A DNA stretch of 64,000 nt from Patescibacteria group bacterium (GTDB taxonomy: Bacteria > Patescibacteriota > Minisyncoccia > Phycocordibacterales > Phycocordibacteraceae): positions 5,363 to 69,362 of the forward strand of contig JBBTSZ010000004.1 of NCBI GenBank assembly GCA_038064495.1, given 5' to 3'. The notes below the pieces were generated by a model, which saw only the letters and a program-made list of their open reading frames with translations, was not told the origin of the DNA and ran no database searches. Below, one piece after another: positions 1 to 64,000 of this stretch. How positions within the stretch are numbered: position 1 is the first letter of the stretch; every line of letters starts with the position of its first letter. Position numbers and translations under genes: made by a program.

Positions 1-6
1 CTCACT

Positions 7-1860
7 ATGAAACGAATGACAAGGAACCGCTTTATCTATAGTGTTTTTCTCGGATGTATTTTGTTGCTTCCGTCCTACGATGCGCACGCGGCAATGCTTC
101 AAACCCAATGGGCGAGTTCCTGTCCAGCAGGTTGGGTTTCAACGGGAATTACCGATGATAACTTTGATTCATATCATCATCTCGGCGAGGGTTTTGTACA
201 AGGCGCAATTGTTCAGCTCTGCATCAAGTCTGATGATGCAAGCATAACTCTCTTTTCTGAATGGAATGCAGGCGCAACCTGTTCAACTGACTATTCATTC
301 ATGAATTTGTATGATGACCTTGGCGACACGTCTCAATCGAGCGATCTACCGTCGCTTCACGACACAAACGAAAATAGTTATTTGCCAAGTGGCAGTAATG
401 ATAACCACTGGTGTCTGAAAGCAACTGGAGACAGCTCGACGAGCATAGTGCCTCTTTGGCGTGTCTGGAATAGTTCAAACACAGATGGACCTGGTTGCCA
501 ATCGGATGAGACAGTGATTATGGACGGAATTAATAGCGTATTCAATCTTAATCACGCAGTTCACACAGGAGCGAACGAATCCTCACTTTGTTTAAAGATT
601 GTCAGTGACGGGGCCTGTGGAAGTGCAAACGGTGTTGAAGTATCATCAGCTCCAAGCACTGATTTGTGTCTTGTGGGAACAGCAAGTGCCGTGAGTGGAA
701 CAGGACCATGGACATGGAACTGTACTGGAATAAATGGTGGAGTGACGGCATCTTGTTCCGCACCTAAAACAGCAAGTGTCCCGCCTACGGATCCTATAGT
801 TACCGGTACGGCGACCTACACAAATACCTCATATCCTTTCACGTTTACCTCAACTGATCCAAATGGCGACCCACTATGGTATGGCATTGACTGGAATGGA
901 GATGGAACAACCGACGAACTAGCTCCTGCTTCAGGAACTGTTCCAAGCGGAACACCACAAAGCGTAAACCACCAATGGGCTGTTGCCGGAGACTATGTAT
1001 TTAAAGTGCGTGCTATACGTGGAGCTTCCATAGAATCTGCATGGGTCTCAACCTCTATTCATGTTGAAGATCAAAGTGCTCTGCCAGTAGCGTTGATTAC
1101 TGCATCTCCCGAGACTGTTGCGCCAGGAAATTCAACTACGCTTACCTATACCTGTTCCGGCGGAACGTCAGCATTCATCAATAATGGCGTAGGCACTGTT
1201 GTTCCTGCAACAGGTGGAAGTACGGTAGTAACTCCTGCTCAGACAACAACGTATGAACTTATCTGCACAAACGCAGCAGGTTCAGCTGAAGACTCTGTTG
1301 TTGTGACCGTCGCTCCTCCGGGTTCGTTATCATGTACCGTATCGAATCAAAATCCTGAAGTCGGAGAGCTGATATCGTATACCGTCACTCCTTCGAGTGG
1401 TGCTGCTGGTCCCTACACCTGGGATGACTCAAATGGAGGAACGTACGGAACCGGAAATAAAGCACTTCGTACCATGGAAGCGATAGGAATCTATGCCATG
1501 AGTGTGCAGGGAATGAATGCACCCGAGGCATTCTGTCCGCAGGTAACGGTGGGAGCTAACTCCTGTAGCCAACCTTCTTCAGGCACGATTACTGCAACAC
1601 CAAGTCGGGTAAATCCTGGTGGTAGTACGGTTATCGCGTGGACTCTGAATAGAGGAGTTGGCGTTGCCTGCCACGTGACTGGTCCAGGACTTTCAGTAGA
1701 TATACCAATTCAAGCAACATGCGAAGGACCAATTCCTGTGTATGAAGATAATTCCTCTCCACAAACCATTACTGCACAATCTACCTACGTCATCACTTGT
1801 GATAGTGTTCAAGTCGCGCGTAAGACAGTAAACGTCATACCAGCAGTCAATGAGTTCTAG
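7..1860 (+). CDS. Secreted Cys/Thr-rich surface protein, paralog A (Ig-like repeats, conserved C-terminal module)
   Basis: ATG start; signal peptide MKRMTRNRFIYSVFLGCILLLPSYDAHAA; many Cys; repeated about 80 aa units (SL/ASxxAxP..TxxYxLxCTN); C-terminal about 180 aa homologous to the C-termini of the 2891 and 5726 proteins, ending VNVIPAVNEF. Confidence 0.75.
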   Translation: MKRMTRNRFIYSVFLGCILLLPSYDAHAAMLQTQWASSCPAGWVSTGITDDNFDSYHHLGEGFVQGAIVQLCIKSDDASITLFSEWNAGATCSTDYSFMNLYDDLGDTSQSSDLPSLHDTNENSYLPSGSNDNHWCLKATGDSSTSIVPLWRVWNSSNTDGPGCQSDETVIMDGINSVFNLNHAVHTGANESSLCLKIVSDGACGSANGVEVSSAPSTDLCLVGTASAVSGTGPWTWNCTGINGGVTASCSAPKTASVPPTDPIVTGTATYTNTSYPFTFTSTDPNGDPLWYGIDWNGDGTTDELAPASGTVPSGTPQSVNHQWAVAGDYVFKVRAIRGASIESAWVSTSIHVEDQSALPVALITASPETVAPGNSTTLTYTCSGGTSAFINNGVGTVVPATGGSTVVTPAQTTTYELICTNAAGSAEDSVVVTVAPPGSLSCTVSNQNPEVGELISYTVTPSSGAAGPYTWDDSNGGTYGTGNKALRTMEAIGIYAMSVQGMNAPEAFCPQVTVGANSCSQPSSGTITATPSRVNPGGSTVIAWTLNRGVGVACHVTGPGLSVDIPIQATCEGPIPVYEDNSSPQTITAQSTYVITCDSVQVARKTVNVIPAVNEF

Positions 1861-1923
1861 TCACAGGACGTAGAATAGGGGATAAGCTACGTTCGCACGG
1901 TAGACACTCGCTACAATACCTAC

Positions 1924-2904
1924 ATGCCTCCTGAACAACCACAAGAAAATACCGCCTACGAACAACAGGAAGAAAGTTTGTGGAAAAAGCAGAAAATAGC
2001 GGTTGTGTGTGGGGCTCTCGCCACACTCGTGGTGCTTGCACTGTTTTTCTTCGAGTTCAAGTCACGCCTGATACTACCAGGTGACAACATTGTTATCTCA
2101 GCCGGTTACTTTCGAGTGAGTCCGTTGTATATCGTCAACAAAGCGACAACAACACCAGTGCTCGTCAGTTACGGTGGAGTCGAGAAGAAAGCATTTGATA
2201 TGCTTATACTCAGTGATGGCTCCAAACTTTATTCTCTTCGTGAAGAGAGTGATGTACCGTCTTTAAATATCTACCGGGTGGATATCGAAGGTACCGTTAC
2301 ACAATTAACAAACAGCCCGACAGTGAAATTCAATATTTCAGCAGATCCTTCCGAGACGCATATTATTTACGAAGAAATGGTTGCCAAAGACGACCTGGAG
2401 ATATCTACTACTTCTTCGTGGGATATACAGCAACTTGATTTAAACACGCGTGCTGTTGAGCACATAACAAGTGGCGTGCAACCACGATATATACGCTCAG
2501 GTGCTCTTTTGGTCGGTCAAAAGAATGGAGTAGTCCTCTACCACCCCGAGAATCAGTCACGCAAGAGTGCGAGTTCCACCCCGGTGCTTTCTTCCAAAGT
2601 ATATTCACTCTATGCGGTGAGCGCAGAGGGAGAACACGTCGCTGCCTACAACACCAAAACAGGCGCAGTAGATGTATTTGACGTTACGGTGGCAGGGACA
2701 CTTTCCTATGCTTACTCGAGCAAGCCTGAGCACCAACCCTCCAATATCAGCTTCAGTGACGGAGAGCCAGTCTCAGTAGAATCAACCCCGTCTCCTCGTG
2801 GAGTCGTGTATACGGTAACCCGCTATAGCGTAAGCCGTACCGAATGGAACATTACTGGTCCGCAAGGACTTATAGCCCAGCGACTCATATATGCATCACA
2901 TTAA
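1924..2904 (+). CDS. Single-pass membrane protein with predicted beta-rich (TolB/PD40-like) ectodomain, paralog 1
   Basis: Short charged N-terminus then TM IAVVCGALATLVVLALFFF; remainder beta-strand-rich; paralog of 4780..5733; stop overlaps start of next gene by 14 nt. Confidence 0.6.
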   Translation: MPPEQPQENTAYEQQEESLWKKQKIAVVCGALATLVVLALFFFEFKSRLILPGDNIVISAGYFRVSPLYIVNKATTTPVLVSYGGVEKKAFDMLILSDGSKLYSLREESDVPSLNIYRVDIEGTVTQLTNSPTVKFNISADPSETHIIYEEMVAKDDLEISTTSSWDIQQLDLNTRAVEHITSGVQPRYIRSGALLVGQKNGVVLYHPENQSRKSASSTPVLSSKVYSLYAVSAEGEHVAAYNTKTGAVDVFDVTVAGTLSYAYSSKPEHQPSNISFSDGEPVSVESTPSPRGVVYTVTRYSVSRTEWNITGPQGLIAQRLIYASH

Positions 2905-4714
2905 AAGACCACTCTTTTTCATAAGTTTTATTCTCCTCGTTACTGCGCCGGGGCAGGCGTATGCGTTTTCCTACACCCAAGTACACACACTGTGGCAGGA
3001 CCCCGCCTACGTTTCAAACAATGCTCCAGACTACCTTGGTCCAACCTTCCCAGGATGGGGCTTGTTTCCTTTTTTCGCTGACCCGGTAGGACCTTTAGGG
3101 ACATATCCGACCTATGAAGCTATGTGTGACTCGTTTGCCACGGCGCAAGGCTACACGAACACCACTGACTTTTATTGTGTCTACGATGCTCAAATGAGTA
3201 GTTCTAGTTTCGGAACACCGTGTTTTGGCACTGCATGCTCACCGGGCGTAGGAACCATCAACATTTACAATGGCTTTGTTAAATTGTATACAAATCCACC
3301 GACACAGACATCCTATGCAACAATCAGTGCACAGCTTACTGCTCTCTGGACCACGTGGCTTAGCAATGTAGGTCTTGGCATACTCCCGAATCCGCTCCCA
3401 ACCAACCCAGACGTCTGTGACCGGTCAGAAGTATTTAGTGGTCTTATACCGCCGCTTGGATTCAACCCTCCTAACTCAATTCCATTCTACGACAGGTGCA
3501 ATATTTATCATCATGTAGGAATGCCTTCGAGTGTACCCAGTGCTTCGCTTTCCGCTACACCCCCAACAGTAACAGCAGGAAGTAGTGCATTGCTTACGTA
3601 CACCTGTAGTAATGGCGCCACCTCAGCAACCATTGATAATGGTGTCGGGTCAGTTACTCCCGCGGCAGGAGGGAGTGTGCCGGTGACACCAGGCTCTACC
3701 ACCACCTATAGCCTTGTTTGTACAAACGCAAATGGCGCAAGTGTTCCAGCCGTTACAACCGTAACGGTTATCCCTCTCCCAACGCTGCCGGACTTGACTA
3801 CCGGAGCTATCTCACCAACCACTGCAACCGCAGGGCAGTCCACGAGTCTTTCCGCGCCGGTATCAAACACGGGTAATGGGGCAACTGGAGTAGTCTTTAC
3901 TGACCTGTTCCAAAGCGCCACTGACTCATCGGGTAGTAACGCAACCGATATCGGTACGTATCCGAGTATTGCACTCCCTGCAAGCATTGGTAACCTCGCA
4001 CTCCTTTCCTATACCTTCCCGACGGCAGGAACCTACTACCTTCGTGCGTGTGCTGACAAATCATCTAGTGGAAGCCCCGGAGTTATTTCTGAGTCTAATG
4101 CCCTTGGTACCGCAGAAACCAACAACTGTGGCCCATGGACAGCCGTTACGGTTGCTTCTGCGGGAGTACCGAGTGTTTCCTGCACCCCCTCAAATGCAAA
4201 CCCACCAGTTGGCGGAACCGTCATCTATACCGCAACAGTCGGTGGAGGAGCGGGAGCGCCCTTTACGTGGAATCCGTCACTTCCATCAGCTTGTACTGCA
4301 AGTACGGGAAGTACCATCTCGTGTACCTTCACGACGGCAGGCCTCTACGCTATGAATGTGTCTGCTACAGGAGTCGCAGGCTCAGTACCATGTTCTCCAA
4401 ATCCTATTCAAGTTGGTGCCCCATCGTGTGCGGTGCCAGCGAATGCAACACTGACGCCAAGTATGAATCGTGTTCGACAGGGAACCGGCACGACCATTAG
4501 TTACAACGTCACTGGTGGCATCAACACCTCGTGCACTATCACGGGTCCCGGAGCTCCCGGCACCATCAACGCAAATGCCTGTGCCCTGAATCCATCATCA
4601 GGTTCCTTCTCAACTGGACCACTGAATTCACAAGCTACCTACATCATTAGGTGTGACGGCACCGAGCTCTCTCGCACTATCGTGAATATCATTCCGAACT
4701 TCAAAGAGTTCTAG
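2891..4714 (+). CDS. Secreted Cys/Thr-rich surface protein, paralog B (Ig-like repeat + CARDB-like domain + conserved C-terminal module)
   Basis: Signal peptide (…LLVTAPGQAYA); CARDB-like hallmark DLTTGAISPT…ESNALGTAETNNCGPWTAVTV; last about 310 aa about 70-80% identical to the 5726 protein; ends TIVNIIPNFKEF. Confidence 0.8.
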   Translation: MHHIKRPLFFISFILLVTAPGQAYAFSYTQVHTLWQDPAYVSNNAPDYLGPTFPGWGLFPFFADPVGPLGTYPTYEAMCDSFATAQGYTNTTDFYCVYDAQMSSSSFGTPCFGTACSPGVGTINIYNGFVKLYTNPPTQTSYATISAQLTALWTTWLSNVGLGILPNPLPTNPDVCDRSEVFSGLIPPLGFNPPNSIPFYDRCNIYHHVGMPSSVPSASLSATPPTVTAGSSALLTYTCSNGATSATIDNGVGSVTPAAGGSVPVTPGSTTTYSLVCTNANGASVPAVTTVTVIPLPTLPDLTTGAISPTTATAGQSTSLSAPVSNTGNGATGVVFTDLFQSATDSSGSNATDIGTYPSIALPASIGNLALLSYTFPTAGTYYLRACADKSSSGSPGVISESNALGTAETNNCGPWTAVTVASAGVPSVSCTPSNANPPVGGTVIYTATVGGGAGAPFTWNPSLPSACTASTGSTISCTFTTAGLYAMNVSATGVAGSVPCSPNPIQVGAPSCAVPANATLTPSMNRVRQGTGTTISYNVTGGINTSCTITGPGAPGTINANACALNPSSGSFSTGPLNSQATYIIRCDGTELSRTIVNIIPNFKEF

Positions 4715-4779
4715 ACAAAAATCTACTCTGGATTGGGGATTAAAAAAACGACAGCCTGAATCAAGGCTATACTAGACGC

Positions 4780-5733
4780 ATGCCTCCGATACAAAGCATC
4801 CCGGGAATGCCAGCGACCCCATCTTTTACAAATCACCCCAGACACTGGAATAAAAAGATATGGGCACTCGTCTTTGGTGCGATAGCTACTGTTGTAGTAC
4901 TTACGATGTTTTTCCTTGAATGGAAATCAGGACGCCTCCACTTCTCCGAACCAACAATCCTGCTAAGTCCGTCGGAAGCGCCTTTGTTTCAGGCTCTCAC
5001 CATCAATTTAGGTGGAAAAACGACCTCGCCAATTTTGGTAGAAGGCCTTGGTACCGCAGTCGTTACTGATATGGCTCCAAACAAACAGAGAAACTATTAC
5101 TTGATAGCAAACCAATCACTCACTGAATCAAATCTTTATTCTTCAGATTCCCATAACCCGCAAGCAGGCCTGAGTCAGAGAACGTTCTCGCACACCACCA
5201 AATTCAGTCTCTCGTATGACCCGCAATCAGGCGCAGTCGCGTATGTATCGAAAAAGGGTAGTGAACCTGGCGTAATAACGCTTCTCCTGCAGGGCACGAC
5301 AACAGAGAAGTTGCTGGGAGAGGGATCTAATCCAGAGTTTCTGAAAGGAGGATTTTTTGTAACGTATCAAAAAGGTAACGAAGTCCTTTCAGTAAACGTG
5401 CACACAAAAGAGACACACACCCTGTTTACTATTCCCGAGGGAGGCACGTATGCTGTAGACGGAGAAGGACTGCGAGCAGTTGTGTATGATCCGACAACAC
5501 GCACTCTCCAGTATTTCTCACTTGAGGGCATGACATCTGCAAGCTTTACGACGTTTAAGAAAGAAGAAGGAGTAGCTATCCAGAGACGTATTCTAGGAAT
5601 TTCTGGAGACACGCTTGCAAGTCTTATTCAAGCCGAGGAAGGTATCTCTATTACCCTTGGGAAAGACAAACCAGTCTTCTTCGGAGGTGTTACAGCACAC
5701 GAACACTCACGACTGACCATCTATCATGACTAA
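4780..5733 (+). CDS. Single-pass membrane protein with predicted beta-rich ectodomain, paralog 2
   Basis: Same architecture as 1924..2904 (N-terminal tail, TM IWALVFGAIATVVVLTMFFLEW, beta-rich ectodomain); N-terminal regions align; stop overlaps next gene start by 8 nt (ATGACTAA). Confidence 0.6.
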   Translation: MPPIQSIPGMPATPSFTNHPRHWNKKIWALVFGAIATVVVLTMFFLEWKSGRLHFSEPTILLSPSEAPLFQALTINLGGKTTSPILVEGLGTAVVTDMAPNKQRNYYLIANQSLTESNLYSSDSHNPQAGLSQRTFSHTTKFSLSYDPQSGAVAYVSKKGSEPGVITLLLQGTTTEKLLGEGSNPEFLKGGFFVTYQKGNEVLSVNVHTKETHTLFTIPEGGTYAVDGEGLRAVVYDPTTRTLQYFSLEGMTSASFTTFKKEEGVAIQRRILGISGDTLASLIQAEEGISITLGKDKPVFFGGVTAHEHSRLTIYHD

Positions 5734-8116
5734 TACTTCACAACTTCCCGTACTCGGTTTACTTACTTCGGCTGTGGTGATAGGTATATCGTTGTTTGCA
5801 TCGCATGCTGTATACGCGCAAACATACACAGCCGGTTCTTGTGGTGCGACAATAGTATCGAGCATAAATGCTTTTGACTGTAGCTCAAACTATTTGACGT
5901 GTGCGCCTGACCAATTAGGACAAGATCGCATACCTGCAACTAAATTACGAGAGTGTCCCGCGGGAAGCGGCGATTTCTATCTAATTGATCAGCCAGGAAG
6001 ATGTATTGCTGATCCTGTATGCGCCTTCGGAGCACCGTCTGCAAGCATAACTGCGAATCCGGCCTCTATTGTGCGTGGGAATAGCAGTGCTGTTTCCTGG
6101 AGCTCAGCAAATACAACCTCGTGTACGAGTACCAGCTTCTCCACTGGTAATGCTACGAGCGGCACGATAGCGGTATCGCCCACACAAACGACAAGCTACG
6201 ACGTTACCTGTACGGGTCCCGGCGGTTCAACGGGTATAAAAACTGTCACTGTCACCGTCACCGCTCCCGTGTTTGATGCTAGTTGTTCAGTTAATCCAAC
6301 GTCTGCACAAATTGGAGAGACGGTTACGTGGAGTGCCAGCGCATGGAATGGAACCGCACCTTATACATTTTCTTGGATTGGACAAATTATAGAAGGACTC
6401 ACAGGATCCAGTGCATCTGTGTCCTATTCAACTTCAGGTGTAAAGACAGGATCGATACAGGTAACAGACTCAACATCTAATGGAACAAGTGTCAGTCTAA
6501 CCAATAACGACAACAAAATTTGTACGGGACCTGTAATTGCATCAAACATTACGCCCGGACTTCAAGAAGACGGAGGAACACAGTCGGCTATGCAAAATGA
6601 GGCGTACTCCTTTACTAGAGGAGGTTTTCGTGGAGGTATTGGTATCTTCTATGACCAATCATACAGTGCCACCTATGCTACAGTTAAGGCAAATCCTCAG
6701 AACTACTGTATAGATGTAAAACTCTCACAACGGTGTAATCCTCCTCCTGGTTGGGAAGGTTGTAATTGGAGTTTCGATATAGATATTCACCAAGGAACGG
6801 GTCTACGAGACCCTCAAGCGAGCGATCAAGGTCCGTATGTACCGAATCAAAACGGATTTGGTACTTGGAATCAAGCGCGTTTCTTTGGTGCAGTACTTGG
6901 AACACCAGTCTCAGGAGCTCAGACAATTAACCGTTCCTGTGTAAACTCAGTTACCGTTGCCGCCGCCGCAACAACAGCAAATCTTTCTGCAAATCCTATC
7001 TCCATTACGCAAGGCAACTCCTCAACGCTTACATGGTCATCCACAAATGCCACATCCTGTACGAGTCCTGACTTCAATACCGGTGGAGCAGTCTCGGGAA
7101 GTATTTCCGTAAGTCCCTCAGCTGACACTATGTACACAGTAGACTGCACTGGTTCTGGTGCTCCTGCATCAAGTTCGGTAACGGTATCAGTCACCGCGGC
7201 TCAATCTGATCTAACTGCTGCAGCGGTTTCTCCTGCCAGTGCAATAGCCGGTACGCTCGTTACACTTTCAGCACTTGTTTCTAATTCTGGAGTTGCAGGA
7301 ACTGGAGTAGGTTTCACAGACCTGTTTCAGCGGGCCACAGACTCCTCTGGTAGTAACGCGACTGACATTGGTACCTATGCGAATACGGCACTCGCCTCTA
7401 GTGGAAATACAAGTGCAACCATGAATTACTCCTTCCCATCAGCAGGCACCTGGTATGTGCGTGCTTGTGCCGATAAAGCTTCAGCTGGCGACAGCGGCGC
7501 CATCAACGAATCAAATGAAGGAAATAACTGCGGTCCCTGGACCGCCATCACGGTTGCTGCTGCAGGAGTGCCTGCGGTTTCTTGCACCCCTTCAAACGCA
7601 AATCCTCCCGTCGGTGGAACCGTCACGTATACGGCAACCCCAAGTGGTGGGGCGGGAGCACCATTCACGTGGAATCCATCACTCCCGTCTGCCTGTACAC
7701 CAAGTACCTCAAGCACGATTTCCTGTACCTTCACAATCGCAGGCCAGTACGCTATGAATGTGTCTGCTACAGGGGTCGCCGGCTCCGTACCATGCTCACC
7801 GAATCCTATCCAAGTGGGTGCTGCGGCTTGTGGTGTTCCTGCCAGCGCAACCCTGACTCCGGTTAACAACCGTGTTCGTAAGGGCACTGGAACCAGCATC
7901 AATTACAACGTGACTGGTGGCATCAACACCTCCTGTACTATCATGGGTCCAGGAGCTCCAGGCACCATCAGTGCAAACGCCTGTACTCTCAATCCATCTT
8001 CAGGCTCTTTCTCCACCGGCAATCTCTCTGCACAAGCAACCTACATCATTACGTGTGATGGTGTTGAACTCAAACGTACGGTGGTGAACATCATTCCGAA
8101 CTTTGTTGAGTATTAA
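5726..8116 (+). CDS. Secreted Cys/Thr-rich surface protein, paralog C (two Ig-like repeats, CARDB-like domain, conserved C-terminal module)
   Basis: Signal peptide (…ISLFASHAVYA); two repeats SASITANPASI…/ANLSANPISI…; CARDB-like DLTAAAVSPA…ESNEGNNCGPWTAITV; C-terminal module shared with 2891 protein; ends TVVNIIPNFVEY. Confidence 0.8.
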   Translation: MTNTSQLPVLGLLTSAVVIGISLFASHAVYAQTYTAGSCGATIVSSINAFDCSSNYLTCAPDQLGQDRIPATKLRECPAGSGDFYLIDQPGRCIADPVCAFGAPSASITANPASIVRGNSSAVSWSSANTTSCTSTSFSTGNATSGTIAVSPTQTTSYDVTCTGPGGSTGIKTVTVTVTAPVFDASCSVNPTSAQIGETVTWSASAWNGTAPYTFSWIGQIIEGLTGSSASVSYSTSGVKTGSIQVTDSTSNGTSVSLTNNDNKICTGPVIASNITPGLQEDGGTQSAMQNEAYSFTRGGFRGGIGIFYDQSYSATYATVKANPQNYCIDVKLSQRCNPPPGWEGCNWSFDIDIHQGTGLRDPQASDQGPYVPNQNGFGTWNQARFFGAVLGTPVSGAQTINRSCVNSVTVAAAATTANLSANPISITQGNSSTLTWSSTNATSCTSPDFNTGGAVSGSISVSPSADTMYTVDCTGSGAPASSSVTVSVTAAQSDLTAAAVSPASAIAGTLVTLSALVSNSGVAGTGVGFTDLFQRATDSSGSNATDIGTYANTALASSGNTSATMNYSFPSAGTWYVRACADKASAGDSGAINESNEGNNCGPWTAITVAAAGVPAVSCTPSNANPPVGGTVTYTATPSGGAGAPFTWNPSLPSACTPSTSSTISCTFTIAGQYAMNVSATGVAGSVPCSPNPIQVGAAACGVPASATLTPVNNRVRKGTGTSINYNVTGGINTSCTIMGPGAPGTISANACTLNPSSGSFSTGNLSAQATYIITCDGVELKRTVVNIIPNFVEY

Positions 8117-8164
8117 GTAGTCCACAGTTTGTTTGAGGTGTGATATACGTGCTTTACTACGAGT

Positions 8165-8356
8165 ATGTCTCGAGGAATGATACTTATCATGCTTGGTATT
8201 TTGATTGCACTCACTCCCTTTGTTGGGCTCCCCTCAGCAATCTTGGTATTCCTTCTCCCACTTCTTGGAGCGATCGTTGCGTTTTTCGGGGGACTCATTC
8301 GAATAGAAGCAACATCGAGACCGATTCAACCAGAACACATTGTTGGTACGAAGTAG
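8165..8356 (+). CDS. Small two-TM membrane protein (hypothetical)
   Basis: 63 aa, two hydrophobic helices (ILIMLGILIALTPFVGL / ILVFLLPLLGAIVAFFGGL); sits between surface-protein block and ATPase; no homology call possible. Confidence 0.35.
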   Translation: MSRGMILIMLGILIALTPFVGLPSAILVFLLPLLGAIVAFFGGLIRIEATSRPIQPEHIVGTK

Positions 8357-8412
8357 CCACTCACACTGCTCTCACGTGAGCTCAAAACCATCAGTATCGT
8401 ATACTGTAGTGT

Positions 8413-10125
8413 ATGGATGAAAATCAGGATCGCGTCACCTATTTTGCAGCGACTGATGCCAGAGGAAGAAAACAACCCTTCGGTATAAAAATGAAGGACC
8501 GTTCCCGTCACATGTATGTGATAGGAAAGACCGGCATGGGTAAATCAACTCTGCTTGAAAATATGGCGATTCAAGATATCCGTAATGGGGAAGGCATGGC
8601 CTTTATTGACCCACACGGAAGTGCAGTGGAAACACTTCTTGACTATATTCCTGCAAACCGTGTGAATGATATTGTCTACTTCGCTCCGTTTGATTTGGAA
8701 CGCCCGATAGCATTTAACGTGATGGAGGATGTGGGCTACGACAAGCGACACCTCGTGGTGTCGGGCCTCATGGCTACGTTTAAAAAGATCTGGGTAGATG
8801 CGTGGTCTGCTCGTATGGAGTACATTCTTTCAAACACACTGCTGGCACTTCTTGAGTACCCAGGCTCCACCTTGCTCGGGGTGAATCGCATGTACACCGA
8901 CAAGGGGTACCGCAAGAAGGTGATTGATAACGTGAAGGACCCCGTGGTGAAAGACTTCTGGGTGAAAGAATTTAATACGTACACCGATCGGTACACCCAG
9001 GAGGCGACACCGGCTATTCAAAACAAAATTGGGCAGTTCACGAGCAATCCACTCATTCGTAACATCATTGGTCAGCCACACTCCTCGTTTGATATTCGCG
9101 AGTTGATGGACAAAAGAAAGATTCTCATCATCAATCTTTCAAAGGGATTAGTGGGAGACACGAACATGAAGCTTCTTGGTTCCATGATTACCACGCGCAT
9201 CTTCCTTGGGGCTATGAGTCGTGCAAACCTGCCTCCCCACGAACTCGTGAAGGCACCTAATTTTTATTTTTACGTAGATGAATTCCAGAACTTCGCAAAC
9301 GAGACCTTCGCGGAAATTTTGTCTGAGGCTCGTAAATATCGTCTGAATCTTATTATTGCGCATCAATATGTGGAACAGATGGAAGAAGAGGTCGCGGCAG
9401 CAGTCTTCGGGAACGTGGGCACGACGGTCGCGTTCCGAGTTGGACCGTTTGATGCGGAAAAACTGGAAGTGGTGTTTGCTCCAGAATTTACCCCCGAGGA
9501 CCTCGTCAACCTCGGTTTCGCGCAGATTTACCTGAGTCTCATGATTGATGGCATTGGCTCCCGGCCTTTTTCTGCAGTTACCATTCCTCCGATAGAGCCA
9601 CCGAAGCGCTCGTATCGTCCTGAAGTGATTGAAGCATCGCGCGCACAATTTAGCGGAGCACGTGAGTCAGTGGAGGGGTTGATTTACGAGGAGCTTGCTA
9701 TGAGTGAGGCTCTTCCGCCTGAACCACCTGCAAAAAAGACCTACCCACCAAAGCGAGTAGAAAATCGAGAACCCAGACTAGAACAACCGAGGCGTGAAGA
9801 GCGACCACCTGAACGACCTCGTCCAGAGGCTCGTAGACCTGAGCGTGAAAAACGTTCTGAACCTCCGCAACAGAGCGTACAAGACCTGAAAGCTATTTTA
9901 CGAGCCACTCTTGAAAAGAGTACTAAAGCAAAAGACATAACACGAGAAGAAAGAACAGGAACCCTCAAAAGCGCACTTTCAGGTGTCGTTCAAAATTCTC
10001 CCGAGCTGAAAAAAGAAGTATCACCGGCACCTTCGCTGCGTGCACATGAATCAAAACCTAAGGCGGAATCTGTGTTTGAGATTCCAGAAGAAGTATTACG
10101 CGACCTTTTCAAAAAGGAACTCTAG
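8413..10125 (+). CDS. Soluble P-loop ATPase of FtsK/HerA/VirD4 superfamily, type IV coupling protein (TraD/TraG/VirD4)-like, with charged low-complexity C-terminal tail
   Basis: Walker A GKTGMGKST; FIDPHGS about 25 aa downstream (T4CP-like DPxG); Walker B YFYVDEFQNF; IIAHQ motif; no N-terminal TM; tail rich in PRREERPPERPRPEARRPEREKR. Confidence 0.65.
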   Translation: MDENQDRVTYFAATDARGRKQPFGIKMKDRSRHMYVIGKTGMGKSTLLENMAIQDIRNGEGMAFIDPHGSAVETLLDYIPANRVNDIVYFAPFDLERPIAFNVMEDVGYDKRHLVVSGLMATFKKIWVDAWSARMEYILSNTLLALLEYPGSTLLGVNRMYTDKGYRKKVIDNVKDPVVKDFWVKEFNTYTDRYTQEATPAIQNKIGQFTSNPLIRNIIGQPHSSFDIRELMDKRKILIINLSKGLVGDTNMKLLGSMITTRIFLGAMSRANLPPHELVKAPNFYFYVDEFQNFANETFAEILSEARKYRLNLIIAHQYVEQMEEEVAAAVFGNVGTTVAFRVGPFDAEKLEVVFAPEFTPEDLVNLGFAQIYLSLMIDGIGSRPFSAVTIPPIEPPKRSYRPEVIEASRAQFSGARESVEGLIYEELAMSEALPPEPPAKKTYPPKRVENREPRLEQPRREERPPERPRPEARRPEREKRSEPPQQSVQDLKAILRATLEKSTKAKDITREERTGTLKSALSGVVQNSPELKKEVSPAPSLRAHESKPKAESVFEIPEEVLRDLFKKEL

Positions 10126-10214
10126 ATTTGAAACTTTTTTGAGGGTTCTTGAGTACTAGTAAGTACAGAACATTACGAACGAATAACCACCGAATGATAT
10201 GGTGAATGCACTCT

Positions 10215-10254
10215 TGGCCCCTCCGCTCTAGCAACCACTAGAGCGGAGGGGCCA
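10215..10254. promoter_or_regulatory. Perfect GC-rich 17-bp-stem inverted repeat (hairpin) between ATPase gene and glycan operon; terminator-like but no U-tract
   Basis: tGGCCCCTCCGCTCTAG-caacca-CTAGAGCGGAGGGGCCa read directly from sequence. Confidence 0.5.
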
Positions 10255-10303
10255 CCTGTTGCTCGTCCTCTGGTACTCTCGTATCCTACAGACAACTACT
10301 GAT

Positions 10304-11542
10304 ATGAAGCGTATACTCATCTTCTCGTTAAACTACTATCCCGACTTTGTTGGGGGTGCTGAGGTAGCAATTAAGGAGATTACCGACCGTCTGCCGCAGG
10401 AGGAATTTGAATTCCACGTCATAACGCTTCGTTTTAATAGAAACCTTCCAAAGGAAGAAAAAATCGGGAATGTGTCCGTACATCGTATCGGTTTCAGTCT
10501 ACGGGGCGCTACCATACACGACCTTGGTCGGTATCCACTCAAACTCAATAAATACTGGTTTCAGTTCGCAGCAGCGTGGCATGCGCTACGCCTCCACCGG
10601 AAGATCCCCTGTGACGCAATCTGGGCCATGATGGCTCACTCGAGCGCTATTCCAGCAGGACTTTTTAAACGCCTTCACCCGAGTGTCCCGTACCTCCTTA
10701 CCCTTCAGGAAGGAGACCCCCCCGAGTATATAGAACAACAGATGCGAACTGTGTGGCCACTGTTCATCCGAGGAGTGAGAAGCGCTGACTTCATTCAATC
10801 CATCTCAATCTATCTTCAAGCGTGGGGAAGGCGACTACGACCAACCGGGGAGTCCGTTGTTATACCAAACGGGGTTGATATACAGCTGTTTTCTCAAAAA
10901 CCAAACACACCAGCACTCACCGCGTATAAGAACACACTTGGTAAGAAAAAAACGGACATCTATCTCGTGACTACCTCACGACTCGTATTTAAAAACGGCA
11001 TCGATACGGTTATTCGAGCACTTCCAAAACTTCAAGAACACATCTCGTTTCTTATTTATGGAAACGGACCTGACGAGAAGAAGCTACGAATGCTCGTAGA
11101 AGAAATCGGTGTCACATCGCGCGTTCGGTTCATGGGTTACATCTCGCACGCGGACATGCCGCTTGCGCTTAGTGCTTCAGATATTTTTATTCGACCATCA
11201 CGCTCAGAAGGTATGGGCAATTCTTTTATAGAAGCTATGGCAACAGGTGTGCCGGTCATTGCAACTCGTGAAGGTGGCATCCCTGACTTTCTTTTTGATT
11301 CTAAGAACCATCCGGAACAACCTCAGACCGGCTGGTCAGTGAATACCGACGATCCTGATGATGTTGCCCGTATTGTTAATGCCATACTCGCTTCTCCTGA
11401 CACAGTTCGTACCGTGACTCAAAACGCACAAACGCTTGTGACAGAGAAATACGACTGGAACACGGTCGCACGCTCTATCCAGGAACTCTTAGAGAACCTA
11501 ACAAAGGTCTCCGCAATGGGAGGCGAGAACAGGGTACAATAG
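10304..11542 (+). CDS. Glycosyltransferase family 4 (GT-B, group 1)
   Basis: N-terminal ILIFSLNYYPDFVGGAEV; C-terminal EGMGNSFIEAMATGVPVIAT (E-x7-E-like); ATG at 10304 preferred over upstream TTG at 10259. Confidence 0.75.
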   Translation: MKRILIFSLNYYPDFVGGAEVAIKEITDRLPQEEFEFHVITLRFNRNLPKEEKIGNVSVHRIGFSLRGATIHDLGRYPLKLNKYWFQFAAAWHALRLHRKIPCDAIWAMMAHSSAIPAGLFKRLHPSVPYLLTLQEGDPPEYIEQQMRTVWPLFIRGVRSADFIQSISIYLQAWGRRLRPTGESVVIPNGVDIQLFSQKPNTPALTAYKNTLGKKKTDIYLVTTSRLVFKNGIDTVIRALPKLQEHISFLIYGNGPDEKKLRMLVEEIGVTSRVRFMGYISHADMPLALSASDIFIRPSRSEGMGNSFIEAMATGVPVIATREGGIPDFLFDSKNHPEQPQTGWSVNTDDPDDVARIVNAILASPDTVRTVTQNAQTLVTEKYDWNTVARSIQELLENLTKVSAMGGENRVQ

Positions 11543-11547
11543 CCATC

Positions 11548-12645
11548 ATGCGGGTTCTGATAGCCACACCCCTATATCCACCCGAGCTTGGTGGACCAGC
11601 AACCTACTCAAAAATCCTTGAAGAAGGATTACCTGTCCGTGACATAGCCGTTACACTCCTTGCCTTTAGCGAAGTGCGTCATCAGCCGAAAATTTTTCGA
11701 CACCTGCTCTATTTTTGGAAAGCCCTTCAGCTCGCACGCGCTGTTGATGTTGTGCTCGCACTTGACCCAGTCTCAGTCGGTCTGCCAGCGTACCTTGCGG
11801 CACGGCTGGCAGGGAAGAAATTTGTCGTAAAAGTGGTGGGGGACTACGCCTGGGAACAGGGACGTCAACGGTTCGGCATCTGGCTTCCGCTTGATGAATT
11901 TGTCCGCACCAAGGAAGTTCCTTTGCAGGTATTGCTACGACGTACGGTGCAAGAGTTTGTGACACGCAGAGCCCTCCGGGTGATTGTCCCGAGTAACTAC
12001 CTGAAACACATCATACAGTTCTGGGGTATTCCTCAAGAGAAAGTCAGCGTTATTCATAATGCCGTTGCAAGTACGAAGCCGAGTACGGTTCCAAGTGTGG
12101 TCGCCGACTCAGGAACACCAAGAATTATTAGTGTCGGGCGACTTGTTCCGTGGAAAGGCATGCACGGACTCATTAGTGCAATGCCTGAAATACGAACGCA
12201 CGTTCCAACCGCGGAGCTTATCATTGTGGGTGAAGGACCTGACCAGGAACAGCTTGAACGATTTGCTGAAGCGCGTGTTCCAGGAGGTGTGGTGTTTACC
12301 GGAGCCCTTCCTCATGACGAAACCTTGGCAGCAATCGCCGCATCAGATGTTGTGGTACTTAATTCAACCTACGAAGGACTCTCACATCTCCTCATTGAGG
12401 CCCTAACTCAGGGGTCTGCCGTAGTGGCAACAAAGGCTGGCGGAAACCCAGAACTGATTGAATCTGAGAAAAATGGTCTCCTCATTTCTATTGGCGACCC
12501 TGAAGGTCTTGCTCGCGCCTGTGTTCGTCTCCTTACCGACACTGCCTTTGCCGGGAGGCTTAAGATGGAAGCAAAAAAATCAATGCAGGACTTTAGTCAG
12601 GAGCGGATGCTCTTGGCTACGGAAACCCTTCTGCGAGGCGTATGA
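11548..12645 (+). CDS. Glycosyltransferase family 4
   Basis: MRVLIATPLYPPELGGPATY; C-terminal EGLSHLLIEALTQGSAVVAT. Confidence 0.75.
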   Translation: MRVLIATPLYPPELGGPATYSKILEEGLPVRDIAVTLLAFSEVRHQPKIFRHLLYFWKALQLARAVDVVLALDPVSVGLPAYLAARLAGKKFVVKVVGDYAWEQGRQRFGIWLPLDEFVRTKEVPLQVLLRRTVQEFVTRRALRVIVPSNYLKHIIQFWGIPQEKVSVIHNAVASTKPSTVPSVVADSGTPRIISVGRLVPWKGMHGLISAMPEIRTHVPTAELIIVGEGPDQEQLERFAEARVPGGVVFTGALPHDETLAAIAASDVVVLNSTYEGLSHLLIEALTQGSAVVATKAGGNPELIESEKNGLLISIGDPEGLARACVRLLTDTAFAGRLKMEAKKSMQDFSQERMLLATETLLRGV

Positions 12646-13760
12646 ATGTCCTCTTCATCTCAAACGACCCCTCCCTTTGTCTTCCTGAGAGTTCTGCTCG
12701 CACTCGCCTGAAAGGGTATGCCCGCACAATCGGCACGTTGCATGTGCTCACTCCTGCAAAAGAGAATCTTGAAGTAACTGATGAGAATCTCACCATTCAT
12801 GGTGTTCGTGGAAGCGCGGTTACTACATACCGTTCGCGTCTCAAGCGTGGACGTGCCCTCGTGCAGGATGCAGAGATAGAGATAGTCTCAGCACAGGACC
12901 CATTTGAAAACGGATGGCTTGCTCGCGCAATCACTCGTGGCACGAAAGCAAAACTCCATCTACAACTCCATACCGACTTCCTCTCACCCTGGTTTGTACG
13001 AACAGGGTCACTGAGTATGTCATTCAAAAATCGCGTGCGCAGAATGATTGCTGACATATTACTGCCGCAAGCAGACGGTATCCGTGTGGTTTCCGAGCGT
13101 ATCAAGACATCACTCGCTACTCGGTACGCTAATCGTATTCAATCGGTAACCGTACTCCCGATTGCGGTGAGCACTACGGTTCCAGAACGTGCGGAACTTC
13201 CACCGCATTCGTTTCAAACCGTCCTCGTAACCATCGGTAGACTTGAAGCAGAAAAGCATATAGACGATATCTTGCGGGCACTTTCAAAAACACCATCCTC
13301 CGTCGGTCTCTTTGTTATTGGAGAGGGGAGACTCCGTGCTTCTCTTGTTAGGCGTACCCGTGAGTTGCATATATCTGACCGAGTAAGCTTTCTGGGTGCT
13401 CAGACTAACGCCTGGGGACTTATGCAAAGTGCGGATGCCTATATTCAAGCAAGTGTATATGAAGGCTATGGGATGACGCTCGTAGAGGCGGCACTTTCCG
13501 GGGTGTCGATTATCACCACCGACGTCGGGATTGTGGGGGAGGTGCTTACGCCAAAGAAGGATGTTGTGGCAGTATCTCCTGGCGATATCAAGGGCCTTAC
13601 AAGTGCCATTACTGGCCTCACAGGGCCCCTGACAGAGCGAGAGACACGTAGAGCGAACGCTCGCAACTCAGTACAGTCTCATCTGAGCGCGTATCAAAAT
13701 CTAGCCAGTTTAATCACGAGCGACCTTTCGAGGCTTCTTGCTGGTTCTACAAGAGCATGA
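12642..13760 (+). CDS. Glycosyltransferase family 4 / group 1
   Basis: C-terminal EGYGMTLVEAALSGVSIITTDVG; 4-nt ATGA overlap with upstream gene. Confidence 0.7.
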   Translation: MNVLFISNDPSLCLPESSARTRLKGYARTIGTLHVLTPAKENLEVTDENLTIHGVRGSAVTTYRSRLKRGRALVQDAEIEIVSAQDPFENGWLARAITRGTKAKLHLQLHTDFLSPWFVRTGSLSMSFKNRVRRMIADILLPQADGIRVVSERIKTSLATRYANRIQSVTVLPIAVSTTVPERAELPPHSFQTVLVTIGRLEAEKHIDDILRALSKTPSSVGLFVIGEGRLRASLVRRTRELHISDRVSFLGAQTNAWGLMQSADAYIQASVYEGYGMTLVEAALSGVSIITTDVGIVGEVLTPKKDVVAVSPGDIKGLTSAITGLTGPLTERETRRANARNSVQSHLSAYQNLASLITSDLSRLLAGSTRA

Positions 13761-14272
13761 CCTACTTCGTCGACTTTGACCGAACCCTTTTTGATACCGA
13801 CCGCTTCCAGAAGGACTACGCGGAGCAACTTTCCCTTGCCGAGGAAGAACCGGGAGTTATTCACCGGGCGCTCGTGAAACTTTTGGCGGAGGGAAATCTC
13901 ACCTTTACGCAAGGAGAACTTACTCCCTACCTCTATGCAGACGCAGCAGAATTCTTACGAGGACTCGGGAACGAAGCTACTATTATCACTCGTGGGGATA
14001 TCGCGTTTCAAACAGCAAAAGTAAAAAGTGCGCTTGTCGGCATTCCGCGCCTCAGTGTGTTTTACACAGGTGAAAACAGCAAGGCTGCATACCTTGCTCC
14101 ACGGATTGATGCCTACCGAGATCCGGTGCTTGTTGACGATAAGCCTCTTGAGCTTGAGATACTGGCAACTACCTGTCCGACACTCCGTTTGTACGAAATG
14201 CGTAGAGATGGAGAGAAAGGGGACGGGCGGTGGTCTATCGTACAGTCACTCGGAGAGCTACCTTCAACATGA
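13757..14272 (+). CDS. HAD-superfamily hydrolase (sugar-phosphate phosphatase, possibly GmhB-like)
   Basis: HAD motif I FVDFDRTLFDT (DxDxT) at N-terminus; 171 aa. Confidence 0.5.
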   Translation: MTYFVDFDRTLFDTDRFQKDYAEQLSLAEEEPGVIHRALVKLLAEGNLTFTQGELTPYLYADAAEFLRGLGNEATIITRGDIAFQTAKVKSALVGIPRLSVFYTGENSKAAYLAPRIDAYRDPVLVDDKPLELEILATTCPTLRLYEMRRDGEKGDGRWSIVQSLGELPST

Positions 14273-15312
14273 GATTACTTATTGTCACGCAGAAAGTAGA
14301 TCGCGAAGACCCCATCCTCGGGTTCTTTCACACGTGGCTTCTTGAATTTGCTAAGCAGGTGGAATCACTCACGGTGATATGTCTCTCTGAAGGAGTCCAC
14401 TCGCTTCCAGAAAATGTCACGGTCTATTCCCTCGGTAAGGAAGAAGGAGAGCGTTCTTTACTCTTGTATAGTTTTGATTTTCTACAGCGTGTCATCAGAC
14501 TACGCGATACCTATGACACGGTGTTTGTGCACATGAATCCTGAATACCTCATTCTGGCCGGTGCTTTCTGGAGAGTCACGGGCAAGCGTACGGCGCTCTG
14601 GTATATGCACAAGGAGGTCTCGTGGCGCCTTCGGCTCGGTGTCTTCTTTGCTCATGACGTGTTTACCGCAACGAAGGAGAGTATGCGCCTAGATACGCGT
14701 AAGAAACGGGTCATGGGCCATGGTATTGATACAGACACTATTCCTGAACTTACTCCACCAAACTATCCACCACTCCACCTTGTTTCGGTGAGTCGTATTT
14801 CTCGCATCAAGCGCCTTCATATTCTTATTGAAACCGTCTCGCAACTCCTTGAGGGAGGCATAGAAGCTGAACTCACCCTTATTGGTGGACCGGTAACGGA
14901 CGACGACGAGGTGTATCTCAAGGAGCTCCATGGTCAAGCCGAGGCGCTTGGCTCTGCAGTCCGCATTCGGTTTATGGGGCCGGTAGAGCGCTCCGAGCTA
15001 CGCTACGTGTTTGAAGACGCTCACCTGTTTCTCCACGCCTCAGCTACCGGCTCGCTTGATAAAGCATCACTAGAACCACTACTTGCGGGTGTACCGGTCA
15101 TTACGGTTTCAGAAGAGCTTGCGGAACTTTCACTTCCGGGCATTCTCCTTGCCGCACCAAATGCTGAGGCGTTTACGAGTGTGGTCCGCAAAGCAATTGG
15201 CACACGCCTCTGGGACGATACGGAGATACGGGCATCTTCAAGAGCCTATGTTATGGAACAGCATGACGTCGCAAAACTCATTCCACGCATACTTGCTATA
15301 GTACAAACCTAG
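14269..15312 (+). CDS. Glycosyltransferase family 4 / group 1
   Basis: MRLLIVTQKVDREDPILGFFHTWL N-terminus; ATGA overlap with HAD gene; an alternative GTG start at 14230 would create a long overlap. Confidence 0.65.
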   Translation: MRLLIVTQKVDREDPILGFFHTWLLEFAKQVESLTVICLSEGVHSLPENVTVYSLGKEEGERSLLLYSFDFLQRVIRLRDTYDTVFVHMNPEYLILAGAFWRVTGKRTALWYMHKEVSWRLRLGVFFAHDVFTATKESMRLDTRKKRVMGHGIDTDTIPELTPPNYPPLHLVSVSRISRIKRLHILIETVSQLLEGGIEAELTLIGGPVTDDDEVYLKELHGQAEALGSAVRIRFMGPVERSELRYVFEDAHLFLHASATGSLDKASLEPLLAGVPVITVSEELAELSLPGILLAAPNAEAFTSVVRKAIGTRLWDDTEIRASSRAYVMEQHDVAKLIPRILAIVQT

Positions 15313-15314
15313 CT

Positions 15315-15950
15315 ATGGACGCTCCACAAACAGACAAATCGCATTACGCTATCGGCTCCTACGGATTTGAGGGCAGATTTGTGAGTTATTTTCACCAGCT
15401 ACACGAAGTGCTTTCACTGAAACCAAGAACCATTCTTGAAGTTGGGGTAGGGGACCGCGTGTTCGGCGATTTTATTAGAAACAACACAGGTGTGGGCTAT
15501 ACCTCAGTTGATATCGCTCCCGATCTCCATCCGGACGTGCTTGGAAGTGTGACAAAACTTCCATTTGCCGACAACTCGTTTGATGTGGTGTGTGCCTTTG
15601 AAGTCCTAGAACACCTTCCGTTTGAGGAGTTTGATGTCGCACTTTCTGAACTTGCTCGTGTTGCCAAGCGCGCCGTTATCCTTTCACTTCCGCATTTTGG
15701 TCCTATGCTCTCGTTCTCTCTAAAGGTTCCGTTCATTCCTCAGCTTCAGTGCGCAGTGAAGCTCCCGGTGTCTCGCACACATGCATTCAACGGTCAGCAT
15801 TATTGGGAAATTGGGAAGCGAGGATATCCACTCAGCCTCATTCGCACCAAGCTACACACGATCGGCGTACGTACCAAAGATTTCATTCCGTTCAACAGTC
15901 CATATCATCATTTCTTTACTATTGATGTTTCCAAACAACGCGGCGTATGA
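15315..15950 (+). CDS. Class I SAM-dependent methyltransferase
   Basis: Motif I ILEVGVGDRVFGDF; motif post-I region CAFEVLEHL. Confidence 0.7.
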   Translation: MDAPQTDKSHYAIGSYGFEGRFVSYFHQLHEVLSLKPRTILEVGVGDRVFGDFIRNNTGVGYTSVDIAPDLHPDVLGSVTKLPFADNSFDVVCAFEVLEHLPFEEFDVALSELARVAKRAVILSLPHFGPMLSFSLKVPFIPQLQCAVKLPVSRTHAFNGQHYWEIGKRGYPLSLIRTKLHTIGVRTKDFIPFNSPYHHFFTIDVSKQRGV

Positions 15951-16960
15951 AGTACGCGTACCTCTACGGCGGAGCCATCGGGGATTCTTTAGTCGGTCTT
16001 CACCTCGGGCGTGCACTTCACGAGCGCCTACCTGGGTCACATTTAATTCTTATCTCAACACGTCGAAGTCCATTTGTTCGTGAATTGGCAGAAACACTTC
16101 CGTATGTTCACTACCAGGAATTAATAAAAGAGGATCCCCGAACATGGTGGTTTTTTATGTTGCTTGCAATAACACCTTCGTCTATTTTTGTGTTTGAGCC
16201 GACCGATGTTTCGGTTCCGAGGTGGTGGAAACTTATCTTACGAGTAGCGACCGTGCTCCCCGGCAGTAAAGAAGTACACAGTCAGCTTATCGGTCATGAA
16301 CGAGCCGTACGTGCGCGGGTAGTGACGAGTATTGTTGGTCCCGAGGACAATCTCTTTATGGTTAATGTGCCACGAACTCTTCGTGCATGGGCAGTAGACC
16401 CGGGAGATGCACTAACGCCATTTCTACCGAGACCAAAGTGCAAGACTCCAGAGAAACCGAATATCCTCTTTCATTTCTTTGCCGCTAGTTATCGTCGTAG
16501 CTATCCCGTTGATAAAGCACGCAGTGTGCTTGAGCACGCACGCACACTGTTTCCTACCTACGAGTTTATTCTCAGCGCAACACCAGACGAACGTGAGCGA
16601 GCTGAAGCTATGGCAAAAGGCATTCCCGATATTCGGATTGAAACAGAGTTATCTGCGTCCGAACTCCTTTGTTACTTACAAAACGCCACCGTTGTGGTCG
16701 GTGTTGCTTCGGGAGTAACGCACCTTGCTTCACATCTTGGGAAACCAGTCATTGCACTTTCCAACCTCTCTGATCCGTATTGGCTGCCGACCTATGCACC
16801 AAAGACGATTATTCTTGCTAATCGTGAGCACTGTCGGTGCAAGGGGAACAAGCAGGGAGACTGTGTAGAGGATACTCCCGACGGGGAAGTGTTCAGATGT
16901 CTCTACTATATATCGACAGAATCGATACTTGAGGCCATGCAAGCAACGCACGCGCTATGA
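15947..16960 (+). CDS. Glycosyltransferase family 9 (heptosyltransferase-like)
   Basis: N-terminal YLYGGAIGDSLVGLHLGRAL and C-terminal VGVASGVTHLASHLGKPVIAL (GT9 GxxSGxxHLA-like). Confidence 0.6.
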   Translation: MKYAYLYGGAIGDSLVGLHLGRALHERLPGSHLILISTRRSPFVRELAETLPYVHYQELIKEDPRTWWFFMLLAITPSSIFVFEPTDVSVPRWWKLILRVATVLPGSKEVHSQLIGHERAVRARVVTSIVGPEDNLFMVNVPRTLRAWAVDPGDALTPFLPRPKCKTPEKPNILFHFFAASYRRSYPVDKARSVLEHARTLFPTYEFILSATPDERERAEAMAKGIPDIRIETELSASELLCYLQNATVVVGVASGVTHLASHLGKPVIALSNLSDPYWLPTYAPKTIILANREHCRCKGNKQGDCVEDTPDGEVFRCLYYISTESILEAMQATHAL

Positions 16961-18006
16961 GTACACACTTTTACCTACCTAAACCGTGTGACTCCATGCC
17001 GATTCATAACCTGTTTTACTTCAGGTTCCAGCCGGTGGACCTTAAAACAAATGTATTCAACGAACCACCCTTTGAAAACTTCTTTGAGACGGTCTCGCTC
17101 GTGAACGAGGTCGAGACTGCAGACGCGATCATACTTCCAAACAACTTCGCCTCACTGGATGATGATGCGCGAACATACATACGCACGTATGCAGATATGG
17201 GTGAACGTTTCCGTATCCCAGTCTATCTGCTTTCTTTCAGCGACTATTCCTATCGGCTTGTCTTTGACTCCCGTGTACGAGTATTCCGTATGTCGAGCTA
17301 CAAGAGTTTAATGCGAGACACCGATATCATTGTTCCGACAACCGCTCGCAGGTTTGAAGAAATCCCATTTGTGCCGAGGAAAAAACAAGAACTACCCATG
17401 GTTTCTTTCTGTGGTTATGCAGGATTTAAAACAGCACGACAATGGGTTACCTATGGCGCTCGAAATCTATGGTGGGAAGTTCGTGCGCTTTGTATACCTC
17501 ACTACCGGGCACGGAAAGTTGGTATTTACTGGCGTAGGGCGTCCATGCGAGCGCTTGCAGGTTCGGGGCGTATTCGCACGAACTTCATTGTTCGTCGGAG
17601 TTTCTCAGGAGCTGTCCGTACCATAGAACTTTCACCTGCCGAAGCACGAGCAGAATTCATAGACAGCATCGTCAACAGTGACTTTGTGCTTGCTCCAAAG
17701 GGAGATGGGAACTATTCAAATCGCTTTCTTGAAGCACTTTCCCTTGGTCGGATTCCGGTGCTTATTGATACTGATGTACCGCTTCCGTGCGAAAACGTCA
17801 TACCATACGAGAAAATTATGGTTCGAGTCCCTATGCAAGAGGTACATAAGACCGCTGAGTACGTCAGTAGATTTTACGATGCGTTGAGTGAACCTGAATG
17901 GGTGGAACGACAAGCACTTGCACGCACTATGTTCAGAGACTATCTCGAACAAAAGCAGTTCTTTCAGAATTATTTTGCGACTCATCCGACAACCGTACGT
18001 CCATGA
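16957..18006 (+). CDS. Exostosin-like glycosyltransferase (GT47 family)
   Basis: FVLAPKGDGNYSNRFLEALSLGRIPVLIDTDVPLPCENVIPYEKI matches exostosin motif FCLxPRG…[16 protein letters not shown]…LPF. Confidence 0.55.
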   Translation: MSTHFYLPKPCDSMPIHNLFYFRFQPVDLKTNVFNEPPFENFFETVSLVNEVETADAIILPNNFASLDDDARTYIRTYADMGERFRIPVYLLSFSDYSYRLVFDSRVRVFRMSSYKSLMRDTDIIVPTTARRFEEIPFVPRKKQELPMVSFCGYAGFKTARQWVTYGARNLWWEVRALCIPHYRARKVGIYWRRASMRALAGSGRIRTNFIVRRSFSGAVRTIELSPAEARAEFIDSIVNSDFVLAPKGDGNYSNRFLEALSLGRIPVLIDTDVPLPCENVIPYEKIMVRVPMQEVHKTAEYVSRFYDALSEPEWVERQALARTMFRDYLEQKQFFQNYFATHPTTVRP

Positions 18007-19172
18007 AAAAGAAACTCATATATCTGAGTCATTGGCGCTTTCCGTCCGAGAAGACCATGACGCCACTCATCATGAAAACTTGCGAAGGCTTCGTGCAGGA
18101 GGGATATGATGTTGAACTCTGGATTCCCACTCGACACAATCCCGAGTTCCATATTCAGGACCCATTTCAAGTCCACAACATCAAAACACAGTTCACGATA
18201 CGCCGATTGTTTGCGATTGACCTCATACGTTTTCTCGGAAGATTCGGTTTCTTGCTTCTCGTCATGTCTTTCAATCTACAGGTTTTTCTACGACTTTTGT
18301 TTGCTGACCGTTCACGCACCATTCTGTATGCGCATGACGTCCGGGATATCCTTTTTCTCACGTACCTTGGATACCCGACCTACATAGAGATACACGACTT
18401 CTACGAAAGCAGACTGCACGCTATAAATCGCATGGTATTTCGTCACACCACGGGGCTTATTGTGACGAATACGTTAAAACTAAAGCATATTGCTGGGACG
18501 TATGGATTTCCTGCTACCGCAATGATTCATCAACCAAACGCTGTTGACTATACATTCTTCAATACCAATCTTAAGCAAGATGAGGCACGCAAGGTACTTG
18601 GATTACCTAACGACAAACGCATCATTCTGTATACTGGGCACTTGTTCTCTTGGAAGGGAGTAGAAACGCTTGCGCTCGCATCCCGCTCTCTGCCAGATGA
18701 TTACCTTGTCTATTTTGTTGGAGGAACACCCCATGACCGAGAGGTACTCAAGGAATTTGTCAGAGAACATTCTCTTCCACGTATTGAGTTCCTTGCACAC
18801 CAGGATCATGCGAGAATCCCACTTTTCTTGAAAGCAGCTGATGTACTTGTTCTACCAAATACTGCAAAGGAAGAGGCCTCACGTCTTGAAACATCACCCG
18901 TTAAATTGTTTGAGTACATGGCATCGGGTGTTCCTATTGTTGCTTCAGATTTGCCGTCCATTCGCGATATCGTGACTGATAATGAGGTCCAATTCTTTGT
19001 TGCTGACGACCCCGAGAGTCTCGCCGAAGCAATCAAGGAAACACTTACGAACCCAGACGAGTCTACTGAGCGTTCTCAGCGTGCAGCAGAGCATGCTAAA
19101 CGACTATCTTGGGAGGCCCGGAGAGCGGCTATTGCGATTCTCATTCGAGAAACAAGTACTATACGCTCGTAG
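18003..19172 (+). CDS. Glycosyltransferase family 4
   Basis: ETSPVKLFEYMASGVPIVASD (E-x7-E); ATGA overlap with upstream gene; ORF-track N-terminal extension from 17898 rejected. Confidence 0.75.
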   Translation: MKKKLIYLSHWRFPSEKTMTPLIMKTCEGFVQEGYDVELWIPTRHNPEFHIQDPFQVHNIKTQFTIRRLFAIDLIRFLGRFGFLLLVMSFNLQVFLRLLFADRSRTILYAHDVRDILFLTYLGYPTYIEIHDFYESRLHAINRMVFRHTTGLIVTNTLKLKHIAGTYGFPATAMIHQPNAVDYTFFNTNLKQDEARKVLGLPNDKRIILYTGHLFSWKGVETLALASRSLPDDYLVYFVGGTPHDREVLKEFVREHSLPRIEFLAHQDHARIPLFLKAADVLVLPNTAKEEASRLETSPVKLFEYMASGVPIVASDLPSIRDIVTDNEVQFFVADDPESLAEAIKETLTNPDESTERSQRAAEHAKRLSWEARRAAIAILIRETSTIRS

Positions 19173-19207
19173 TTGCGCTCCTTCGCCTAAATGGATAGCA
19201 TCAACCT

Positions 19208-20434
19208 ATGTCTAAAAAGCTCTTGAAGCCGAGATTCGACGTCTGTGTCATAGGCGGAGCAGGGCATGTGGGACTTCCACTTGGTGTCTCATTCGCGCTT
19301 GCAGGGAAAAGGACCGTCCTTTTGGATATTAACGAAGTGTCGGTTGCTTCAATTATGCGCGGAAAATTTCCCTTCAAAGAAGAAAAAGGAGATGAGCACC
19401 TGAAGAAAGCTTTGAAACAAGGAACGCTTACTGCTGTCACTGGACCAGCGGATGTAATCAGCCAGAGCAAGGTGATTGTAATGGTTGTTGGTACACCGGT
19501 CGATGAATACCTGAATCCACACTTCGGTGCGCTCGAACGCACGCTTGAAAAATATCTACCACACTTCCGGGACGGCCAGGTCTTTATGTTGCGCAGTACG
19601 GTTTTTCCTGGGACTGCAGAGCGTATTCAGAGTTACTTTAAGAAACATCGTCTGACCATTGGTGTTGCATTTTGTCCGGAACGAATCGTGCAGGGCAAGG
19701 CATTCAAGGAATTAAAGGAGATGCCACAAATTATCTCCGCGTTCGATAAAAAGACCTTGTCGAGTGTGCGTGCGCTTTTCAGCAGCATCTCAAATTCTGG
19801 GGTTGTAGAAGTTGAACCGGTAGAAGCTGAGCTCGCAAAACTGTATTCAAATGCTTGGCGGTACATTACGTTTGCTGTGGTGAATCAGTTTTATATGATG
19901 GCGAACGACCTTGGAGTTGATTACACGAACATACATAAGGCAATGACGTTGAATTACGAGCGCAATAAAAATCTCCCGCGCCCGGGATTCACCGCTGGTC
20001 CCTGTTTGTTCAAGGATACGATGCAGTTGGCGGCATTTAATCACAACCGGTTCTTCCTCGGGCATTCGGCAATGCTTATAAATGAAGGACTTCCGCAGTA
20101 CATCATGCAACACGTGAGTGACAGGGTAGGGAGGGACGAACTAAAAAAGAAAACCATAGGAATACTCGGTATGGCATTTAAAGCCGATAGCGATGATCAT
20201 CGAGACTCACTTTCATTCAAACTCCGGAAAGTGGCAAGTCAACATGCACGCGAGGTGCTCTGTCATGATTACTTCCTGGAACGTGATATACTTTCTCCTC
20301 TTGATGAGGTCCTTAAGAAGTCACACATTCTTATTGTGGCGACACCGCATAGTGAATACAAAATGTTACCAAAAAGCGCCCTCAAAGGGAAAGTCGTGAT
20401 TGATATTTGGAATCACCTTCCGTCGTATACATAA
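19208..20434 (+). CDS. Nucleotide-sugar 6-dehydrogenase (UDP-glucose/GDP-mannose dehydrogenase family)
   Basis: N-terminal Rossmann VCVIGGAGHVGLPLGVSFA; catalytic Cys region GFTAGPCLFKD; 408 aa. Confidence 0.75.
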   Translation: MSKKLLKPRFDVCVIGGAGHVGLPLGVSFALAGKRTVLLDINEVSVASIMRGKFPFKEEKGDEHLKKALKQGTLTAVTGPADVISQSKVIVMVVGTPVDEYLNPHFGALERTLEKYLPHFRDGQVFMLRSTVFPGTAERIQSYFKKHRLTIGVAFCPERIVQGKAFKELKEMPQIISAFDKKTLSSVRALFSSISNSGVVEVEPVEAELAKLYSNAWRYITFAVVNQFYMMANDLGVDYTNIHKAMTLNYERNKNLPRPGFTAGPCLFKDTMQLAAFNHNRFFLGHSAMLINEGLPQYIMQHVSDRVGRDELKKKTIGILGMAFKADSDDHRDSLSFKLRKVASQHAREVLCHDYFLERDILSPLDEVLKKSHILIVATPHSEYKMLPKSALKGKVVIDIWNHLPSYT

Positions 20435-20435
20435 G

Positions 20436-21431
20436 ATGAAAAAAATTCTTATCACTGGCGGAGCAGGATTCATTGGGGGTACGCTTGCAAAGCGTCTTGC
20501 GGGAGAGGGTCATGATATTACCCTTGCAGACAACTTTTTCCGAGGAAAGCGTGATTCTGATTTTGAGGCACTGATTGTACTTGATAATGTGACCCTCATT
20601 GAGGGAGACCTCACCGCGTCGTCTGCATGGGATGCTCTCGGCACTGGGTACGATGAGGTGTACCACCTCGTTGGTATCAATGGAACGAAACTTTTTTATT
20701 CCATTCCTCATGAAGTGCTTCGCATCGGGGTTTCAACGACCATGAACGCGCTTGAGTGGTTCCGTTCTAAAAATGGAAAGCCTGATGCGAAGATACTGTA
20801 CACCTCGTCAAACGAAGCCTACGCGAGCGGATTCGATTTGGGTATTATCCCGATTCCAACTCCGGAAACAGCCCCCCTCATCATCAGCGATACTTACAAT
20901 GCGCGCTGGTCCTATGGAGGTCAGAAATTGATCGGCGAGCTGTTTTTCATTAACTACTCTCGAGCATACAACTTCCGTATGTCTATCGTGCGCCCCCATA
21001 ATTTCTATGGACCTCGTGCAGGCTATGATCATGTTATTCCTGAGATTATCGGACGTATTGAGGCAAGAGTAGAACCGTTTCCTATCTTCGGCACAGGAGA
21101 AACGCGCTCATTCTGTTATATCGAAGACGCTGCAGAGGCGATTCAAAAGGTGATGGAATCGAAAACGACAGATGGTGGAACCTATCACATTGGCACCTCT
21201 GAAGAAACAGAGATTCAAGGTCTTGTTGAAAAACTCTTTGAACTCGCTGGGTGGAAGCCAGGAGAGCTCGATATACAGGCTTCACCGGAGGGAAGTGTGA
21301 AGCGCCGTCTTGCGGATGTATCTAAAATCGAACGCGATACCGGGTGGAAAGCCTCAACACCACTACAAGAAGGACTTACGAAGACACTTGAATGGTATCG
21401 TGCACATCCTAAGCCCAAGGAGAAATCCTAA
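20436..21431 (+). CDS. NAD-dependent epimerase/dehydratase (extended SDR; UDP-glucuronate decarboxylase-like)
   Basis: ILITGGAGFIGGTLAKRL; YxxxK as SYGGQK. Confidence 0.7.
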   Translation: MKKILITGGAGFIGGTLAKRLAGEGHDITLADNFFRGKRDSDFEALIVLDNVTLIEGDLTASSAWDALGTGYDEVYHLVGINGTKLFYSIPHEVLRIGVSTTMNALEWFRSKNGKPDAKILYTSSNEAYASGFDLGIIPIPTPETAPLIISDTYNARWSYGGQKLIGELFFINYSRAYNFRMSIVRPHNFYGPRAGYDHVIPEIIGRIEARVEPFPIFGTGETRSFCYIEDAAEAIQKVMESKTTDGGTYHIGTSEETEIQGLVEKLFELAGWKPGELDIQASPEGSVKRRLADVSKIERDTGWKASTPLQEGLTKTLEWYRAHPKPKEKS

Positions 21432-22359
21432 CGCGCTTTCCCGTTTTCGCAGATTTCTGGAACGCCTCCGTAATTGCTACTGATGCAATTCCGTCCGCGA
21501 GTGTTGCAAGTGAAGTCTTCTTTCCTGCAAGCTCTTTCAGGAATGATTGGATCGTTCTCTCGTACAGCTCTGCTGGAACATGTGTGAATATATCGCGAAT
21601 TTCAATAACACCTTTCGTTCCATACAACACGACACGGTTATCGCTATTTGGTACTGACTTACTCGTCATAACATACACAGCAGCACCATTTGAAAGTGTG
21701 AGAACTCCGAGAGCGGTACGGTCTACGGTGGTAGGGGTTGCATCAGACTTAGCGAGTACCGAGATCACCTCCTTTCCCGTAAGGAATCGTATGAGATCAA
21801 ACAAGTGTGAACCACGTGTTGGGAGCGAACCCCCTCCAGACTCTTTCGGATCTTCTCGCCATCGCATATGCGGAGGAAGGGAAGGGGTTTTTCCTTCAAG
21901 TCCTCCTACAGCCCACACGAACTCCCCGTACAGGAGTGTCCCAATCTTTCCTTTTTGTATATCTCTTTGAGCCTTCAGTACGCTTGGGTGCATACGCAAT
22001 TGAAAATCCACAAATCCTTTCACGCGATTCTTTTTTGCCGCTGTGCGAATACGTTTCGCTTCGCTCAGTGTCCGAGCCAGCGGCTTCTCTATAAGGAATG
22101 GTTTTTTACACTCGGCGACAGCTATCGCGTCAGATGCATGAAGATGGTTTGCGCTTGCTACCAGTACAGCATCTACATCTTCCAACGTGGAGATGGAAGA
22201 TGTTCCGTGTATCTTTCGTATCTTTGTAAACTCCGCAAGTCGTTTTTCTGAACGGCTCACGGTACAGGTAAGAATCACCCCTTTCGTTTTTGAGGTTGCG
22301 TCTGTAAGACGTTCACCTTGAAGACCGAGACCGATGAGTGCGATGCGTACCAAGAGCAT
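21409..22359 (-). CDS. Gfo/Idh/MocA-family NAD(P)-dependent oxidoreductase
   Basis: Start MLLVRIALIGLGLQG; EKPLA motif; convergent 23-nt overlap with upstream plus-strand gene. Confidence 0.6.
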   Translation of the reverse strand: MLLVRIALIGLGLQGERLTDATSKTKGVILTCTVSRSEKRLAEFTKIRKIHGTSSISTLEDVDAVLVASANHLHASDAIAVAECKKPFLIEKPLARTLSEAKRIRTAAKKNRVKGFVDFQLRMHPSVLKAQRDIQKGKIGTLLYGEFVWAVGGLEGKTPSLPPHMRWREDPKESGGGSLPTRGSHLFDLIRFLTGKEVISVLAKSDATPTTVDRTALGVLTLSNGAAVYVMTSKSVPNSDNRVVLYGTKGVIEIRDIFTHVPAELYERTIQSFLKELAGKKTSLATLADGIASVAITEAFQKSAKTGKRVRISPWA

Positions 22360-22461
22360 GCTATCCAGTATACCGAAAGAGATTACGGGATAGGTATTAT
22401 TGACAAATGGTATTAATTCTGATATAGTTAATACAGACTTCATTACACGAGGAGACATAGA

Positions 22462-22857
22462 GTGCCTGGTCATATAGCAGAACTGGTAGCCATCGGTCAC
22501 CAAGATGGACGACGAACAATTTACGACCTCATCACTGGCGGAGATGCTGGGGGAGGTGAGGAGCTTTCAAATCTGGCCTACTTCAGCCCGCTACGTGCAG
22601 GAATGTCCATCGGCAGGCACTACCACGAAAAGATGTGGGAAACCTATCTCATTCTTTCCGGCCAGGGTCAGTTTTCGCTCATTGATATTGATTCGGGCGA
22701 ATCTGAACGGATTGAAATAACACAGGTTCCGTTTCGGATAACGGTACCCCCGCGTCACGCCCACACGCTTCTGGCACGGACTGAAATGACACTGCTCATC
22801 GCAGCAACCGGAGAAGTGTCAGACGCAGATATGATTCCGTATCCCACGCACGCCTGA
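22462..22857 (+). CDS. Cupin-domain protein (sugar isomerase/epimerase-like)
   Basis: GTG start with GGAG 8 nt upstream; cupin core GMSIGRHYHEKMWETYLILSGQGQF. Confidence 0.5.
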   Translation: MPGHIAELVAIGHQDGRRTIYDLITGGDAGGGEELSNLAYFSPLRAGMSIGRHYHEKMWETYLILSGQGQFSLIDIDSGESERIEITQVPFRITVPPRHAHTLLARTEMTLLIAATGEVSDADMIPYPTHA

Positions 22858-22896
22858 CGACATTCAGAAGTGCGGATAGGAATCTCACTAAACGTG

Positions 22897-22930
22897 TAGG
22901 CCGGCTCGTGAGAGCCGGCCTATTTCATTT
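22897..22930. terminator. Bidirectional rho-independent terminator between convergent genes
   Basis: taGGCCGGCTC-gtga-GAGCCGGCCta followed by TTTCATTT. Confidence 0.6.
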
Positions 22931-24173
22931 ATATAACCTTTGTTTTAGGGAGGGGAAGTATGAATTTTCCTTTGTAGCCGAGTTTCTTCATGAGAGCAAC
23001 GAGCTCTGTGCCAATGTGCCAGGAGAGTACGAGTGCGTACTCTGGTTGCTCAGCGAATAGTCGGGATTCGTCAACCACTGGAACGTGCGTACCTGGCGTA
23101 TACATACCAATCTTTGGTGAGCCCTTTTTTTCACACGCATAGTCAAGTATGGAATCATCGATATTGCAGAAACCAAGCAGAGTATTTGAGCGAGCTGAGC
23201 TGGTAAGGCCCACAATCCGCTTACCACTTTTCTTCAACGCAAGAAGGGTCGATACCAGGTCATACTTTGCCTGGTATACCTTTTTAGAAAATGCGAGTAA
23301 CTTTTTCTCGTCATTGATACCTGCCGTTGTCTCACGTGCAAGCAATTTCTTTGCACGGGCGCTCATCGGATGCGTACCTTTCTTTGCATAGACACGTATT
23401 GAACCACCTGCCGCAGAGATATGTTCTGCATCAATAACGGAAAGCCCATGTTTGTTGAGTAAGTAGGTAATTGTTTTTAACGAGTAAAAGCGAAGATGTT
23501 CGTGATAGACCGTATCAAACTCAAGTTTTTCGACGATGTCCATAAGATACTGGGACTCAGACACGAAAACACTTTTTGGACCCATGAGACTTTTCACATT
23601 CTGTACCAGAGAGGCAGTATCGTTGATGTGAGCAAACACATTTGTTGCTGTCACCACTTTTGCCGTGCCGTATTTCTTCTTGATTTTCTTCACGGTACTG
23701 CTGCTGAAATATTCCTGATAGGTAGGAATACCATTTTTGTTCGCACTCTTCGCAGCGTCCGTTGGTTCAACGCCAACAACACGTGCACCACGGGCTTTGA
23801 ACGGTTTCAGGAGTGTGCCGTCATTTGAACCAATATCAACAACGAGCCCGCCCGCCGTGTATGCTTTCTCATCTTCAAGTCCTCCGGCAAGTGATTCAAA
23901 GTTTCGAATTAGCATGTTCGTAAGTCCGGTGCGATAGGGGTATTGTCGCGGAAAGACCTTTCTTGGATCCACGATGTAACTAAGTTGTACGAGCCCGCAT
24001 TTCCTACAGCGCACGAGTTCGAGTGGATACGTTTCTTCAAGACCTGAAAGGTCGGCTTTTGTAAGATATTCCTGAACAATAGGTTGATGGCCAAGTGAGA
24101 GAATGGATATAAGGCGTGAACTACTGCAGACTTGGCACGTCGTAACGGGGCCAATATGAAGGGGTTTTTTCAT
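22929..24173 (-). CDS. NDP-hexose C-methyltransferase-like (N-terminal Zn-ribbon + class I SAM MTase; TylCIII family-like)
   Basis: CQVCSS…CRKCGL zinc ribbon; SAM motif GLVVDIGSNDGTLL; 414 aa. Confidence 0.55.
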   Translation of the reverse strand: MKKPLHIGPVTTCQVCSSSRLISILSLGHQPIVQEYLTKADLSGLEETYPLELVRCRKCGLVQLSYIVDPRKVFPRQYPYRTGLTNMLIRNFESLAGGLEDEKAYTAGGLVVDIGSNDGTLLKPFKARGARVVGVEPTDAAKSANKNGIPTYQEYFSSSTVKKIKKKYGTAKVVTATNVFAHINDTASLVQNVKSLMGPKSVFVSESQYLMDIVEKLEFDTVYHEHLRFYSLKTITYLLNKHGLSVIDAEHISAAGGSIRVYAKKGTHPMSARAKKLLARETTAGINDEKKLLAFSKKVYQAKYDLVSTLLALKKSGKRIVGLTSSARSNTLLGFCNIDDSILDYACEKKGSPKIGMYTPGTHVPVVDESRLFAEQPEYALVLSWHIGTELVALMKKLGYKGKFILPLPKTKVI

Positions 24174-24274
24174 AGGGAGGGATATTGGTAGCGGGTGTCA
24201 AAACTGTAGCATGGCCTCGAGGTGCGTGCAGTATGTGATAGACGCTCCTTCGGACGACCCGTATAGTACTTCGT

Positions 24275-25105
24275 ATGCGCGTATCGGTTGTACTTCCGGC
24301 TATTGACGAAACAAGATCTCTTCTTGAGACAGTCACTGTGGTAGAGGAGAAACTCAAGAAACATGAGGTGACGTATGTCATTGTCACTTCACCAAAACTC
24401 ACAACGAAAGGGTGCCGCAACGCCATTAGAAATCTTACTGACACGTACGGTTCAGCCATCGACCATTTTGAACAGAGCCTTCCAGGTGTTGGTGGCGCGC
24501 TTCAAGAGGCGTTCGCACGAGCGGACGGAGAGGTCGTTGTCCTGATGACTTCAGACCAAGAGACACCGCCGCAAGTAGTTGGGGAAATGGTTGCAAAAAT
24601 AGAAGAGGGATACGATATGGCAACGGCAACCAGATGGCGTAAGGGGATCGCCTTTAATGGGTATCCGCCGATAAAGCTCCTACTGAATTTCTGCTATCAG
24701 CAAGTCTTCCGTATTCTGTATCTAACGAGGTTGTCGGATCTGACCTATGGGTATCGTGCTATGCGTGGCGATAAACTCCACGCAATTAAGTGGGAAGAAC
24801 TACGCCACCCATTCTTTTTTGAGACACTATTGAAACCACTTCGACTTGGATACCGTATCGCTGAAGTAGATGCTCCGTGGGCTCTGTTCACGACGCGTAA
24901 AGCAGACAGACATCGCGGGAAAACCGACGATCTCTTGTCATATATAAAAAAAATAGGCATACCCTATACCCTGATGGGTTTACGGATTCGCTTTACTTCG
25001 CGGAGACACCTCCTTAGTACTGGAAGCATGGTATCGCCAAATCCACAGTCTGTACCACGTGTAATTCCAGAAAAAACTAAGGATAATACTTCCACCATAC
25101 GCTAG
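24275..25105 (+). CDS. Glycosyltransferase family 2, polyprenol-phosphate sugar synthase-like (GtrB/DPM1-like)
   Basis: MRVSVVLPAIDETRS…; DGEVVVLMTSDQ; short soluble GT2 about 276 aa. Confidence 0.6.
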   Translation: MRVSVVLPAIDETRSLLETVTVVEEKLKKHEVTYVIVTSPKLTTKGCRNAIRNLTDTYGSAIDHFEQSLPGVGGALQEAFARADGEVVVLMTSDQETPPQVVGEMVAKIEEGYDMATATRWRKGIAFNGYPPIKLLLNFCYQQVFRILYLTRLSDLTYGYRAMRGDKLHAIKWEELRHPFFFETLLKPLRLGYRIAEVDAPWALFTTRKADRHRGKTDDLLSYIKKIGIPYTLMGLRIRFTSRRHLLSTGSMVSPNPQSVPRVIPEKTKDNTSTIR

Positions 25106-25450
25106 GTGGAGCAAGACAATGTCAGTGGTGGCATTCTCCGTAAGATATACACAGATGAACTGAATAAGAACCGCTCCTGATACTACGAGGTGAAAGCGAG
25201 CGAGACGCATCAGCACTGAATGTCTCGTGGCAATATCACCAAAAGCAAACCAGTTATTCAAAGTGAAGTTAAGAAGAATACCAGCTTCTGCACCGATAAC
25301 CGTTGCTACCGATGGAGCGACGAGTCCCAACCAGATTGCGAGTATCTCAAATATTGCGGTTTGGAGCATAACGCTCAGACCTCCAGATAGAAGAGAACGT
25401 ATCACGCGTCGAGAGAGAAGGGTAGTACAGAATAGAGTGACCTGATGCAT
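24980..25450 (-). CDS. GtrA-family small polytopic membrane protein (putative lipid-linked sugar flippase)
   Basis: About 157 aa, 4 predicted TMs (LQTAIFEILAIWLGL…, GAVLIQFICVYL…); start chosen at MHQVTLF; 3' end overlaps the convergent GT2 gene by about 125 bp. Confidence 0.45.
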   Translation of the reverse strand: MHQVTLFCTTLLSRRVIRSLLSGGLSVMLQTAIFEILAIWLGLVAPSVATVIGAEAGILLNFTLNNWFAFGDIATRHSVLMRLARFHLVVSGAVLIQFICVYLTENATTDIVLLHLAYGGSIILSFFWNYTWYRLWIWRYHASSTKEVSPRSKANP

Positions 25451-25492
25451 GTGTTCTAGAGTATAGCTGAAGCAGGGTATACTACGCGTACT

Positions 25493-27310
25493 ATGCCTGA
25501 ACAGAGGAGTCTTCGCGTACGCGCGGGGCTGTGGATACAAGCAAATAAAGGGTTTTGCACGGCTCTCGCTTTTATACTTGCCGTCATGCTCGTGCCGACT
25601 ATTTTGCCGAGAATTATTCTTGGCGAGGACTACAAGGACGTTCCAGTTGCATTTACTGATGCTGCGATGTACCAAGCGCATGTTGCACACGTGGGGAGAG
25701 GACACCTGAGTGATGGGAATCCCTATCTCTTAGAACATGCTCATGAACCTGCACTGGTCATCTTCCTTGGAGACTATCTCCATGCACTCCCCTTATTTGT
25801 CGGAGTCCCGCTCGTTCCGACTTTGTTTCTAAACCTCCTTGTGTTTAGTCTTTTGTTCGCAATCTCATTTTATCTCCTGTTTCTCAGACTTGGTGTTGGT
25901 CGCAATAAATCTGCACTCGGCGTAGCTCTCCTCTACCTCCTTTTCTTCAGCCACATAGACCGACCGAGCAATATGCAGCCGTTCCTCCCACTTCTTGCAC
26001 TGTTCTATATCGGTCTTCTCGGAATGTTAGAGGCCCCAACGAAACGATCAATTGCTCTGGTTGCAACTACGCTCGGTGCAATGTTCTATTTTTATTCATA
26101 CCTATGGCAATCATTTGTTATTTCGCTCGGCCTCCTTTTCCTATATGCGCTCGTTCGCAAACAAAAAGAACGAGTAAAAGGGACCGTACTTGCTGGTAGT
26201 AGCGGGGTGCTCATCGGCCTCCCGTCGCTCTTCTATATTCTTTGGCTTTCACACACCTCGCCATACTTTTGGGAGAGCATTGGTCGGTACGGTCTCGTAG
26301 AAACACATTTACCGATGATGGAAGCACTGTACTCTGGCGGATGGGTATGGTTTGCACTCTGCCTTCTCAGTATTCTTCTGTGGCGTGTGAAAGTGCTTCG
26401 AAACGACTCTTTTTTTACGAGGCTCTCAGTGTTCTTTTTTGTTTCCGGCTTTGGTCTCTGGTTCATGCAAGTCAGTAATGTACTTACGGGAAAACTTCTT
26501 GAGAATGCTCAGCACATGGTGTACTTCATTGCTGCTTGGCTCATTCTTTTTGTATTTGCGATGGGAGCGAGACTGTACGATTTTCGACATCTCCTGACGC
26601 GCAGATTACAGGCTCTCGTTTTTTTCAGTCTTCTGTTACTTACGCTCGTTTCGCTCAATAACCTATACCGATATTACGTACTAAATTATATTCGTGACCC
26701 TCTGACAGCGAGACTTACCGACATTTGGCGAACCCAACAACTTTCCCAAGCACCGCTTGCCTATATCGACGCACACGAAACAGATCCTGTTGTTATATGG
26801 GAAGACCCACACGACATGAGTACGTGGGACACACCAGTTCTTTCGCGTGATTATGTGTTGTTTGCGACGCCAGCTATGTGGCATCTCGTACCAGACGGTG
26901 AACTCGTAGAGCGATTTCTGGTAGCAGAGTACTTTGCTACTCCAACAGAGGAAAGTCTTAAGAAAGATGTGGATCTCTATCTTGGACGTCAGTGGGCATT
27001 CCACAAAGCAAAGACCATTGAACGTCGCATAAAGCTCTGTCGTATTCTCCATCACCTTACGAACCCATCTTATGATTGCGGTACCGTACCCTCATCAGTG
27101 GACGTCATAGGAGAAGAACGATTTGTCGAGTGGGAACGCAAATTCACAAGTGATATCAAGCCACATATACTCGACTACCTCGCAAAGTATCACGTCTCCT
27201 ATATCTTGAAGGATGTACTCTCTCATCCTGAATATCAGCCGGAGAAACTCGGAGCCAAGAAGGTATATGAAGATGGACGGTTTGAGCTATGGAAACTAGC
27301 GAACCAGTAG
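25493..27310 (+). CDS. Polytopic membrane protein, GT-C-type glycosyltransferase candidate (GtrC/PMT/ArnT-like)
   Basis: At least 10 hydrophobic helices in N-terminal about 400 aa followed by soluble C-terminal domain; context GtrB-like + GtrA-like. Confidence 0.45.
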   Translation: MPEQRSLRVRAGLWIQANKGFCTALAFILAVMLVPTILPRIILGEDYKDVPVAFTDAAMYQAHVAHVGRGHLSDGNPYLLEHAHEPALVIFLGDYLHALPLFVGVPLVPTLFLNLLVFSLLFAISFYLLFLRLGVGRNKSALGVALLYLLFFSHIDRPSNMQPFLPLLALFYIGLLGMLEAPTKRSIALVATTLGAMFYFYSYLWQSFVISLGLLFLYALVRKQKERVKGTVLAGSSGVLIGLPSLFYILWLSHTSPYFWESIGRYGLVETHLPMMEALYSGGWVWFALCLLSILLWRVKVLRNDSFFTRLSVFFFVSGFGLWFMQVSNVLTGKLLENAQHMVYFIAAWLILFVFAMGARLYDFRHLLTRRLQALVFFSLLLLTLVSLNNLYRYYVLNYIRDPLTARLTDIWRTQQLSQAPLAYIDAHETDPVVIWEDPHDMSTWDTPVLSRDYVLFATPAMWHLVPDGELVERFLVAEYFATPTEESLKKDVDLYLGRQWAFHKAKTIERRIKLCRILHHLTNPSYDCGTVPSSVDVIGEERFVEWERKFTSDIKPHILDYLAKYHVSYILKDVLSHPEYQPEKLGAKKVYEDGRFELWKLANQ

Positions 27311-27326
27311 GTCAGAATTAGTATCT

Positions 27327-28349
27327 ATGAAGATTAAGAAAGCGCTGACATTTCGGGCTTCCTCCATAGGAGACTGTCTTATGGGAAAGTATTTGCTTGA
27401 AAATATACATCAGGCCTATCCTGACGCACGTTGCGGAATCGTCGTCGGCAGTCGTGGCTCGATGATACGTGACTTGCTAGCTGACTATCCCTGGATAGAA
27501 GTGATTGAAGCGAATCGGAAGAGTCCGAAAGCTTTGCTTACACTGATACGCACCTACTGGAGAAGTGACCTTGTCACGACCTTGTACACGGGCGGAAAAC
27601 TTAATCTCTCAACCAAACTCGTCGCACGTTTACTTGCGAAGCGAGGAAGTCTCGTAGGATTCACCGACACCTCGCCAGCTAATAGATTCCTGTTTGATAT
27701 CACATTACCAACTCATGGACGGGACGGTGTGCCGCGCCTCCACGAGCTTGCCGTACTTACCGCAATGCATATTCCTGTCGGTATAACGTGGATGAGGTAC
27801 TCCTATATCCCACAGAGGGAACTCTTGCCTCGGTTACAACTTACTGAAAAAACGTATGTTGTTGTAGGACTTTTTTCTGGAGCTGACGCTAGAGGACTTT
27901 CGCCAAAGCGTAAACAAGACCTCATTGAGGCACTTGCGCGTTCATTCCCAAATCATAAATTGGTTTTCACTGGCACTCCTACTGAACGTGCAAAACTTGC
28001 TGAGCTTCACGTGCCACCAACCGCAGTTATTGCTGAAACAACAGTGCAAGAAGCAGCAGCACTTATTGCTGCTTCGGTGGGCATGGTCTCACTTGGCACT
28101 GGAACGTCTCATATCGCGGCCCTCCTGCACGTTCCACTCGTGGTCATGGTTGCTTGTCAGGGTCGCCAATGGGTTGGTCCGGAACAATTCGGTGACGCTC
28201 CCGTACGTGTTTTCTCAAACCCGAGCGCCTGTCCACCAGAAGGACACGACTATTCAGGCTACGCGCCGTGTATCAATACGATAGATATGGATACTCTTAG
28301 TAAGAGTGCACAACAATTATTCCTTAGTACGGAGACACCTTCTGTGTAA
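27327..28349 (+). CDS. Glycosyltransferase family 9 (heptosyltransferase-like)
   Basis: N-terminal LTFRASSIGDCLMGKYLL; C-terminal LGTGTSHIAALLHVPLVVM. Confidence 0.6.
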   Translation: MKIKKALTFRASSIGDCLMGKYLLENIHQAYPDARCGIVVGSRGSMIRDLLADYPWIEVIEANRKSPKALLTLIRTYWRSDLVTTLYTGGKLNLSTKLVARLLAKRGSLVGFTDTSPANRFLFDITLPTHGRDGVPRLHELAVLTAMHIPVGITWMRYSYIPQRELLPRLQLTEKTYVVVGLFSGADARGLSPKRKQDLIEALARSFPNHKLVFTGTPTERAKLAELHVPPTAVIAETTVQEAAALIAASVGMVSLGTGTSHIAALLHVPLVVMVACQGRQWVGPEQFGDAPVRVFSNPSACPPEGHDYSGYAPCINTIDMDTLSKSAQQLFLSTETPSV

Positions 28350-29154
28350 ACGTCGCGTATTTGTTTTCAAAAAAAGTTCCTCTCCCTTTGTAGTACTCCC
28401 AGTCAATCGGCTCGTCTAAAGTGACAACGTGCGGAGTGTTTCCAAACCATGCAGCAAGATTGCTCATACTTGAATTCGTGCCAATGATGACGCTCGTAGT
28501 GCTAAGCAAATGAAAATCAAGGGAAGGCACATCAGTACCTCTCACGGTTGCATATTCTGCAAACGCCCCATTGGGAAATGGTCCATCAGAAACAACGACA
28601 AGTCCAACCTCTCCTTTAGACAATCCTTGGTGTGCAAGATATTCAGAAACAATAGCTTCAACACGCTCAGGCTGTAGAAGAAATTCGCCGTCCGAAAAAT
28701 ACGTAAAGGGACGTTGGCGTACATGTATTCCGATAAGCGTACGACCGGCGAGCGGTTGGAGTATCTCGCCAATTCTCTTAGTCACTCGGTCAGGAGCACG
28801 GAACCGCTCCTTGATTTCTGTTCCGTACTTCTCAAACCCGAGAGGATTTCGAAAAAGCATTCCCAGTAGATACAGATTTCCAGAATCTGTATATTTCTCC
28901 GGAAGCGGAGTCGTTGGTGGTAGATAACGCACGGTGCCGCCCCAGGCAAACATGCTGTCCTTAGGGTGGAGTACTCGCCCTATATACTGCGCATATACCT
29001 CATAGAGTGTGCGAAGGAACGGAATGTTTTGGACAAGAGGTGGTAGTGTTGCTTTCGCACCCAGTTCTAGACTAGCGGCATACACACTCAGATCGTTCCA
29101 GAGTCGGTTTGCATACTCCTTACAATCGTATTTCACTGCAATCAAGTTTTTCAT
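28324..29154 (-). CDS. Putative glycosyltransferase (GT11 alpha-1,2-fucosyltransferase-like motifs)
   Basis: IGIHVRQRPFTYF resembles GT11 HVRRGDY motif; C-terminal NSSMSNLAAWFG resembles STFSWWAAYL; start chosen at MKNLIAV, 1 nt after upstream stop. Confidence 0.35.
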   Translation of the reverse strand: MKNLIAVKYDCKEYANRLWNDLSVYAASLELGAKATLPPLVQNIPFLRTLYEVYAQYIGRVLHPKDSMFAWGGTVRYLPPTTPLPEKYTDSGNLYLLGMLFRNPLGFEKYGTEIKERFRAPDRVTKRIGEILQPLAGRTLIGIHVRQRPFTYFSDGEFLLQPERVEAIVSEYLAHQGLSKGEVGLVVVSDGPFPNGAFAEYATVRGTDVPSLDFHLLSTTSVIIGTNSSMSNLAAWFGNTPHVVTLDEPIDWEYYKGRGTFFENKYATFTQKVSPY

Positions 29155-29155
29155 A

Positions 29156-29857
29156 CTACGAGAGGACGACCCATGGCTTACGAAGTACCGGAAGGTTCCA
29201 TGCTGCATTCGGACGTGCATACCTATGCACAAAGAGTTTCTGGCCGGGCGCTTTGTATTTCATGCAATCAATCAAAAACATGAACGAAGAATCAATCACA
29301 TGCACTTCCTCTGCTCGCTCAATAATTCCCGAATAATCAAAAAGGTTATCGGTTAGTCCAGGACCAACTCGGAACTTCGGAAGGGGAGAGGTGACTAACT
29401 CGTCGTTAATGGGATATCGTCCATCATCATGTACAAACACATACTGTGAGGGAAGAGATAGTTTTGCCTCAAGAATTCGTTCAGCGTCCCTATCCCGCTC
29501 TACATGAAAACTGTCCCATTTCTTTACGTACGGAACGTCGGCTAATTTATAAAATTGGTACTCTGACGGAATACCCGTTTCAAAATCCACATCCCATATT
29601 TTTCGTATTTCATCGTAGTGTCCTGAACCGAAGGTAAGAAAATTCTTTATCCGAAAGAATGTTTTGTCGCGGTGTGTGTGTACGATAACGATTTCAAGAT
29701 TTGGGAGGTCTCGAAACATAAAACGAACGAACGGTTCGAATGTGGGTATGGTAAAAAGACCAACTCGGTCGTGCCGCTTTGCATATTCCCGGACAAGACC
29801 GTTACACATCAAGTGGTCTCCGAGCCGGTTGTGGTGGTCTACTAGCACGCTCGACAT
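29156..29857 (-). CDS. Short GT9-like glycosyltransferase
   Basis: N-terminal RLGDHLMCNGLVRE and C-terminal VIDSSFMFLIDCM resemble GT9 motifs; 233 aa. Confidence 0.4.
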   Translation of the reverse strand: MSSVLVDHHNRLGDHLMCNGLVREYAKRHDRVGLFTIPTFEPFVRFMFRDLPNLEIVIVHTHRDKTFFRIKNFLTFGSGHYDEIRKIWDVDFETGIPSEYQFYKLADVPYVKKWDSFHVERDRDAERILEAKLSLPSQYVFVHDDGRYPINDELVTSPLPKFRVGPGLTDNLFDYSGIIERAEEVHVIDSSFMFLIDCMKYKAPGQKLFVHRYARPNAAWNLPVLRKPWVVLS

Positions 29858-29926
29858 GGCGTTAGTGTACTACGTCGACTGAGTAAAAATGAGAACCTTT
29901 TATGCTAGATTGAAGTTCTATTGGGC

Positions 29927-31093
29927 ATGAAATACGACATCATTATCTGTGGAGGTGGTATTGCAGGGCTCTGGCTCTTGAATACTCTTACAGCGAAGGG
30001 TCTCAACGTGGTGCTTATAGAAAAGAATACTCTGGGTGGGGTCCAAACACTCGCTTCTCAAGGAATGATTCACGGAGGACAGAAATATCTCTTACAAGGA
30101 CATGCGACTCCCGAGGCGCTCTCAATCGCGAAGATGCCTGAACGCTGGCAGAAGTGTTTTGAGGGAAGTGGCGACATCAATCTATCACGGGTTTCCACGC
30201 TTTCTGAAACACAAGTCATGTGGCCAGCAGGTTCAAAACTTTCTGAAATCGGGCTTGTTGCAGCAGCAAAGCTAGTGAACGCAAAAACGAAGAAACTCTC
30301 TCCAAACGAATATCCAAAGGCTCTTCGTGGTGGCACTGGCCACGGACCAGTATATGAGTTACCTGAGAAAGTCATGGACACCCATTCGCTTGTCTCAGCA
30401 CTCGTCGCACCACATACGGAACGGATTGTGAAAGGTGACATCACTAAACTTGCAGTGGATGGTTCACTTACCGTAAATGGACTCAAGCTTGAGGCTCAAT
30501 TAATCATCTCTACCGCGGGCACTGGTAATGAGGAAGCTTTACGGATGCTCGGTGTATCGGTGGAAGAACATTCGCAGCGTCGACCGCTCCGTCAAATTAT
30601 GATTAAGACGATGGAGTATCCGCTGTATGGTCATGGAGTGGTAAACAACCCGAAGCCTCGGGTAACGATAACGAGCCACCCGCTCCCTGAAGGTGGATAT
30701 GTATGGTATTTGGGGGGAGCCATAGCAGAACAAACCGCCACACTTTCGGATGCCGAAGCGATTACCTATGCGAGAAAGGAAATGCAGGACATATTTCCGG
30801 AAATCGATTGGTTTGGTAAGCATTGGGCCTCATGGCTCGGCGACCGTGCTGAAGCACGCCATCCCGGAGGAGTTATCCAAGATGGTCCAGCAGTTCAAGA
30901 ATACGGAAAGGTTCTCGTAGTGTGGCCGACGAAACTCACCTTCATGCCCGCATTATCAGACAACGTGCATGCTTACGTTGATTCTCACGGACTCACTCCT
31001 TCTTACACTGACGAACCGCCAATCCTCTCATTTCCAGAGGGGGGAGTGTCTCCTTGGGAAAGTGCTCACTGGGCTCATAAAAATCAGGAATAA
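29927..31093 (+). CDS. FAD-dependent oxidoreductase (DAO family)
   Basis: MKYDIIICGGGIAGLWLLNTLTAKGLNVVLIEKN dinucleotide-binding motif. Confidence 0.65.
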   Translation: MKYDIIICGGGIAGLWLLNTLTAKGLNVVLIEKNTLGGVQTLASQGMIHGGQKYLLQGHATPEALSIAKMPERWQKCFEGSGDINLSRVSTLSETQVMWPAGSKLSEIGLVAAAKLVNAKTKKLSPNEYPKALRGGTGHGPVYELPEKVMDTHSLVSALVAPHTERIVKGDITKLAVDGSLTVNGLKLEAQLIISTAGTGNEEALRMLGVSVEEHSQRRPLRQIMIKTMEYPLYGHGVVNNPKPRVTITSHPLPEGGYVWYLGGAIAEQTATLSDAEAITYARKEMQDIFPEIDWFGKHWASWLGDRAEARHPGGVIQDGPAVQEYGKVLVVWPTKLTFMPALSDNVHAYVDSHGLTPSYTDEPPILSFPEGGVSPWESAHWAHKNQE

Positions 31094-31201
31094 TCTGAAA
31101 GGTACGTGCCAGGCTGAAACCGCCATAACAGCAATTCAGTTTGAATAGATACGACAGCCTATTTAGACAAAGCCTTATTTTATCTATATAATTTGCCAAT
31201 T

Positions 31202-32233
31202 ATGAAAGCAGCCGTCCTTGAGACGCTTAATAAACCTCTTGTTGTGGGAGAGGTCACGCTGACTCCTTTGACTCCAGGCCAAGTACTCGTCAAGAATCTG
31301 GTCACGGGTATTTGTGGGGCTCAGCTCGAGGAGATACAGGGCCATAAGGGTAACGCGAAATTCGTTCCACATCTCTTAGGGCATGAGGCATGTGGCATTG
31401 TGGAGGACATCGGTCCTGAGGTACAAAAAGTTAAAAAAGGAGACAAAGTAGTACTGCACTGGAGAAAGGGAGAAGGCATCGAATCAGATTTTCCGAAATA
31501 TATCTACAAGGGAAAAGAAATATCAAGTGGGAAGGTAACAACATTTAGCGAGTACACTATTGTTTCTGAAAATCGGGTAACGCCGGTACCGCACGACACT
31601 CCGAATGATCTTGCTGCGCTACTTGGATGTGCACTTTCTACGGGACTTGGTGTGGTGAGCGGAGCTGCCAAGGTTCAGCCTGGTGAATCCGTCATCATCA
31701 TTGGGGCTGGGGGTGTTGGTTTGAATCTTATACGAGCAGCAGTACGAGCCGGTGCGAATCCCGTCATAGCGGTTGATATCGCAGACAAAGAAACACTGGC
31801 AAAAAATGTGGGCGCCCATTTTTTTATTCATTCAGGTAAAACCGGTCTCGCTGACGGATTAGAGAGCGTGGCAGGTATCAAGAACGTTGACGTGATTATC
31901 TCTACCGTTACTGATAAGAAAACCGCTGAAGAGGCACTTCCACTCCTCGCCCCCTCGGGCAGATATGTGATGGTTGGACAGCCTGTTCCGGGAGAATCTC
32001 TTGAAATTACGAATGCGTTTCATTTCCATGAGGGAGAAGGGAAGGTTCTCATGGGTACCCAGTCCGGAGGTTTTAATCCTACCCGTGACATTCCGAGATA
32101 TCTCAAAATGGCACAAGAGGGTGAGGCTACTATCGACGGAATTATCACGAAGCGCATCAAACTCGACCAAATAAATGAAGCTATTGATGAGATTCGTGCA
32201 GGCAAGGCTGGCAGAATCATGATTGATTTCTAA
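31202..32233 (+). CDS. Zn-dependent medium-chain alcohol/polyol dehydrogenase
   Basis: GHEACGIVEDIG zinc-ligand motif; Rossmann GAGGVGLNLIRAAVRAGA. Confidence 0.7.
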   Translation: MKAAVLETLNKPLVVGEVTLTPLTPGQVLVKNLVTGICGAQLEEIQGHKGNAKFVPHLLGHEACGIVEDIGPEVQKVKKGDKVVLHWRKGEGIESDFPKYIYKGKEISSGKVTTFSEYTIVSENRVTPVPHDTPNDLAALLGCALSTGLGVVSGAAKVQPGESVIIIGAGGVGLNLIRAAVRAGANPVIAVDIADKETLAKNVGAHFFIHSGKTGLADGLESVAGIKNVDVIISTVTDKKTAEEALPLLAPSGRYVMVGQPVPGESLEITNAFHFHEGEGKVLMGTQSGGFNPTRDIPRYLKMAQEGEATIDGIITKRIKLDQINEAIDEIRAGKAGRIMIDF

Positions 32234-32234
32234 T

Positions 32235-33191
32235 ATGAGTACGAACCTAAAGGCATACAAACGAATGCTCTACCTACGGCTCGCTGAACAGGAGCTCGTT
32301 AAGATGTATCTGGATAAGAAGATTTTCAGCATGGTGCATTTTTATGTGGGCCAGGAAGCGGTTGCAGTCGGCGTGTGTGAAGCGCTTACTCCAGAAGATA
32401 AAGTGCTCGGCAACCACCGTTCGCATGGACACTATCTTGCAAAGGGAGGAAACTTCAGAAAGATGGTGAGTGAACTTCTGGGAAGAGCTGATGGCGTTGC
32501 TCACGGCAAAGGGGGTTCCATGCATATGATAGATAAGTCCGTGAATTTCGTCGGCTCTACACCACTCCTCGGGAGCGTTGCGCCTATTGCAGCAGGCGTT
32601 GCCTTCGAGCAGAAATACAACGGTCGCGATGACGTTACCGTCGCATTCTATGGGGACGGTGCATCGGAAGAGGGAGTTGTTTACGAAACGTACAATCTCG
32701 CTGCGCTGTATGAGGTACCACTCCTGCTTGTCGTTGAGAATAATTTCTTTTCCATAAACTCACGTGCACGCGAACGCAGGCCTCAAGGATATGATCTAGA
32801 GAAGATTGTTACAGGATTCGGGATTCCCTTTATGCGTGCTGACGGCAATGACTATGAAGATGTGAATACCAAAGCTGCGAAACTTTTAGAAATGGTACGC
32901 CGTGAGAAGCGTCCGGCAGTGCTTGAATGCCTCACGTTCCGTCACATGGCGCACTCTACGCCTCTGATGGAGGAGAAATATCGTGAGCATGATACGGCAG
33001 AGGTTCGTGAAGCAAAGGACCCGCTTACCAAGATGAAAAAAGATATCCTCTCAAGCGGAGTATCTCAAGCGGAACTTATTTCAATGGAAGAAGGACTGCG
33101 TGAAGAAATCGCGAACGATATTGCAGAAGCAGAGAAAGCCGCATTTCCCACGCGAGAAGAGATGTTTACCGATATGTACTACACCGAATAA
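32235..33191 (+). CDS. TPP-dependent 2-oxoacid dehydrogenase E1 alpha-like subunit
   Basis: TPP-binding YGDGASEEGVVYETYNLAALYEVPLLLVVENN. Confidence 0.7.
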   Translation: MSTNLKAYKRMLYLRLAEQELVKMYLDKKIFSMVHFYVGQEAVAVGVCEALTPEDKVLGNHRSHGHYLAKGGNFRKMVSELLGRADGVAHGKGGSMHMIDKSVNFVGSTPLLGSVAPIAAGVAFEQKYNGRDDVTVAFYGDGASEEGVVYETYNLAALYEVPLLLVVENNFFSINSRARERRPQGYDLEKIVTGFGIPFMRADGNDYEDVNTKAAKLLEMVRREKRPAVLECLTFRHMAHSTPLMEEKYREHDTAEVREAKDPLTKMKKDILSSGVSQAELISMEEGLREEIANDIAEAEKAAFPTREEMFTDMYYTE

Positions 33192-33193
33192 GT

Positions 33194-34222
33194 ATGAGCG
33201 ACCGAATCCTCAAATACACAGAAGCTCTCAGGGAAGCAACCGCGCAGATGCTCGCGGAAAATGATCAGGTGTTTGTCATAGGTCTTGGTGTTCCGCAGGG
33301 CGCAGCAGGCACAACTATGGGCCTAAAAGATGAGTACCCCACGCGCGTGTTGGATACACCTATTTCAGAAGGTGCACTTACCGGTCTTGCGGTGGGTGCG
33401 GCCATCTCCGGCCTACACCCGGTGGTCTACCATGAGCGTGTAGAGTTTGCGCTTGTGGCGGCAGATCAGATATTCACACAGGCGGCAAAGTGGAACTACA
33501 TGTTCGGTGGCGACAACCCTGTACCATTAACACTACGCGTCGCAGTAGGGCGCAAGTGGGGCAATGGTCCTCAGCACTCGCAGGCACTCTACTCTCTGTT
33601 CGGTGCAGTACGAGGTTTGAAGGTGGTTATTGCGTCCACTCCATACATGGCGAAAGGACTCCTCATATCTGCAATACGCGATAAGAATCCTGTCATACTG
33701 CTGGAGAATCTCTGGCTGTATCAGGTAAAGGAGGAAGTTCCTGAAAAAATGTACGCACTTCCTCTTGATAAGGCGAGAGTTGCACAAGAGGGAACCGATG
33801 TCACCGTCGTTACGTACGGGGACGGATTCGTGGACTCTCTTTCTGCACTTACACTCCTTCCGAAAGACATCTCCGTAGAACTCATAGATCTCGTGTCCAT
33901 TAATCCAGTGGATTATGACACTATTGAACAGTCCGTACGAAAGACCGGTCGGCTCATAACGGTAGATACGACCAACGCCGCCTTCAGCGTGGGTGCTGAA
34001 ATCATTGCCAAGATGACCGAGCGAGCTATTCCGCTCTCGAGTACGCCGATTGCGATTGCAACTCCTGATGTGCCAGTACCCACCTCGTCCGCCCTCCTGG
34101 AATTCTATTACCCTACCAAGGTAGACATCGCGAATGCAGTGCTCAAAATGCTTAACAAGGAAGCCCTTGAAACCAAACTCTCCTTTGAAGAGTTACATTT
34201 AGCACCAAGCCACACCCTGTAA
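33194..34222 (+). CDS. TPP-dependent 2-oxoacid dehydrogenase E1 beta-like subunit (transketolase-like)
   Basis: 342 aa; typical E1beta N-terminal pyrimidine-binding and C-terminal domains; immediately follows E1alpha. Confidence 0.7.
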   Translation: MSDRILKYTEALREATAQMLAENDQVFVIGLGVPQGAAGTTMGLKDEYPTRVLDTPISEGALTGLAVGAAISGLHPVVYHERVEFALVAADQIFTQAAKWNYMFGGDNPVPLTLRVAVGRKWGNGPQHSQALYSLFGAVRGLKVVIASTPYMAKGLLISAIRDKNPVILLENLWLYQVKEEVPEKMYALPLDKARVAQEGTDVTVVTYGDGFVDSLSALTLLPKDISVELIDLVSINPVDYDTIEQSVRKTGRLITVDTTNAAFSVGAEIIAKMTERAIPLSSTPIAIATPDVPVPTSSALLEFYYPTKVDIANAVLKMLNKEALETKLSFEELHLAPSHTL

Positions 34223-34226
34223 TGTC

Positions 34227-34970
34227 ATGAAAAAAATCCTCGTCATCGGAGACAGTTGTCGCGACGTTTTCGTGTACTGCCATGCCCAGCGCCTTGCGCC
34301 CGATTTGCCGGTGCCTATTCTTGATGTACATGAAGAAACAGAAAACCCCGGCATGGCAATGAATGTTCTCCGAAATATTCAGGCTATTCACGATGGAGCA
34401 GATATCGCGACAAATCGTGAATGGGAAAAAGTCACCAAGACTCGGTATGTCCACCACAAAACAAACCACACATTCATTCGTATTGATTCTAAGCACCCTA
34501 CAGAACCGATTCTTCTTGATGAAGTACCACTTAACGACTACGACGTGATTGCTATATCTGACTACAACAAAGGATTTCTTACCGAAAAAGATATTGAGAC
34601 TATTTGTAAGAATCATGCGTGTGTATTTATTGATACCAAGAAACAGCTTGGTACGTGGGCTGAGGGTGCTACGTACATCAAGATTAATGATTTTGAATAC
34701 GAACGGTCCAAACATGCACTCACTCCAACTCTAGAAGAGAAGATTATTCGTACTGAAGGTTCCGCTGGTGCAGTGTACAGAGGTAAGCGCTATCCCGTGT
34801 CCAAGAAAGTGGAGGTTCGAGATACCACCGGCGCAGGCGACAGTTTCTACGCAGCACTTTTAGTGAAATACGCCGAGACGGGAGATATCGAGGAGGCAAT
34901 ACAGTTTGCAAACGAGTGTGCTCGCCGTACCGTAATGCAAAAAGGGGTCTCACTCATTGAGCGTCCATAA
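34227..34970 (+). CDS. PfkB-family carbohydrate kinase (HldE/RfaE domain I-like, heptose-7-phosphate kinase candidate)
   Basis: DTTGAGDSFYAALL PfkB signature; 247 aa. Confidence 0.6.
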   Translation: MKKILVIGDSCRDVFVYCHAQRLAPDLPVPILDVHEETENPGMAMNVLRNIQAIHDGADIATNREWEKVTKTRYVHHKTNHTFIRIDSKHPTEPILLDEVPLNDYDVIAISDYNKGFLTEKDIETICKNHACVFIDTKKQLGTWAEGATYIKINDFEYERSKHALTPTLEEKIIRTEGSAGAVYRGKRYPVSKKVEVRDTTGAGDSFYAALLVKYAETGDIEEAIQFANECARRTVMQKGVSLIERP

Positions 34971-34973
34971 TAT

Positions 34974-35474
34974 ATGGGAAAGATAGCCACACTTGAAGAA
35001 GTATTGAAAGCAACACAAAAGGCACGTAAGCAGGGAAAGAAAATAGTTGCTACCAATGGCTGCTTCGATATCCTTCACGTAGGACATGTGCGCAATCTTC
35101 AAGCCGCCAAGAAACTCGGCGACATTCTTATTGTAGGTGTAAACTCTGATGCATCGGTACGACAGAATAAAGGTTCACTTCGGCCCATCGTTCCAGCTCG
35201 TGAGCGGGCAGAGGTCATCGCCGCTCTTGAGGCAGTTGACTACGCTTTCATTTTTTCAGGAAAGACTCCACTTGGTTGGATAGCTAAGATTAAACCGGAC
35301 TTTCACGTAAAGGGTGGGGGAGCGGACGTAAAGGCCCACCCAGATTTTCCTAAGCACGAGGAAGTGGTGAGGAAGGAAGGAGGAAAGCTGATTCTCTTGA
35401 AACATCACCACGGACGTTCAACATCCACGATTATAGAGAAAATAGTAGAAGCTGAAAAAAGGAAGAAAACCTAA
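34974..35474 (+). CDS. D-beta-D-heptose 1-phosphate adenylyltransferase (HldE/RfaE domain II-like cytidylyltransferase fold)
   Basis: GCFDILHVGHVRNLQAAKKLGDILIVGVNSDASV closely matches RfaE domain II. Confidence 0.75.
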   Translation: MGKIATLEEVLKATQKARKQGKKIVATNGCFDILHVGHVRNLQAAKKLGDILIVGVNSDASVRQNKGSLRPIVPARERAEVIAALEAVDYAFIFSGKTPLGWIAKIKPDFHVKGGGADVKAHPDFPKHEEVVRKEGGKLILLKHHHGRSTSTIIEKIVEAEKRKKT

Positions 35475-35487
35475 TTATATCGGCTAT

Positions 35488-35516
35488 TTGACTTACACTC
35501 GCATATGTGCTATGGT
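35488..35516 (+). promoter_or_regulatory. Sigma70-like promoter (TTGACT-17 nt-TATGGT) upstream of NUDIX gene; GGAG RBS at 35551
   Basis: Read directly from sequence. Confidence 0.45.
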
Positions 35517-35560
35517 CCAGATTAGAATACTAGACTGTTCTCATATCTAGGGAGTTTGAA

Positions 35561-36073
35561 ATGGATCATGAAATGGTGGGTGAGGTCGTCTTTTCGGGAC
35601 ACTTTCTTACACTGACCATCGAAAAGCGCGATACCCTTACTTTTGAGCGTTGTTATCAACGCAATGGTGTCTCGGTCATTGTGGTGCCTGAACCAGGCAA
35701 AATTCGACTCATCACTGAAAAGGATTGGGAAGACGGTCTTTCCAAGACCAAGGTGGTTAGCGCCTACCGTGAGGACGGCGAAGACCCTCTTGCCTGTGCC
35801 AAGCGCGAACTGCAAGAAGAAATGGGCTTCACCGCGGAAAATTGGGAACTGTACCATGTCTCCAAGAGCGACGGCGCTATCATCAAGGACCAGCACTACT
35901 ACGTTGCAACCGGTCTCACCGAGGTTGGTGCGAAGCCAGACGAAGATGAAACTATCTTCTACTGGCGGGATTTCTCATTTGAGGAAATCCGCGAGAAGTC
36001 GCTTTCGCTCGGCTTCGGAACGCACGAAAATGCGTTCGCCCTTCTCAGGTTTGTTACTGAAGTACGGGAGTGA
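35561..36073 (+). CDS. NUDIX hydrolase (nucleotide-sugar/ADP-ribose pyrophosphatase-like)
   Basis: Nudix box GEDPLACAKRELQEEMGF. Confidence 0.75.
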   Translation: MDHEMVGEVVFSGHFLTLTIEKRDTLTFERCYQRNGVSVIVVPEPGKIRLITEKDWEDGLSKTKVVSAYREDGEDPLACAKRELQEEMGFTAENWELYHVSKSDGAIIKDQHYYVATGLTEVGAKPDEDETIFYWRDFSFEEIREKSLSLGFGTHENAFALLRFVTEVRE

Positions 36074-36087
36074 GTACCTGGAAACCT

Positions 36088-36122
36088 AACGTCGTTCGAG
36101 CAATTGCTCGAACGACGTTTTT
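36088..36122. terminator. Bidirectional rho-independent terminator (perfect 32-nt palindrome + T-run)
   Basis: AACGTCGTTCGAGCAATTGCTCGAACGACGTT then TTTT; between convergent NUDIX and cupin genes. Confidence 0.7.
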
Positions 36123-36497
36123 CTATTTCTTCTGGCTATCGCCTTTTCCAATGCGGTAGGAATCGTTTTCGTCGTGCGTGGTGGAGATTTCAATTATCGT
36201 TCCTTCCGTGAGAGCGATGAGCTGGTGGGGGGTTGATGGGGGAATGTGCGCCACATCTCCTGGATTGAGTTTCGTTACGAAACGGTCTGCGTTGGTGAGG
36301 TCATAGTGACGGAGCTCAAACTCGCCTTCAAGCACGTACCAGGTCTCTTCCTTCTCAATATGGTAGTGATCACTGAAGGTAGCTCCTGCATTGAATTTAA
36401 GGAGTTTGCCACAGTACTTCTCATTGTTGATGAGCCATACCTCAGCACCCCAGCCCTTGGGGTGATATTCTCCCTTCAAAAACTCAATCTTTTTCAT
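36123..36497 (-). CDS. Cupin-domain protein
   Basis: GATFSDHYHIEKEETWYVLEGEF cupin motifs; 124 aa. Confidence 0.55.
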   Translation of the reverse strand: MKKIEFLKGEYHPKGWGAEVWLINNEKYCGKLLKFNAGATFSDHYHIEKEETWYVLEGEFELRHYDLTNADRFVTKLNPGDVAHIPPSTPHQLIALTEGTIIEISTTHDENDSYRIGKGDSQKK

Positions 36498-36585
36498 AGG
36501 CTCGCATGGTATCGTTTGTTACTGCATTTCGCAACTCGGCTGCATCTTTTAGGTCTCTACCCTAGGTTACTCTCTATAACAGCAC

Positions 36586-38487
36586 ATGAAGGAGAAAGGT
36601 CTCATTTTCGTCTACGAAACCGAACAGATACCGGCGGTCCTTGTGTATCTCGAGGAACATCCAGACTCCATGGTCATCAGCCTCACCCTTTGGGTTGAAC
36701 GGGAACTACGAGCAAACGGGGTGACGAGTCTCCCTCTTACTGACTTTGTATTGCCAACTGAAAATAATCACTCACTATTGGAACAGGCTGACACGCTCGC
36801 ACGAGAGTGGTACCAAACTCCTGAGATGAGTTTCTTCTCGTATGCCGGGATGCATCTCGGGGAAGTTCTAGAGCCGATGCTCTCTGAATATTTCCAAAGA
36901 ATTCTGTACTATCTTCGAGCAGTGCATGCTGTTCTTGCAGTACATGCCGACAGAACATTGCTCGTTACACCGCACTCTTGTAAGGAGGCGCGGTCCACAA
37001 GTGGTCCTCTCGCGCCGTTTGAAATACGTATTGTGGCAAATGTTATTTCTACTATCGGCAAGCAGCGAAGCCTCTCAGTTCAGCTACTTGGTAGGGAACC
37101 AGTAACTCCTACCGCACATATCTACCCTCGTTCACTACTTCGCTCGTATTCACTTGCCTGCATCAACGCATGCACCAAATTCCTAACTCCCCAAAAGCCT
37201 CTTAGGATATATGCAAGTGAATATTGGTGGCACGTCGCTCCCTTCATTCAGACTATGGATGATGCAGAAGTGGTATTTATGGAACGAAAAGAACTCCGGA
37301 ATATTCCATGGACTGAAATACGGAAACATCGTATCAGGTTTGCACACCCCGTTGATGCCACCTCACGGAAGATGAGACGAGACACACGCGAGATAGTGAA
37401 GCAGTTTACGCGTGAGTGGGAAGCAAAACGCGAGAGTGTACGCTCGATGGAGGGCTTCACCTACGAGGGAGACAACTGGTGGAGCTTAGTTGAAGCGGCA
37501 TATGAATATCTCGTCACCGTATATGCAGAACGTATTGTTACTGACCACAAAGCCTTTGAAGCATTATTTAAACGTGAGCATATCAATCGGGTACTGCTAC
37601 GCGCCAGTGTTGGGGGAACACAACACCATTTTTTTGTCGCTGCTCAGGTAGCACGCATGCTCCATATTCCCTCAATTGAGTTACAGCACGCAACTGAAGT
37701 CGTGGATGCACAATCGGTCCACTCTCGGCTTGCTGCGGATTATCTGGCTTCATATGGAGAAGCAACGAAAGAGAATCTAACTCGTAATCACGGGTATGAC
37801 CCAAACCGGATACGAGCGATAGGGTCACCTCGCTTTGATTCGTATACTCAACGTGATTCCTTTACTGAAGCTAAGAAAAGTGAATTTCTTACAACTCTTG
37901 GTTTGAATCCAGAAAAGCCAACACTCCTGTACGCCGTACCATCAGAAATTGTTGATTTGTATATTGCTAACTTTGATTCGTACCAAATCGCTCACTACTT
38001 TACAGAACTCAGGGCGGTGCAGGAACATATTCCGGAGTTGCAGATACTTGCGAAATTCAGAGGCGGCGCGCTGACTGAACGCTATCGGGATTTCCTTACT
38101 GAACTATTTCCTGATGGGGGAATAGTGCTTTCTGATTCACGAGACATCGTGTCGCTTATGCGGGCTTCAACACTTGTCCTCGCCGGTAACTCAACACTCT
38201 TTCTTGAGGCACTTCAGGCAGATTGCCCAACGCTGCTCTATCCGCTTCAGCCCCATGACGTTGTTACGAAGCAGACCTATCAGGCCGTACTTCCTGCACC
38301 AGATAACGCTGATACACTTAAAAACCTTGTCGAACGACTTGTCTTCAATCAGGCCGAACGGGAATTACTGCTTACAGCACAGCAGGCGTTCCTCCACACC
38401 AAGTATGCATTTGACGGCAAGGCGAGTGAGCGTATAGCTGCATTGCTTCGCGAACCACTCGTTAGCTATCCAAACGACATAGCGTAA
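36586..38487 (+). CDS. Hypothetical 633 aa protein; candidate Maf/DUF115-like or capsule-synthesis (KpsC/S-like) nonulosonate transferase
   Basis: No strong motif; size and position directly upstream of PseB-like gene; C-terminal half has GT-B-like alternating pattern. Assignment is inference only. Confidence 0.25.
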   Translation: MKEKGLIFVYETEQIPAVLVYLEEHPDSMVISLTLWVERELRANGVTSLPLTDFVLPTENNHSLLEQADTLAREWYQTPEMSFFSYAGMHLGEVLEPMLSEYFQRILYYLRAVHAVLAVHADRTLLVTPHSCKEARSTSGPLAPFEIRIVANVISTIGKQRSLSVQLLGREPVTPTAHIYPRSLLRSYSLACINACTKFLTPQKPLRIYASEYWWHVAPFIQTMDDAEVVFMERKELRNIPWTEIRKHRIRFAHPVDATSRKMRRDTREIVKQFTREWEAKRESVRSMEGFTYEGDNWWSLVEAAYEYLVTVYAERIVTDHKAFEALFKREHINRVLLRASVGGTQHHFFVAAQVARMLHIPSIELQHATEVVDAQSVHSRLAADYLASYGEATKENLTRNHGYDPNRIRAIGSPRFDSYTQRDSFTEAKKSEFLTTLGLNPEKPTLLYAVPSEIVDLYIANFDSYQIAHYFTELRAVQEHIPELQILAKFRGGALTERYRDFLTELFPDGGIVLSDSRDIVSLMRASTLVLAGNSTLFLEALQADCPTLLYPLQPHDVVTKQTYQAVLPAPDNADTLKNLVERLVFNQAERELLLTAQQAFLHTKYAFDGKASERIAALLREPLVSYPNDIA

Positions 38488-38518
38488 CTTTTTGCACACG
38501 AGCGCGGTATACACTACT

Positions 38519-39520
38519 ATGCAACCTATGATTACGGCTTTTCTCAAAGATAAGGTGGTTCTGGTGACCGGAGGTACCGGTACGTTCGGTAACGCCTTTG
38601 TGAAGAAGGTTCTTGCTGAGAACCAGATTAAGAAACTGATTATCTTTTCACGTGACGAATTGAAACAAAGTCAGATGCAGGCTTCTATAGAAGACCCGCA
38701 CAAAAAACTCCGGTTCTTCCTCGGAGATATCCGTGATTTGCCGCGCCTTAATCAAGCATTTCATGGAGTAGATTATGTTGTTCATGCCGCTGCCTTGAAA
38801 CGAGTTGATGCACTTGAATACAATCCGTCTGAAGCCATCAAAACAAATATCCTTGGAGGTCAGAATGTTATTGATGCAGCGCTCGCGAACAACGTGACTA
38901 AGTGCCTCCTTATTTCTACTGATAAAGCAGTTCAGCCGATTAACCTCTATGGTGCAACAAAACTTGCTGCCGAAAAACTCTTTGTTGCAGCGAACGCATA
39001 CCGGAGTCCTTCACAGAACACCGCATTCGGCGTTGTGCGGTATGGAAACGTCGTCGGTAGCCGTGGGAGTTTTATAGAAATGATTAAGACTCAGCGAGCG
39101 ACGGGTGTCATCACCCTTACCCACGAAAAGATGACGAGGTTCTGGATAACCATAGACAAGGTGATGGACGTGATTATTGAGAGTCTCGACCGGCTCCAAG
39201 GAGGAGAGACTTTTGTGCCGAAGATGGGGAATATGCCGGTCGTTGATGTGATTAAAATGCTTACTCCTGAATGTGAGATTAAGACAATTGGTATGCGCCC
39301 AGGTGAGAAACTCCACGAAGTGCTCGTTACCGAATATGAAGCACCGCGTACCAAAGATGGAGGAACAACCTTTATTGTGAAGCCCGAACAAGACTTCGTT
39401 GCCTCCTATTGCGGATGGCTCGACACACTTCCCGAAGCAGAAAAAGACTTTATTTTTGCAAGTGACAATCCTACATTCTTGCTCACGCAACCAGAAGCTG
39501 AAAAGATTCTCAAAATCTAA
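38519..39520 (+). CDS. pseB: UDP-N-acetylglucosamine 4,6-dehydratase (inverting), PseB/FlaA1 family
   Basis: VLVTGGTGTFG; IIFSRDELKQ; YGATKLAAEKLFVAAN; VVRYGNVVGSRGS; RFWIT; MRPGEKLHEV. All collinear with H. pylori FlaA1/PseB. Confidence 0.8.
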   Translation: MQPMITAFLKDKVVLVTGGTGTFGNAFVKKVLAENQIKKLIIFSRDELKQSQMQASIEDPHKKLRFFLGDIRDLPRLNQAFHGVDYVVHAAALKRVDALEYNPSEAIKTNILGGQNVIDAALANNVTKCLLISTDKAVQPINLYGATKLAAEKLFVAANAYRSPSQNTAFGVVRYGNVVGSRGSFIEMIKTQRATGVITLTHEKMTRFWITIDKVMDVIIESLDRLQGGETFVPKMGNMPVVDVIKMLTPECEIKTIGMRPGEKLHEVLVTEYEAPRTKDGGTTFIVKPEQDFVASYCGWLDTLPEAEKDFIFASDNPTFLLTQPEAEKILKI

Positions 39521-40224
39521 CTACCAGTATAGGTAATGTCTTCGTCATCAAGTCGTCGGTAGGGCTTTTCGTTTTGTATTTCCTCAAGGGCGTGCGCCAT
39601 CATTCCCGGCATGCGACCGAATGCGAAGAGCGGTTTGCCGAGATGTGGGTCAAGTCCGAGCTCAAGCATAAGTGCTGCTATGGCCCCATCAATATTGAGC
39701 GGGAGGTGCTTTCCGGTCGCGACCGCAAGTTCCTTTTCAATTAAACGTGCTTGTTCAACATGTACCCCTGCGATTCCGAGCTCTGTCGCAGCCTGAAGGA
39801 GTTGCTGCGCACGCGGGTCAGCATCCTTATAGACTTTGTGTCCGTAGCCCGGAAAGCGTGAACGCTCTGCAAGTACTTTCTCCACTGAGGTCTTCGCCTG
39901 AAAGTACTGTGCCGCCGCTTCAATAGCACCACCATGGTGGTCTCCTGTTGCGAGAATGCCTGCCGCAATGGCCACATGGAGCGGGTTACCCACTGAGGCC
40001 GATACGCGAGCACTAAATGCCGAAGGAGCCTGGACCCCATGCTCACTCATGGAAACGAGCATCATATCGAAGAGTTTTTGTTCGGTATCTGAAGGAAGTC
40101 TTCCAGAAAGAAGGAGGAAGGAAACCTCTGAAAAGGAATGGTCTCGGACCAGTTCTGAAAGGGAGATGCCCCGTACTACAAGTTGGCCCTCTTTTGTCGT
40201 GCTAATAGCGGTGTTCCATTTCAT
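39517..40224 (-). CDS. Citrate-synthase-family small protein (citryl-CoA lyase-like)
   Basis: TGDHHGGAIEA (citrate synthase GPLHGGANEA) and GYGHKVYKDADPRA (GFGHRVYKxxDPRA). Confidence 0.6.
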   Translation of the reverse strand: MKWNTAISTTKEGQLVVRGISLSELVRDHSFSEVSFLLLSGRLPSDTEQKLFDMMLVSMSEHGVQAPSAFSARVSASVGNPLHVAIAAGILATGDHHGGAIEAAAQYFQAKTSVEKVLAERSRFPGYGHKVYKDADPRAQQLLQAATELGIAGVHVEQARLIEKELAVATGKHLPLNIDGAIAALMLELGLDPHLGKPLFAFGRMPGMMAHALEEIQNEKPYRRLDDEDITYTGS

Positions 40225-40227
40225 ACG

Positions 40228-41124
40228 TTATGTAAGTATACGCTTAAGGGCAGGAGAGATTTCTTCAACCGTGGAAACGATGGTGACGCCAGCAGCAGTG
40301 AGTGCTTGCACTTTAGAGGCATAGCTTCCACGGCCTTTCGCTACGATGGTTCCCGCGTGACCAAGTACTGTGCCGTCAGTGAGTGTGTCTGCAAACTCTC
40401 CAGCGATGAGGGCAACAACAGGTTTGGAGAAAGAATTCTTTTTAATATAGTCAGCAGCTTGCTCCTCATAGGTACCGCCCACCTCTCCGAAGAGAACAAC
40501 GGCTGTCGTTTCAGCATCCTCAGCAAACAAGGTAAGGAGGTCAGTAAAATCGGAACCGATAAGAATGTCAGCACCAATACCTACAGCCGTTGACTGACCC
40601 AGTCCGGCGTTCGTCAGCGCGAGTGCAATCTCACTCGTCATTCCCCCTGATTTTGAAAGCACCCCAACAGAACCAGGTGAATAGACCTTCACCATCTCCC
40701 CAGAACCAATACTTCCAATCTTTGCTTTACCGGGAGAAATGATGCCAACCGACGAAGGGCCGACGACTCGTATGCCACACCTCCTCGCTTCAGCAAGCAT
40801 CCGGGCGGTGTCCTGTGTAGGAATATGTTCGGTCAGAATTACCACAAGCGGAATAGAGGCTCGTATAGATTCAAGTGCAGCGTCCATTGCAAATCGTGCT
40901 GGAACGACAACGAGGGACGTATTTATCTCGGGATGAGCAGTGAGTGCCTCAGCAACCGTGTTGTAGACCGGCACACCTTCCACCATCTCACCTCCTTTGC
41001 CGGGTGTGACGCCCGCAAGCACGGGTGTGCCGTATGCAAGAGACTCTCGACAGGTGCGTGCACCTTCATTCCCGGTGACGCCTTGTATCAAAAGTCGTGT
41101 CTCCTTGTCGATGAGGATGCTCAT
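40228..41124 (-). CDS. Succinyl-CoA synthetase alpha-like CoA-binding subunit (ATP-citrate lyase / citryl-CoA synthetase small subunit-like)
   Basis: LIQGVTGNEGARTCRESLAYGTPVLAGVTPGKGG; phosphohistidine loop LGHAGTIV. Confidence 0.7.
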   Translation of the reverse strand: MSILIDKETRLLIQGVTGNEGARTCRESLAYGTPVLAGVTPGKGGEMVEGVPVYNTVAEALTAHPEINTSLVVVPARFAMDAALESIRASIPLVVILTEHIPTQDTARMLAEARRCGIRVVGPSSVGIISPGKAKIGSIGSGEMVKVYSPGSVGVLSKSGGMTSEIALALTNAGLGQSTAVGIGADILIGSDFTDLLTLFAEDAETTAVVLFGEVGGTYEEQAADYIKKNSFSKPVVALIAGEFADTLTDGTVLGHAGTIVAKGRGSYASKVQALTAAGVTIVSTVEEISPALKRILT

Positions 41125-42179
41125 ACCGTTTTGTACGCAAGCGTCACCATAGTTGTTGCGGTGTCCTTCATGCTCGTCGTTGCGTCAAACAAATGAATAT
41201 CAAATCCTTCCTCTTGGGCAGCATCCTGGAGCATACGAAATGCTTCTTCACGCCGTGGGCCATCCCGGCGTATGACAATAGGGAAGGTTGGCTTCACTTC
41301 ACGCAATGCCTCAAGAAAGCCGGACATGGTTTCATAAATATCCGTAAAGTTCGCCGCGGCACCAACGACCCAGCACCCACGGAGTCCGGGATGCGATAGA
41401 ACTCGCAGGGTTAGTTCCTTAACGACCGACGCGGGAGGATTCCCCGAGTATTCCGTATAGTTTGCCGGTTTGCCTCCTGCACGAATGAGCGTGTCCATGT
41501 TTAAAAGGGAAGCGCCTCCACCAGACGCGAGAATGGCAATGTCCCCCGTGAGGGTCAGGATACGTTTCTCGCCGGGAGCAACTCTTTCGTCATCAGTTTG
41601 AATCTTAGCGTCGCCCGCAACGAGGCCACCGGCTGTTTCAAAAAGCGGATTGATTTCCGCCACAAGCGCGTATTCGTCAATAAACAATTTCCAGAGCTTC
41701 TGAATAACGTCTGAGAATTCTGAATGAACCTCTTTAGGAATATCAGCCGCGGTGTACGCCATGCTGAGGAGTTTGTCAGTAAGGCCTTCGAGAATGGAGA
41801 TGGGTGTGGTGTGTGCATCACTAATTCCCGTTCCTCCAGTTCGTGAGAGTGATAGAACTGGTGCTCGCGTATCTGTGTCGTACGAGAAACTCACATAATA
41901 TTCGTTCGTTGCCTGCACTCGTTCCTCTACAAGGATGTGTTCAACAGGCTCACCGGAAATCTCCTTCGAAAAGAGCGTCGCGAGCCCTTCCTCGGCCTCA
42001 GCCTGGTTTTCTGCAAAGATAATGCCCCCAGCCTTCATGCGGTCGCCAGAGCGCACCTGAGCCTTCAGTACGACCGGGAAGCTGGAAAGGGTGGTAGGAG
42101 CCTCAAGAAGGCTCCCCTCCGGTACTGGGATGCCATAGGAGGTGAAGAGTGCCTTTCCTTCAAATTCTCGGAGCCTCAT
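41121..42179 (-). CDS. Succinyl-CoA synthetase beta-like ATP-grasp subunit (ATP-citrate lyase / citryl-CoA synthetase large subunit-like)
   Basis: REFEGKALFTSYGIPVP, EINPL, ASGGGASLLNMDTLIRAGGKPANYTEYSG collinear with SucC; start chosen at MRLREFEG. Confidence 0.65.
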   Translation of the reverse strand: MRLREFEGKALFTSYGIPVPEGSLLEAPTTLSSFPVVLKAQVRSGDRMKAGGIIFAENQAEAEEGLATLFSKEISGEPVEHILVEERVQATNEYYVSFSYDTDTRAPVLSLSRTGGTGISDAHTTPISILEGLTDKLLSMAYTAADIPKEVHSEFSDVIQKLWKLFIDEYALVAEINPLFETAGGLVAGDAKIQTDDERVAPGEKRILTLTGDIAILASGGGASLLNMDTLIRAGGKPANYTEYSGNPPASVVKELTLRVLSHPGLRGCWVVGAAANFTDIYETMSGFLEALREVKPTFPIVIRRDGPRREEAFRMLQDAAQEEGFDIHLFDATTSMKDTATTMVTLAYKTV

Positions 42180-42259
42180 AGTTAGGAAAACTATACCCCA
42201 GGCTGATACGTTGCGACACAAAACTTTTACCGCTCCTCGTGGTTCTATATACTGTATAT

Positions 42260-42805
42260 ATGGAAGCAAAAGCCTTTCTTGAAGGAGATACACTCATACT
42301 CCGACCACTCGCTATCAGCGACTTGGAAGGGGCTTATATCTCGTGGCTGAATGACCCGGAGGTGAATGCTCATAACTCGCACCACGTGTTTCCGTATACA
42401 GAGGCTCAGGCACGAGCTTACGTGGAGCGGGTGAGTACTGACGAACACAATCTTGTGCTTGCAATCGTCGCAAAAGATTCAAAGACTCATATTGGGAATA
42501 TTTCTCTGCAACACATTGATTTCGTTTCGCACTCGGCCGAATATGCCATTCTCATAGGCGACCGCGCGTATTGGGGAAAGGGCGTGGCTGCTGAAGCATC
42601 AAGGCTTTTGCTGAAACACGGATTCACTGCACTCAATCTCCATCGTATTTATTGCGGGACTAGTTCTGAAAATATTGCCATGCAGAAACTCGCAGCAAAG
42701 CTCGGATTTGTTGAAGAGGGGAAACGCCGAGAAGCCCACTATAAGAATGGAGCCTATACTGACATCATTGAGTACGGTCTTCTCGCCTCAGAATTCTCTG
42801 CATGA
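42260..42805 (+). CDS. GNAT-family N-acetyltransferase (RimL-like; PseH candidate)
   Basis: GNAT core IGDRAYWGKGVAAEASRLLLKHGF; about 181 aa; alternative GTG start at 42239. Confidence 0.6.
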   Translation: MEAKAFLEGDTLILRPLAISDLEGAYISWLNDPEVNAHNSHHVFPYTEAQARAYVERVSTDEHNLVLAIVAKDSKTHIGNISLQHIDFVSHSAEYAILIGDRAYWGKGVAAEASRLLLKHGFTALNLHRIYCGTSSENIAMQKLAAKLGFVEEGKRREAHYKNGAYTDIIEYGLLASEFSA

Positions 42806-43992
42806 TTCCCGAAGACGCAACACCGCTTTTTCCGCACCTTATGTACTGCACTCGTTGTTGTATACCTGAGACTCAAGAAGGAATTGATTTTGACGAGCTT
42901 GGTATCTGTAAAGCATGTCGTTCTTCCGAACAGAAAATACACATCGATTGGGTGGCGCGTGGTAAACAGCTCGAAGAGATACTTGCCGATGCAAAAGCAA
43001 AAGCGGGAGATAACTATGACTGCATCATTCCAATAAGCGGTGGCAAGGACAGTACGTTTCAACTCCACGTACTCACGAAGGTGTATGGCATGAAGCCACT
43101 GGCCGTGACCTTCAGTCATAATTGGTGGAGTGAGAGTGGGTGGTACAACTTACAAAACGCGCTCGAAAAATTCAACGTTGACCACATCGCCTTCACACCG
43201 AACCGTGCCCTTATTAACCGGCTTACCAAACATTCTGTTGAAGGTATCGGAGACGTTAGTTGGCATGATCATGCTGGTGTAGGTTCGTTTCCGCTTCAGA
43301 TGGCTGTGAAATACAACATTCCGCTTTTGATATGGGGTGAATCAATAGCAGAGTCCTCGGGCCGTGCTTCATATGACGATCCGGTCCATAAGTTTGACCG
43401 TGATTATTTTCTTAAAGTATCGGCGAAACTTGCTCCGGACGAAATGGTAAATAAAGACGTTACTTCACGTGACCTGTATCCATTTGTAGTACCGTCTGTC
43501 GAAGAAGTAGAAAAAACTGGCGTTTGGGGTCTTCACTTGGGTGATTACTTATTTTGGGACGAAGAACGTCAGACGGAGTTTATTCGAGATACGTACGGTT
43601 GGCGCGAAACGGAAATGGAAAACGCCTATAAGCGGTACAAGAGCGTTGAGGACATCATGAGTGGTATGCATGACTTCACGTGTTATCTAAAGCGCGGGTA
43701 CGGACGTGCCACCTACCAGGCCTCCATCGACGTGCGCAACGGATTACTCACGCGCGAGGAAGGCTTTCAACTTATTCGGAAACACGACACGGAACGACCG
43801 GAGGCTCTCGACTACTATCTGAAAGTGTCAGGCTCTACTGAGGAAGAATTCTATGCCACGATGGAAAAGAAGCGTCACTCAAAGATGGTAGGAATCAATA
43901 TACCCGTGCACCCTAAAACACATAAAAGCGAAGAGCGCATACTGCCATTTCCGGAGCAATTGATTGAAAAGTTCGACACGAACCATGAATAA
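42802..43992 (+). CDS. N-acetyl sugar amidotransferase (PP-loop ATPase; WbuX/PseA family)
   Basis: N-terminal Cys-rich CTRCCIPETQ…CKACRS; PP-loop IIPISGGKDST. Confidence 0.7.
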   Translation: MIPEDATPLFPHLMYCTRCCIPETQEGIDFDELGICKACRSSEQKIHIDWVARGKQLEEILADAKAKAGDNYDCIIPISGGKDSTFQLHVLTKVYGMKPLAVTFSHNWWSESGWYNLQNALEKFNVDHIAFTPNRALINRLTKHSVEGIGDVSWHDHAGVGSFPLQMAVKYNIPLLIWGESIAESSGRASYDDPVHKFDRDYFLKVSAKLAPDEMVNKDVTSRDLYPFVVPSVEEVEKTGVWGLHLGDYLFWDEERQTEFIRDTYGWRETEMENAYKRYKSVEDIMSGMHDFTCYLKRGYGRATYQASIDVRNGLLTREEGFQLIRKHDTERPEALDYYLKVSGSTEEEFYATMEKKRHSKMVGINIPVHPKTHKSEERILPFPEQLIEKFDTNHE

Positions 43993-45322
43993 ACTTTTTA
44001 TCGAGAACTCCATCAATACACTTGTCGAAAAGCTTCACAGAGGAGCACTTCGACCCGAGGACCTATCGAATGCAACGCGTGAGAACATCTCTGAGCTCGA
44101 CTCGAAGTATCATGCGTTTGTCGTGTCGGCGGACAAGGGAGAGATGCTACGTATGCAACAGACCTCCGCCGGGAAAGGATTGTTCGCGCATGTTCCCGTT
44201 GGCGTAAAAGACATCTACAACACGGCCGATTTTCCAACACAGATGGGAAGTGCGTTATGGAAAAATTTCAAACCAGGCAACGATGCGCGCAGCCTCTTTA
44301 ATTTAAAGCGAGAAGGTGCGGTCGTGGCGGGGAAGACGGTCACGGCTGAGTTTGCCGTACATGCACTGAATGAAACCCTGAATCCCTACGACGTAACCCG
44401 TACGCCGGGCACATCTTCATCGGGTTCCGCTGTCGCGGTTGCGCTCGGCATGGTGCCGTTTGCTACTGGCACCCAGACGGCAGGGTCCATCATCCGTCCT
44501 GCGAGTTTTTGTGGTATCTACGGTATGAAGCCGTCCTTCGGATTTATTCCCCGCACGGGTGTACTGAAGACTACCGACAGTCTCGACACGCTCGGATTTT
44601 TCAGCGTGCATCTCGAGGATTTGAGGCGAGGCTTCGATGCCATGCGCGTTCATGGTCTTGACTACCCGATAAGCAACGTCGCCATAACGGACACGACGCG
44701 ACAGCAGAAGCGGGAAGGTCGCCCCTGGCGCGTCGGCTTCGTTCGCACTCATACCTGGGACGATGCTGAACCATACGCACAAGAGGCGTTCCTTGCGTTT
44801 GCGAAAAAACTTGGTGAGGAACGTGGTTTTGAAGTCGTTGACGCAACACTTCCGGAGCTGCTGCGGCAAGCGCACGAGACGCACGAGACCATATATGACA
44901 AAGCTCTCTCGTATTATTTCCAAAACGAGTACAAACATGCCGAGGACATTTCTCCCGTGATGCAGGAGATGATAGAGAAAGGGAAGGCGATTACGCCCGA
45001 GATGTACCAGGTGGCACTCGCTCGTCAGAGCGAGATGCTCTACGCGATGGACGAATATCTCAAAGAATTCGAGGTGCTTATCACACTTTCGACTGCGGGC
45101 GAAGCCCCGCTTCGTGAAGTGCGCGAGAAGCCAGACTCGTCTCTCATATGGACACTTACGCATCTTCCGGTGGTCGGCGTACCAGCATTTCGCTCACCGG
45201 ACAATCTCCCGTTCGGGTTTCAAGTGGTCGCACGCAAATACAACGACTACCTCCTACTCTCGTTCCTCGACACACTTCGTGAACGGAACCTTATTCCTGC
45301 GCGAGCCGGGTATTTCCTATGA
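43985..45322 (+). CDS. Amidase-signature family enzyme
   Basis: [45 protein letters not shown] amidase signature; 8-nt overlap with upstream gene. Confidence 0.7.
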   Translation: [445 protein letters not shown]

Positions 45323-46158
45323 AAGTTCTTGTACCAGGTTCGCGCGGTCTTTTAGGGACTACACTTACGGCAGTATTACAAAGTCAGCGACATGAAGTAA
45401 TTATCTTTGAAGGAGATATATCTGATGAGCAGAATGTAAAAGAGCAGGTACGTCACACATCGCCGGACGCCATTGTGAATGCATCTGCTATTGCGGATGT
45501 AAAAGTCTGTGAGGAGGAACCGGAGAAGGCAAGGGCAGTAAATGCGCTCGGCCAGAAATATCTCGTCGAAATGGCACAAGAGCTTTCGATTCCAATTATC
45601 TATATTTCCACGGTGTCAGTATTTAACGGAGAAGGAAATTACAAAGAGGATGATATCCCGAATCCACAGAATGTTTACAATAAAACCAAAAGAGAAGGCG
45701 AGCTACATACCCTTGCATACCAGAAGGGAATCGTGGCTCGTGTAAATATAATAGGTATTCATCGAAACGGTTCACGCGGGAAGGCGTTCCTTGAATGGAT
45801 GATTGATACGATAAAGGCTAATAAGGATCTGACTTTGTACACAGACTCGCGAATCAATCCATTATCAAATATCACCTTATCAGATCTCATACTCAAGCTA
45901 CTGGAAAGGCCTCCTGAGTATCAGATTATCCATCTAGGCTCTAAGGATGTGATATCGAAGGCAGATATCGGTGAGATGGTGTTGTCATATTTTCCTGAAT
46001 ACGCTGGTGAGGTGACGCGAACCCCTCAGTCAACCCAGTCAACGCAACCAAGGGAGATGTGGCTGAATGTGGAAAGAGCCGCAAAGCTGTTCGGCCCTCT
46101 TCCCTCTGTTTCAGAGGAGGTTCAGAAAATATTGCTTAATAAGAATGTTGCTTCCTAA
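45319..46158 (+). CDS. RmlD-like NAD(P)-dependent sugar 4-ketoreductase (dTDP-4-dehydrorhamnose reductase family)
   Basis: MKVLVPGSRGLLGTTL; YNKTKREGE (YxxxK). Confidence 0.6.
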   Translation: MKVLVPGSRGLLGTTLTAVLQSQRHEVIIFEGDISDEQNVKEQVRHTSPDAIVNASAIADVKVCEEEPEKARAVNALGQKYLVEMAQELSIPIIYISTVSVFNGEGNYKEDDIPNPQNVYNKTKREGELHTLAYQKGIVARVNIIGIHRNGSRGKAFLEWMIDTIKANKDLTLYTDSRINPLSNITLSDLILKLLERPPEYQIIHLGSKDVISKADIGEMVLSYFPEYAGEVTRTPQSTQSTQPREMWLNVERAAKLFGPLPSVSEEVQKILLNKNVAS

Positions 46159-46186
46159 GCTCTTGGCGCGAGGTTATACTCGGTAC

Positions 46187-47278
46187 ATGAACAGGCAACC
46201 GATCAAAATAGGAAACCGTTTAGTGGGTCCGGGGTATCCGGCCTACATCATTGCCGAGATAGGCTCCAATTTTGACGGCGATCTTGAGAGGGCAAAAATG
46301 CTCGCTAAGATGTCCAAAGACGCGGGAGCAGACGCGTATAAGATTCAAAACTTTCTTGCTCCAAAGATTGTCTCCGCAGAAGGATTTAAAGACCTCCAAG
46401 TAGCCTTCCAGGCAAAATGGGACAAACCGGTAGTGGAAGTATATAAAAACGCGGAGTTTCCTCGTGAATGGGTAAAAGAAGTTGCAGACTACTGCAAAGA
46501 AATCGACATCGAATTCTTCTCTAGTCCGTATGACGAAGACGCAGTGGACCTCCTCGAAGAGCTTGGTGTGGCCGCTTACAAGGTAGGTTCAGGGGAAATA
46601 GATAATCTCGAGTTCATTACGCGTATTGCAAAGACCGGAAAGCCAGTCATTATTGGCGCAGGAGCCGCAACGATAGAAGAAGTTGAAGATGCGATACGTA
46701 CCGTACGCCAGGCGGGGAATGAACAAATTGTTCTTCTCCAGTGTGTTACGAATTATCCTTCACCTATGAAAGACGCAAACTTGCGTGCCATGGTCGCGAT
46801 GGGCGAACAGTTCAACGTACTCTACGGATACTCTGACCACACTATAGGTACCGCAGGCGGAGGAGATGACCCGCTAAACGGCATCACCGTTCCTTTGGCG
46901 TCGGTTGCACTTGGCGGTTGCCTCATAGAAAAACACGTTACGGATGACACTACTCGAAAGGGTCCAGACCATCCCTTCGCTATGGTCATCAACGGAAACT
47001 TCAAAGATATGATTGCTGGCGTACACGCCCTTGAATCCGCCCTTGGTGACGGACATAAGGGGCTCACGTCATCCGAAACGGAGACGTCCGTTATTCAGCG
47101 CCGTGGTGCGTACGCACTGCGGGACATTACGTCGGGAGAGACTATCACCCGAGCTGATTTCGAGTACCTGCGACCGGCAGTAGGCATTCGTCCTCGCGAA
47201 GCAGGAACACTAATTGGTGGAATTGCCAGCCGCGATATTACGAAAGGGAAGCCCATAAAGAATGATGACCTCGCCTAA
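46187..47278 (+). CDS. pseI: Nonulosonic acid synthase (NeuB/PseI/LegI family) with C-terminal SAF domain
   Basis: YIIAEIGSNFDGDLERAKML (canonical NeuB IIAEIGxNHNG); about 364 aa from ATG 46187; ORF-track 5' extension rejected. Confidence 0.75.
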   Translation: MNRQPIKIGNRLVGPGYPAYIIAEIGSNFDGDLERAKMLAKMSKDAGADAYKIQNFLAPKIVSAEGFKDLQVAFQAKWDKPVVEVYKNAEFPREWVKEVADYCKEIDIEFFSSPYDEDAVDLLEELGVAAYKVGSGEIDNLEFITRIAKTGKPVIIGAGAATIEEVEDAIRTVRQAGNEQIVLLQCVTNYPSPMKDANLRAMVAMGEQFNVLYGYSDHTIGTAGGGDDPLNGITVPLASVALGGCLIEKHVTDDTTRKGPDHPFAMVINGNFKDMIAGVHALESALGDGHKGLTSSETETSVIQRRGAYALRDITSGETITRADFEYLRPAVGIRPREAGTLIGGIASRDITKGKPIKNDDLA

Positions 47279-47927
47279 CGAAAAAGTTATTGCCGTCATA
47301 CCGGCCTATAACGAGGCAAAAACAATCAGGAGGGTCATAGAAGGACTACGTCCTTACGTTTCCTCCGTTGTTGTCGTGAACGACGCTTCAAAAGACGAAA
47401 CGGAGAATGAGGCGCACGCTGCGGGCGCCACGGTAGTGTCGCACAAAGTTAACCAAGGATACGACACCACTATTAATGATGGATTCAAGAAAGCTGCGGA
47501 AGAAGGTGCAACCATTATTCTTACGTTCGATGCCGACGGCGAACACGAGCCAACTGACGTGCCGCGCATTCTTGCACCTATTCGTGAAGGAAAAGCAGAC
47601 TTGGTACTCGGCCAAAGGCCAGAGAGTCGCCACTTCGGTGAGCGAGTACTCGCCAGCTATACAAAGGCGAGGTATGGAATTCCTGACCCACTCTGCGGAC
47701 TGAAAGCATATAAGCGAGAAATCTATAACCGTGTGGGTTTTTTTGATTCGGTCTCGTCCATTGGTTCAGAACTTTCGCTTCGCGCGATACGTCTCGGGTA
47801 TAATCCTGCTCTCGTCCCGATAACACTTCACGCGCGGGAGGTAGGAGATACGTCTCGGTTCTACGAATTTAATCTACGGGGTAACATGCGAATACTTATG
47901 GCATTGTGGCGCATACTATGGATATGA
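47262..47927 (+). CDS. Small glycosyltransferase family 2 protein
   Basis: VIAVIPAYNEAKTI…VVVVNDASKDET. Confidence 0.55.
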   Translation: MMTSPNEKVIAVIPAYNEAKTIRRVIEGLRPYVSSVVVVNDASKDETENEAHAAGATVVSHKVNQGYDTTINDGFKKAAEEGATIILTFDADGEHEPTDVPRILAPIREGKADLVLGQRPESRHFGERVLASYTKARYGIPDPLCGLKAYKREIYNRVGFFDSVSSIGSELSLRAIRLGYNPALVPITLHAREVGDTSRFYEFNLRGNMRILMALWRILWI

Positions 47928-48925
47928 AAACCTATCGAGGCGTCGTTATAGGGTGCGGAAAGGTGGGCGCCACCTTCGAAATGGATACCGGTCTTGTGAG
48001 GCCTGCCTCACACGCAGCCGCGCTTGTGGCGCACCCGCAAACAGAACTCGTCGCGCTTGTAGACCCCATGCCTGAGGCACTCGAACGCGCTGGAGGATAC
48101 TACAAGGTGCCTACCTATACTGATGCCGAGACATGCTTCACAGCAATGAAGCCGGATATTGTCATCATCGCGACTCCACCACCTACGCATGAAGCAATGC
48201 TTGCTCTCGCATTTGCGCATAACATTCCTGCTGTAATTTGTGAGAAGCCCGTGGCAGATACTCGTGTAGAAGCAGAACGTATGATTGATGCGACCGCGAA
48301 GGCTTCCACGCTCGTTATTGTTAATCATCAGCGCAGATTCTTTCCTCTGTTTATTGACGCTAAGGAGCGTATTGCAAAAGGAGAGCTAGGACGGGTGCAA
48401 CAAATAACGGCATACTACACTAATGGTCTTACCAATAACGGTACACACACACTTGATGCGATTGCATATCTCATCGCTGACCATGCTACGTGGGTAGTGG
48501 GGGTACGTAACGAAAAGAACACTACAGCGCCATTCAGCACGAACATCGATGGACTTGTCGGGTATGCGGGTGGAGCTGTCGCAGCAATACAGAGTCTTGA
48601 TAACGACTCATACGGGGTTCACGATTTCCGTATATACGGAACGGAGGGGGTCCTCACTATCGGGCAGTACGGCTATGCCTTTTCTCGAACACCTGTCGCA
48701 GAAGGCATAACGTTTGCCGGCGTCAAAGAGCCAGACTGGGAACACTCGGTGAACGAGCTTGATAAACGGAGCATGCTCCTCGGGACCCTTGCCCATACAG
48801 TGGAATGCTTGGAGCGAGGCACCCCGCCACGTAGCACCCTTTCCGATGGTTATCAGACTATGCAGGTACTCGAGGCGCTTACCGAGAGCGCAGACAATGG
48901 AGGCCAGCGCATTACCATTTCATAG
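47918..48925 (+). CDS. Gfo/Idh/MocA-family oxidoreductase
   Basis: YRGVVIGCGKVGATF; ICEKPVADT. Confidence 0.65.
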   Translation: MDMKTYRGVVIGCGKVGATFEMDTGLVRPASHAAALVAHPQTELVALVDPMPEALERAGGYYKVPTYTDAETCFTAMKPDIVIIATPPPTHEAMLALAFAHNIPAVICEKPVADTRVEAERMIDATAKASTLVIVNHQRRFFPLFIDAKERIAKGELGRVQQITAYYTNGLTNNGTHTLDAIAYLIADHATWVVGVRNEKNTTAPFSTNIDGLVGYAGGAVAAIQSLDNDSYGVHDFRIYGTEGVLTIGQYGYAFSRTPVAEGITFAGVKEPDWEHSVNELDKRSMLLGTLAHTVECLERGTPPRSTLSDGYQTMQVLEALTESADNGGQRITIS

Positions 48926-48931
48926 TTTTCC

Positions 48932-50221
48932 ATGGATATCGAAGCTCCAGCCATTCTTGGCGGCACACCCGTTCTTACGACTCCTCTACCACCTACGCAC
49001 AATGTGGGTGAGGAAGAGGTGCGTGCTACTACGCGCGTTCTCATGGGCGGCCCACTTTCCGGTTTCATCGGTACCGTTGGCGCGAGGTTTCTTGGGGGGG
49101 CGGAAGTCCAGCGTTTCGAAGAGGCATTTCGCGAATATTTTGGGGTGAAGCACGCGGTTGCATTTAACTCAGGCACTACCGCGCTTCATGCGGCGATTGC
49201 CGCACTCGGTATTGGGCCGGGTGATGAGGTCATTGTCCCACCGTACTCTATGGCCGCGTCTGCAGTATGTGTCGTGAACAATGGTGCCATACCCGTGTTT
49301 GCAGACATCGACCCAAAGACGTTCACTCTCGACCCAGAATCAGTGAAATCAAAAATCACGAAGTACACCAAAGGCATTGTGGTCGTGAACTTGTTTGGTC
49401 AGGCTGCAGACCTCGATGCCATCATGACCATCGCAAAAGACCACAACCTCAAGGTGCTTGAGGATAATGCGCAGTCACCGCGCGCCATGTACAAGGGAAA
49501 ATATGCAGGCACCATTGGAGACGTGGGCATGTTCAGTTTCAATGTGAACAAAGTTGCGCAGTGTGGAGAGGGTGGGGTGGTGGTTACGAACGATGACACC
49601 TACGCACTTCGTGCGCAGCTTATGCGCAATCACGGCGAGTCAGTGGTGGACGATTTACCTGACTACGATGCTGGACCTATATTCGGCAGTAACTACCGCA
49701 TGACGGAACTCGAGGCTGCCATCGCGTACGAGCAGCTGCAAAAGCTCGAACATTTCAATGCGCGCAAAGTTGAGCTTGCTGAATACCTCACGAGTCAGTT
49801 GAAGGATATTCCTGGGATAACGACTCCGTTTATTCCAGAAGGGAACACCCATGTGTATTTCCAGTACGCACTCAAAGTCGATGTAGAGAAAACAGGCATC
49901 TCGCGCGACAAGCTCGTTGAAGCAATGGCTGCCGAGGGATTCCCCATGGCACGCGGCTACGTGAAGCCCATTTATCTTCTGCGTATGTTCCAGGAGCGCA
50001 AGGCGTTTAACGATACTCATTTCCCCTTTGAGTACGATGGATATCAGGGCAACCCCGACTACTCGAAGGGGTCGTGTCCAGTTGTGGAGCGCATGTACGA
50101 AACGGAGCTTACCTCTAGCATGCTCTGTCAGTTCCCACGCACAAACGAACACATCGACTTGTTCGTGTTCGCATTGAAACGAGTGTTAGCAAACGCAGAG
50201 GCAGTAATGAAAGGAGCATGA
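48932..50221 (+). CDS. pseC: DegT/DnrJ/EryC1/StrS-family PLP aminotransferase (PseC-like)
   Basis: Family-typical length (429 aa) and pattern VIVPPYSMAASA…FSFNVNKVAQCGEGG. Confidence 0.65.
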   Translation: MDIEAPAILGGTPVLTTPLPPTHNVGEEEVRATTRVLMGGPLSGFIGTVGARFLGGAEVQRFEEAFREYFGVKHAVAFNSGTTALHAAIAALGIGPGDEVIVPPYSMAASAVCVVNNGAIPVFADIDPKTFTLDPESVKSKITKYTKGIVVVNLFGQAADLDAIMTIAKDHNLKVLEDNAQSPRAMYKGKYAGTIGDVGMFSFNVNKVAQCGEGGVVVTNDDTYALRAQLMRNHGESVVDDLPDYDAGPIFGSNYRMTELEAAIAYEQLQKLEHFNARKVELAEYLTSQLKDIPGITTPFIPEGNTHVYFQYALKVDVEKTGISRDKLVEAMAAEGFPMARGYVKPIYLLRMFQERKAFNDTHFPFEYDGYQGNPDYSKGSCPVVERMYETELTSSMLCQFPRTNEHIDLFVFALKRVLANAEAVMKGA

Positions 50222-51006
50222 TAGACGGTAAGAAGATCGTTGCGATTATCGAAGCACGCATGACCTCGTCACGCTTGCCGGGGAAGGTGCTCATGCCACT
50301 AGCAGGGGAGTCCGTACTGGCACGCCAGATAGAACGATTGCGCCACAGTACGCACATTGACGACGTCGTGGTCGCAACGACCACGAATGCTCCAGACGAT
50401 GCTATCGTTGCGGAGTGCGAGCGTCTCAACGCGCGCTATTGGCGCGGAAGTGAGGACGATGTGCTTCTGCGCGTACTTGAGGCAGCGCAATCGGTACAAG
50501 CGGATATCATTGTCGAAATCTGTGGAGATTGCCCCTTTATTGACTGGCGTCATGCGGATGCCCTCCTTGAAATGATGGGTAAGGACGGGTATGACTATGT
50601 CGCAAACTCGCTGGAAGAGACGTTCCCCATCGGATTTGATATTCGCATTTTCCCGACGACCATTCTTGATGAGGTAAACCGCATCAGCAAAGACGCATAT
50701 GATCACGAGCACGTCTCTTTGTATATCTACAATCACCCTGAGAAATATAAGCTCGGGAATATCGCTGCGGAAGGAAAGATGCGTCGCAGGGACCTCCGAC
50801 TCGTTATCGATAACAAAGAGGACTATCAACTCGCTTCAACCATCTACGAGAAGCTCTATCCAGGAAATCCCAACTTTAGTGCCGAGGACGTGATTACATT
50901 GTTTGAGCAGGAGCCAGAGCTCGCACTCATAAACCGCGACATTAAACAGAAAGACCCCTACGGTACGTTTATGGAACGGCACATGCGTGAGGACACTATC
51001 GAATAA
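50218..51006 (+). CDS. pseF: CMP-nonulosonate synthetase (acylneuraminate cytidylyltransferase family, PseF-like)
   Basis: KIVAIIEARMTSSRLPGKVLMPLAG matches CMP-NeuAc synthetase N-terminal signature. Confidence 0.7.
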   Translation: MIDGKKIVAIIEARMTSSRLPGKVLMPLAGESVLARQIERLRHSTHIDDVVVATTTNAPDDAIVAECERLNARYWRGSEDDVLLRVLEAAQSVQADIIVEICGDCPFIDWRHADALLEMMGKDGYDYVANSLEETFPIGFDIRIFPTTILDEVNRISKDAYDHEHVSLYIYNHPEKYKLGNIAAEGKMRRRDLRLVIDNKEDYQLASTIYEKLYPGNPNFSAEDVITLFEQEPELALINRDIKQKDPYGTFMERHMREDTIE

Positions 51007-51074
51007 CAGAACGGGTTACGGGTACCGCTCTTACCTCAGTTTCTCTGATTGTTTTACAACCAGCGTTTCTCGTG

Positions 51075-51203
51075 ATGGATATCGTTATACCAATTACGAT
51101 GGGCATCATGATTTTCAAGGAGCGCCGTCAATTCGGACCATGGGACATTGTGTTCTATGTTCTCGGAATTATCGGTTTCCTGCTGGTGCTCTTCGGCTCA
51201 TAA
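51075..51203 (+). CDS. Unannotated 42 aa hydrophobic peptide (small membrane protein)
   Basis: MDIVIPITMGIMIFKERRQFGPWDIVFYVLGIIGFLLVLFGS; below ORF-track length cutoff; followed by intrinsic terminator. Confidence 0.3.
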   Translation: MDIVIPITMGIMIFKERRQFGPWDIVFYVLGIIGFLLVLFGS

Positions 51204-51207
51204 ACTC

Positions 51208-51248
51208 GCGCCCCCACAACGCAAATTGTGGGGGCGCTTTCTGTGGTA
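51208..51248 (+). terminator. Rho-independent terminator
   Basis: GCGCCCCCACAA-cgcaa-TTGTGGGGGCGC then TTTCTGTGGTATCTTT. Confidence 0.65.
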
Positions 51249-51294
51249 TCTTTGCATCGTATACAGGACCTTCAAGGTTATATCTAGTACTTAA

Positions 51295-53058
51295 ATGAAA
51301 AACTGGGGCACGATTAAACGTTTATATGGTAAATACCGACTGCATGTCGGTACCCTTATTGTACTTGGACTTGTTGGGGCGGTGCTTGATGGTCTGGCTA
51401 TCAACATTGCCGTACCCTCTATATCGTTTCTCGTAAATCCGCACTCGGTCCCTACCGACATCATTTCAAAGACCATAGCAGCACTCTTTGCTTTTTTTGG
51501 TGTTTCGTTCACCTTTCGGCACCTCATTATCCTTATTACGATTCTTATGTTCGTTCGTGCAGGGGTGCTTGTTATCTTCGGCTACCTGCGTGGCTGGATT
51601 ACGGGAGATTTCCTTGCAAGTGAAAGTAAGATTGTGCTTGGTGCCACGCTTGCTGCCTCGTGGCCCTTTCTCCTTAAGCAAAAGATTGGTCATGTACAAA
51701 ATACCCTTGAGCGTGATTTGCAACGTTCAGCAAATCTACTTGAGTCGTTTAGTCAACTCGTCCAGTCTTTCACTGGATTCTTGATGTACCTCCTGGTGGC
51801 ACTCAATATCTCTCCATCGACAACCCTTTTTACCTTTGCTGCGGGTGTCGGGCTGGCATTACTCATTCGTCCTTTACTTGCCCGAACACAACGTATTGGC
51901 ATGCAAATGGCCAATACCGACCGTCAGGTATCCCAGTTTGTAACTGAGCATGTTATTGGCATGAAGGCGTTAAAAGCTGCTGGCGTAGAGGGGAAGGCTT
52001 TCTTGGCTGGTTCAGAACTATTTACGACACTGCACACGCTCTATGTGCGGATGGCAACGGTACGTTCACTTTCAACGAGCTTTTTTCAACCGTTCGCAAT
52101 GATATTTATCATTATTCTATTTACACTTAAATATCATTCCGGCTCGTTTGATATTGTGGCATTTGCTGCCACCCTCTATTTGATTCAGAAGATCTTTACG
52201 TATCTCGAGAGTACTCAGGCATCACTCCACGGCATTCGGGAACTCCTGCCGTATGCCGCACACATTGATGAGTTTAAGCAGCAGCTCGAGACTGCCCATG
52301 AGGAGCCTCAAAAGGGCACTCAGTCCTTCTCGCTCAAGAAATCTCTTGCATTTAAGAATGTGTCATTTGGCTACAGCCAAGAAAAGGTAATCCTCAAGAA
52401 TGTATCGTTCTCACTTGCTGCAGGAACCACGACAGCTGTTATTGGTCCCTCTGGTGCCGGGAAGACTTCTATCGCCGACCTAGTGCTCCGTCTCTTTGCT
52501 CCGACTAGTGGAGTGATTGAAGTGGATGGTATTGACTACAAAGACATTTCTCTCGAGAGCCTCCGTGGTTCACTTGGATACGTTACACAAGACTCATTTC
52601 TACTCCACGCATCCATCGCAGATAATGTACGTTTCTACCGCAGTGAACTACGCGATGAAGACATAACCAATGCACTACACTCTGCAAACCTTACGGATTT
52701 TATTGAAAGCCTACCGGATGGAGTTAACACCATTGTGGGGGATAGGGGAGTGCTACTTTCAGGGGGCCAGCGCCAGCGTGTCGCGCTTGCACGTGCACTT
52801 GCAGGCTCACCTGCACTCTTGGTACTCGATGAAGCAACGAGCGCGCTTGATCGTGAGTCAGAACGTCTGGTGCAGGAATCTATTGAGGCACTGCATGGCA
52901 AAGCCACAGTCTTAGTTATTGCTCACCGTCTCTCAACGATTGAGCGAGCTGACTCTATTTTAGTTCTGGATAAGGGTTCTGTTCTTGAGTCGGGTCGCCC
53001 TGAAGAACTGATACAAGACCCAAATTCGTACTACAGTCGTCACCGCACAGGAGGGTAG
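51295..53058 (+). CDS. ABC transporter, fused permease/ATPase exporter (MsbA-like)
   Basis: 6-TM N-terminal domain; Walker A GPSGAGKTS; signature LSGGQRQRVALARAL; Walker B LLVLDEATSALD. Confidence 0.8.
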   Translation: MKNWGTIKRLYGKYRLHVGTLIVLGLVGAVLDGLAINIAVPSISFLVNPHSVPTDIISKTIAALFAFFGVSFTFRHLIILITILMFVRAGVLVIFGYLRGWITGDFLASESKIVLGATLAASWPFLLKQKIGHVQNTLERDLQRSANLLESFSQLVQSFTGFLMYLLVALNISPSTTLFTFAAGVGLALLIRPLLARTQRIGMQMANTDRQVSQFVTEHVIGMKALKAAGVEGKAFLAGSELFTTLHTLYVRMATVRSLSTSFFQPFAMIFIIILFTLKYHSGSFDIVAFAATLYLIQKIFTYLESTQASLHGIRELLPYAAHIDEFKQQLETAHEEPQKGTQSFSLKKSLAFKNVSFGYSQEKVILKNVSFSLAAGTTTAVIGPSGAGKTSIADLVLRLFAPTSGVIEVDGIDYKDISLESLRGSLGYVTQDSFLLHASIADNVRFYRSELRDEDITNALHSANLTDFIESLPDGVNTIVGDRGVLLSGGQRQRVALARALAGSPALLVLDEATSALDRESERLVQESIEALHGKATVLVIAHRLSTIERADSILVLDKGSVLESGRPEELIQDPNSYYSRHRTGG

Positions 53059-53092
53059 TCGCCCTTTTCGAGAGTGGTATAGTCTAGGACAT

Positions 53093-55240
53093 ATGTCCAC
53101 CATGAAAACCACATTACGCTGGGTAATTTACATAGCACTTTTTACTATCCCGTTCCTGGCACTATATGTCGCAAACGGCCTGTTTTTCCCGTTTATAACT
53201 GGGAAAGGATTCGCGTTTCGTATTTTGGTAGAAATTGCACTTTTTGCGTGGATTCTCCTTGCGTGCGCAGACCCGGCGTACCGACCTCGTTTTTCATGGA
53301 CTCTGATTCTCTACGCGGTGTTTGTCTCGTGGATTTTTATTGCGGATGTGTTCGGCGTTAATCCACATAAAGCACTCTGGAGTAATTTTGAACGCATGGA
53401 AGGGTGGGTGACTCTTGTGCACGTGTTTGCGTTCTTCCTGGTTACCGCATCGGTATTTACGACTGATAAACTTTGGCGTAAGTGGTGGCTGACCTTTGTT
53501 GCGGTGGCTGCGCTCGTTTGTTGTTATTGCTTACTTCAGCTTTCGGGGGCGATAACTATTCACCAGGGAGGGGTACGTGTGGACGGAACCTTCGGTAACG
53601 CAGCCTATCTCGCCGTGTATCTGCTATTTGGTGCTGCGGTAGCTCTTTGGCAGGCATTTGAGTCAAAAGGGTTCCTCCGATATTCACTCTTTGTGCTCTC
53701 TTTTGTAGAAGTGGTTATTCTCTTCTTTACTGCCACTCGTGGTGCCGTGCTTGGTCTCGTAGGAGCTATTGGTCTTGGTGCACTTCTTTGGATGGTTGAG
53801 TCAGGTTCAAAGGGTAAAAAAGTGGCAGGAGGCATCTTCGTTGCTCTCGTGATTGTTGCCGGAGGGTTCTATCTCCTTCGTGAAAGTGCCTTTGTACAGT
53901 CAGAACCTACACTGCAACGCATTTCCTCCATCTCTATAGGCGATTTAAAAGTTCGCTTTACGCTCTGGGGTATGGCGGTGAAGGGTGTGAGCGAGCGACC
54001 GCTCACGGGGTGGGGCCAGGAAGGTTTTAATTACATATTCAACGAACATTATGTTCCTTCCATGTATCGCCAGGAGCCATGGTTTGACAGAGCCCACAAT
54101 GTCTTCATTGATTGGCTTGTTGCTGGGGGTATTCCTGGGTTTCTTCTTTTTGTCGCTCTTCTGATAAGTGCGGTGCGAGCACTGTATATGGCTGGAGCGA
54201 CTCGGCCTGAACGCGTGATGCTGGTTGCTGCACTCGGCGGATATGCTATTCAAGGTCTCGTGGTGTTTGATAATCTCTTTACCTATGTGCCGCTTGCCGC
54301 AATACTTGCGACCGCACATTCAGTTTCCTCGCGTCCATGGAAGAAGATTGAGGCGCTACCGGTAGCTCGCGAGGCAACGCTCCAGGTCGCCACCCCTATT
54401 GTGGCTGTGTTTGCTGCAACCATTATATGGATGGTAAACGTGCCGAATATCGCAGCATCTAATGAACTTATACATGCCATGTCGTTTACGAGTAACGACC
54501 TCACTTCAAACGTTGACTACTTTAAACAAGCACTTGCAGAGAATACCTACGCGAAACAAGAAATTCGAGAACAGTTAATTATGTTCACCTCGAACGTTGC
54601 GAATCAGCAACAAGGACCCTCACAAGCGATGACGCAACTCGGACAGTTTGCAATGGAAGAAATGGGTAAAGAAGTAGCAACACAGCCAAAGGATGCTCGT
54701 ATTCGCCTTGAGTACGCATTAGGATACCGTGCACTCGGTGACTATGAACATGCACTTGAACAAATTGGTATTGCCCATGAACTCTCACCAAAGAAGCAAG
54801 GCATTCTTCTGGAACAGGGGATTAACTATTGGCAGGTGAACAAATGGGGTGAAGCGCGAGCCTCATTTCATCAGGCGTATGACCTCGATCACTCGTTCCC
54901 CGAACTCGCTGCCTACGCTGCCGCAGGAGACCTAACAACTGGGCACCTCCAGGAGGGCACAGACCTACTTCTTCAGACGGTGGGTACAACTACCGTAGAC
55001 TCTGAGCCGCTCATCCTTGCCTACTACCAAGTGAAGATGTATCCAGAACTCATTCACTCGCTCCAGCTTCAGGTTACCCGTCAGAACGGTTCGGCGGCGT
55101 CTCGTTTCCGTCTTGCCGCAGCGTATGTGGCTGCCGGACAACATGCTGAGGCTCGTGCACAAGTAAACAAAGCTGTTCTTGAGCACCCCGAAGTTGCAGC
55201 TCAAGCAGCTGAATTCATGAAGCACATTCCTGGTGGTTAA
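53093..55240 (+). CDS. O-antigen ligase/polymerase-like polytopic membrane protein with C-terminal TPR-like repeats
   Basis: About 12 TM helices in N-terminal 430 aa; C-terminal soluble helical repeats (AYALGYRALGDYEHALEQ…). Confidence 0.5.
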   Translation: MSTMKTTLRWVIYIALFTIPFLALYVANGLFFPFITGKGFAFRILVEIALFAWILLACADPAYRPRFSWTLILYAVFVSWIFIADVFGVNPHKALWSNFERMEGWVTLVHVFAFFLVTASVFTTDKLWRKWWLTFVAVAALVCCYCLLQLSGAITIHQGGVRVDGTFGNAAYLAVYLLFGAAVALWQAFESKGFLRYSLFVLSFVEVVILFFTATRGAVLGLVGAIGLGALLWMVESGSKGKKVAGGIFVALVIVAGGFYLLRESAFVQSEPTLQRISSISIGDLKVRFTLWGMAVKGVSERPLTGWGQEGFNYIFNEHYVPSMYRQEPWFDRAHNVFIDWLVAGGIPGFLLFVALLISAVRALYMAGATRPERVMLVAALGGYAIQGLVVFDNLFTYVPLAAILATAHSVSSRPWKKIEALPVAREATLQVATPIVAVFAATIIWMVNVPNIAASNELIHAMSFTSNDLTSNVDYFKQALAENTYAKQEIREQLIMFTSNVANQQQGPSQAMTQLGQFAMEEMGKEVATQPKDARIRLEYALGYRALGDYEHALEQIGIAHELSPKKQGILLEQGINYWQVNKWGEARASFHQAYDLDHSFPELAAYAAAGDLTTGHLQEGTDLLLQTVGTTTVDSEPLILAYYQVKMYPELIHSLQLQVTRQNGSAASRFRLAAAYVAAGQHAEARAQVNKAVLEHPEVAAQAAEFMKHIPGG

Positions 55241-56265
55241 TGATTGTTCGAGAAGCAGTACCATTTTCTGAACTCACCACCTTCCAAGTAGGAGGTGAAG
55301 CGCACCTTCTCGTTGAGTGCGAGACACATGAGGACGTACCGCTCGCGGTCGCGTATGCGCGCGAGCACAACCTTCCATTTGTCATGCTCGGACAGGGTAG
55401 CAACGTACTTCCTCCTGATGAGGGATATCTTGGAGTCGTTATACGAGTATCTTCAAAAGCGCGCGCGTATAGAACGGTCGGAGACACCGTAGTCGTCACT
55501 GCTGATGCTGGCGTGTCGTGGGACGAGCTCGTTTCTGAAGTTGCATCCCGAGATCTTTGGGGGATAGAAAATCTTGCCGGTATACCTGGTACGGTGGGCG
55601 CAGCTCCCATTCAAAACATTGGTGCCTACGGTACTGAACTCCAGTCAGTATTTGTTTCGCTTGTAGCTTACGATGCTCACACAGACACTGAGCGAGTTAT
55701 TACGAAAAGAGAAGCAGGCTTCGGGTATCGTGATAGTCGTTTCAAACATGAGCCGGAACTCATTATTACCGAGGTAACGTTTGCACTTTCAAAAAACGGT
55801 GAGCCCCAGATTGGCTATAGTGACCTTAGGGATGCACAGACTCGAGGAGTAGACCTCTCTACACCATCCGCAATTGGTCGCGCCGTACGTGAAATACGCA
55901 GTACCAAGTTCCCTGATTTGAAGACCCACGGTACCGCTGGTTCGTTCTTCAAGAACCCCATTGTCTCGCCGGAACAATTTTCAACACTCTCAACTCGGTA
56001 CGGCGCTATTCCGAGTTACCCGGTGCTTGATGGAGTTAAGATTCCACTTGCGTTTATTTTGGACCGAATACTAAATCTTCGTGGTTACCGAAAGGGGACT
56101 GTTTCGTTGTTCGGTAATCAACCACTCGTACTGGTTGCCGATCGAGGAGCCACTACTCGTGACGTAGATGCGTTTGCGAAGGAGATTGAAGAAAAAGTAT
56201 TTACTGCAACGGGAATTAGTATTGAACGCGAAGTGCGGATGCTCACCGCGCGCGCATCAAAATAA
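55240..56265 (+). CDS. murB: UDP-N-acetylenolpyruvoylglucosamine reductase
   Basis: FAD-binding N-terminal pattern TTFQVGGEAHLLVE; length 341 aa. Confidence 0.7.
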   Translation: MIVREAVPFSELTTFQVGGEAHLLVECETHEDVPLAVAYAREHNLPFVMLGQGSNVLPPDEGYLGVVIRVSSKARAYRTVGDTVVVTADAGVSWDELVSEVASRDLWGIENLAGIPGTVGAAPIQNIGAYGTELQSVFVSLVAYDAHTDTERVITKREAGFGYRDSRFKHEPELIITEVTFALSKNGEPQIGYSDLRDAQTRGVDLSTPSAIGRAVREIRSTKFPDLKTHGTAGSFFKNPIVSPEQFSTLSTRYGAIPSYPVLDGVKIPLAFILDRILNLRGYRKGTVSLFGNQPLVLVADRGATTRDVDAFAKEIEEKVFTATGISIEREVRMLTARASK

Positions 56266-56426
56266 ATTATTTTTTTGTAAAAAAAGTTATCCACATTTAC
56301 TAAAAAAAAGTTACAAAAAAATTAATTGCGCGCAATAATATTACTTAGAACACATTCGCGTGAAGTATAAAAAGTTTACGTGGATGGGTCGACAATATCA
56401 GTCGTAGAGAACATATACATATACTT

Positions 56427-56552
56427 ATGGCAGCAAAGAAGAAGGCCGCAAAGAAGACGACTAAGCGCAAAGCCGCAAAGAAGACAACTAAGAAGGCCGC
56501 AAAGAAGACCACGAAGAAGGCAGCAAAGCGCAAGACCGCAAAGCGCAAATAG
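56427..56552 (+). CDS. 41 aa Lys/Ala-rich basic repeat protein (histone H1/Hc1-like nucleoid protein candidate)
   Basis: MAAKKKAAKKTTKRKAAKKTTKKAAKKTTKKAAKRKTAKRK; built from 24-27 nt tandem DNA repeats; AT-rich upstream region with 12-bp palindrome ATTGCGCGCAAT (56325-56336); hairpin terminator downstream. Confidence 0.45.
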   Translation: MAAKKKAAKKTTKRKAAKKTTKKAAKKTTKKAAKRKTAKRK

Positions 56553-56570
56553 TCTCTTCTGACTTTTTCC

Positions 56571-56600
56571 AAAAGACTCCTCTCCAGGAGTCTTTTGCGT
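56571..56600 (+). terminator. Hairpin terminator after small basic protein gene
   Basis: AAAAGACTCCT-ctcc-AGGAGTCTTTT. Confidence 0.5.
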
Positions 56601-56747
56601 TAGCAAGCTCTTGAAGCCCTCGTCTGCTTTGTTGCGGGCTACGTGCTTTCTTCCACCGTACTTCAAGTACGTTTCCAGAAATCACGTGCTCGCGCCTCGC
56701 ATACAAGGCCTTCCAGAGCCATCTAAGAAAAGGTATAGTCTATCTCT

Positions 56748-59276
56748 ATGGCCACGTTTTTGGGCAAGTTATTCTCTCAAAACCAGTCCGCAGCTTTTTT
56801 AAAGGCTGGCGGGGCAGTGGTTCTACACGCCAACTCGCTTGCGGCGGGTCTTGAGAAACTCACGAAGGAAGAGCTTAGAGCCCAGCTACAAACGGTGCGT
56901 GCTCGTACGAGTGGCGCACCATCTAAAGACGAAGACATCGGAGAGGTTTTTGCACTGGTTCGTGAAGCATCTCGCCGCACCTTGAAAGAGCGCCACTACG
57001 ACGTACAGCTCCTCGGAGGTCTTGCCCTTAGTAAAGGAAAGATTGCTGAGATGCGTACCGGAGAAGGTAAGACGCTCGTTGCTACGCTTGCCGTTACCCT
57101 TCGTGCTATTGCCGGTAAAGGTGTTCATGTCGTGACAGTGAATGATTACCTTGCACGCCGTGATGGTGCGTGGATGGGGCAGATTTATGAGTACCTCGGT
57201 CTTACGCTTGGCGTGGTCACTTCAAGTGGCTCGTATGTATATGATCCTTCGCACGTTCCAGCAGAAGAAGACGAAGCACGTGACGAAACTGCTTCATTCC
57301 GTGTGTTCTACGATTTCCTTCGTCCGGTGAATAAGAAGGATGCGTACGCATCGGATATTACGTACGCGACGAACAACGAGCTCGGGTTCGATTATCTTCG
57401 AGATAACACTGCGTACGACGCGTCACAAATGGTACAACGCGGACACCACTATGCGATTGTGGACGAGATTGACTCTATTTTGATTGATGAGGCGCGTACC
57501 CCGCTTATTATTTCTGGTCCTGCAGGAGACGCAGAGTCGCTCTACGAGCGCTTTGCTGGCATTGCGGCAACCCTTGCTCTCGGTGAGGACTACACGATAG
57601 ACGAGAAGCAAAAGGCAATTCAGCTGACCGGCGAGGGAATTACTAAGGCCGAGCAGGCGCTCGGGATTGAAAACCTCTACACCGAAGGCGGTATGAAGTA
57701 TGCGCATCACCTGGAGACGGCAGTACGTGCCCAGGCCCTTTTCCATAAAGACAAGGAGTATGTGGTTAAGGATAACGAGATTCTTATCGTGGACGAATTT
57801 ACCGGACGCCTCCAGCCGGGGCGCCGTTGGAGCGAAGGTCTCCACCAGGCGATAGAGGCAAAGGAGCGCGTACCCATACAAAAAGAAACCCGTACGTACG
57901 CAAGTGTGACTTTCCAAAATTACTTCCGCATGTACGAAGCCCTCTCTGGTATGACGGGTACCGGACTTTCTTCAGAAGAGGAGTTCTATACCGTGTACGG
58001 CCTTGATGTCGTTGTGGTGCCAACGAACCGTGAAGTAGCACGTATTGACCACCACGACCTTATTTTCCAGACCACCAAAGGAAAGTACGAAGCACTTACG
58101 AGGCACGTTGAGGAACTCCACAAAAAGGGTCAGCCTGTGCTCGTCGGTACGGTATCCATTGAAGATAACGATGTGGTCGCCGACTATTTTAAGAAAGCGG
58201 GTATTCCGCACGAAGTATTGAATGCGAAGAATCACGAACGTGAAGGAGAAATCATTGCGCAGGCAGGACGCGCAGGACGCGTCACCGTTGCAACGAACCT
58301 CGCCGGTCGTGGTGTGGACATTAAGCTGGGTGGTGCACCGGTTGTTCCTGAGGAATACGACAAGGTTAAAAATGCAGGCGGACTTGCGGTGATTGGTACG
58401 GAGCGTCATGAGGCTCGTCGTATTGATAACCAGCTTCGCGGTCGTGCAGGACGTCAGGGAGATCCCGGTGACACCATCTTCTATGTATCGCTTGAAGATA
58501 AACTCATGCGTGTCTTCGCTTCAGACATGATTAAGAACGTGATGGGCACGTTCAAGATTCCTGAAGATGAACCGATTGCAAGTGGCATGATTACCAAGTC
58601 CCTAGAGACCGCTCAAAAGCGCATTGAAGGGTTTAACTTCGATTCGCGTAAACAGGTGCTTGCGTATGACGACGTCTTGAACACCCAGCGCCTTGCGGTC
58701 TATCAGGACCGAAGAACAGCTCTCCTTGGCACGCCCGAGGAGCTTGAGAGCCGCGTACACGAGCTCATTGAGAGTGATGAGACTGCAAAGCAGGCCTTTG
58801 AGCAAAAGAAAGTGGAAATTGGTACCGAAGTGTTCAGTGCACTCCTCCGTCGTATTGTGCTCCAAGTCACGGACGCGTTCTGGCTTGAACAGTTGGAAAC
58901 GATGGAATACCTTCGTCGCTCTGTCTCGCTTCGTGCCTACGGCCAGCGGGACCCTCTTATTGAGTATCGTAGAGAGGGACTTATTCAATTCAACGTGATG
59001 CAGGAGGGTATTCGTCGCGCCGTCGCTGAAGCGGTTGTGCATGTCGCGCCTGCTGACGATGCGCGCATTCGTGCAGAAGAAGAGCGCACGCGTCGTGCCC
59101 TCGTTGCCGCAAGTGAGGGCGCCGATACTTCGGCAGCCCCTACGCCAGTGGTCCACACGGGTGTTCAACACAGACGGAATGATGAGGTCACCATCCGTAA
59201 GGGAGACGAGACAAAGACACTCAAATTTAAGAAAGCAGAACCGCTCCTTGCTGAAGGTTGGAGTATCGTCGAATAG
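56748..59276 (+). CDS. secA: Preprotein translocase ATPase SecA
   Basis: 842 aa; Walker A MRTGEGKTLVATL; DEAD-like IVDEIDSILIDEARTPLIISG; typical SecA layout. Confidence 0.9.
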   Translation: MATFLGKLFSQNQSAAFLKAGGAVVLHANSLAAGLEKLTKEELRAQLQTVRARTSGAPSKDEDIGEVFALVREASRRTLKERHYDVQLLGGLALSKGKIAEMRTGEGKTLVATLAVTLRAIAGKGVHVVTVNDYLARRDGAWMGQIYEYLGLTLGVVTSSGSYVYDPSHVPAEEDEARDETASFRVFYDFLRPVNKKDAYASDITYATNNELGFDYLRDNTAYDASQMVQRGHHYAIVDEIDSILIDEARTPLIISGPAGDAESLYERFAGIAATLALGEDYTIDEKQKAIQLTGEGITKAEQALGIENLYTEGGMKYAHHLETAVRAQALFHKDKEYVVKDNEILIVDEFTGRLQPGRRWSEGLHQAIEAKERVPIQKETRTYASVTFQNYFRMYEALSGMTGTGLSSEEEFYTVYGLDVVVVPTNREVARIDHHDLIFQTTKGKYEALTRHVEELHKKGQPVLVGTVSIEDNDVVADYFKKAGIPHEVLNAKNHEREGEIIAQAGRAGRVTVATNLAGRGVDIKLGGAPVVPEEYDKVKNAGGLAVIGTERHEARRIDNQLRGRAGRQGDPGDTIFYVSLEDKLMRVFASDMIKNVMGTFKIPEDEPIASGMITKSLETAQKRIEGFNFDSRKQVLAYDDVLNTQRLAVYQDRRTALLGTPEELESRVHELIESDETAKQAFEQKKVEIGTEVFSALLRRIVLQVTDAFWLEQLETMEYLRRSVSLRAYGQRDPLIEYRREGLIQFNVMQEGIRRAVAEAVVHVAPADDARIRAEEERTRRALVAASEGADTSAAPTPVVHTGVQHRRNDEVTIRKGDETKTLKFKKAEPLLAEGWSIVE

Positions 59277-59283
59277 GCTAACC

Positions 59284-59826
59284 ATGAAAGACGTTGTCTT
59301 TATTACGGGCAATGAGCGGAAAGCGGATTATCTAGCCCAGTATCTCGGGATACCAGTTGAACACGTGAAGATGGAGCTCGACGAGATACAGTCACTCGAT
59401 TTCACGGAAGTAGTCCGTCACAAAGTCCGGCAAGCTTATATACGGGTTGATCGACCCGTTCTTGTTGAAGATTCCGGACTAGAGTTCGCTAGTTTCGGTC
59501 GGCTTCCTGGCACATTTAGCAAATCTTTCATTCACGAGATCGGCCTTGAAGCCATGTGTCGACTGGTAGATGGTAGAGACCGATCGGCCACCGTTCGATG
59601 CGTTTTCGGATATTTTGACGGTGAACACGAGGCATATTTCGAGGGTAGTATGTCGGGAACTATTGCAGAGCACCCTGTCGGGAAATCTGGTTTTGGGTTC
59701 GATACTATCTTTATACCAGAAGGGTATAAGGTAACTCGTGCTGAACTTTCTGAAGACGACGACCGAAAGACGTACCTTCGTATTAAGCCGTTTGAACAAG
59801 TAAAGGAGTTTCTGCTCTCCAGGTGA
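59284..59826 (+). CDS. rdgB: Non-canonical purine NTP pyrophosphatase (RdgB/HAM1 family)
   Basis: VVFITGNERKADYL; FGFDTIFIPEG; 180 aa; ORF-track 5' extension overlapping secA rejected. Confidence 0.65.
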   Translation: MKDVVFITGNERKADYLAQYLGIPVEHVKMELDEIQSLDFTEVVRHKVRQAYIRVDRPVLVEDSGLEFASFGRLPGTFSKSFIHEIGLEAMCRLVDGRDRSATVRCVFGYFDGEHEAYFEGSMSGTIAEHPVGKSGFGFDTIFIPEGYKVTRAELSEDDDRKTYLRIKPFEQVKEFLLSR

Positions 59827-59856
59827 TTTCTAGCGACTTGTGATAGGGTGGGCTAT

Positions 59857-60831
59857 ATGGCACTGATAGACCACCTCATACTCCATGCAACAGCCGGTCG
59901 CGGTGGCGACGGTGTGGTGCGCTGGCTTCATATTAAAGGAAAAGAAAAAGGAGGACCTGCTGGTGGCGATGGAGGGAAGGGTGGTGACATCATTCTTGAA
60001 GGAGTACAGGACTTAGGCGCACTCGCTCAGTATCGCTACAGCAAGAAGTTTCGTGCAGAGCACGGTTTTCCCGGAGAGAACAACAACCGCCATGGCGCTG
60101 ACGGAAAACCGGTCGTCATTAAAGTTCCGGTGGGAACGGTTATTAAGAACGCGACTACCAAAGAAACAGTTGAGATTCTTGCTGAAGGTCAGCGCGAAAC
60201 AATCTTTAAAGGTGGAGCAGGTGGGAAAGGGAACGCTCACTACAAAAGCTCTATAAATCAGAATCCAACCGAGTCTTCACCTGGTAAAAATGGAGGGGCT
60301 GGGGATATCGATTTAAGCCTCAAACTCATCGCTGACGTGGGGTTTATCGGCTTCCCGAACGCAGGGAAGTCATCTCTTTTGAATGAATTGACCCATGCAA
60401 AGTCCAAAGTCGCTTCCTATGCCTTCACCACACTTGATCCTCACCTCGGCAACTTTTACGGCTTCATCCTTGCAGACATCCCAGGACTCATTGAAGGTGC
60501 ATCGTCAGGGAAAGGTCTTGGTTCTCGTTTCCTCAAACACATAGAACGTACTAAGTTTCTTGTACATCTCGTCTCGGCTGAACAAGATAAGCCTGCAGAG
60601 GCCTATAGTGCAATACGAAACGAGCTAGCAAGCTTCGGTCGTGGACTTGCGGAAAAGCCGGAACTCGTACTCCTTTCCAAAACGGATATGCTTACTCCCG
60701 AAGAGCTCAAAAAGACCCTTAAGGAACTTGAAGTGGTCACCAAGGTCCCGGTATTGCCACTTTCCATTTTAGAACCGGCGCTCGTAAAATCAGTCTCCGA
60801 CAGACTCGCGAAAGAGCTCAAAACGACCTAA
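59857..60831 (+). CDS. obg: GTPase Obg (N-terminal Obg fold + G domain, no C-terminal extension)
   Basis: Gly-rich Obg fold GRGGDGVVRW…GGPAGGDGGKGGDIILE; G1 GFPNAGKSSLLN; G3 DIPGLIEGAS. Confidence 0.8.
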   Translation: MALIDHLILHATAGRGGDGVVRWLHIKGKEKGGPAGGDGGKGGDIILEGVQDLGALAQYRYSKKFRAEHGFPGENNNRHGADGKPVVIKVPVGTVIKNATTKETVEILAEGQRETIFKGGAGGKGNAHYKSSINQNPTESSPGKNGGAGDIDLSLKLIADVGFIGFPNAGKSSLLNELTHAKSKVASYAFTTLDPHLGNFYGFILADIPGLIEGASSGKGLGSRFLKHIERTKFLVHLVSAEQDKPAEAYSAIRNELASFGRGLAEKPELVLLSKTDMLTPEELKKTLKELEVVTKVPVLPLSILEPALVKSVSDRLAKELKTT

Positions 60832-60900
60832 GTACCGCTTGCGAACCAAGCAGTCTCCATGCAAGATAGAGGTAATGGGAGCGACTAAACGAAAACGAGT

Positions 60901-62145
60901 ATGAGATACGTGACCCTACTTCTTGGCTTCCTTCTTCTGGCTCCTCAAGCACACGCTGCACGAATTTTCCAGACGGGGGCTGAACTTAATAGTACGACCG
61001 CAGGTATGGAAGTGACTTCGGTTGATGGCACGGGAGCAAGCGTAAGCTCAACGAACGTACGCTCTGGTAACTACGTCTGGCGCTCTAACAACAGTGGAAA
61101 TACGAGCGGCATCACACAACGTCTCTCAGGAAACGATGTTTTTACACCTGGTTATCTTCGCGTCTATTTTTACTTCGCCACACTACCCAGTGTGAAGCAA
61201 CGCATCATGCAGTTCAATACCGCAGCTAACCTGCTGTCAGCAAGAGTAGACATATATACCGATGGAAAACTTGTTCTCATGAACTCATCAAGCGTGGCGA
61301 TAGGTACTTCAACTCTTGCACTCCAAACTAACAGGTGGTATCGGCTGGAACTTAAAGATGACCCGACGTTGAACCCAGGAAAACTTGAGCTGAGGGTAGA
61401 CGGCGTCACCGTCGTTAAAGGAGACAGTGATTCACAAGCAGGTTGGGCACGTGTGCGTGTGGGACCAAACTTGAATAACAGCGTCACGGACGTGTACTAC
61501 GACGATATTGCGGTAAACACGAGTTCCGGTACGAGCCAAAACTCATGGCCGGGGGACGGTAAGCTCGTACTCCTTTCGCCAAATGCGGCTGGAGACTCAA
61601 ATCAGTGGCTGGATACGGTGGGAGGAGCTGGTACTACCAATAACTATACGTTGGTTGATGAAATACCACCCAACAACGCTACTGACTTTGTGAACTCCGG
61701 AACACTCAACGATACGGACTGGTACGGCATTTCTCCAATGTCGGCAGTGAGACGTATTAACGTGGTGAGTGTGCATGGTAGGCTCACGAACAATACAGCC
61801 GACGCGACCACAGCAGCAAAATGGCAGATACAGAAGATATCAGGAGGCACGGTCTCCCAAGGAACAGCAGTTATTCCGAACTCAACGACGTGGTGTACGG
61901 ACGGTAACAGCACAACCATTTGGCAGAATATTCTGACACTTTACAACGACCCCGATGGGCAGCCATGGACGTGGCAAACACTACAGACAGCACAAATAGG
62001 TCCTAAGATAACTGCTTCAAACGCGAACCGTATTCAAGTATCCTCTATGTGGGTGTATGTGGATTACTCAGACTTGTCGAGCGGCGTGTATATCCAAACA
62101 AAAGGTCTCTTCCAACTCCTTAAAGGGCTGTTCGTAATACTATAA
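60901..62145 (+). CDS. Secreted lectin-like protein (concanavalin/LamG-like jelly-roll predicted), hypothetical
   Basis: Signal peptide MRYVTLLLGFLLLAPQAHAA; two beta-rich domains; many N-x-S/T; lies between the obg direct repeats. Confidence 0.55.
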   Translation: MRYVTLLLGFLLLAPQAHAARIFQTGAELNSTTAGMEVTSVDGTGASVSSTNVRSGNYVWRSNNSGNTSGITQRLSGNDVFTPGYLRVYFYFATLPSVKQRIMQFNTAANLLSARVDIYTDGKLVLMNSSSVAIGTSTLALQTNRWYRLELKDDPTLNPGKLELRVDGVTVVKGDSDSQAGWARVRVGPNLNNSVTDVYYDDIAVNTSSGTSQNSWPGDGKLVLLSPNAAGDSNQWLDTVGGAGTTNNYTLVDEIPPNNATDFVNSGTLNDTDWYGISPMSAVRRINVVSVHGRLTNNTADATTAAKWQIQKISGGTVSQGTAVIPNSTTWCTDGNSTTIWQNILTLYNDPDGQPWTWQTLQTAQIGPKITASNANRIQVSSMWVYVDYSDLSSGVYIQTKGLFQLLKGLFVIL

Positions 62146-62192
62146 GCAATCCAAACAATGCGGCGCACTGGAGCTTAGGTGACGCAAAGGGG

Positions 62193-62490
62193 TCATCCTT
62201 GCAGACATCCCAGGACTCATTGAAGGTGCATCGTCAGGGAAAGGTCTTGGTTCTCGTTTCCTCAAACACATAGAACGTACTAAGTTTCTTGTACATCTCG
62301 TCTCGGCTGAACAAGATAAGCCTGCAGAGGCCTATAGTGCAATACGAAACGAGCTAGCCACCTTCGGCCGTGGACTCTCAGAAAAGCCACAAACCATCTT
62401 CGTAAAAATAAGTCTCCGACAACCTCGCGAAAGAGCTCAAAACGACCTAAGTACCGCTTGCGAACCAAGCAGTCTCCATGCAAGATGGAG
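62193..62490 (+). pseudogene. Degenerate partial duplicate of obg 3' end plus obg-gatB intergenic region (direct repeat of about 60463-60870)
   Basis: About 166 nt identical to 60463-60629, then diverged/deleted segment, then about 77 nt matching 60791-60868. Confidence 0.75.
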
Positions 62491-62493
62491 GCA

Positions 62494-63900
62494 ATGAGGG
62501 AGTATCGTCCAACTATCGGTCTTGAGGTGCATGCGGAACTTTCTACGCGTACCAAGATGTTTTGCGATTCAGCAAACGACTCTGAAGAAACTGAGCCGAA
62601 CGTGAATGTCTGTCCAGTGTGTCTCGCGCACCCAGGAACGCTTCCCGTGATAAACAAGCAGGCAGTTGCGCACGTGCTTCGTGTTGGCACAGCACTCGGG
62701 AGTACACTCGCAGACTACACTGAGTTCGATCGCAAGTCCTATTTTTATCCGGACATACCGAAGGGCTATCAAATTAGTCAGTATGAACATCCACTCGTTT
62801 CTGGTGGTGAATTGAATGGTGTTGCTGTCACGCGAGTGCATCTTGAAGAAGATACCGCACGCTCTTCGCACGCGAATGACGTAAGTCTTGTTGATTTCAA
62901 TCGTGCAGGTGTGCCACTCATGGAGCTGGTGACGGAACCGGTGATTCATGACGCGAAGACTGCAGGCGCGTTTGCTCGCGAACTCCAGCTTTTGCTTCGT
63001 GCGCTTGGTGCATCACATGCAAATCTTGAGAAGGGAGAGATGCGCGTGGAAGCAAACATTTCTGTGTCAAAAACAGATTCTTTCGGAACAAAAGTAGAAG
63101 TAAAGAATCTCAATTCATTCCGCTCGGTAGAGCGCGCCATTGAGTATGAGATAGCTCGGCAGACAGAGCTCCTTGAATCAGGAGGCACCGTGACCCAAGA
63201 AACTAGAGGGTGGGACGAGAATAAAATGGAGACATTCCCGCAGCGACTCAAGGAGGGAAGTGCCGATTACCGCTATTTCCCTGAGCCAGATTTACCAAAG
63301 CTCGTACTCTCTGACCTTGAAGAATTCAAGAAATCGGTTCTTGAAGAGAGTCTCCCTGAACTGCCTCACGCGCGCAGAACACGCTACGTATTACGGGGAC
63401 TCAAACCAGAAGAGGCGAGTCTCATCACGAGCTCGCTCGAACAGAGCGCATTCTTTGACGAGGTAGTAGCTACACTTGGAGCAGACAGTGAGTCCGTTCG
63501 CTTAGCCACAAATTATTTGCTCAACGACCTTGGAGACGGCCCGCTGCCGAAGGCCAGTGCGTTCTGTGAGCTTATAGAGCTTATACGCAGCAATAAGCTT
63601 TCTTCTCGCGGCGCCAAGGATACGCTCGCAATTCTCGCCGAAACCACTGCACCATCTGCGCTTGCTGTTGCAACTGAGCATGGCTGGCTTCAGGAAAGTA
63701 ATCCTGAGGCCATCCGGGAGGTAGTACGGGGTGTCGTAGCGGCAAACGCGTCCGTGATCGAAGAATACCGGGGAGGAAAGCAAAGTGTCCTGCAATTCCT
63801 GGTCGGACAGGGCATGAAATTGAGTCGTGGAGCGGGCAATCCTGAGGTCCTCAAGAAGTTGCTTATCGAGGAGCTGGGAATACTACCGCCGAAAGAATAA
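62494..63900 (+). CDS. gatB: Asp-tRNA(Asn)/Glu-tRNA(Gln) amidotransferase subunit B
   Basis: YRPTIGLEVHAELSTRTKMFC; VCLAHPGTLPVIN; 468 aa from ATG 62494; ORF-track start 62458 reads through obg remnant. Confidence 0.85.
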   Translation: MREYRPTIGLEVHAELSTRTKMFCDSANDSEETEPNVNVCPVCLAHPGTLPVINKQAVAHVLRVGTALGSTLADYTEFDRKSYFYPDIPKGYQISQYEHPLVSGGELNGVAVTRVHLEEDTARSSHANDVSLVDFNRAGVPLMELVTEPVIHDAKTAGAFARELQLLLRALGASHANLEKGEMRVEANISVSKTDSFGTKVEVKNLNSFRSVERAIEYEIARQTELLESGGTVTQETRGWDENKMETFPQRLKEGSADYRYFPEPDLPKLVLSDLEEFKKSVLEESLPELPHARRTRYVLRGLKPEEASLITSSLEQSAFFDEVVATLGADSESVRLATNYLLNDLGDGPLPKASAFCELIELIRSNKLSSRGAKDTLAILAETTAPSALAVATEHGWLQESNPEAIREVVRGVVAANASVIEEYRGGKQSVLQFLVGQGMKLSRGAGNPEVLKKLLIEELGILPPKE

Positions 63901-63960
63901 ATTTTTTATGACTGTGAACAACCTATCCAAAACGAGCCGAGATAGCCTATACTAAAGCCA

Positions 63961-64000
63961 TGGATGAACTTACTATCGGTGACCAAAAATATCTCTCGTC
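63961..64000 (+). CDS. Possible 5' end of next CDS (MDELTIGDQKYLS…), truncated by window
   Basis: ATG 60 nt after gatB stop, open to window end. Confidence 0.2.

Follow-up and report, generated by a model that had tools for sequence, protein, structure and literature searches.

The 64-kb window, that is, the whole stretch of DNA analysed, comes from the genome of an ultra-small groundwater bacterium of the Patescibacteria (CPR). Three adjacent ORFs lie on its minus strand, flanked by a PseB-like gene and a GNAT gene. The sequence-only reading had described an ATP-citrate-lyase-like trio between pseB and a GNAT acetyltransferase, and the three genes are indeed found there, with Pfam domains scoring far beyond chance. 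The features of the region are the following.

38519..39520, plus strand: PseB-like UDP-GlcNAc 4,6-dehydratase (context; TIGR03589 2.6e-119, Polysacc_synt_2 1.3e-89)
39517..40224, minus strand: putative citryl-CoA lyase (Ccl), 235 aa; citrate-synthase fold, catalytic two-thirds, without the N-terminal region of citrate synthase (CS)
40228..41124, minus strand: alpha (small) subunit, 298 aa; CoA-binding domain and phosphohistidine (GHAG) domain
41121..42179, minus strand: beta (large) subunit, citryl-CoA synthetase / ACL-beta-like, 352 aa from ATG; ATP-grasp domain and ACL-type citrate-binding domain
42180..42259, no strand: divergent intergenic region of 80 bp between the beta and GNAT starts
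42260..42805, plus strand: GNAT (Acetyltransf_3) N-acetyltransferase, 181 aa, divergent from the trio (Pfam Acetyltransf_3 1.2e-30)
42802..51006, plus strand: nonulosonic-acid-type sugar genes (context) 3' of the GNAT gene, from Pfam labels of called genes

Mechanical ORF calling extends the beta subunit as far as a GTG (42293). Two observations place the actual start at the ATG of 42179: MRLREFEGKALF can be aligned with the N-terminus of E. coli SucC, MNLHEYQAKQLF, and the NCBI annotation gives 352 aa. The 4-nt overlap first ascribed to all consecutive genes holds for the beta stop and alpha start (ATGA, 41121-41124) and not for the alpha stop and lyase start, which are separated by a 3-nt spacer (TAA-cgt-ATG). 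The lyase gene and the convergent PseB-like gene overlap tail-to-tail by 4 nt (39517-39520). Segment 42180-42259 would be the shared promoter region of the beta subunit and GNAT genes; its sole sigma-70-like match, on the plus strand at 42226-42253, is no more than shuffled sequences give.

The 235-aa protein matches Pfam Citrate_synt (3.6e-45) and scores 244.5 bits with the NCBIfam citryl-CoA lyase model NF004869, above its cutoff of 212. It is named 'citryl-CoA lyase' at NCBI. TIGR01800 (2-methylcitrate synthase/citrate synthase II) hits it as well (5e-32), at 111 bits and far under the 421-bit cutoff of that model. The protein shares 45% identity with the biochemically characterised and crystallised Ccl of H. 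thermophilus (PDB 6hxp, 6.9e-57). A neighbour-joining tree separates the trio lyase family, with the H. thermophilus enzyme nested inside it, from citrate synthases in 100/100 bootstraps. The motifs GDHHGGA and GYGHKVYKDADPRA, picked out at first sight, are present. The family has a mean column identity of 63% in an alignment of 42 homologues, each about 235-250 aa long. Equivalents of the E. coli GltA catalytic residues H265, H306 and D363 (His/His/Asp triad) are invariant in 44/44 sequences, as are the oxaloacetate-site arginines equivalent to GltA R315 and R388 and the one at family position 224; the GltA R408 equivalent is arginine in 38/44.

The beta subunit, an 'ATP-grasp domain-containing protein' at NCBI, combines Pfam ATP-grasp_2 (1.4e-30) with PF16114 Citrate_bind, the citrate-binding domain of ACL (3.6e-23). 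Its best full-length PDB match is H. thermophilus CcsA (6hxq_B, 4.3e-39). The N-terminal ATP-grasp half is slightly nearer to SucC (79 bits) than to CcsA (60 bits). Taken alone, the carboxyl-terminal domain scores highest with Chlorobium AclB (87.8 bits), then with CcsA (77.3), human ACLY (55) and SucC (50-29), and it stays apart from SucC in 200/200 bootstraps. Its motifs GGGAS, EYSGNP, ANFT and RRDGP are ACL-like, unlike those of SucC, which has GAGLA, DVGGGA, FGGIVR and VRLEG at the same positions. Across 45 beta family members GGGAS, E[YH]SGxP, ANFT and RRxGP are near-universal, with single-residue exceptions in three loci (L042, L043, L052). Roles of the citrate-site residues of ACLY were reportedly worked out by Sun et al. 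in 2010. Equivalents of K46, E197 and D213 are also retained in the family. NCBIfam SucC models give 167 bits, under their cutoff of 375.55.

The alpha subunit, annotated 'CoA-binding protein' at NCBI, carries Pfam CoA_binding (2.7e-23), Ligase_CoA (3.9e-15) and Succ_CoA_lig (7.8e-13). PDB searches match it to SucD (2yv2, 2.9e-85), to CcsB (6hxq_A, 7.2e-63) and to residues 1-314 of AclA (6hxj_B, 6.8e-47). It is nearer to SCS-alpha (290 bits; SucD structures span 241-290 bits) than to CcsB (216 bits), and yet falls under both NCBIfam SucD cutoffs (301.5 < 353.2; 298.8 < 336). ADP-forming acetyl-CoA synthetase models, a placement that would speak against citrate cleavage, score far lower (81.7 vs 301.5 bits). 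The GHAG motif already noticed in this protein is invariant in 44 family members, together with GE(I/V)GG. The proposal of a citryl-CoA synthetase with a citryl-CoA lyase, or of a split ATP-citrate lyase, is thus supported by the lyase score and clade, the citrate domain and motifs of beta and the sub-cutoff SCS scores, and the trio probably has this identity.

The sugar genes on both sides are consistent with a pseudaminic-acid-like pathway. The PseB-like gene, annotated with 333 aa at NCBI, reaches 398 bits with TIGR03589, just below the cutoff of 407.75. The GNAT matches the PseH model weakly (37.8 bits, cutoff 93.1), and in a PseH-like role would most likely be the enzyme that uses up acetyl-CoA locally. 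It is followed by genes for a WbuX amidotransferase (TIGR03573, 340.8 bits), an amidase (Pfam Amidase, 1.5e-67), an RmlD-like reductase, a NeuB-type synthase, a GT2 glycosyltransferase, a GFO/IDH oxidoreductase, a DegT aminotransferase and a CMP-sugar synthetase-like protein. Neither a citrate transporter nor an oxaloacetate-consuming enzyme was found in the 64-kb window.

The order beta-alpha-lyase recurs in about 45 loci of CPR, DPANN and Acidobacteriota, the three genes lying on the same strand in essentially all related loci with upstream DNA. GlmS, archaeal-type GlmU, GNAT and MBOAT proteins make up 17% of the trio neighbours at ±1, 12% at ±2, 5% at ±3, 2.5% at ±4, about 1.5% at ±5-6 and 0/206 at ≥7, counts that are not independent events because the loci are phylogenetically related. 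GlmS is immediately 5' of the trio in six loci, one of them from a Nanoarchaeia archaeon, an AT3 acyltransferase occupies this place in an archaeal locus, and a homologue of the UDP-GlcNAc-binding YvcK is found in eight related loci. The GNAT-WbuX-amidase block of the window is also found divergent from the trio in a Kaiserbacteria locus (L004), and a homologous GNAT lies at position -1 in locus L035. A transporter adjoins the trio in only two related loci, as an uncharacterised MFS protein.

We favour, with moderate confidence, the hypothesis that the three genes encode a citryl-CoA synthetase and lyase in unfused form, a split ACL, whose acetyl-CoA would be spent on acetylating sugars. By homology to ACL, CCS and SCS, the beta ATP-grasp domain would bind ATP, and the histidine of the alpha GHAG loop would become phosphorylated. 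The phosphate would then pass to citrate held in the beta carboxyl-terminal domain, and the resulting citryl phosphate would be attacked by CoA bound to alpha to yield citryl-CoA. The lyase, with its citrate-synthase-type triad, would split this intermediate into acetyl-CoA and oxaloacetate. Such a module would operate outside a reductive TCA cycle as a local source of acetyl-CoA for the acetylation of amino sugars and surface glycans. The predicted consumer in the window is the divergent GNAT, and in relatives archaeal-type GlmU, small GNATs, or MBOAT or AT3 O-acyltransferases; citrate would have to be scavenged from a host or the environment. Judging by the genes next to the trio, both in the window and in about 45 genomes of relatives, acetyl-CoA from scavenged citrate would acetylate cell-surface sugars, and the other genomes give independent support to the role in sugar N-acetylation first put forward for this window alone. 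The use of an ACL to obtain acetyl-CoA from external citrate has a precedent in a proposal made for a Gracilibacterium (PMC6851277). Many CPR make acetyl-CoA from pyruvate according to reviews (PMC9698310), and therefore do not obviously need a dedicated citrate route. The enzyme family and its CPR occurrence are already published or annotated; a glycan or hexosamine linkage of the trio was not found in any paper.

The same ATP-dependent cleavage could instead serve general central metabolism, scavenged citrate providing carbon and acetyl-CoA to the whole cell and the position in a glycan island being incidental or due to operon shuffling in a small genome. Such a role was proposed for the two-subunit ACL of a CPR bacterium, a Gracilibacterium, with acetyl-CoA derived from external citrate (PMC6851277). 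Many trio loci also adjoin housekeeping genes (LeuRS, TrpRS, FtsH, GlyA, FolD, Sua5), and about 23 of 49 lack, up to three genes away, any recognised acetyltransferase or hexosamine gene and with it any recognised sugar gene that would use acetyl-CoA. The steep gradient of sugar-acetylation genes around the trio argues against this explanation, as do its acetyltransferase neighbours, which belong to four unrelated families (GNAT, hexapeptide-repeat GlmU-type, MBOAT and AT3) in separate clades of bacteria and archaea. We regard this explanation as unlikely.

Little credence is given to a synthetase and lyase acting on another hydroxy-acid, such as 2-methylcitrate, citramalate or malate, so that a non-acetyl acyl-CoA is made or consumed to decorate nonulosonic acid. 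Substrate specificity is not readable from sequence alone, 2-methylcitrate synthases belong to the citrate-synthase family, as the TIGR01800 match recalls, and nonulosonic acids bear varied N-acyl groups. However, the ACL citrate-site motifs of beta and most oxaloacetate-site arginines of the lyase are conserved, the lyase exceeds the citryl-CoA lyase cutoff and falls far short of the methylcitrate one, and the commonest partners, GlmS and GlmU-type proteins, point to acetyl as the acyl group. The unusual acyl donor envisaged in the sequence-only reading finds no support. Slightly less credence still goes to a trio running in reverse, from acetyl-CoA and oxaloacetate through citryl-CoA to citrate and ATP, as an energy-conserving substitute for citrate synthase. 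The ACL reaction is near equilibrium and the window has no canonical citrate synthase, but the recurrent neighbours use up acetyl-CoA rather than citrate. Aconitase and isocitrate dehydrogenase were not found in the window or the surveyed flanks, and a citrate-using TCA cycle is absent from most CPR (PMC9698310). An ordinary SucCD beside a truncated or degenerate citrate synthase, as remnants of a TCA cycle, is hardly credible. SucD proteins are the best PDB matches of alpha, and SCS models the top NCBIfam matches of both subunits. Against this, those matches remain sub-cutoff, the beta carboxyl-terminal domain is of ACL type with the SucC substrate-loop motif replaced, and the 235-aa protein is no fragment, since it belongs to a conserved full-length family including a characterised Ccl. 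SucCD-like genes in the surveyed loci invariably come with a Ccl gene, and none was found adjoining true citrate-synthase loci.

The preferred split module resembles H. thermophilus CcsA/CcsB and Ccl (PDB 6hxq, 6hxp) in its three separate polypeptides, the phosphohistidine loop of alpha, the full-length match of beta to CcsA and the common clade of the lyases. Its beta subunit is shorter than CcsA (352 vs 429 aa) and has the citrate-site motifs EYSG and ANFT of ACL where CcsA has DIGG and ANNT, and its alpha subunit is nearer to SCS-alpha than to CcsB. The trio lies in a glycan island rather than in an rTCA carbon-fixation setting, and its CPR host most likely has no TCA cycle, like most CPR (PMC9698310).

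Chlorobium aclB-aclA (PDB 6hxj) is colinear with the trio: AclB has identical citrate-site motifs and is the best PDB match of the beta carboxyl-terminal domain, and AclA is an alpha subunit fused to a lyase, its residues 1-314 aligning to the trio alpha and 368-594 to the trio lyase. In the trio these two are unfused, the AclA linker of about 50 residues is missing, and the lyase is far nearer to free Ccl, with which it scores 196 bits, than to the lyase part of ACL (60 bits). SucCD shares the fold and the phosphohistidine mechanism with alpha and beta, and differs by the SCS cutoffs, the citrate-binding type of the beta carboxyl-terminal domain and the constant linkage of the trio subunits to Ccl. 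The putative ACL of the Gracilibacterium (Sieber et al. 2019, PMC6851277) likewise has a CPR host and is predicted to make acetyl-CoA and oxaloacetate from external citrate. That system is fused, encoded by two genes, described by its authors as rarely detected in CPR and assigned to central carbon metabolism, whereas the trio has three genes, is associated with genes for sugar acetylation and ranges over Parcubacteria, Microgenomates and DPANN.

Three genes, all on the minus strand, make up the trio:

39517 to 40224, minus strand: lyase gene (citrate-synthase family), 235 aa
40228 to 41124, minus strand: alpha-subunit gene, 298 aa
41121 to 42179, minus strand: beta-subunit gene, 352 aa counted from ATG

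The mechanical ORF of the beta gene reaches back to a GTG at 42293. Its start is assigned to the ATG at 42179 because the N-terminus MRLREFEGKALF aligns with MNLHEYQAKQLF of E. coli SucC and NCBI calls a protein of 352 aa. The sequence-only reading had both gene junctions as 4-nt overlaps, which holds for beta/alpha (ATGA, 41121-41124) but not for alpha/lyase, where TAA-cgt-ATG leaves a 3-nt spacer and no overlap. The motifs that it listed, GHAG, GDHHGGA and GYGHKVYKDADPRA, are all found in the trio proteins. Its flanking genes were also correctly placed: the convergent PseB-like gene has a 4-nt tail-to-tail overlap with the lyase gene on one side and, on the other, the GNAT gene is divergent from the beta gene and lies 80 bp upstream. 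A promoter and terminator scan of 39300-42500 gave matches no more numerous than in shuffles, and tRNA and Rfam scans over the window gave no matches.

The 235-aa protein is a member of the citryl-CoA lyase (Ccl) family by cutoff, size, tree and residues, with a predicted cleavage activity. It is a short protein of the citrate-synthase fold without the N-terminal region of citrate synthases: Pfam Citrate_synt matches its catalytic part only (3.6e-45), the best stretch pairing residues 44-223 with profile positions 162-355 of 357. The NCBIfam model of the citryl-CoA lyase subfamily, NF004869, covers residues 2-234 at 244.5 bits, exceeding the curated cutoff of 212, and the lengths of 42 aligned homologues run from about 235 to 250 aa. 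The closest solved relative is the citryl-CoA lyase of Hydrogenobacter thermophilus (6hxp, 6.9e-57); among other solved structures, citrate synthases score at most 105 bits and the ATP-citrate lyase (ACL) lyase module 60 bits. In 44/44 family members, the residues equivalent to the catalytic triad of E. coli citrate synthase GltA (H265, H306, D363) and to its R315 and R388 are unchanged; 38/44 have R at the position of R408. An NJ tree built with limited references, ACL lyase-module sequences being left out, sets the family and the H. thermophilus enzyme, which nests within it, apart from 14 citrate synthases with 100/100 bootstrap support. NCBI names this protein citryl-CoA lyase. The two synthetase subunits are not so named and are labelled 'ATP-grasp domain-containing protein' (beta) and 'CoA-binding protein' (alpha).

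The beta subunit carries ATP-grasp_2 and PF16114, the citrate-binding domain of ATP-citrate lyase (Citrate_bind), and so has the ATP-grasp and the citrate-type, not succinate-type, C-domain of a citryl-CoA synthetase (CcsAB) large subunit. Among solved structures its best match over the full length is CcsA (6hxq_B, 4.3e-39), at 138 bits against 127 for Thermus SucC, and it scores far under both SucC cutoffs (167 < 375.55; 164.6 < 370). The C-domain alone ranks Chlorobium AclB (87.8 bits) over CcsA (77.3), human ACLY (55) and Thermus SucC (49.9), other SucC proteins including that of E. coli coming lowest with 29-40 bits. The motifs GGGAS, EYSGNP, ANFT and RRDGP are identical to those of Chlorobium AclB and human ACLY, and correspond to G281-S285, G309, N346-T348 and R379 of the latter. 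The ACLY residues at these positions reportedly have a citrate-binding role, which is said to go back to Sun et al. 2010 (PDB 3MWD). ACLY docking studies mention Asn346, Thr348 and Arg378/379. Among beta family members aligned with the references, GGGAS/GGGGS and RRxGP occur in 45/45, E[YH]SGxP in all except that of related locus L052, and ANFT in all except those of L042 and L043; at the same positions SucC has GAGLA, DVGGGA, FGGIVR and VRLEG instead. Equivalents of SucC K46, E197 and D213 are retained in the beta subunit. An NJ tree of the C-domain, with limited references and succinyl-CoA synthetase (SCS) represented by two sequences, separates both SucC references from the family together with AclB, CcsA and ACLY in 200/200 bootstraps.

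The alpha subunit has CoA_binding, Ligase_CoA and Succ_CoA_lig domains, and the GHAG and GE(I/V)GG motifs are invariant in its family alignment; like the small subunit of CcsAB, it combines a CoA-binding domain with a phosphohistidine loop. Among solved structures it is nearest to SCS-alpha 2yv2 (290 bits), followed by CcsB (216) and AclA residues 1-314 (164), and it falls under both SucD cutoffs (301.5 < 353.2; 298.8 < 336). An ADP-forming acetyl-CoA synthetase, which the sequence-only reading had kept as a way to be wrong, is rejected: TIGR02717 gives 81.7 bits for a cutoff of 567, against 301.5 for SCS-alpha.

A scan with one genome per species yielded about 45 true relatives of the trio. 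Their CPR hosts are Kaiser-, Colwell-, Nomura-, Ryan-, Niyogi-, Davies-, Staskawicz- and Andersenbacteria and Microgenomates; DPANN archaea are represented by Aenigm-, Woese-, Nanohalo- and Nanoarchaeia, and Acidobacteriota by two MAGs. Parcubacteria-type CPR lineages commonly carry lyase homologues with 48-68% identity, and the gene is present also in Hainich groundwater assemblies. In essentially every related locus having upstream DNA, beta, alpha and lyase follow one another in this order on one strand, and the citrate-synthase loci of the same scan have no SucCD-like genes alongside. In seven loci, Microgenomates-type and some archaeal (L023, L025, L030, L032, L033, L045, L048), small genes lie in the alpha-lyase spacer; this spacer appears to be a hot spot for insertions, which split the operon there. 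By eye these insertions comprise BrnT/BrnA-like and HEPN/MNT-like toxin-antitoxin pairs, aspartic-protease-like, four-helix-bundle, NUDIX and membrane genes; they are rejected as parts of the system because they are not conserved.

The whole 64-kb window is one long glycan island ending at MurB-SecA. It encodes many glycosyltransferases, a UDP-glucose dehydrogenase, a WbuX amidotransferase, an ABC exporter, Wzy_C and a pseudaminic-acid-like set (PseB-like, DegT aminotransferase, NeuB-type synthase, CMP-sugar synthetase-like). Wzy_C, MurB and SecA close the island both here (53093-59276) and in a Ryanbacteria locus (L005, 12239-20726), and the chromosomal location of the island appears to be conserved. 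At 42802-45322 a GatA-like amidase comes after the N-acetyl sugar amidotransferase of WbuX type (TIGR03573, 340.8 bits), in the place where HisH/HisF-like WbuY/WbuZ partners are usual. The GNAT-WbuX-amidase block is repeated in a Kaiserbacteria genome (L004, WbuX-amidase at 4791-7375), and the amidase may serve as an alternative source of ammonia in acetamidino sugar synthesis. At 31193-36073 a Zn-ADH, 2-oxoacid dehydrogenase E1 alpha and beta without E2/E3, a PfkB kinase, a cytidylyltransferase and a NUDIX gene lie together, a group whose product may be a two-carbon branch or else a CDP-activated polyol decoration; an ADH-E1alpha fusion and E1beta are found near the trio of another CPR locus (L006, 1-2297). 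Upstream of the glycosyltransferase block, 7-10125 encodes a number of very large proteins whose matches to CARDB are weak or faint, and then a TrwB/TraG-like coupling ATPase.

A survey of 49 non-redundant loci shows that the neighbours of the trio are enriched in hexosamine-pathway genes and in enzymes using acetyl-CoA on sugars, the following counts not being independent events since the loci are kin to one another:

GlmS (797 bits), immediately upstream of the trio: six loci, including one archaeal
Archaeal-type bifunctional GlmU (TIGR03992, 256 bits, slightly under cutoff): 13 loci
UDP-GlcNAc-binding YvcK (331 bits, over cutoff): eight loci
Small GNAT, immediately downstream: three loci
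Acetyltransf_3 GNAT, divergent upstream: the window, L004 and L035
MBOAT with a conserved unknown gene, immediately downstream: three loci, and nearby in two more
AT3 acyltransferase, immediately upstream: one archaeal locus

The share of GlmS, GlmU-like, GNAT and MBOAT genes is 17% at ±1 gene, 12% at ±2, 5% at ±3, 2.5% at ±4, about 1.5% at ±5-6 and 0/206 at seven genes or more. The acetyltransferase partners belong to four unrelated families and occur in separate clades and both domains. The small GNAT 3' of Ccl in L009 and L013, compared with GNA1-type GlcN-6-P acetyltransferases, matches human GNA1 at no better than 4e-4, one weak match among many other GNATs.

Other genes recur beside the trio. 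In both L031 (5751-7954) and L033 (2743-4955) the genes immediately upstream encode a Kbl-like glycine C-acetyltransferase, scoring 444.8 bits for a cutoff of 460, with a Tdh-like threonine dehydrogenase, and the pair also adjoins a GlmU-like gene; it would provide a second acetyl-CoA route, from threonine to glycine and acetyl-CoA. The same position in two Ryanbacteria loci (L005, 3499-8004; L015) is taken by a DmpF-like acylating acetaldehyde dehydrogenase, a DmpG-like aldolase, a TPP enzyme and an epimerase, another acetyl-CoA-touching enzyme group inside a glycan cluster. A conserved protein of about 370-420 aa, lacking any Pfam or NCBIfam match, always follows the trio-adjacent MBOAT (L006, 12185-13336; L027, 14492-15670; L011; L034) and is likely a partner of this O-acyltransferase. 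No citrate transporter or oxaloacetate enzyme was found in the 64-kb window. An adjacent transporter is present in only two related loci, both CPR, each time an uncharacterised MFS protein (PF07690) immediately downstream of the lyase (L035, 10693-11874; L051, 515-1684), which is a candidate carboxylate importer.

By homology, the beta ATP-grasp would hold ATP and the alpha-subunit histidine would be phosphorylated; the phosphate would then move to citrate in the beta C-domain, CoA attack would give citryl-CoA, and the lyase would split it into acetyl-CoA and oxaloacetate. The gene context suggests that this acetyl-CoA may supply sugar acetylation, as the sequence-only reading had imagined. 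In the window, the PseH-like GNAT of the nonulosonic-acid pathway is the putative consumer; in other loci the acetyl-CoA would go to GlmU-type N-acetylation of glucosamine phosphate or MBOAT/AT3 O-acetylation. We put forward, as a tentative and rather unlikely proposal, that the trio of CPR and DPANN forms a distinct ACL-like enzyme, unfused, with an ACL-type beta, an SCS-like alpha and a free Ccl, which turns host-derived citrate into acetyl groups of UDP-GlcNAc and surface glycans.

Citrate cleavage itself is argued for by the lyase score above the NF004869 cutoff, by Citrate_bind in beta and by both synthetase subunits falling under the SCS cutoffs. The same family cutoffs, together with the ACL-type motifs and the tree, contradict an ordinary SucCD next to a citrate-synthase fragment, as TCA remnants. 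Neither the conserved citrate-site and oxaloacetate-site residues nor the association of the trio with GlmS/GlmU supports a different substrate or an unusual acyl donor. Operation in reverse, toward citrate, has against it that no citrate-using enzyme is found in the surveyed gene context. A possible alternative is that citrate cleavage serves general central carbon metabolism, a role that has been put forward for a fused ACL in a Gracilibacterium (PMC6851277). A caveat to sugar acetylation is that acetyl-CoA is thought to come from pyruvate in many CPR (PMC9698310).

In metabolic reconstructions of CPR and DPANN, genes resembling SucCD or citrate synthase tend to be taken for stray remnants of the TCA cycle, a view altered by reading the three genes as a single citrate-cleaving module. 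Its consistent placement by GlmS, GlmU-type, YvcK and sugar acetyltransferase genes offers a concrete, testable proposal for the source of cell-envelope acetyl groups, with citrate as a candidate host-supplied metabolite. Were the proposal of glycan acetylation from host citrate true, these episymbionts would rely directly on a TCA metabolite of the host for envelope acetylation, and the trio would be a living analogue of a pre-fusion stage in ATP-citrate lyase evolution. For enzyme evolution, it is a widespread natural case of an unfused, ACL-colinear citryl-CoA synthetase and lyase (CCS/CCL) with ACL-type citrate-site motifs.

The matches of the trio to the solved CcsA, CcsB, Ccl and AclAB structures are unambiguous at sequence level; a ranking by fold would not tell SCS and CCS apart. 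The enzyme family is already known and structurally characterised. ACL has been noted sporadically in CPR. CPR and DPANN sequences were already placed with CCS/CCL in a 2022 preprint (10.1101/2022.10.25.513756), with which the tree placement of the trio agrees; the trio is not a new enzyme class. Added here are the conserved link of the trio to hexosamine/glycan acetylation genes and the unfused, ACL-colinear architecture with ACL-type motifs. A full-text literature search found no paper tying this trio to hexosamine or glycan acetylation, and its physiological context is plausibly new. Compared with SucCD, both synthetase subunits lie below the curated cutoffs and the SucC-type C-domain motifs are replaced by ACL-type ones in beta and throughout its 45 family members. 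Relative to CcsAB (EC 6.2.1.18), beta is slightly nearer to CcsA than to SucC (138 vs 127 bits), whereas alpha is nearer to SucD than to CcsB (290 vs 216). With AclAB (EC 2.3.3.8) the trio shares, in beta, the citrate-site motifs of AclB/ACLY. AclA is an alpha subunit fused to a lyase module, whereas alpha and lyase are separate here and unfused in other surveyed loci also; from an AclA-style fusion the trio differs by a stop codon and by the absence of the AclA linker of about 50 residues.

Follow-up and report, generated by a model that had tools for sequence, protein, structure and literature searches.

How did a bacterium of the Patescibacteria, with a tiny genome, come to take up a phage lectin-like gene between two of its housekeeping genes? 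The window (the whole 64,000-nt stretch of DNA that was analyzed; features given below are on the forward strand) carries an intact obg (GTPase Obg, 59848–60831, or from 59857 according to NCBI; Pfam GTP1_OBG 2e-44 and MMR_HSR1), whose product is 74–81% identical to Obg of the closest relatives, and gatB (aspartyl/glutamyl-tRNA amidotransferase subunit B, 62494–63900; Pfam GatB_N 2e-104, GatB_Yqey), with a single gene of 414 codons, referred to hereafter as X (60901–62145), lying between them. In ~155 related loci, which comprise 80 species-representative genomes, 72 metagenome loci and the three closest Obg relatives, gatB comes immediately after obg (median gap 36 nt), and X is absent from all of them. 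Gene order among the relatives thereby shows the insertion to be a derived state of patchy presence, as the original prediction of an insertion at this point had supposed, rather than an arrangement common to all; elsewhere, X was found at the obg–gatB site only in one more distant relative, L001, which has a duplication of its own. The N-terminus of the window GatB (MREYRPTIGLEVH) aligns with those of relatives, which start at the position of the ATG at 62494 or at 62485, the latter being the start in the source record (NCBI). The TTG at 62458, offered by the open reading frame track and already taken to be an artefact, was rejected as a gatB start on the same comparison; it coincides with the first base of the −35-like hexamer in a gatB promoter-like element (described below).

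The product of X has a Sec signal peptide (codons 1–19, nt 60901–60957, MRYVTLLLGFLLLAPQAHA|ARIFQ), two jelly-roll domains and a short C-terminal helix. The AlphaFold2 model (pLDDT 89) is almost entirely β-strand and its best PDB matches in Foldseek are LamG/ConA-type jelly rolls (probability 1.0 for neurotoxin Hc-N, the trans-sialidase lectin domain and the galactocerebrosidase lectin domain), each match spanning one domain only, with a TM of ~0.3 over the whole query. The model thus places X in the jelly-roll β-sandwich fold of LamG/ConA type, in keeping with the signal-peptide-bearing, β-rich, lectin-like protein first proposed from the sequence. No Pfam family matched X above threshold (the best, TcfC, reached E 0.06 and 13.4 bits against a cut-off of 29.4); PF13385 (Laminin_G_3) is reached by the distant family members P0055 and P0060 (31.9 and 52.6 bits, cut-off 27.6). 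X matches phrog_14065 (E 8.9e-47, residues 20–396 on profile positions 2–387) and is 32% identical to the N-terminal 390 residues of the 1110-residue gp13 of Streptomyces phage Hiyaa, homologues in Streptomyces phages being annotated "minor tail protein"; full-length structural matches in BFVD (TM 0.6–0.72) include one annotated "virion structural protein". A search of X in PADLOC gave no match. That the X clade has a signal peptide argues for export of its members rather than assembly in the cytoplasm, and we predict that X is a Sec-exported, two-jelly-roll, LamG/ConA-like binding protein. Its codon usage is ordinary, and a dN/dS of ~0.09 against the L001 copy shows that it is kept under purifying selection.

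The relatives of X are phage genes. Alignment by blastn delimits 1.27 kb of phage-derived DNA (60886–62158), comprising the 3′ tip of a tail-fiber gene, X itself and ~13 nt beyond it, that is 74% identical to phage contig L002; the insert of L001 aligns over nearly the same span (60887–62138, 80%). X is 78% identical to its counterpart in L002, 67% to those of L003–L006 and 81% to that of L153, and in all of these contigs the homologue overlaps the stop of a Peptidase_S74 tail-fiber gene. Downstream of X in L002 and L003–L006 are lysis-type genes (PG_binding_1 or SLT domains), with PHROG matches in L003 to an XhlA-like protein and an endolysin; L002 also has small and large terminase genes, and relatives of X are present in 66 IMG/VR loci. 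Tail-fiber 3′ codons are retained upstream of X in both host copies (the last six codons in the window). These alignments and shared neighborhoods show X to be, by sequence, of phage origin and to have moved from phage to host. A purely local duplication and divergence, which the original prediction had entertained as a source of the gene, was accordingly discarded, the gene deriving from a phage tail-fiber/lysis module.

The insert lies between two direct copies of host sequence. Copy 1 (60464–60877) comprises the functional last 368 nt of obg (stop TAA at 60829–31), the 43-nt obg–gatB spacer and a gatB-type ATG (60875), and holds the conserved state at sites that are conserved among relatives; copy 2 (62193–62496) comprises a dead obg 3′ fragment followed by the spacer and the ATG (62494) that is the true gatB start. 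Repeat search and MAFFT alignment give 97% identity over the first 196 nt (60464–60659 against 62193–62388), of which 166 nt (60464–60629 and 62193–62358) are identical without a mismatch; by MAFFT there follow in copy 2 a diverged patch of ~46 nt (62359–62404, ~67% identical to copy 1), a 110-nt deletion relative to 60676–60785, and a final segment of 95% identity (87/92; 60786–60877 against 62405–62496). The repeat had been correctly recognized at the outset, its proposed limits (60463–60629/62193–62358 and 60791–60868/62411–62487) being right to within 1–10 nt. Direct reading of the obg frame in copy 2 finds it closed upstream by a TGA (62180–82), lacking a start codon and shifted by the deletion. 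Mismatches between the copies are unevenly placed (at the overall mismatch rate of 6.6%, the 166-nt clean run has P ~1e-5), and the obg portion of copy 2 is best understood as a pseudogene fragment in decay, its first 166 nt having probably been homogenized with obg in a recent gene conversion. A junction filler (62159–62192, no strand assigned) separates the phage DNA from copy 2; it has no significant match to obg, the phages or the L001 junction. The duplicated host DNA amounts to ~414 bp, in place of the 2–15 bp of a transposon target duplication, and with neither inverted repeats at the insert ends nor a transposase ORF, the initial dismissal of a transposon or IS element stands.

Short-read assembly can go wrong at a perfect repeat of 166 nt, and the phase assigned to either spacer variant depends on a 64-nt identical stretch, so that a chimeric join at the identical stretch, placing phage or episomal DNA in a chromosomal contig, had to be weighed; we hold it to be very improbable. 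An independent unitig from Logan (L155, run ERR3858120) is an exact match to window positions 60838–62222: X is flanked in it by the copy-1 spacer variant at one end and by obg-like sequence at the other, and the unitig stops where 31-mers become common to both copies, which places the repeat in the raw reads. The identical arrangement recurs in four long contigs, X is intact and under purifying selection, and L001, a different species from a different sample, shows this architecture too, integrated between obg and gatB; its repeats (5592–5941 against 7357–7696) are only 67–89% identical and therefore cannot cause misassembly. The insertion is real.

The reach of the repeat into gatB bears directly on how X could be expressed. 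A promoter-like element, TTGCGA-17 nt-CAAGAT, precedes gatB at 62458–62486 (original copy, by motif comparison with relatives) and is duplicated at 60839–60867; because the repeat spans both this element and the gatB start codon, X and gatB each receive a copy. The motif was not flagged by a consensus promoter scan; it is conserved at equal spacing in L156, L157, L158, L074, L075 and L001, and a TAnnnT hexamer ends 6–9 nt upstream of the gatB ATG in 48 of 76 relatives. Copy 1 of the element ends 7 nt before the ATG at 60875, and since this leaves room for little or no mRNA leader, the transcripts of X and gatB are probably leaderless or nearly so. That ATG duplicates the gatB start and runs in frame into the last tail-fiber codons, creating a nine-codon leader ORF (MGATKRKRV*, 60875–60904) whose TGA overlaps the ATG of X (ATGA). 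The phage tail-fiber protein ends in LTFKLKRV* with the same ATGA overlap, and in L001, as in the window, a gatB start copy is in frame with the tail-fiber remnant to form a leader ORF, which there too closes in an ATGA overlap with X. Carrying the gatB promoter-like element, the left repeat copy would drive the leader ORF, which stops in the overlap with the X start, while the right copy would maintain gatB expression. X has no clear ribosome-binding site of its own, and its translation is likely to be coupled to the leader ORF, as it would be to the tail-fiber gene in the phage.

Is the shared site in the window and L001 the legacy of one event or of two? A single ancient insertion in their common ancestor, inherited vertically, lost precisely elsewhere by recombination between the repeats and with the repeats kept similar by gene conversion, would account for the site and overall architecture common to both genomes; flanking repeats ease precise loss, and a 75-nt in-frame deletion could convert the L001-type leader to that of the window. 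We nonetheless regard this history as improbable, and the contrast in synonymous divergence disfavors it. Third-codon-position identity between window and L001 is 60% for X (dS ~1.0), against 35–40% (saturated) for secA, obg and gatB, and this despite the ordinary codon usage of X; the contrast shows, on codon-level comparison, that X in L001 is younger than the split of the hosts. At least four genomes without X (L073, L074, L075, L156) are nested between the carriers, X-less genomes falling inside the smallest clade with window and L001 in 200 of 200 bootstraps of a SecA+Obg+GatB tree. The X of L001 is also nearer to that of phage P0003 (86.7%) than to that of the window (84.8%), the left junction lies at gatB codon 1–3 in the window and at codon 14 in L001, and copy 2 of each genome matches only its own obg. 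X would thus have been captured separately in the L001 lineage. The X tree itself is weakly resolved, the two host copies being sisters in 57 of 200 bootstraps, which leaves room for a host-to-host transfer of X alone.

The reading that we favor, with a probability of roughly 0.7, is that the phage piece was captured at the start of gatB together with a duplication of host DNA, and that this happened separately in L001. A 1.27-kb piece of tailed-phage DNA, bringing the last six tail-fiber codons and complete X, would have entered a Paceibacteria (Patescibacteria) chromosome at the very start of gatB, the same event duplicating ~414 bp of host DNA (obg 3′ end, spacer and gatB start). Read from the end product alone, this appears to have been a one-step duplicative mechanism; neither a donor intermediate nor a circle nor an empty-site allele turned up. 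Tandem duplication with foreign filler (by template switching or unequal end joining) resembles the locus in that the insert sits exactly at the duplication joint, the original genes survive and the insert lies behind the duplicated promoter; phage genes as filler are rarely documented in bacteria, and no junction microhomology was readable at the insert joints. Two insertions at one site argue for targeting, which one-step capture does not supply, and their repeated use of that site is left unexplained by such a duplication.

Targeting is what recommends the Campbell-type integration of the original prediction, in which a small circle bearing X and an obg-3′/spacer/gatB-5′ fragment enters the chromosome by a single homologous crossover. 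Known examples are the insertion-duplication of suicide vectors and transducing phages whose integration goes through bacterial DNA that they carry; as in these, the cargo here lies between host direct repeats of a few hundred base pairs, exactly as a single crossover predicts, the target genes are intact, and excision or gene conversion is possible. Homology would explain the use of one site in two lineages, and 166 nt of perfect identity still serve as a substrate for recombination, which could release the cassette once more in circular form; the five contigs on record with this Obg all belong to the set carrying X. A one-step duplication in which phage DNA was caught at the joint accounts for the architecture just as well. 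What the original proposal has on its side is this architecture; its donor did not come to light. No obg or gatB DNA or protein was matched in L002–L006, L153, L160, L161 or the 66 IMG/VR loci, and thus in no viral locus searched, the coverage of L002 being 26.9 of 29.5 kb (91%), nor was a circular donor with a host segment found. The cargo, moreover, is a single gene from the middle of a phage genome, and the repeat ends within the first codons of gatB, fused in frame to phage codons, in contrast to the known cases. The repeats are host-own in each genome and more diverged between the genomes (~66% identity over the duplicated segment) than is X (81%), so a circle would need to have acquired the same host segment twice, and the route demands a recombination step on top of the two illegitimate joins that direct capture also needs. 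We consider it a tentative alternative.

A further possibility is that X is the remnant of a temperate phage that integrated site-specifically at obg/gatB, repairing its target with an obg 3′ end of its own, before later deletions left only X. E. coli e14 and phage 21 integrate at icd and bring a replacement 3′ end, and the order seen there (intact gene, phage DNA, then a displaced and decaying 3′-end copy) is that of the window, where the intact obg 3′ end is at the left and the dead fragment at the right. The cargo is phage DNA, one site was used in two hosts, and lysogeny has been suggested to be common in Patescibacteria phages (PMC12911398). Against this, the window region has a single ORF between the repeats and no integrase or attachment core, no integrase Pfam family was found on the called genes of L002 (contig positions 2677–29532, 91%), and no obg-like DNA or obg copy occurs in the sampled phage contigs. 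Phage X is mid-genome between tail-fiber and lysis genes, away from any attachment site, so that two precise deletions would be needed in each of two lineages to leave one gene; the duplication, unlike that at icd, also spans the promoter and start of the next gene. The copies resemble their partner in the same genome and neither the copies of the other genome nor a shared phage-type sequence, and we judge such a remnant unlikely, less so than the ancient insertion.

The favored capture event thus adds to the original prediction the origin of X in a phage module, the reach of the repeat to the gatB start and promoter-like element, and a capture in a second lineage. Concanavalin A-like lectin/glucanase genes have been described as "auxiliary" genes of Patescibacteria phages, and these LamG/ConA-fold genes were speculated to serve in adhesion at the surface of the host cell (PMC12911398; PMC11310336). 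Those reports list phage-borne genes only, whereas X is fixed in two host chromosomes, where its junctions, expression context and selection are documented here. Its role may be that of a putative binder of cell-surface carbohydrate or of a receptor, our best guess and a speculative one.

Receptor-masking superinfection-exclusion genes lie beside phage receptor-binding genes, examples being Llp of T5 and Cor of T1 and phi80, both small lipoproteins. Phage X likewise encodes an exported protein right after the tail-fiber gene, which it adjoins in three phage lineages; unlike Llp and Cor, X has 414 residues and a type-I signal peptide (AHA|A) that lacks a lipobox cysteine; its family is otherwise virion-associated. 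Speculatively, X could bring about superinfection exclusion by masking the receptor that the donor phage family uses, in which case a host keeping such a gene could resist that phage, or it could alternatively serve as an adhesin. Homologues of X without a signal peptide resemble virion parts.

The degenerate direct duplication of the obg 3′ end that the original prediction placed around the inserted gene was borne out by a repeat search and a MAFFT alignment, with copy 1 at 60464–60877 and copy 2 at 62193–62496, on either side of phage-derived DNA carrying X (a 414-residue ORF between obg and gatB, 60901–62145, + strand). The copies are 97% identical over 60464–60659 versus 62193–62388 and start with 166 nt free of mismatches (60464–60629 = 62193–62358); identity falls to about two-thirds in a patch of ~46 nt in copy 2 (62359–62404), 110 nt equivalent to 60676–60785 are deleted from copy 2, and past this deletion 60786–60877 and 62405–62496 match at 95%. 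The repeat unit comprises the last 368 nt of obg (stop codon 60829–31), the 43-nt obg–gatB spacer and an ATG. In copy 2 this ATG (62494) begins MREYRPTIGLEVH..., the normal GatB N-terminus, confirming that the TTG at 62458 assigned as the gatB start in the ORF track is an artefact; the ATG of copy 1 (60875) begins a 9-codon ORF. The obg portion of copy 2 is dead: an upstream TGA (62180–82) closes the frame, a start codon is absent and the deletion shifts the frame.

An assembly artefact does not account for the repeat: an independent Logan unitig (L155, run ERR3858120) matches 60838–62222 exactly and stops where 31-mers turn common to copy 1 and copy 2, and the same arrangement is found in four long contigs on record. 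Copy 2 holds the relatives’ state at several sites where copy 1 has changed (for example at the first ATG, 60868, and in the ...GLSEKP... codons), so the duplication must already have some age. At the overall mismatch rate of the repeat, 166 nt in a row without a mismatch have P ~1e-5, and we read this stretch as a probable tract of recent gene conversion between obg and its remnant.

X has no Pfam match and is similar to phrog_14065 (E 9e-47). A protein 85% identical to it (P0002) is encoded on a second, more distant Paceibacteria contig (L001), in the order secA–obg–X–gatB as in the window, and relatives on tailed-phage contigs are 81% (P0003), 78% (P0004) and 67% (P0005) identical. In each of these phage contigs the start of X shares an ATGA overlap with the stop of a large tail-fibre gene bearing a Peptidase_S74 domain; lysis-type genes come after X in the L002 and L003–L006 contigs (an XhlA-like protein and an endolysin being the PHROG matches downstream of X in the L003 copies), and L002 also carries terminase genes for the small and large subunits. 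More distant relatives comprise 66 IMG/VR viral loci and the N-terminal 390 residues of the 1110-residue “minor tail proteins” of Streptomyces phages. Tail-fibre 3′ codons persist immediately upstream of X in both host copies (C-terminal ends ...LTFKLKRV-stop in phage, ...TKRKRV-stop in the window, ...LTFLKRKQT-stop in L001), a retention that fixes the direction of transfer as phage to host. Composition was rejected as a sign of foreign origin, the GC, GC3 and codon usage of X being host-like; such GC and codon usage fit a phage of this host group. A second 414-residue ORF (22929–24173) was rejected as a paralogue of X, being a C-methyltransferase without similarity to it.

At their C-termini the giant tail-fibre proteins of the phages carry a stretch rich in tryptophan, then a hydrophobic helix and finally a basic tail (Peptidase_S74 tail-fibre C-terminus ...NNWQWRVIGFLVLMICFLVLWNLYLTFKLKRV-stop, L002 5882–6004 and its equivalents in phage contigs L153 and L004); this looks like a membrane anchor after the chaperone domain and, with the signal peptide of X, may suggest membrane-associated steps for these proteins. 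An X-family member of 40% identity that lacks a signal peptide is encoded near one end of a 24-kb contig of a Saccharimonadales MAG (L163, 520–1725); a P-type cation ATPase gene lies ~1.5 kb away, and the X-family gene could be another host-resident copy or a prophage edge. A related phage structural module, running from terminase through the tail genes (44% identity in a 670-residue protein), occupies 286204–308228 of a 468-kb ENA contig of 58% GC (L162), flanked by an Mrr-type nuclease gene and a TIR-domain gene. Lysis and early genes do not appear in the range viewed, and X is absent. The module may represent a prophage or a cluster of domesticated particle genes, and it was rejected as a clue to an attachment site, holding neither X nor obg/gatB nearby.

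Obg-seeded scans yielded 80 species-representative genomes and 80 metagenome loci, in nearly all of which secA–obg–gatB is conserved with gatB immediately after obg (median gap 36 nt in the 72 metagenome loci holding both genes), and X was found in none of them. The three closest Obg relatives on record (L156–L158, 79–81% identical) have gaps of 37–46 nt and lack X. Synteny therefore identifies the insertion between obg and gatB as derived; the protein collection contained no strain-level relative with an empty site, the next-best Obg being 81% identical. The obg–gatB gap is enlarged in 14 loci, and a flanking duplication occurs only in the two X carriers and in one further locus, L116.

The two carriers do not share X by simple descent. 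In a SecA+Obg+GatB tree the window groups with X-less relatives (L073, L074, L075 and L156) and L001 lies outside; all 200 bootstraps place X-less genomes within the clade that holds the window and L001. When the window is compared with L001, synonymous sites are saturated in secA, obg and gatB (third-position identity 35–40%, amino-acid identity 62–79%), as against a dS of ~1.0 for X (60% and 85%, respectively); the dN/dS of X is ~0.09, pointing to strong purifying selection. L001 X is slightly nearer to phage P0003 (86.7%) than to window X (84.8%), and the X tree pairs the two host copies as sisters in just 57 of its 200 bootstraps. L001 has its own flanking duplication (5592–5941 vs 7357–7696, 69.5% over 354 nt), decayed to 67–89% identity, and in both genomes copy 2 matches only the obg of its own genome. 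The duplicated segment is ~66% identical between window and L001, no better than the remaining obg, and X is 81% identical, so X moved independently of the host segment. The left junctions also differ: in the window, copy 1 ends at gatB codon 1–3 and ~18 nt of tail-fibre DNA are kept, and in L001 copy 1 continues through gatB codon 14 with ~40–60 nt kept. (A shared right junction, hinted at by MAFFT, was dropped when local alignment against shuffles gave z ≤ 1.1.) Simple vertical inheritance is rejected by the tree, the dS contrast, the own-host repeats and the differing left junctions; taken with the similarities among X copies, these sequence comparisons indicate two probable insertions of one phage gene at the same place, each duplicating its own host’s sequence.

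Two illegitimate joins would be needed, one of gatB 5′ to the tail-fibre 3′ tip and one of the X 3′ end to obg nt 617. By a direct route, template switching or unequal sister-chromatid joining in the replicating chromosome would capture phage DNA at the duplication joint; by the Campbell-type route of the original prediction, the joins could form on a small circle that then enters by a single homologous crossover. No donor with host obg/gatB DNA appeared among the viral loci and phage contigs searched (L002 over 91% of its length), no microhomology is legible at the insert junctions, and both routes could fit the end product. The earlier interpretation is partly supported: its derived insertion, signal-peptide lectin-fold protein and misplaced gatB start stand, and its Campbell origin is one of two possible routes. 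A site-specific prophage remnant, resembling e14 or phage 21, which integrate site-specifically at icd, is less likely, with no integrase found in the insert or among the called genes in 91% of phage contig L002, no phage-borne copy of obg found, and X lying mid-genome in the phage. A conserved spacer hairpin was rejected as a recombination site, its energies being no more favourable than those of shuffles except weakly in copy 2 (z = −2.4); folding of the obg–gatB spacers gave no common structure. Recurrence at the same site is the most intriguing point: if selection favoured a joint lying shortly after a duplicated promoter that is constitutive and leaderless, fewer sites would qualify, though hardly just one.

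The spacer contains an element, TTGCGA–17 nt–CAAGAT, that ends 7 nt before the gatB ATG and recurs with the same spacing in L156, L157, L158, L074, L075 and L001. Upstream of gatB in loci L073–L243 (window equivalent 62458–62493), a TAnnnT hexamer ends 6–9 nt before the ATG in 48 of 76 relatives, compared with about one per position elsewhere. Given how far a −10 element normally lies from the start of transcription, this position suggests that across this group a dedicated promoter yields a gatB mRNA that is leaderless or nearly so; we propose the promoter because its position is conserved, and not from the sigma-70 consensus scan, in which the TTGCGA/CAAGAT element was not flagged. The duplication sets a second promoter-like element and ATG before X. 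From the duplicated ATG the frame runs on into the tail-fibre remnant (MGATKRKRV-stop in the window, a 34-codon version in L001), and in both genomes the resulting leader ORF ends in an ATGA overlap with the X start, identical to the tail-fibre/X overlap of the phages, which would couple X translation to the leader ORF as to the tail-fibre gene in phage. No clear ribosome-binding sequence of its own was found for X. Preservation of the reading frame in the window and in L001, and the strong purifying selection on X, both argue that the arrangement is probably used.

An AlphaFold2 model of X built from 49 homologues (pLDDT 89) displays two β-sandwich (jelly-roll) domains. Foldseek against the PDB matched X solely to single-domain LamG/ConA-type lectin modules (neurotoxin Hc-N and the lectin domains of trans-sialidase and galactocerebrosidase), and among viral predicted structures the whole of X matches cultured-phage proteins that are either uncharacterised or labelled “virion structural” (TM 0.6–0.72). 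In the clade uniting the two host copies with the three from phages, a Sec signal peptide (MRYVTLLLGFLLLAPQAHA/ARIFQ) has been added at the N-terminus and a short helix at the C-terminus; homologues that lack them begin MARLW..., exactly at the predicted mature end. The model thus supports, at the level of fold, the earlier description of X as a signal-peptide, β-rich, lectin-like protein.

Our best guess, a speculative one, is that mature X resides on the cell surface or beyond it, where it would bind a glycan or a receptor. In phage, X directly follows the receptor-binding fibre gene and its product carries a predicted export signal. Receptor-masking exclusion genes of some coliphages occupy this same position, right after the receptor-binding fibre gene, although X itself is not a lipoprotein. 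By analogy, a host that keeps X could, speculatively, blunt infection by the donor phage family; equally speculatively, X could aid attachment to partner cells. Should X hide a receptor or promote attachment, it would be relevant to how these episymbionts handle their cell surface and their phages. For the ConA-like genes of phages that infect Patescibacteria, a part in attachment has been put forward as speculation (PMC12911398). X had no match among the PADLOC defence models.

In our reading, the host captured a phage gene here, and the accompanying duplication, though unusual, can be explained and supplies promoter and start signals. To a broader reading we give roughly one chance in four: that the obg–gatB boundary is a preferred, repeated capture site for tailed-phage genes, that the duplication donates the gatB leaderless promoter and start, and that X is a phage superinfection-exclusion or surface-remodelling factor turned host defence or adhesin. 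If true, this would constitute a targeted route of phage-gene domestication in tiny-genome bacteria and a direct sequence link from uncultivated phages to Patescibacteria hosts. To our knowledge, sequence links between such phages and hosts are rare; the 67–87% identity between host and phage X ties uncultivated tailed phages (contigs of ~20–30 kb) to Paceibacteria hosts. The locus offers a clean, datable case in which a symbiotic bacterium with a streamlined genome has fixed a phage gene amid essential genes and left their cluster unbroken, the duplication giving putative expression signals to new and displaced gene alike. That X arrived separately in two genomes at one site, with a duplication of its own each time, hints at a site preference or mechanism.

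Other obg–gatB insertions occur in ~7% of related genomes (L134, L112, L133, L142, L120, L127, L190, L211, L222, L231 and L234), and flanking duplications are absent from these. That of L134 (6227–8260) encodes a 677-residue protein bearing a signal peptide and three Laminin_G_3 domains, so that a further secreted LamG protein occupies this junction; the insertion of L133 is a 2-hydroxyacid dehydrogenase gene, and that of L142 comprises four genes. The small coiled-coil ORFs before gatB in L112 and L120 are mutually homologous (E ~1e-6); their derivation from the phage XhlA-like gene adjoining X was dropped, the match to it being marginal (E 0.007 in a tiny database). In L116 (6975–7262), obg and a normal spacer lead into 13 codons that repeat the gatB start (MNKYAPTIGLEIH); these are separated from the real gatB by ~200 nt of GC-rich sequence, unassignable and containing a perfect hairpin. 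Its breakpoint lies ≤3 nt from that of L001 (codon 14), and the locus may be the scar of a similar event; the 200-nt residue was rejected as a remnant of X or phage, its similarity to both being nil.

Between secA and obg, the window carries a Ham1/ITPase-family gene (59287–59826), at which no flanking repeat was seen. A Ham1 match is found in the secA–obg gap of 0 of ~155 related loci, and among the closest relatives this gap is empty (L156, L073) or holds a Trp-repressor-like gene (L157) or a serine hydrolase (L158), suggesting that it turns over genes too. Just upstream of secA, 56434–56516 contains three tandem copies of a motif, 24–27 nt apart, predicted to encode Lys/Ala-rich repeats. 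A further direct repeat of 300 nt (4121–4420 vs 7523–7822, 79% identity) lies inside the neighbouring large ORFs 2891–4714 and 5726–8116, which are probably paralogues.
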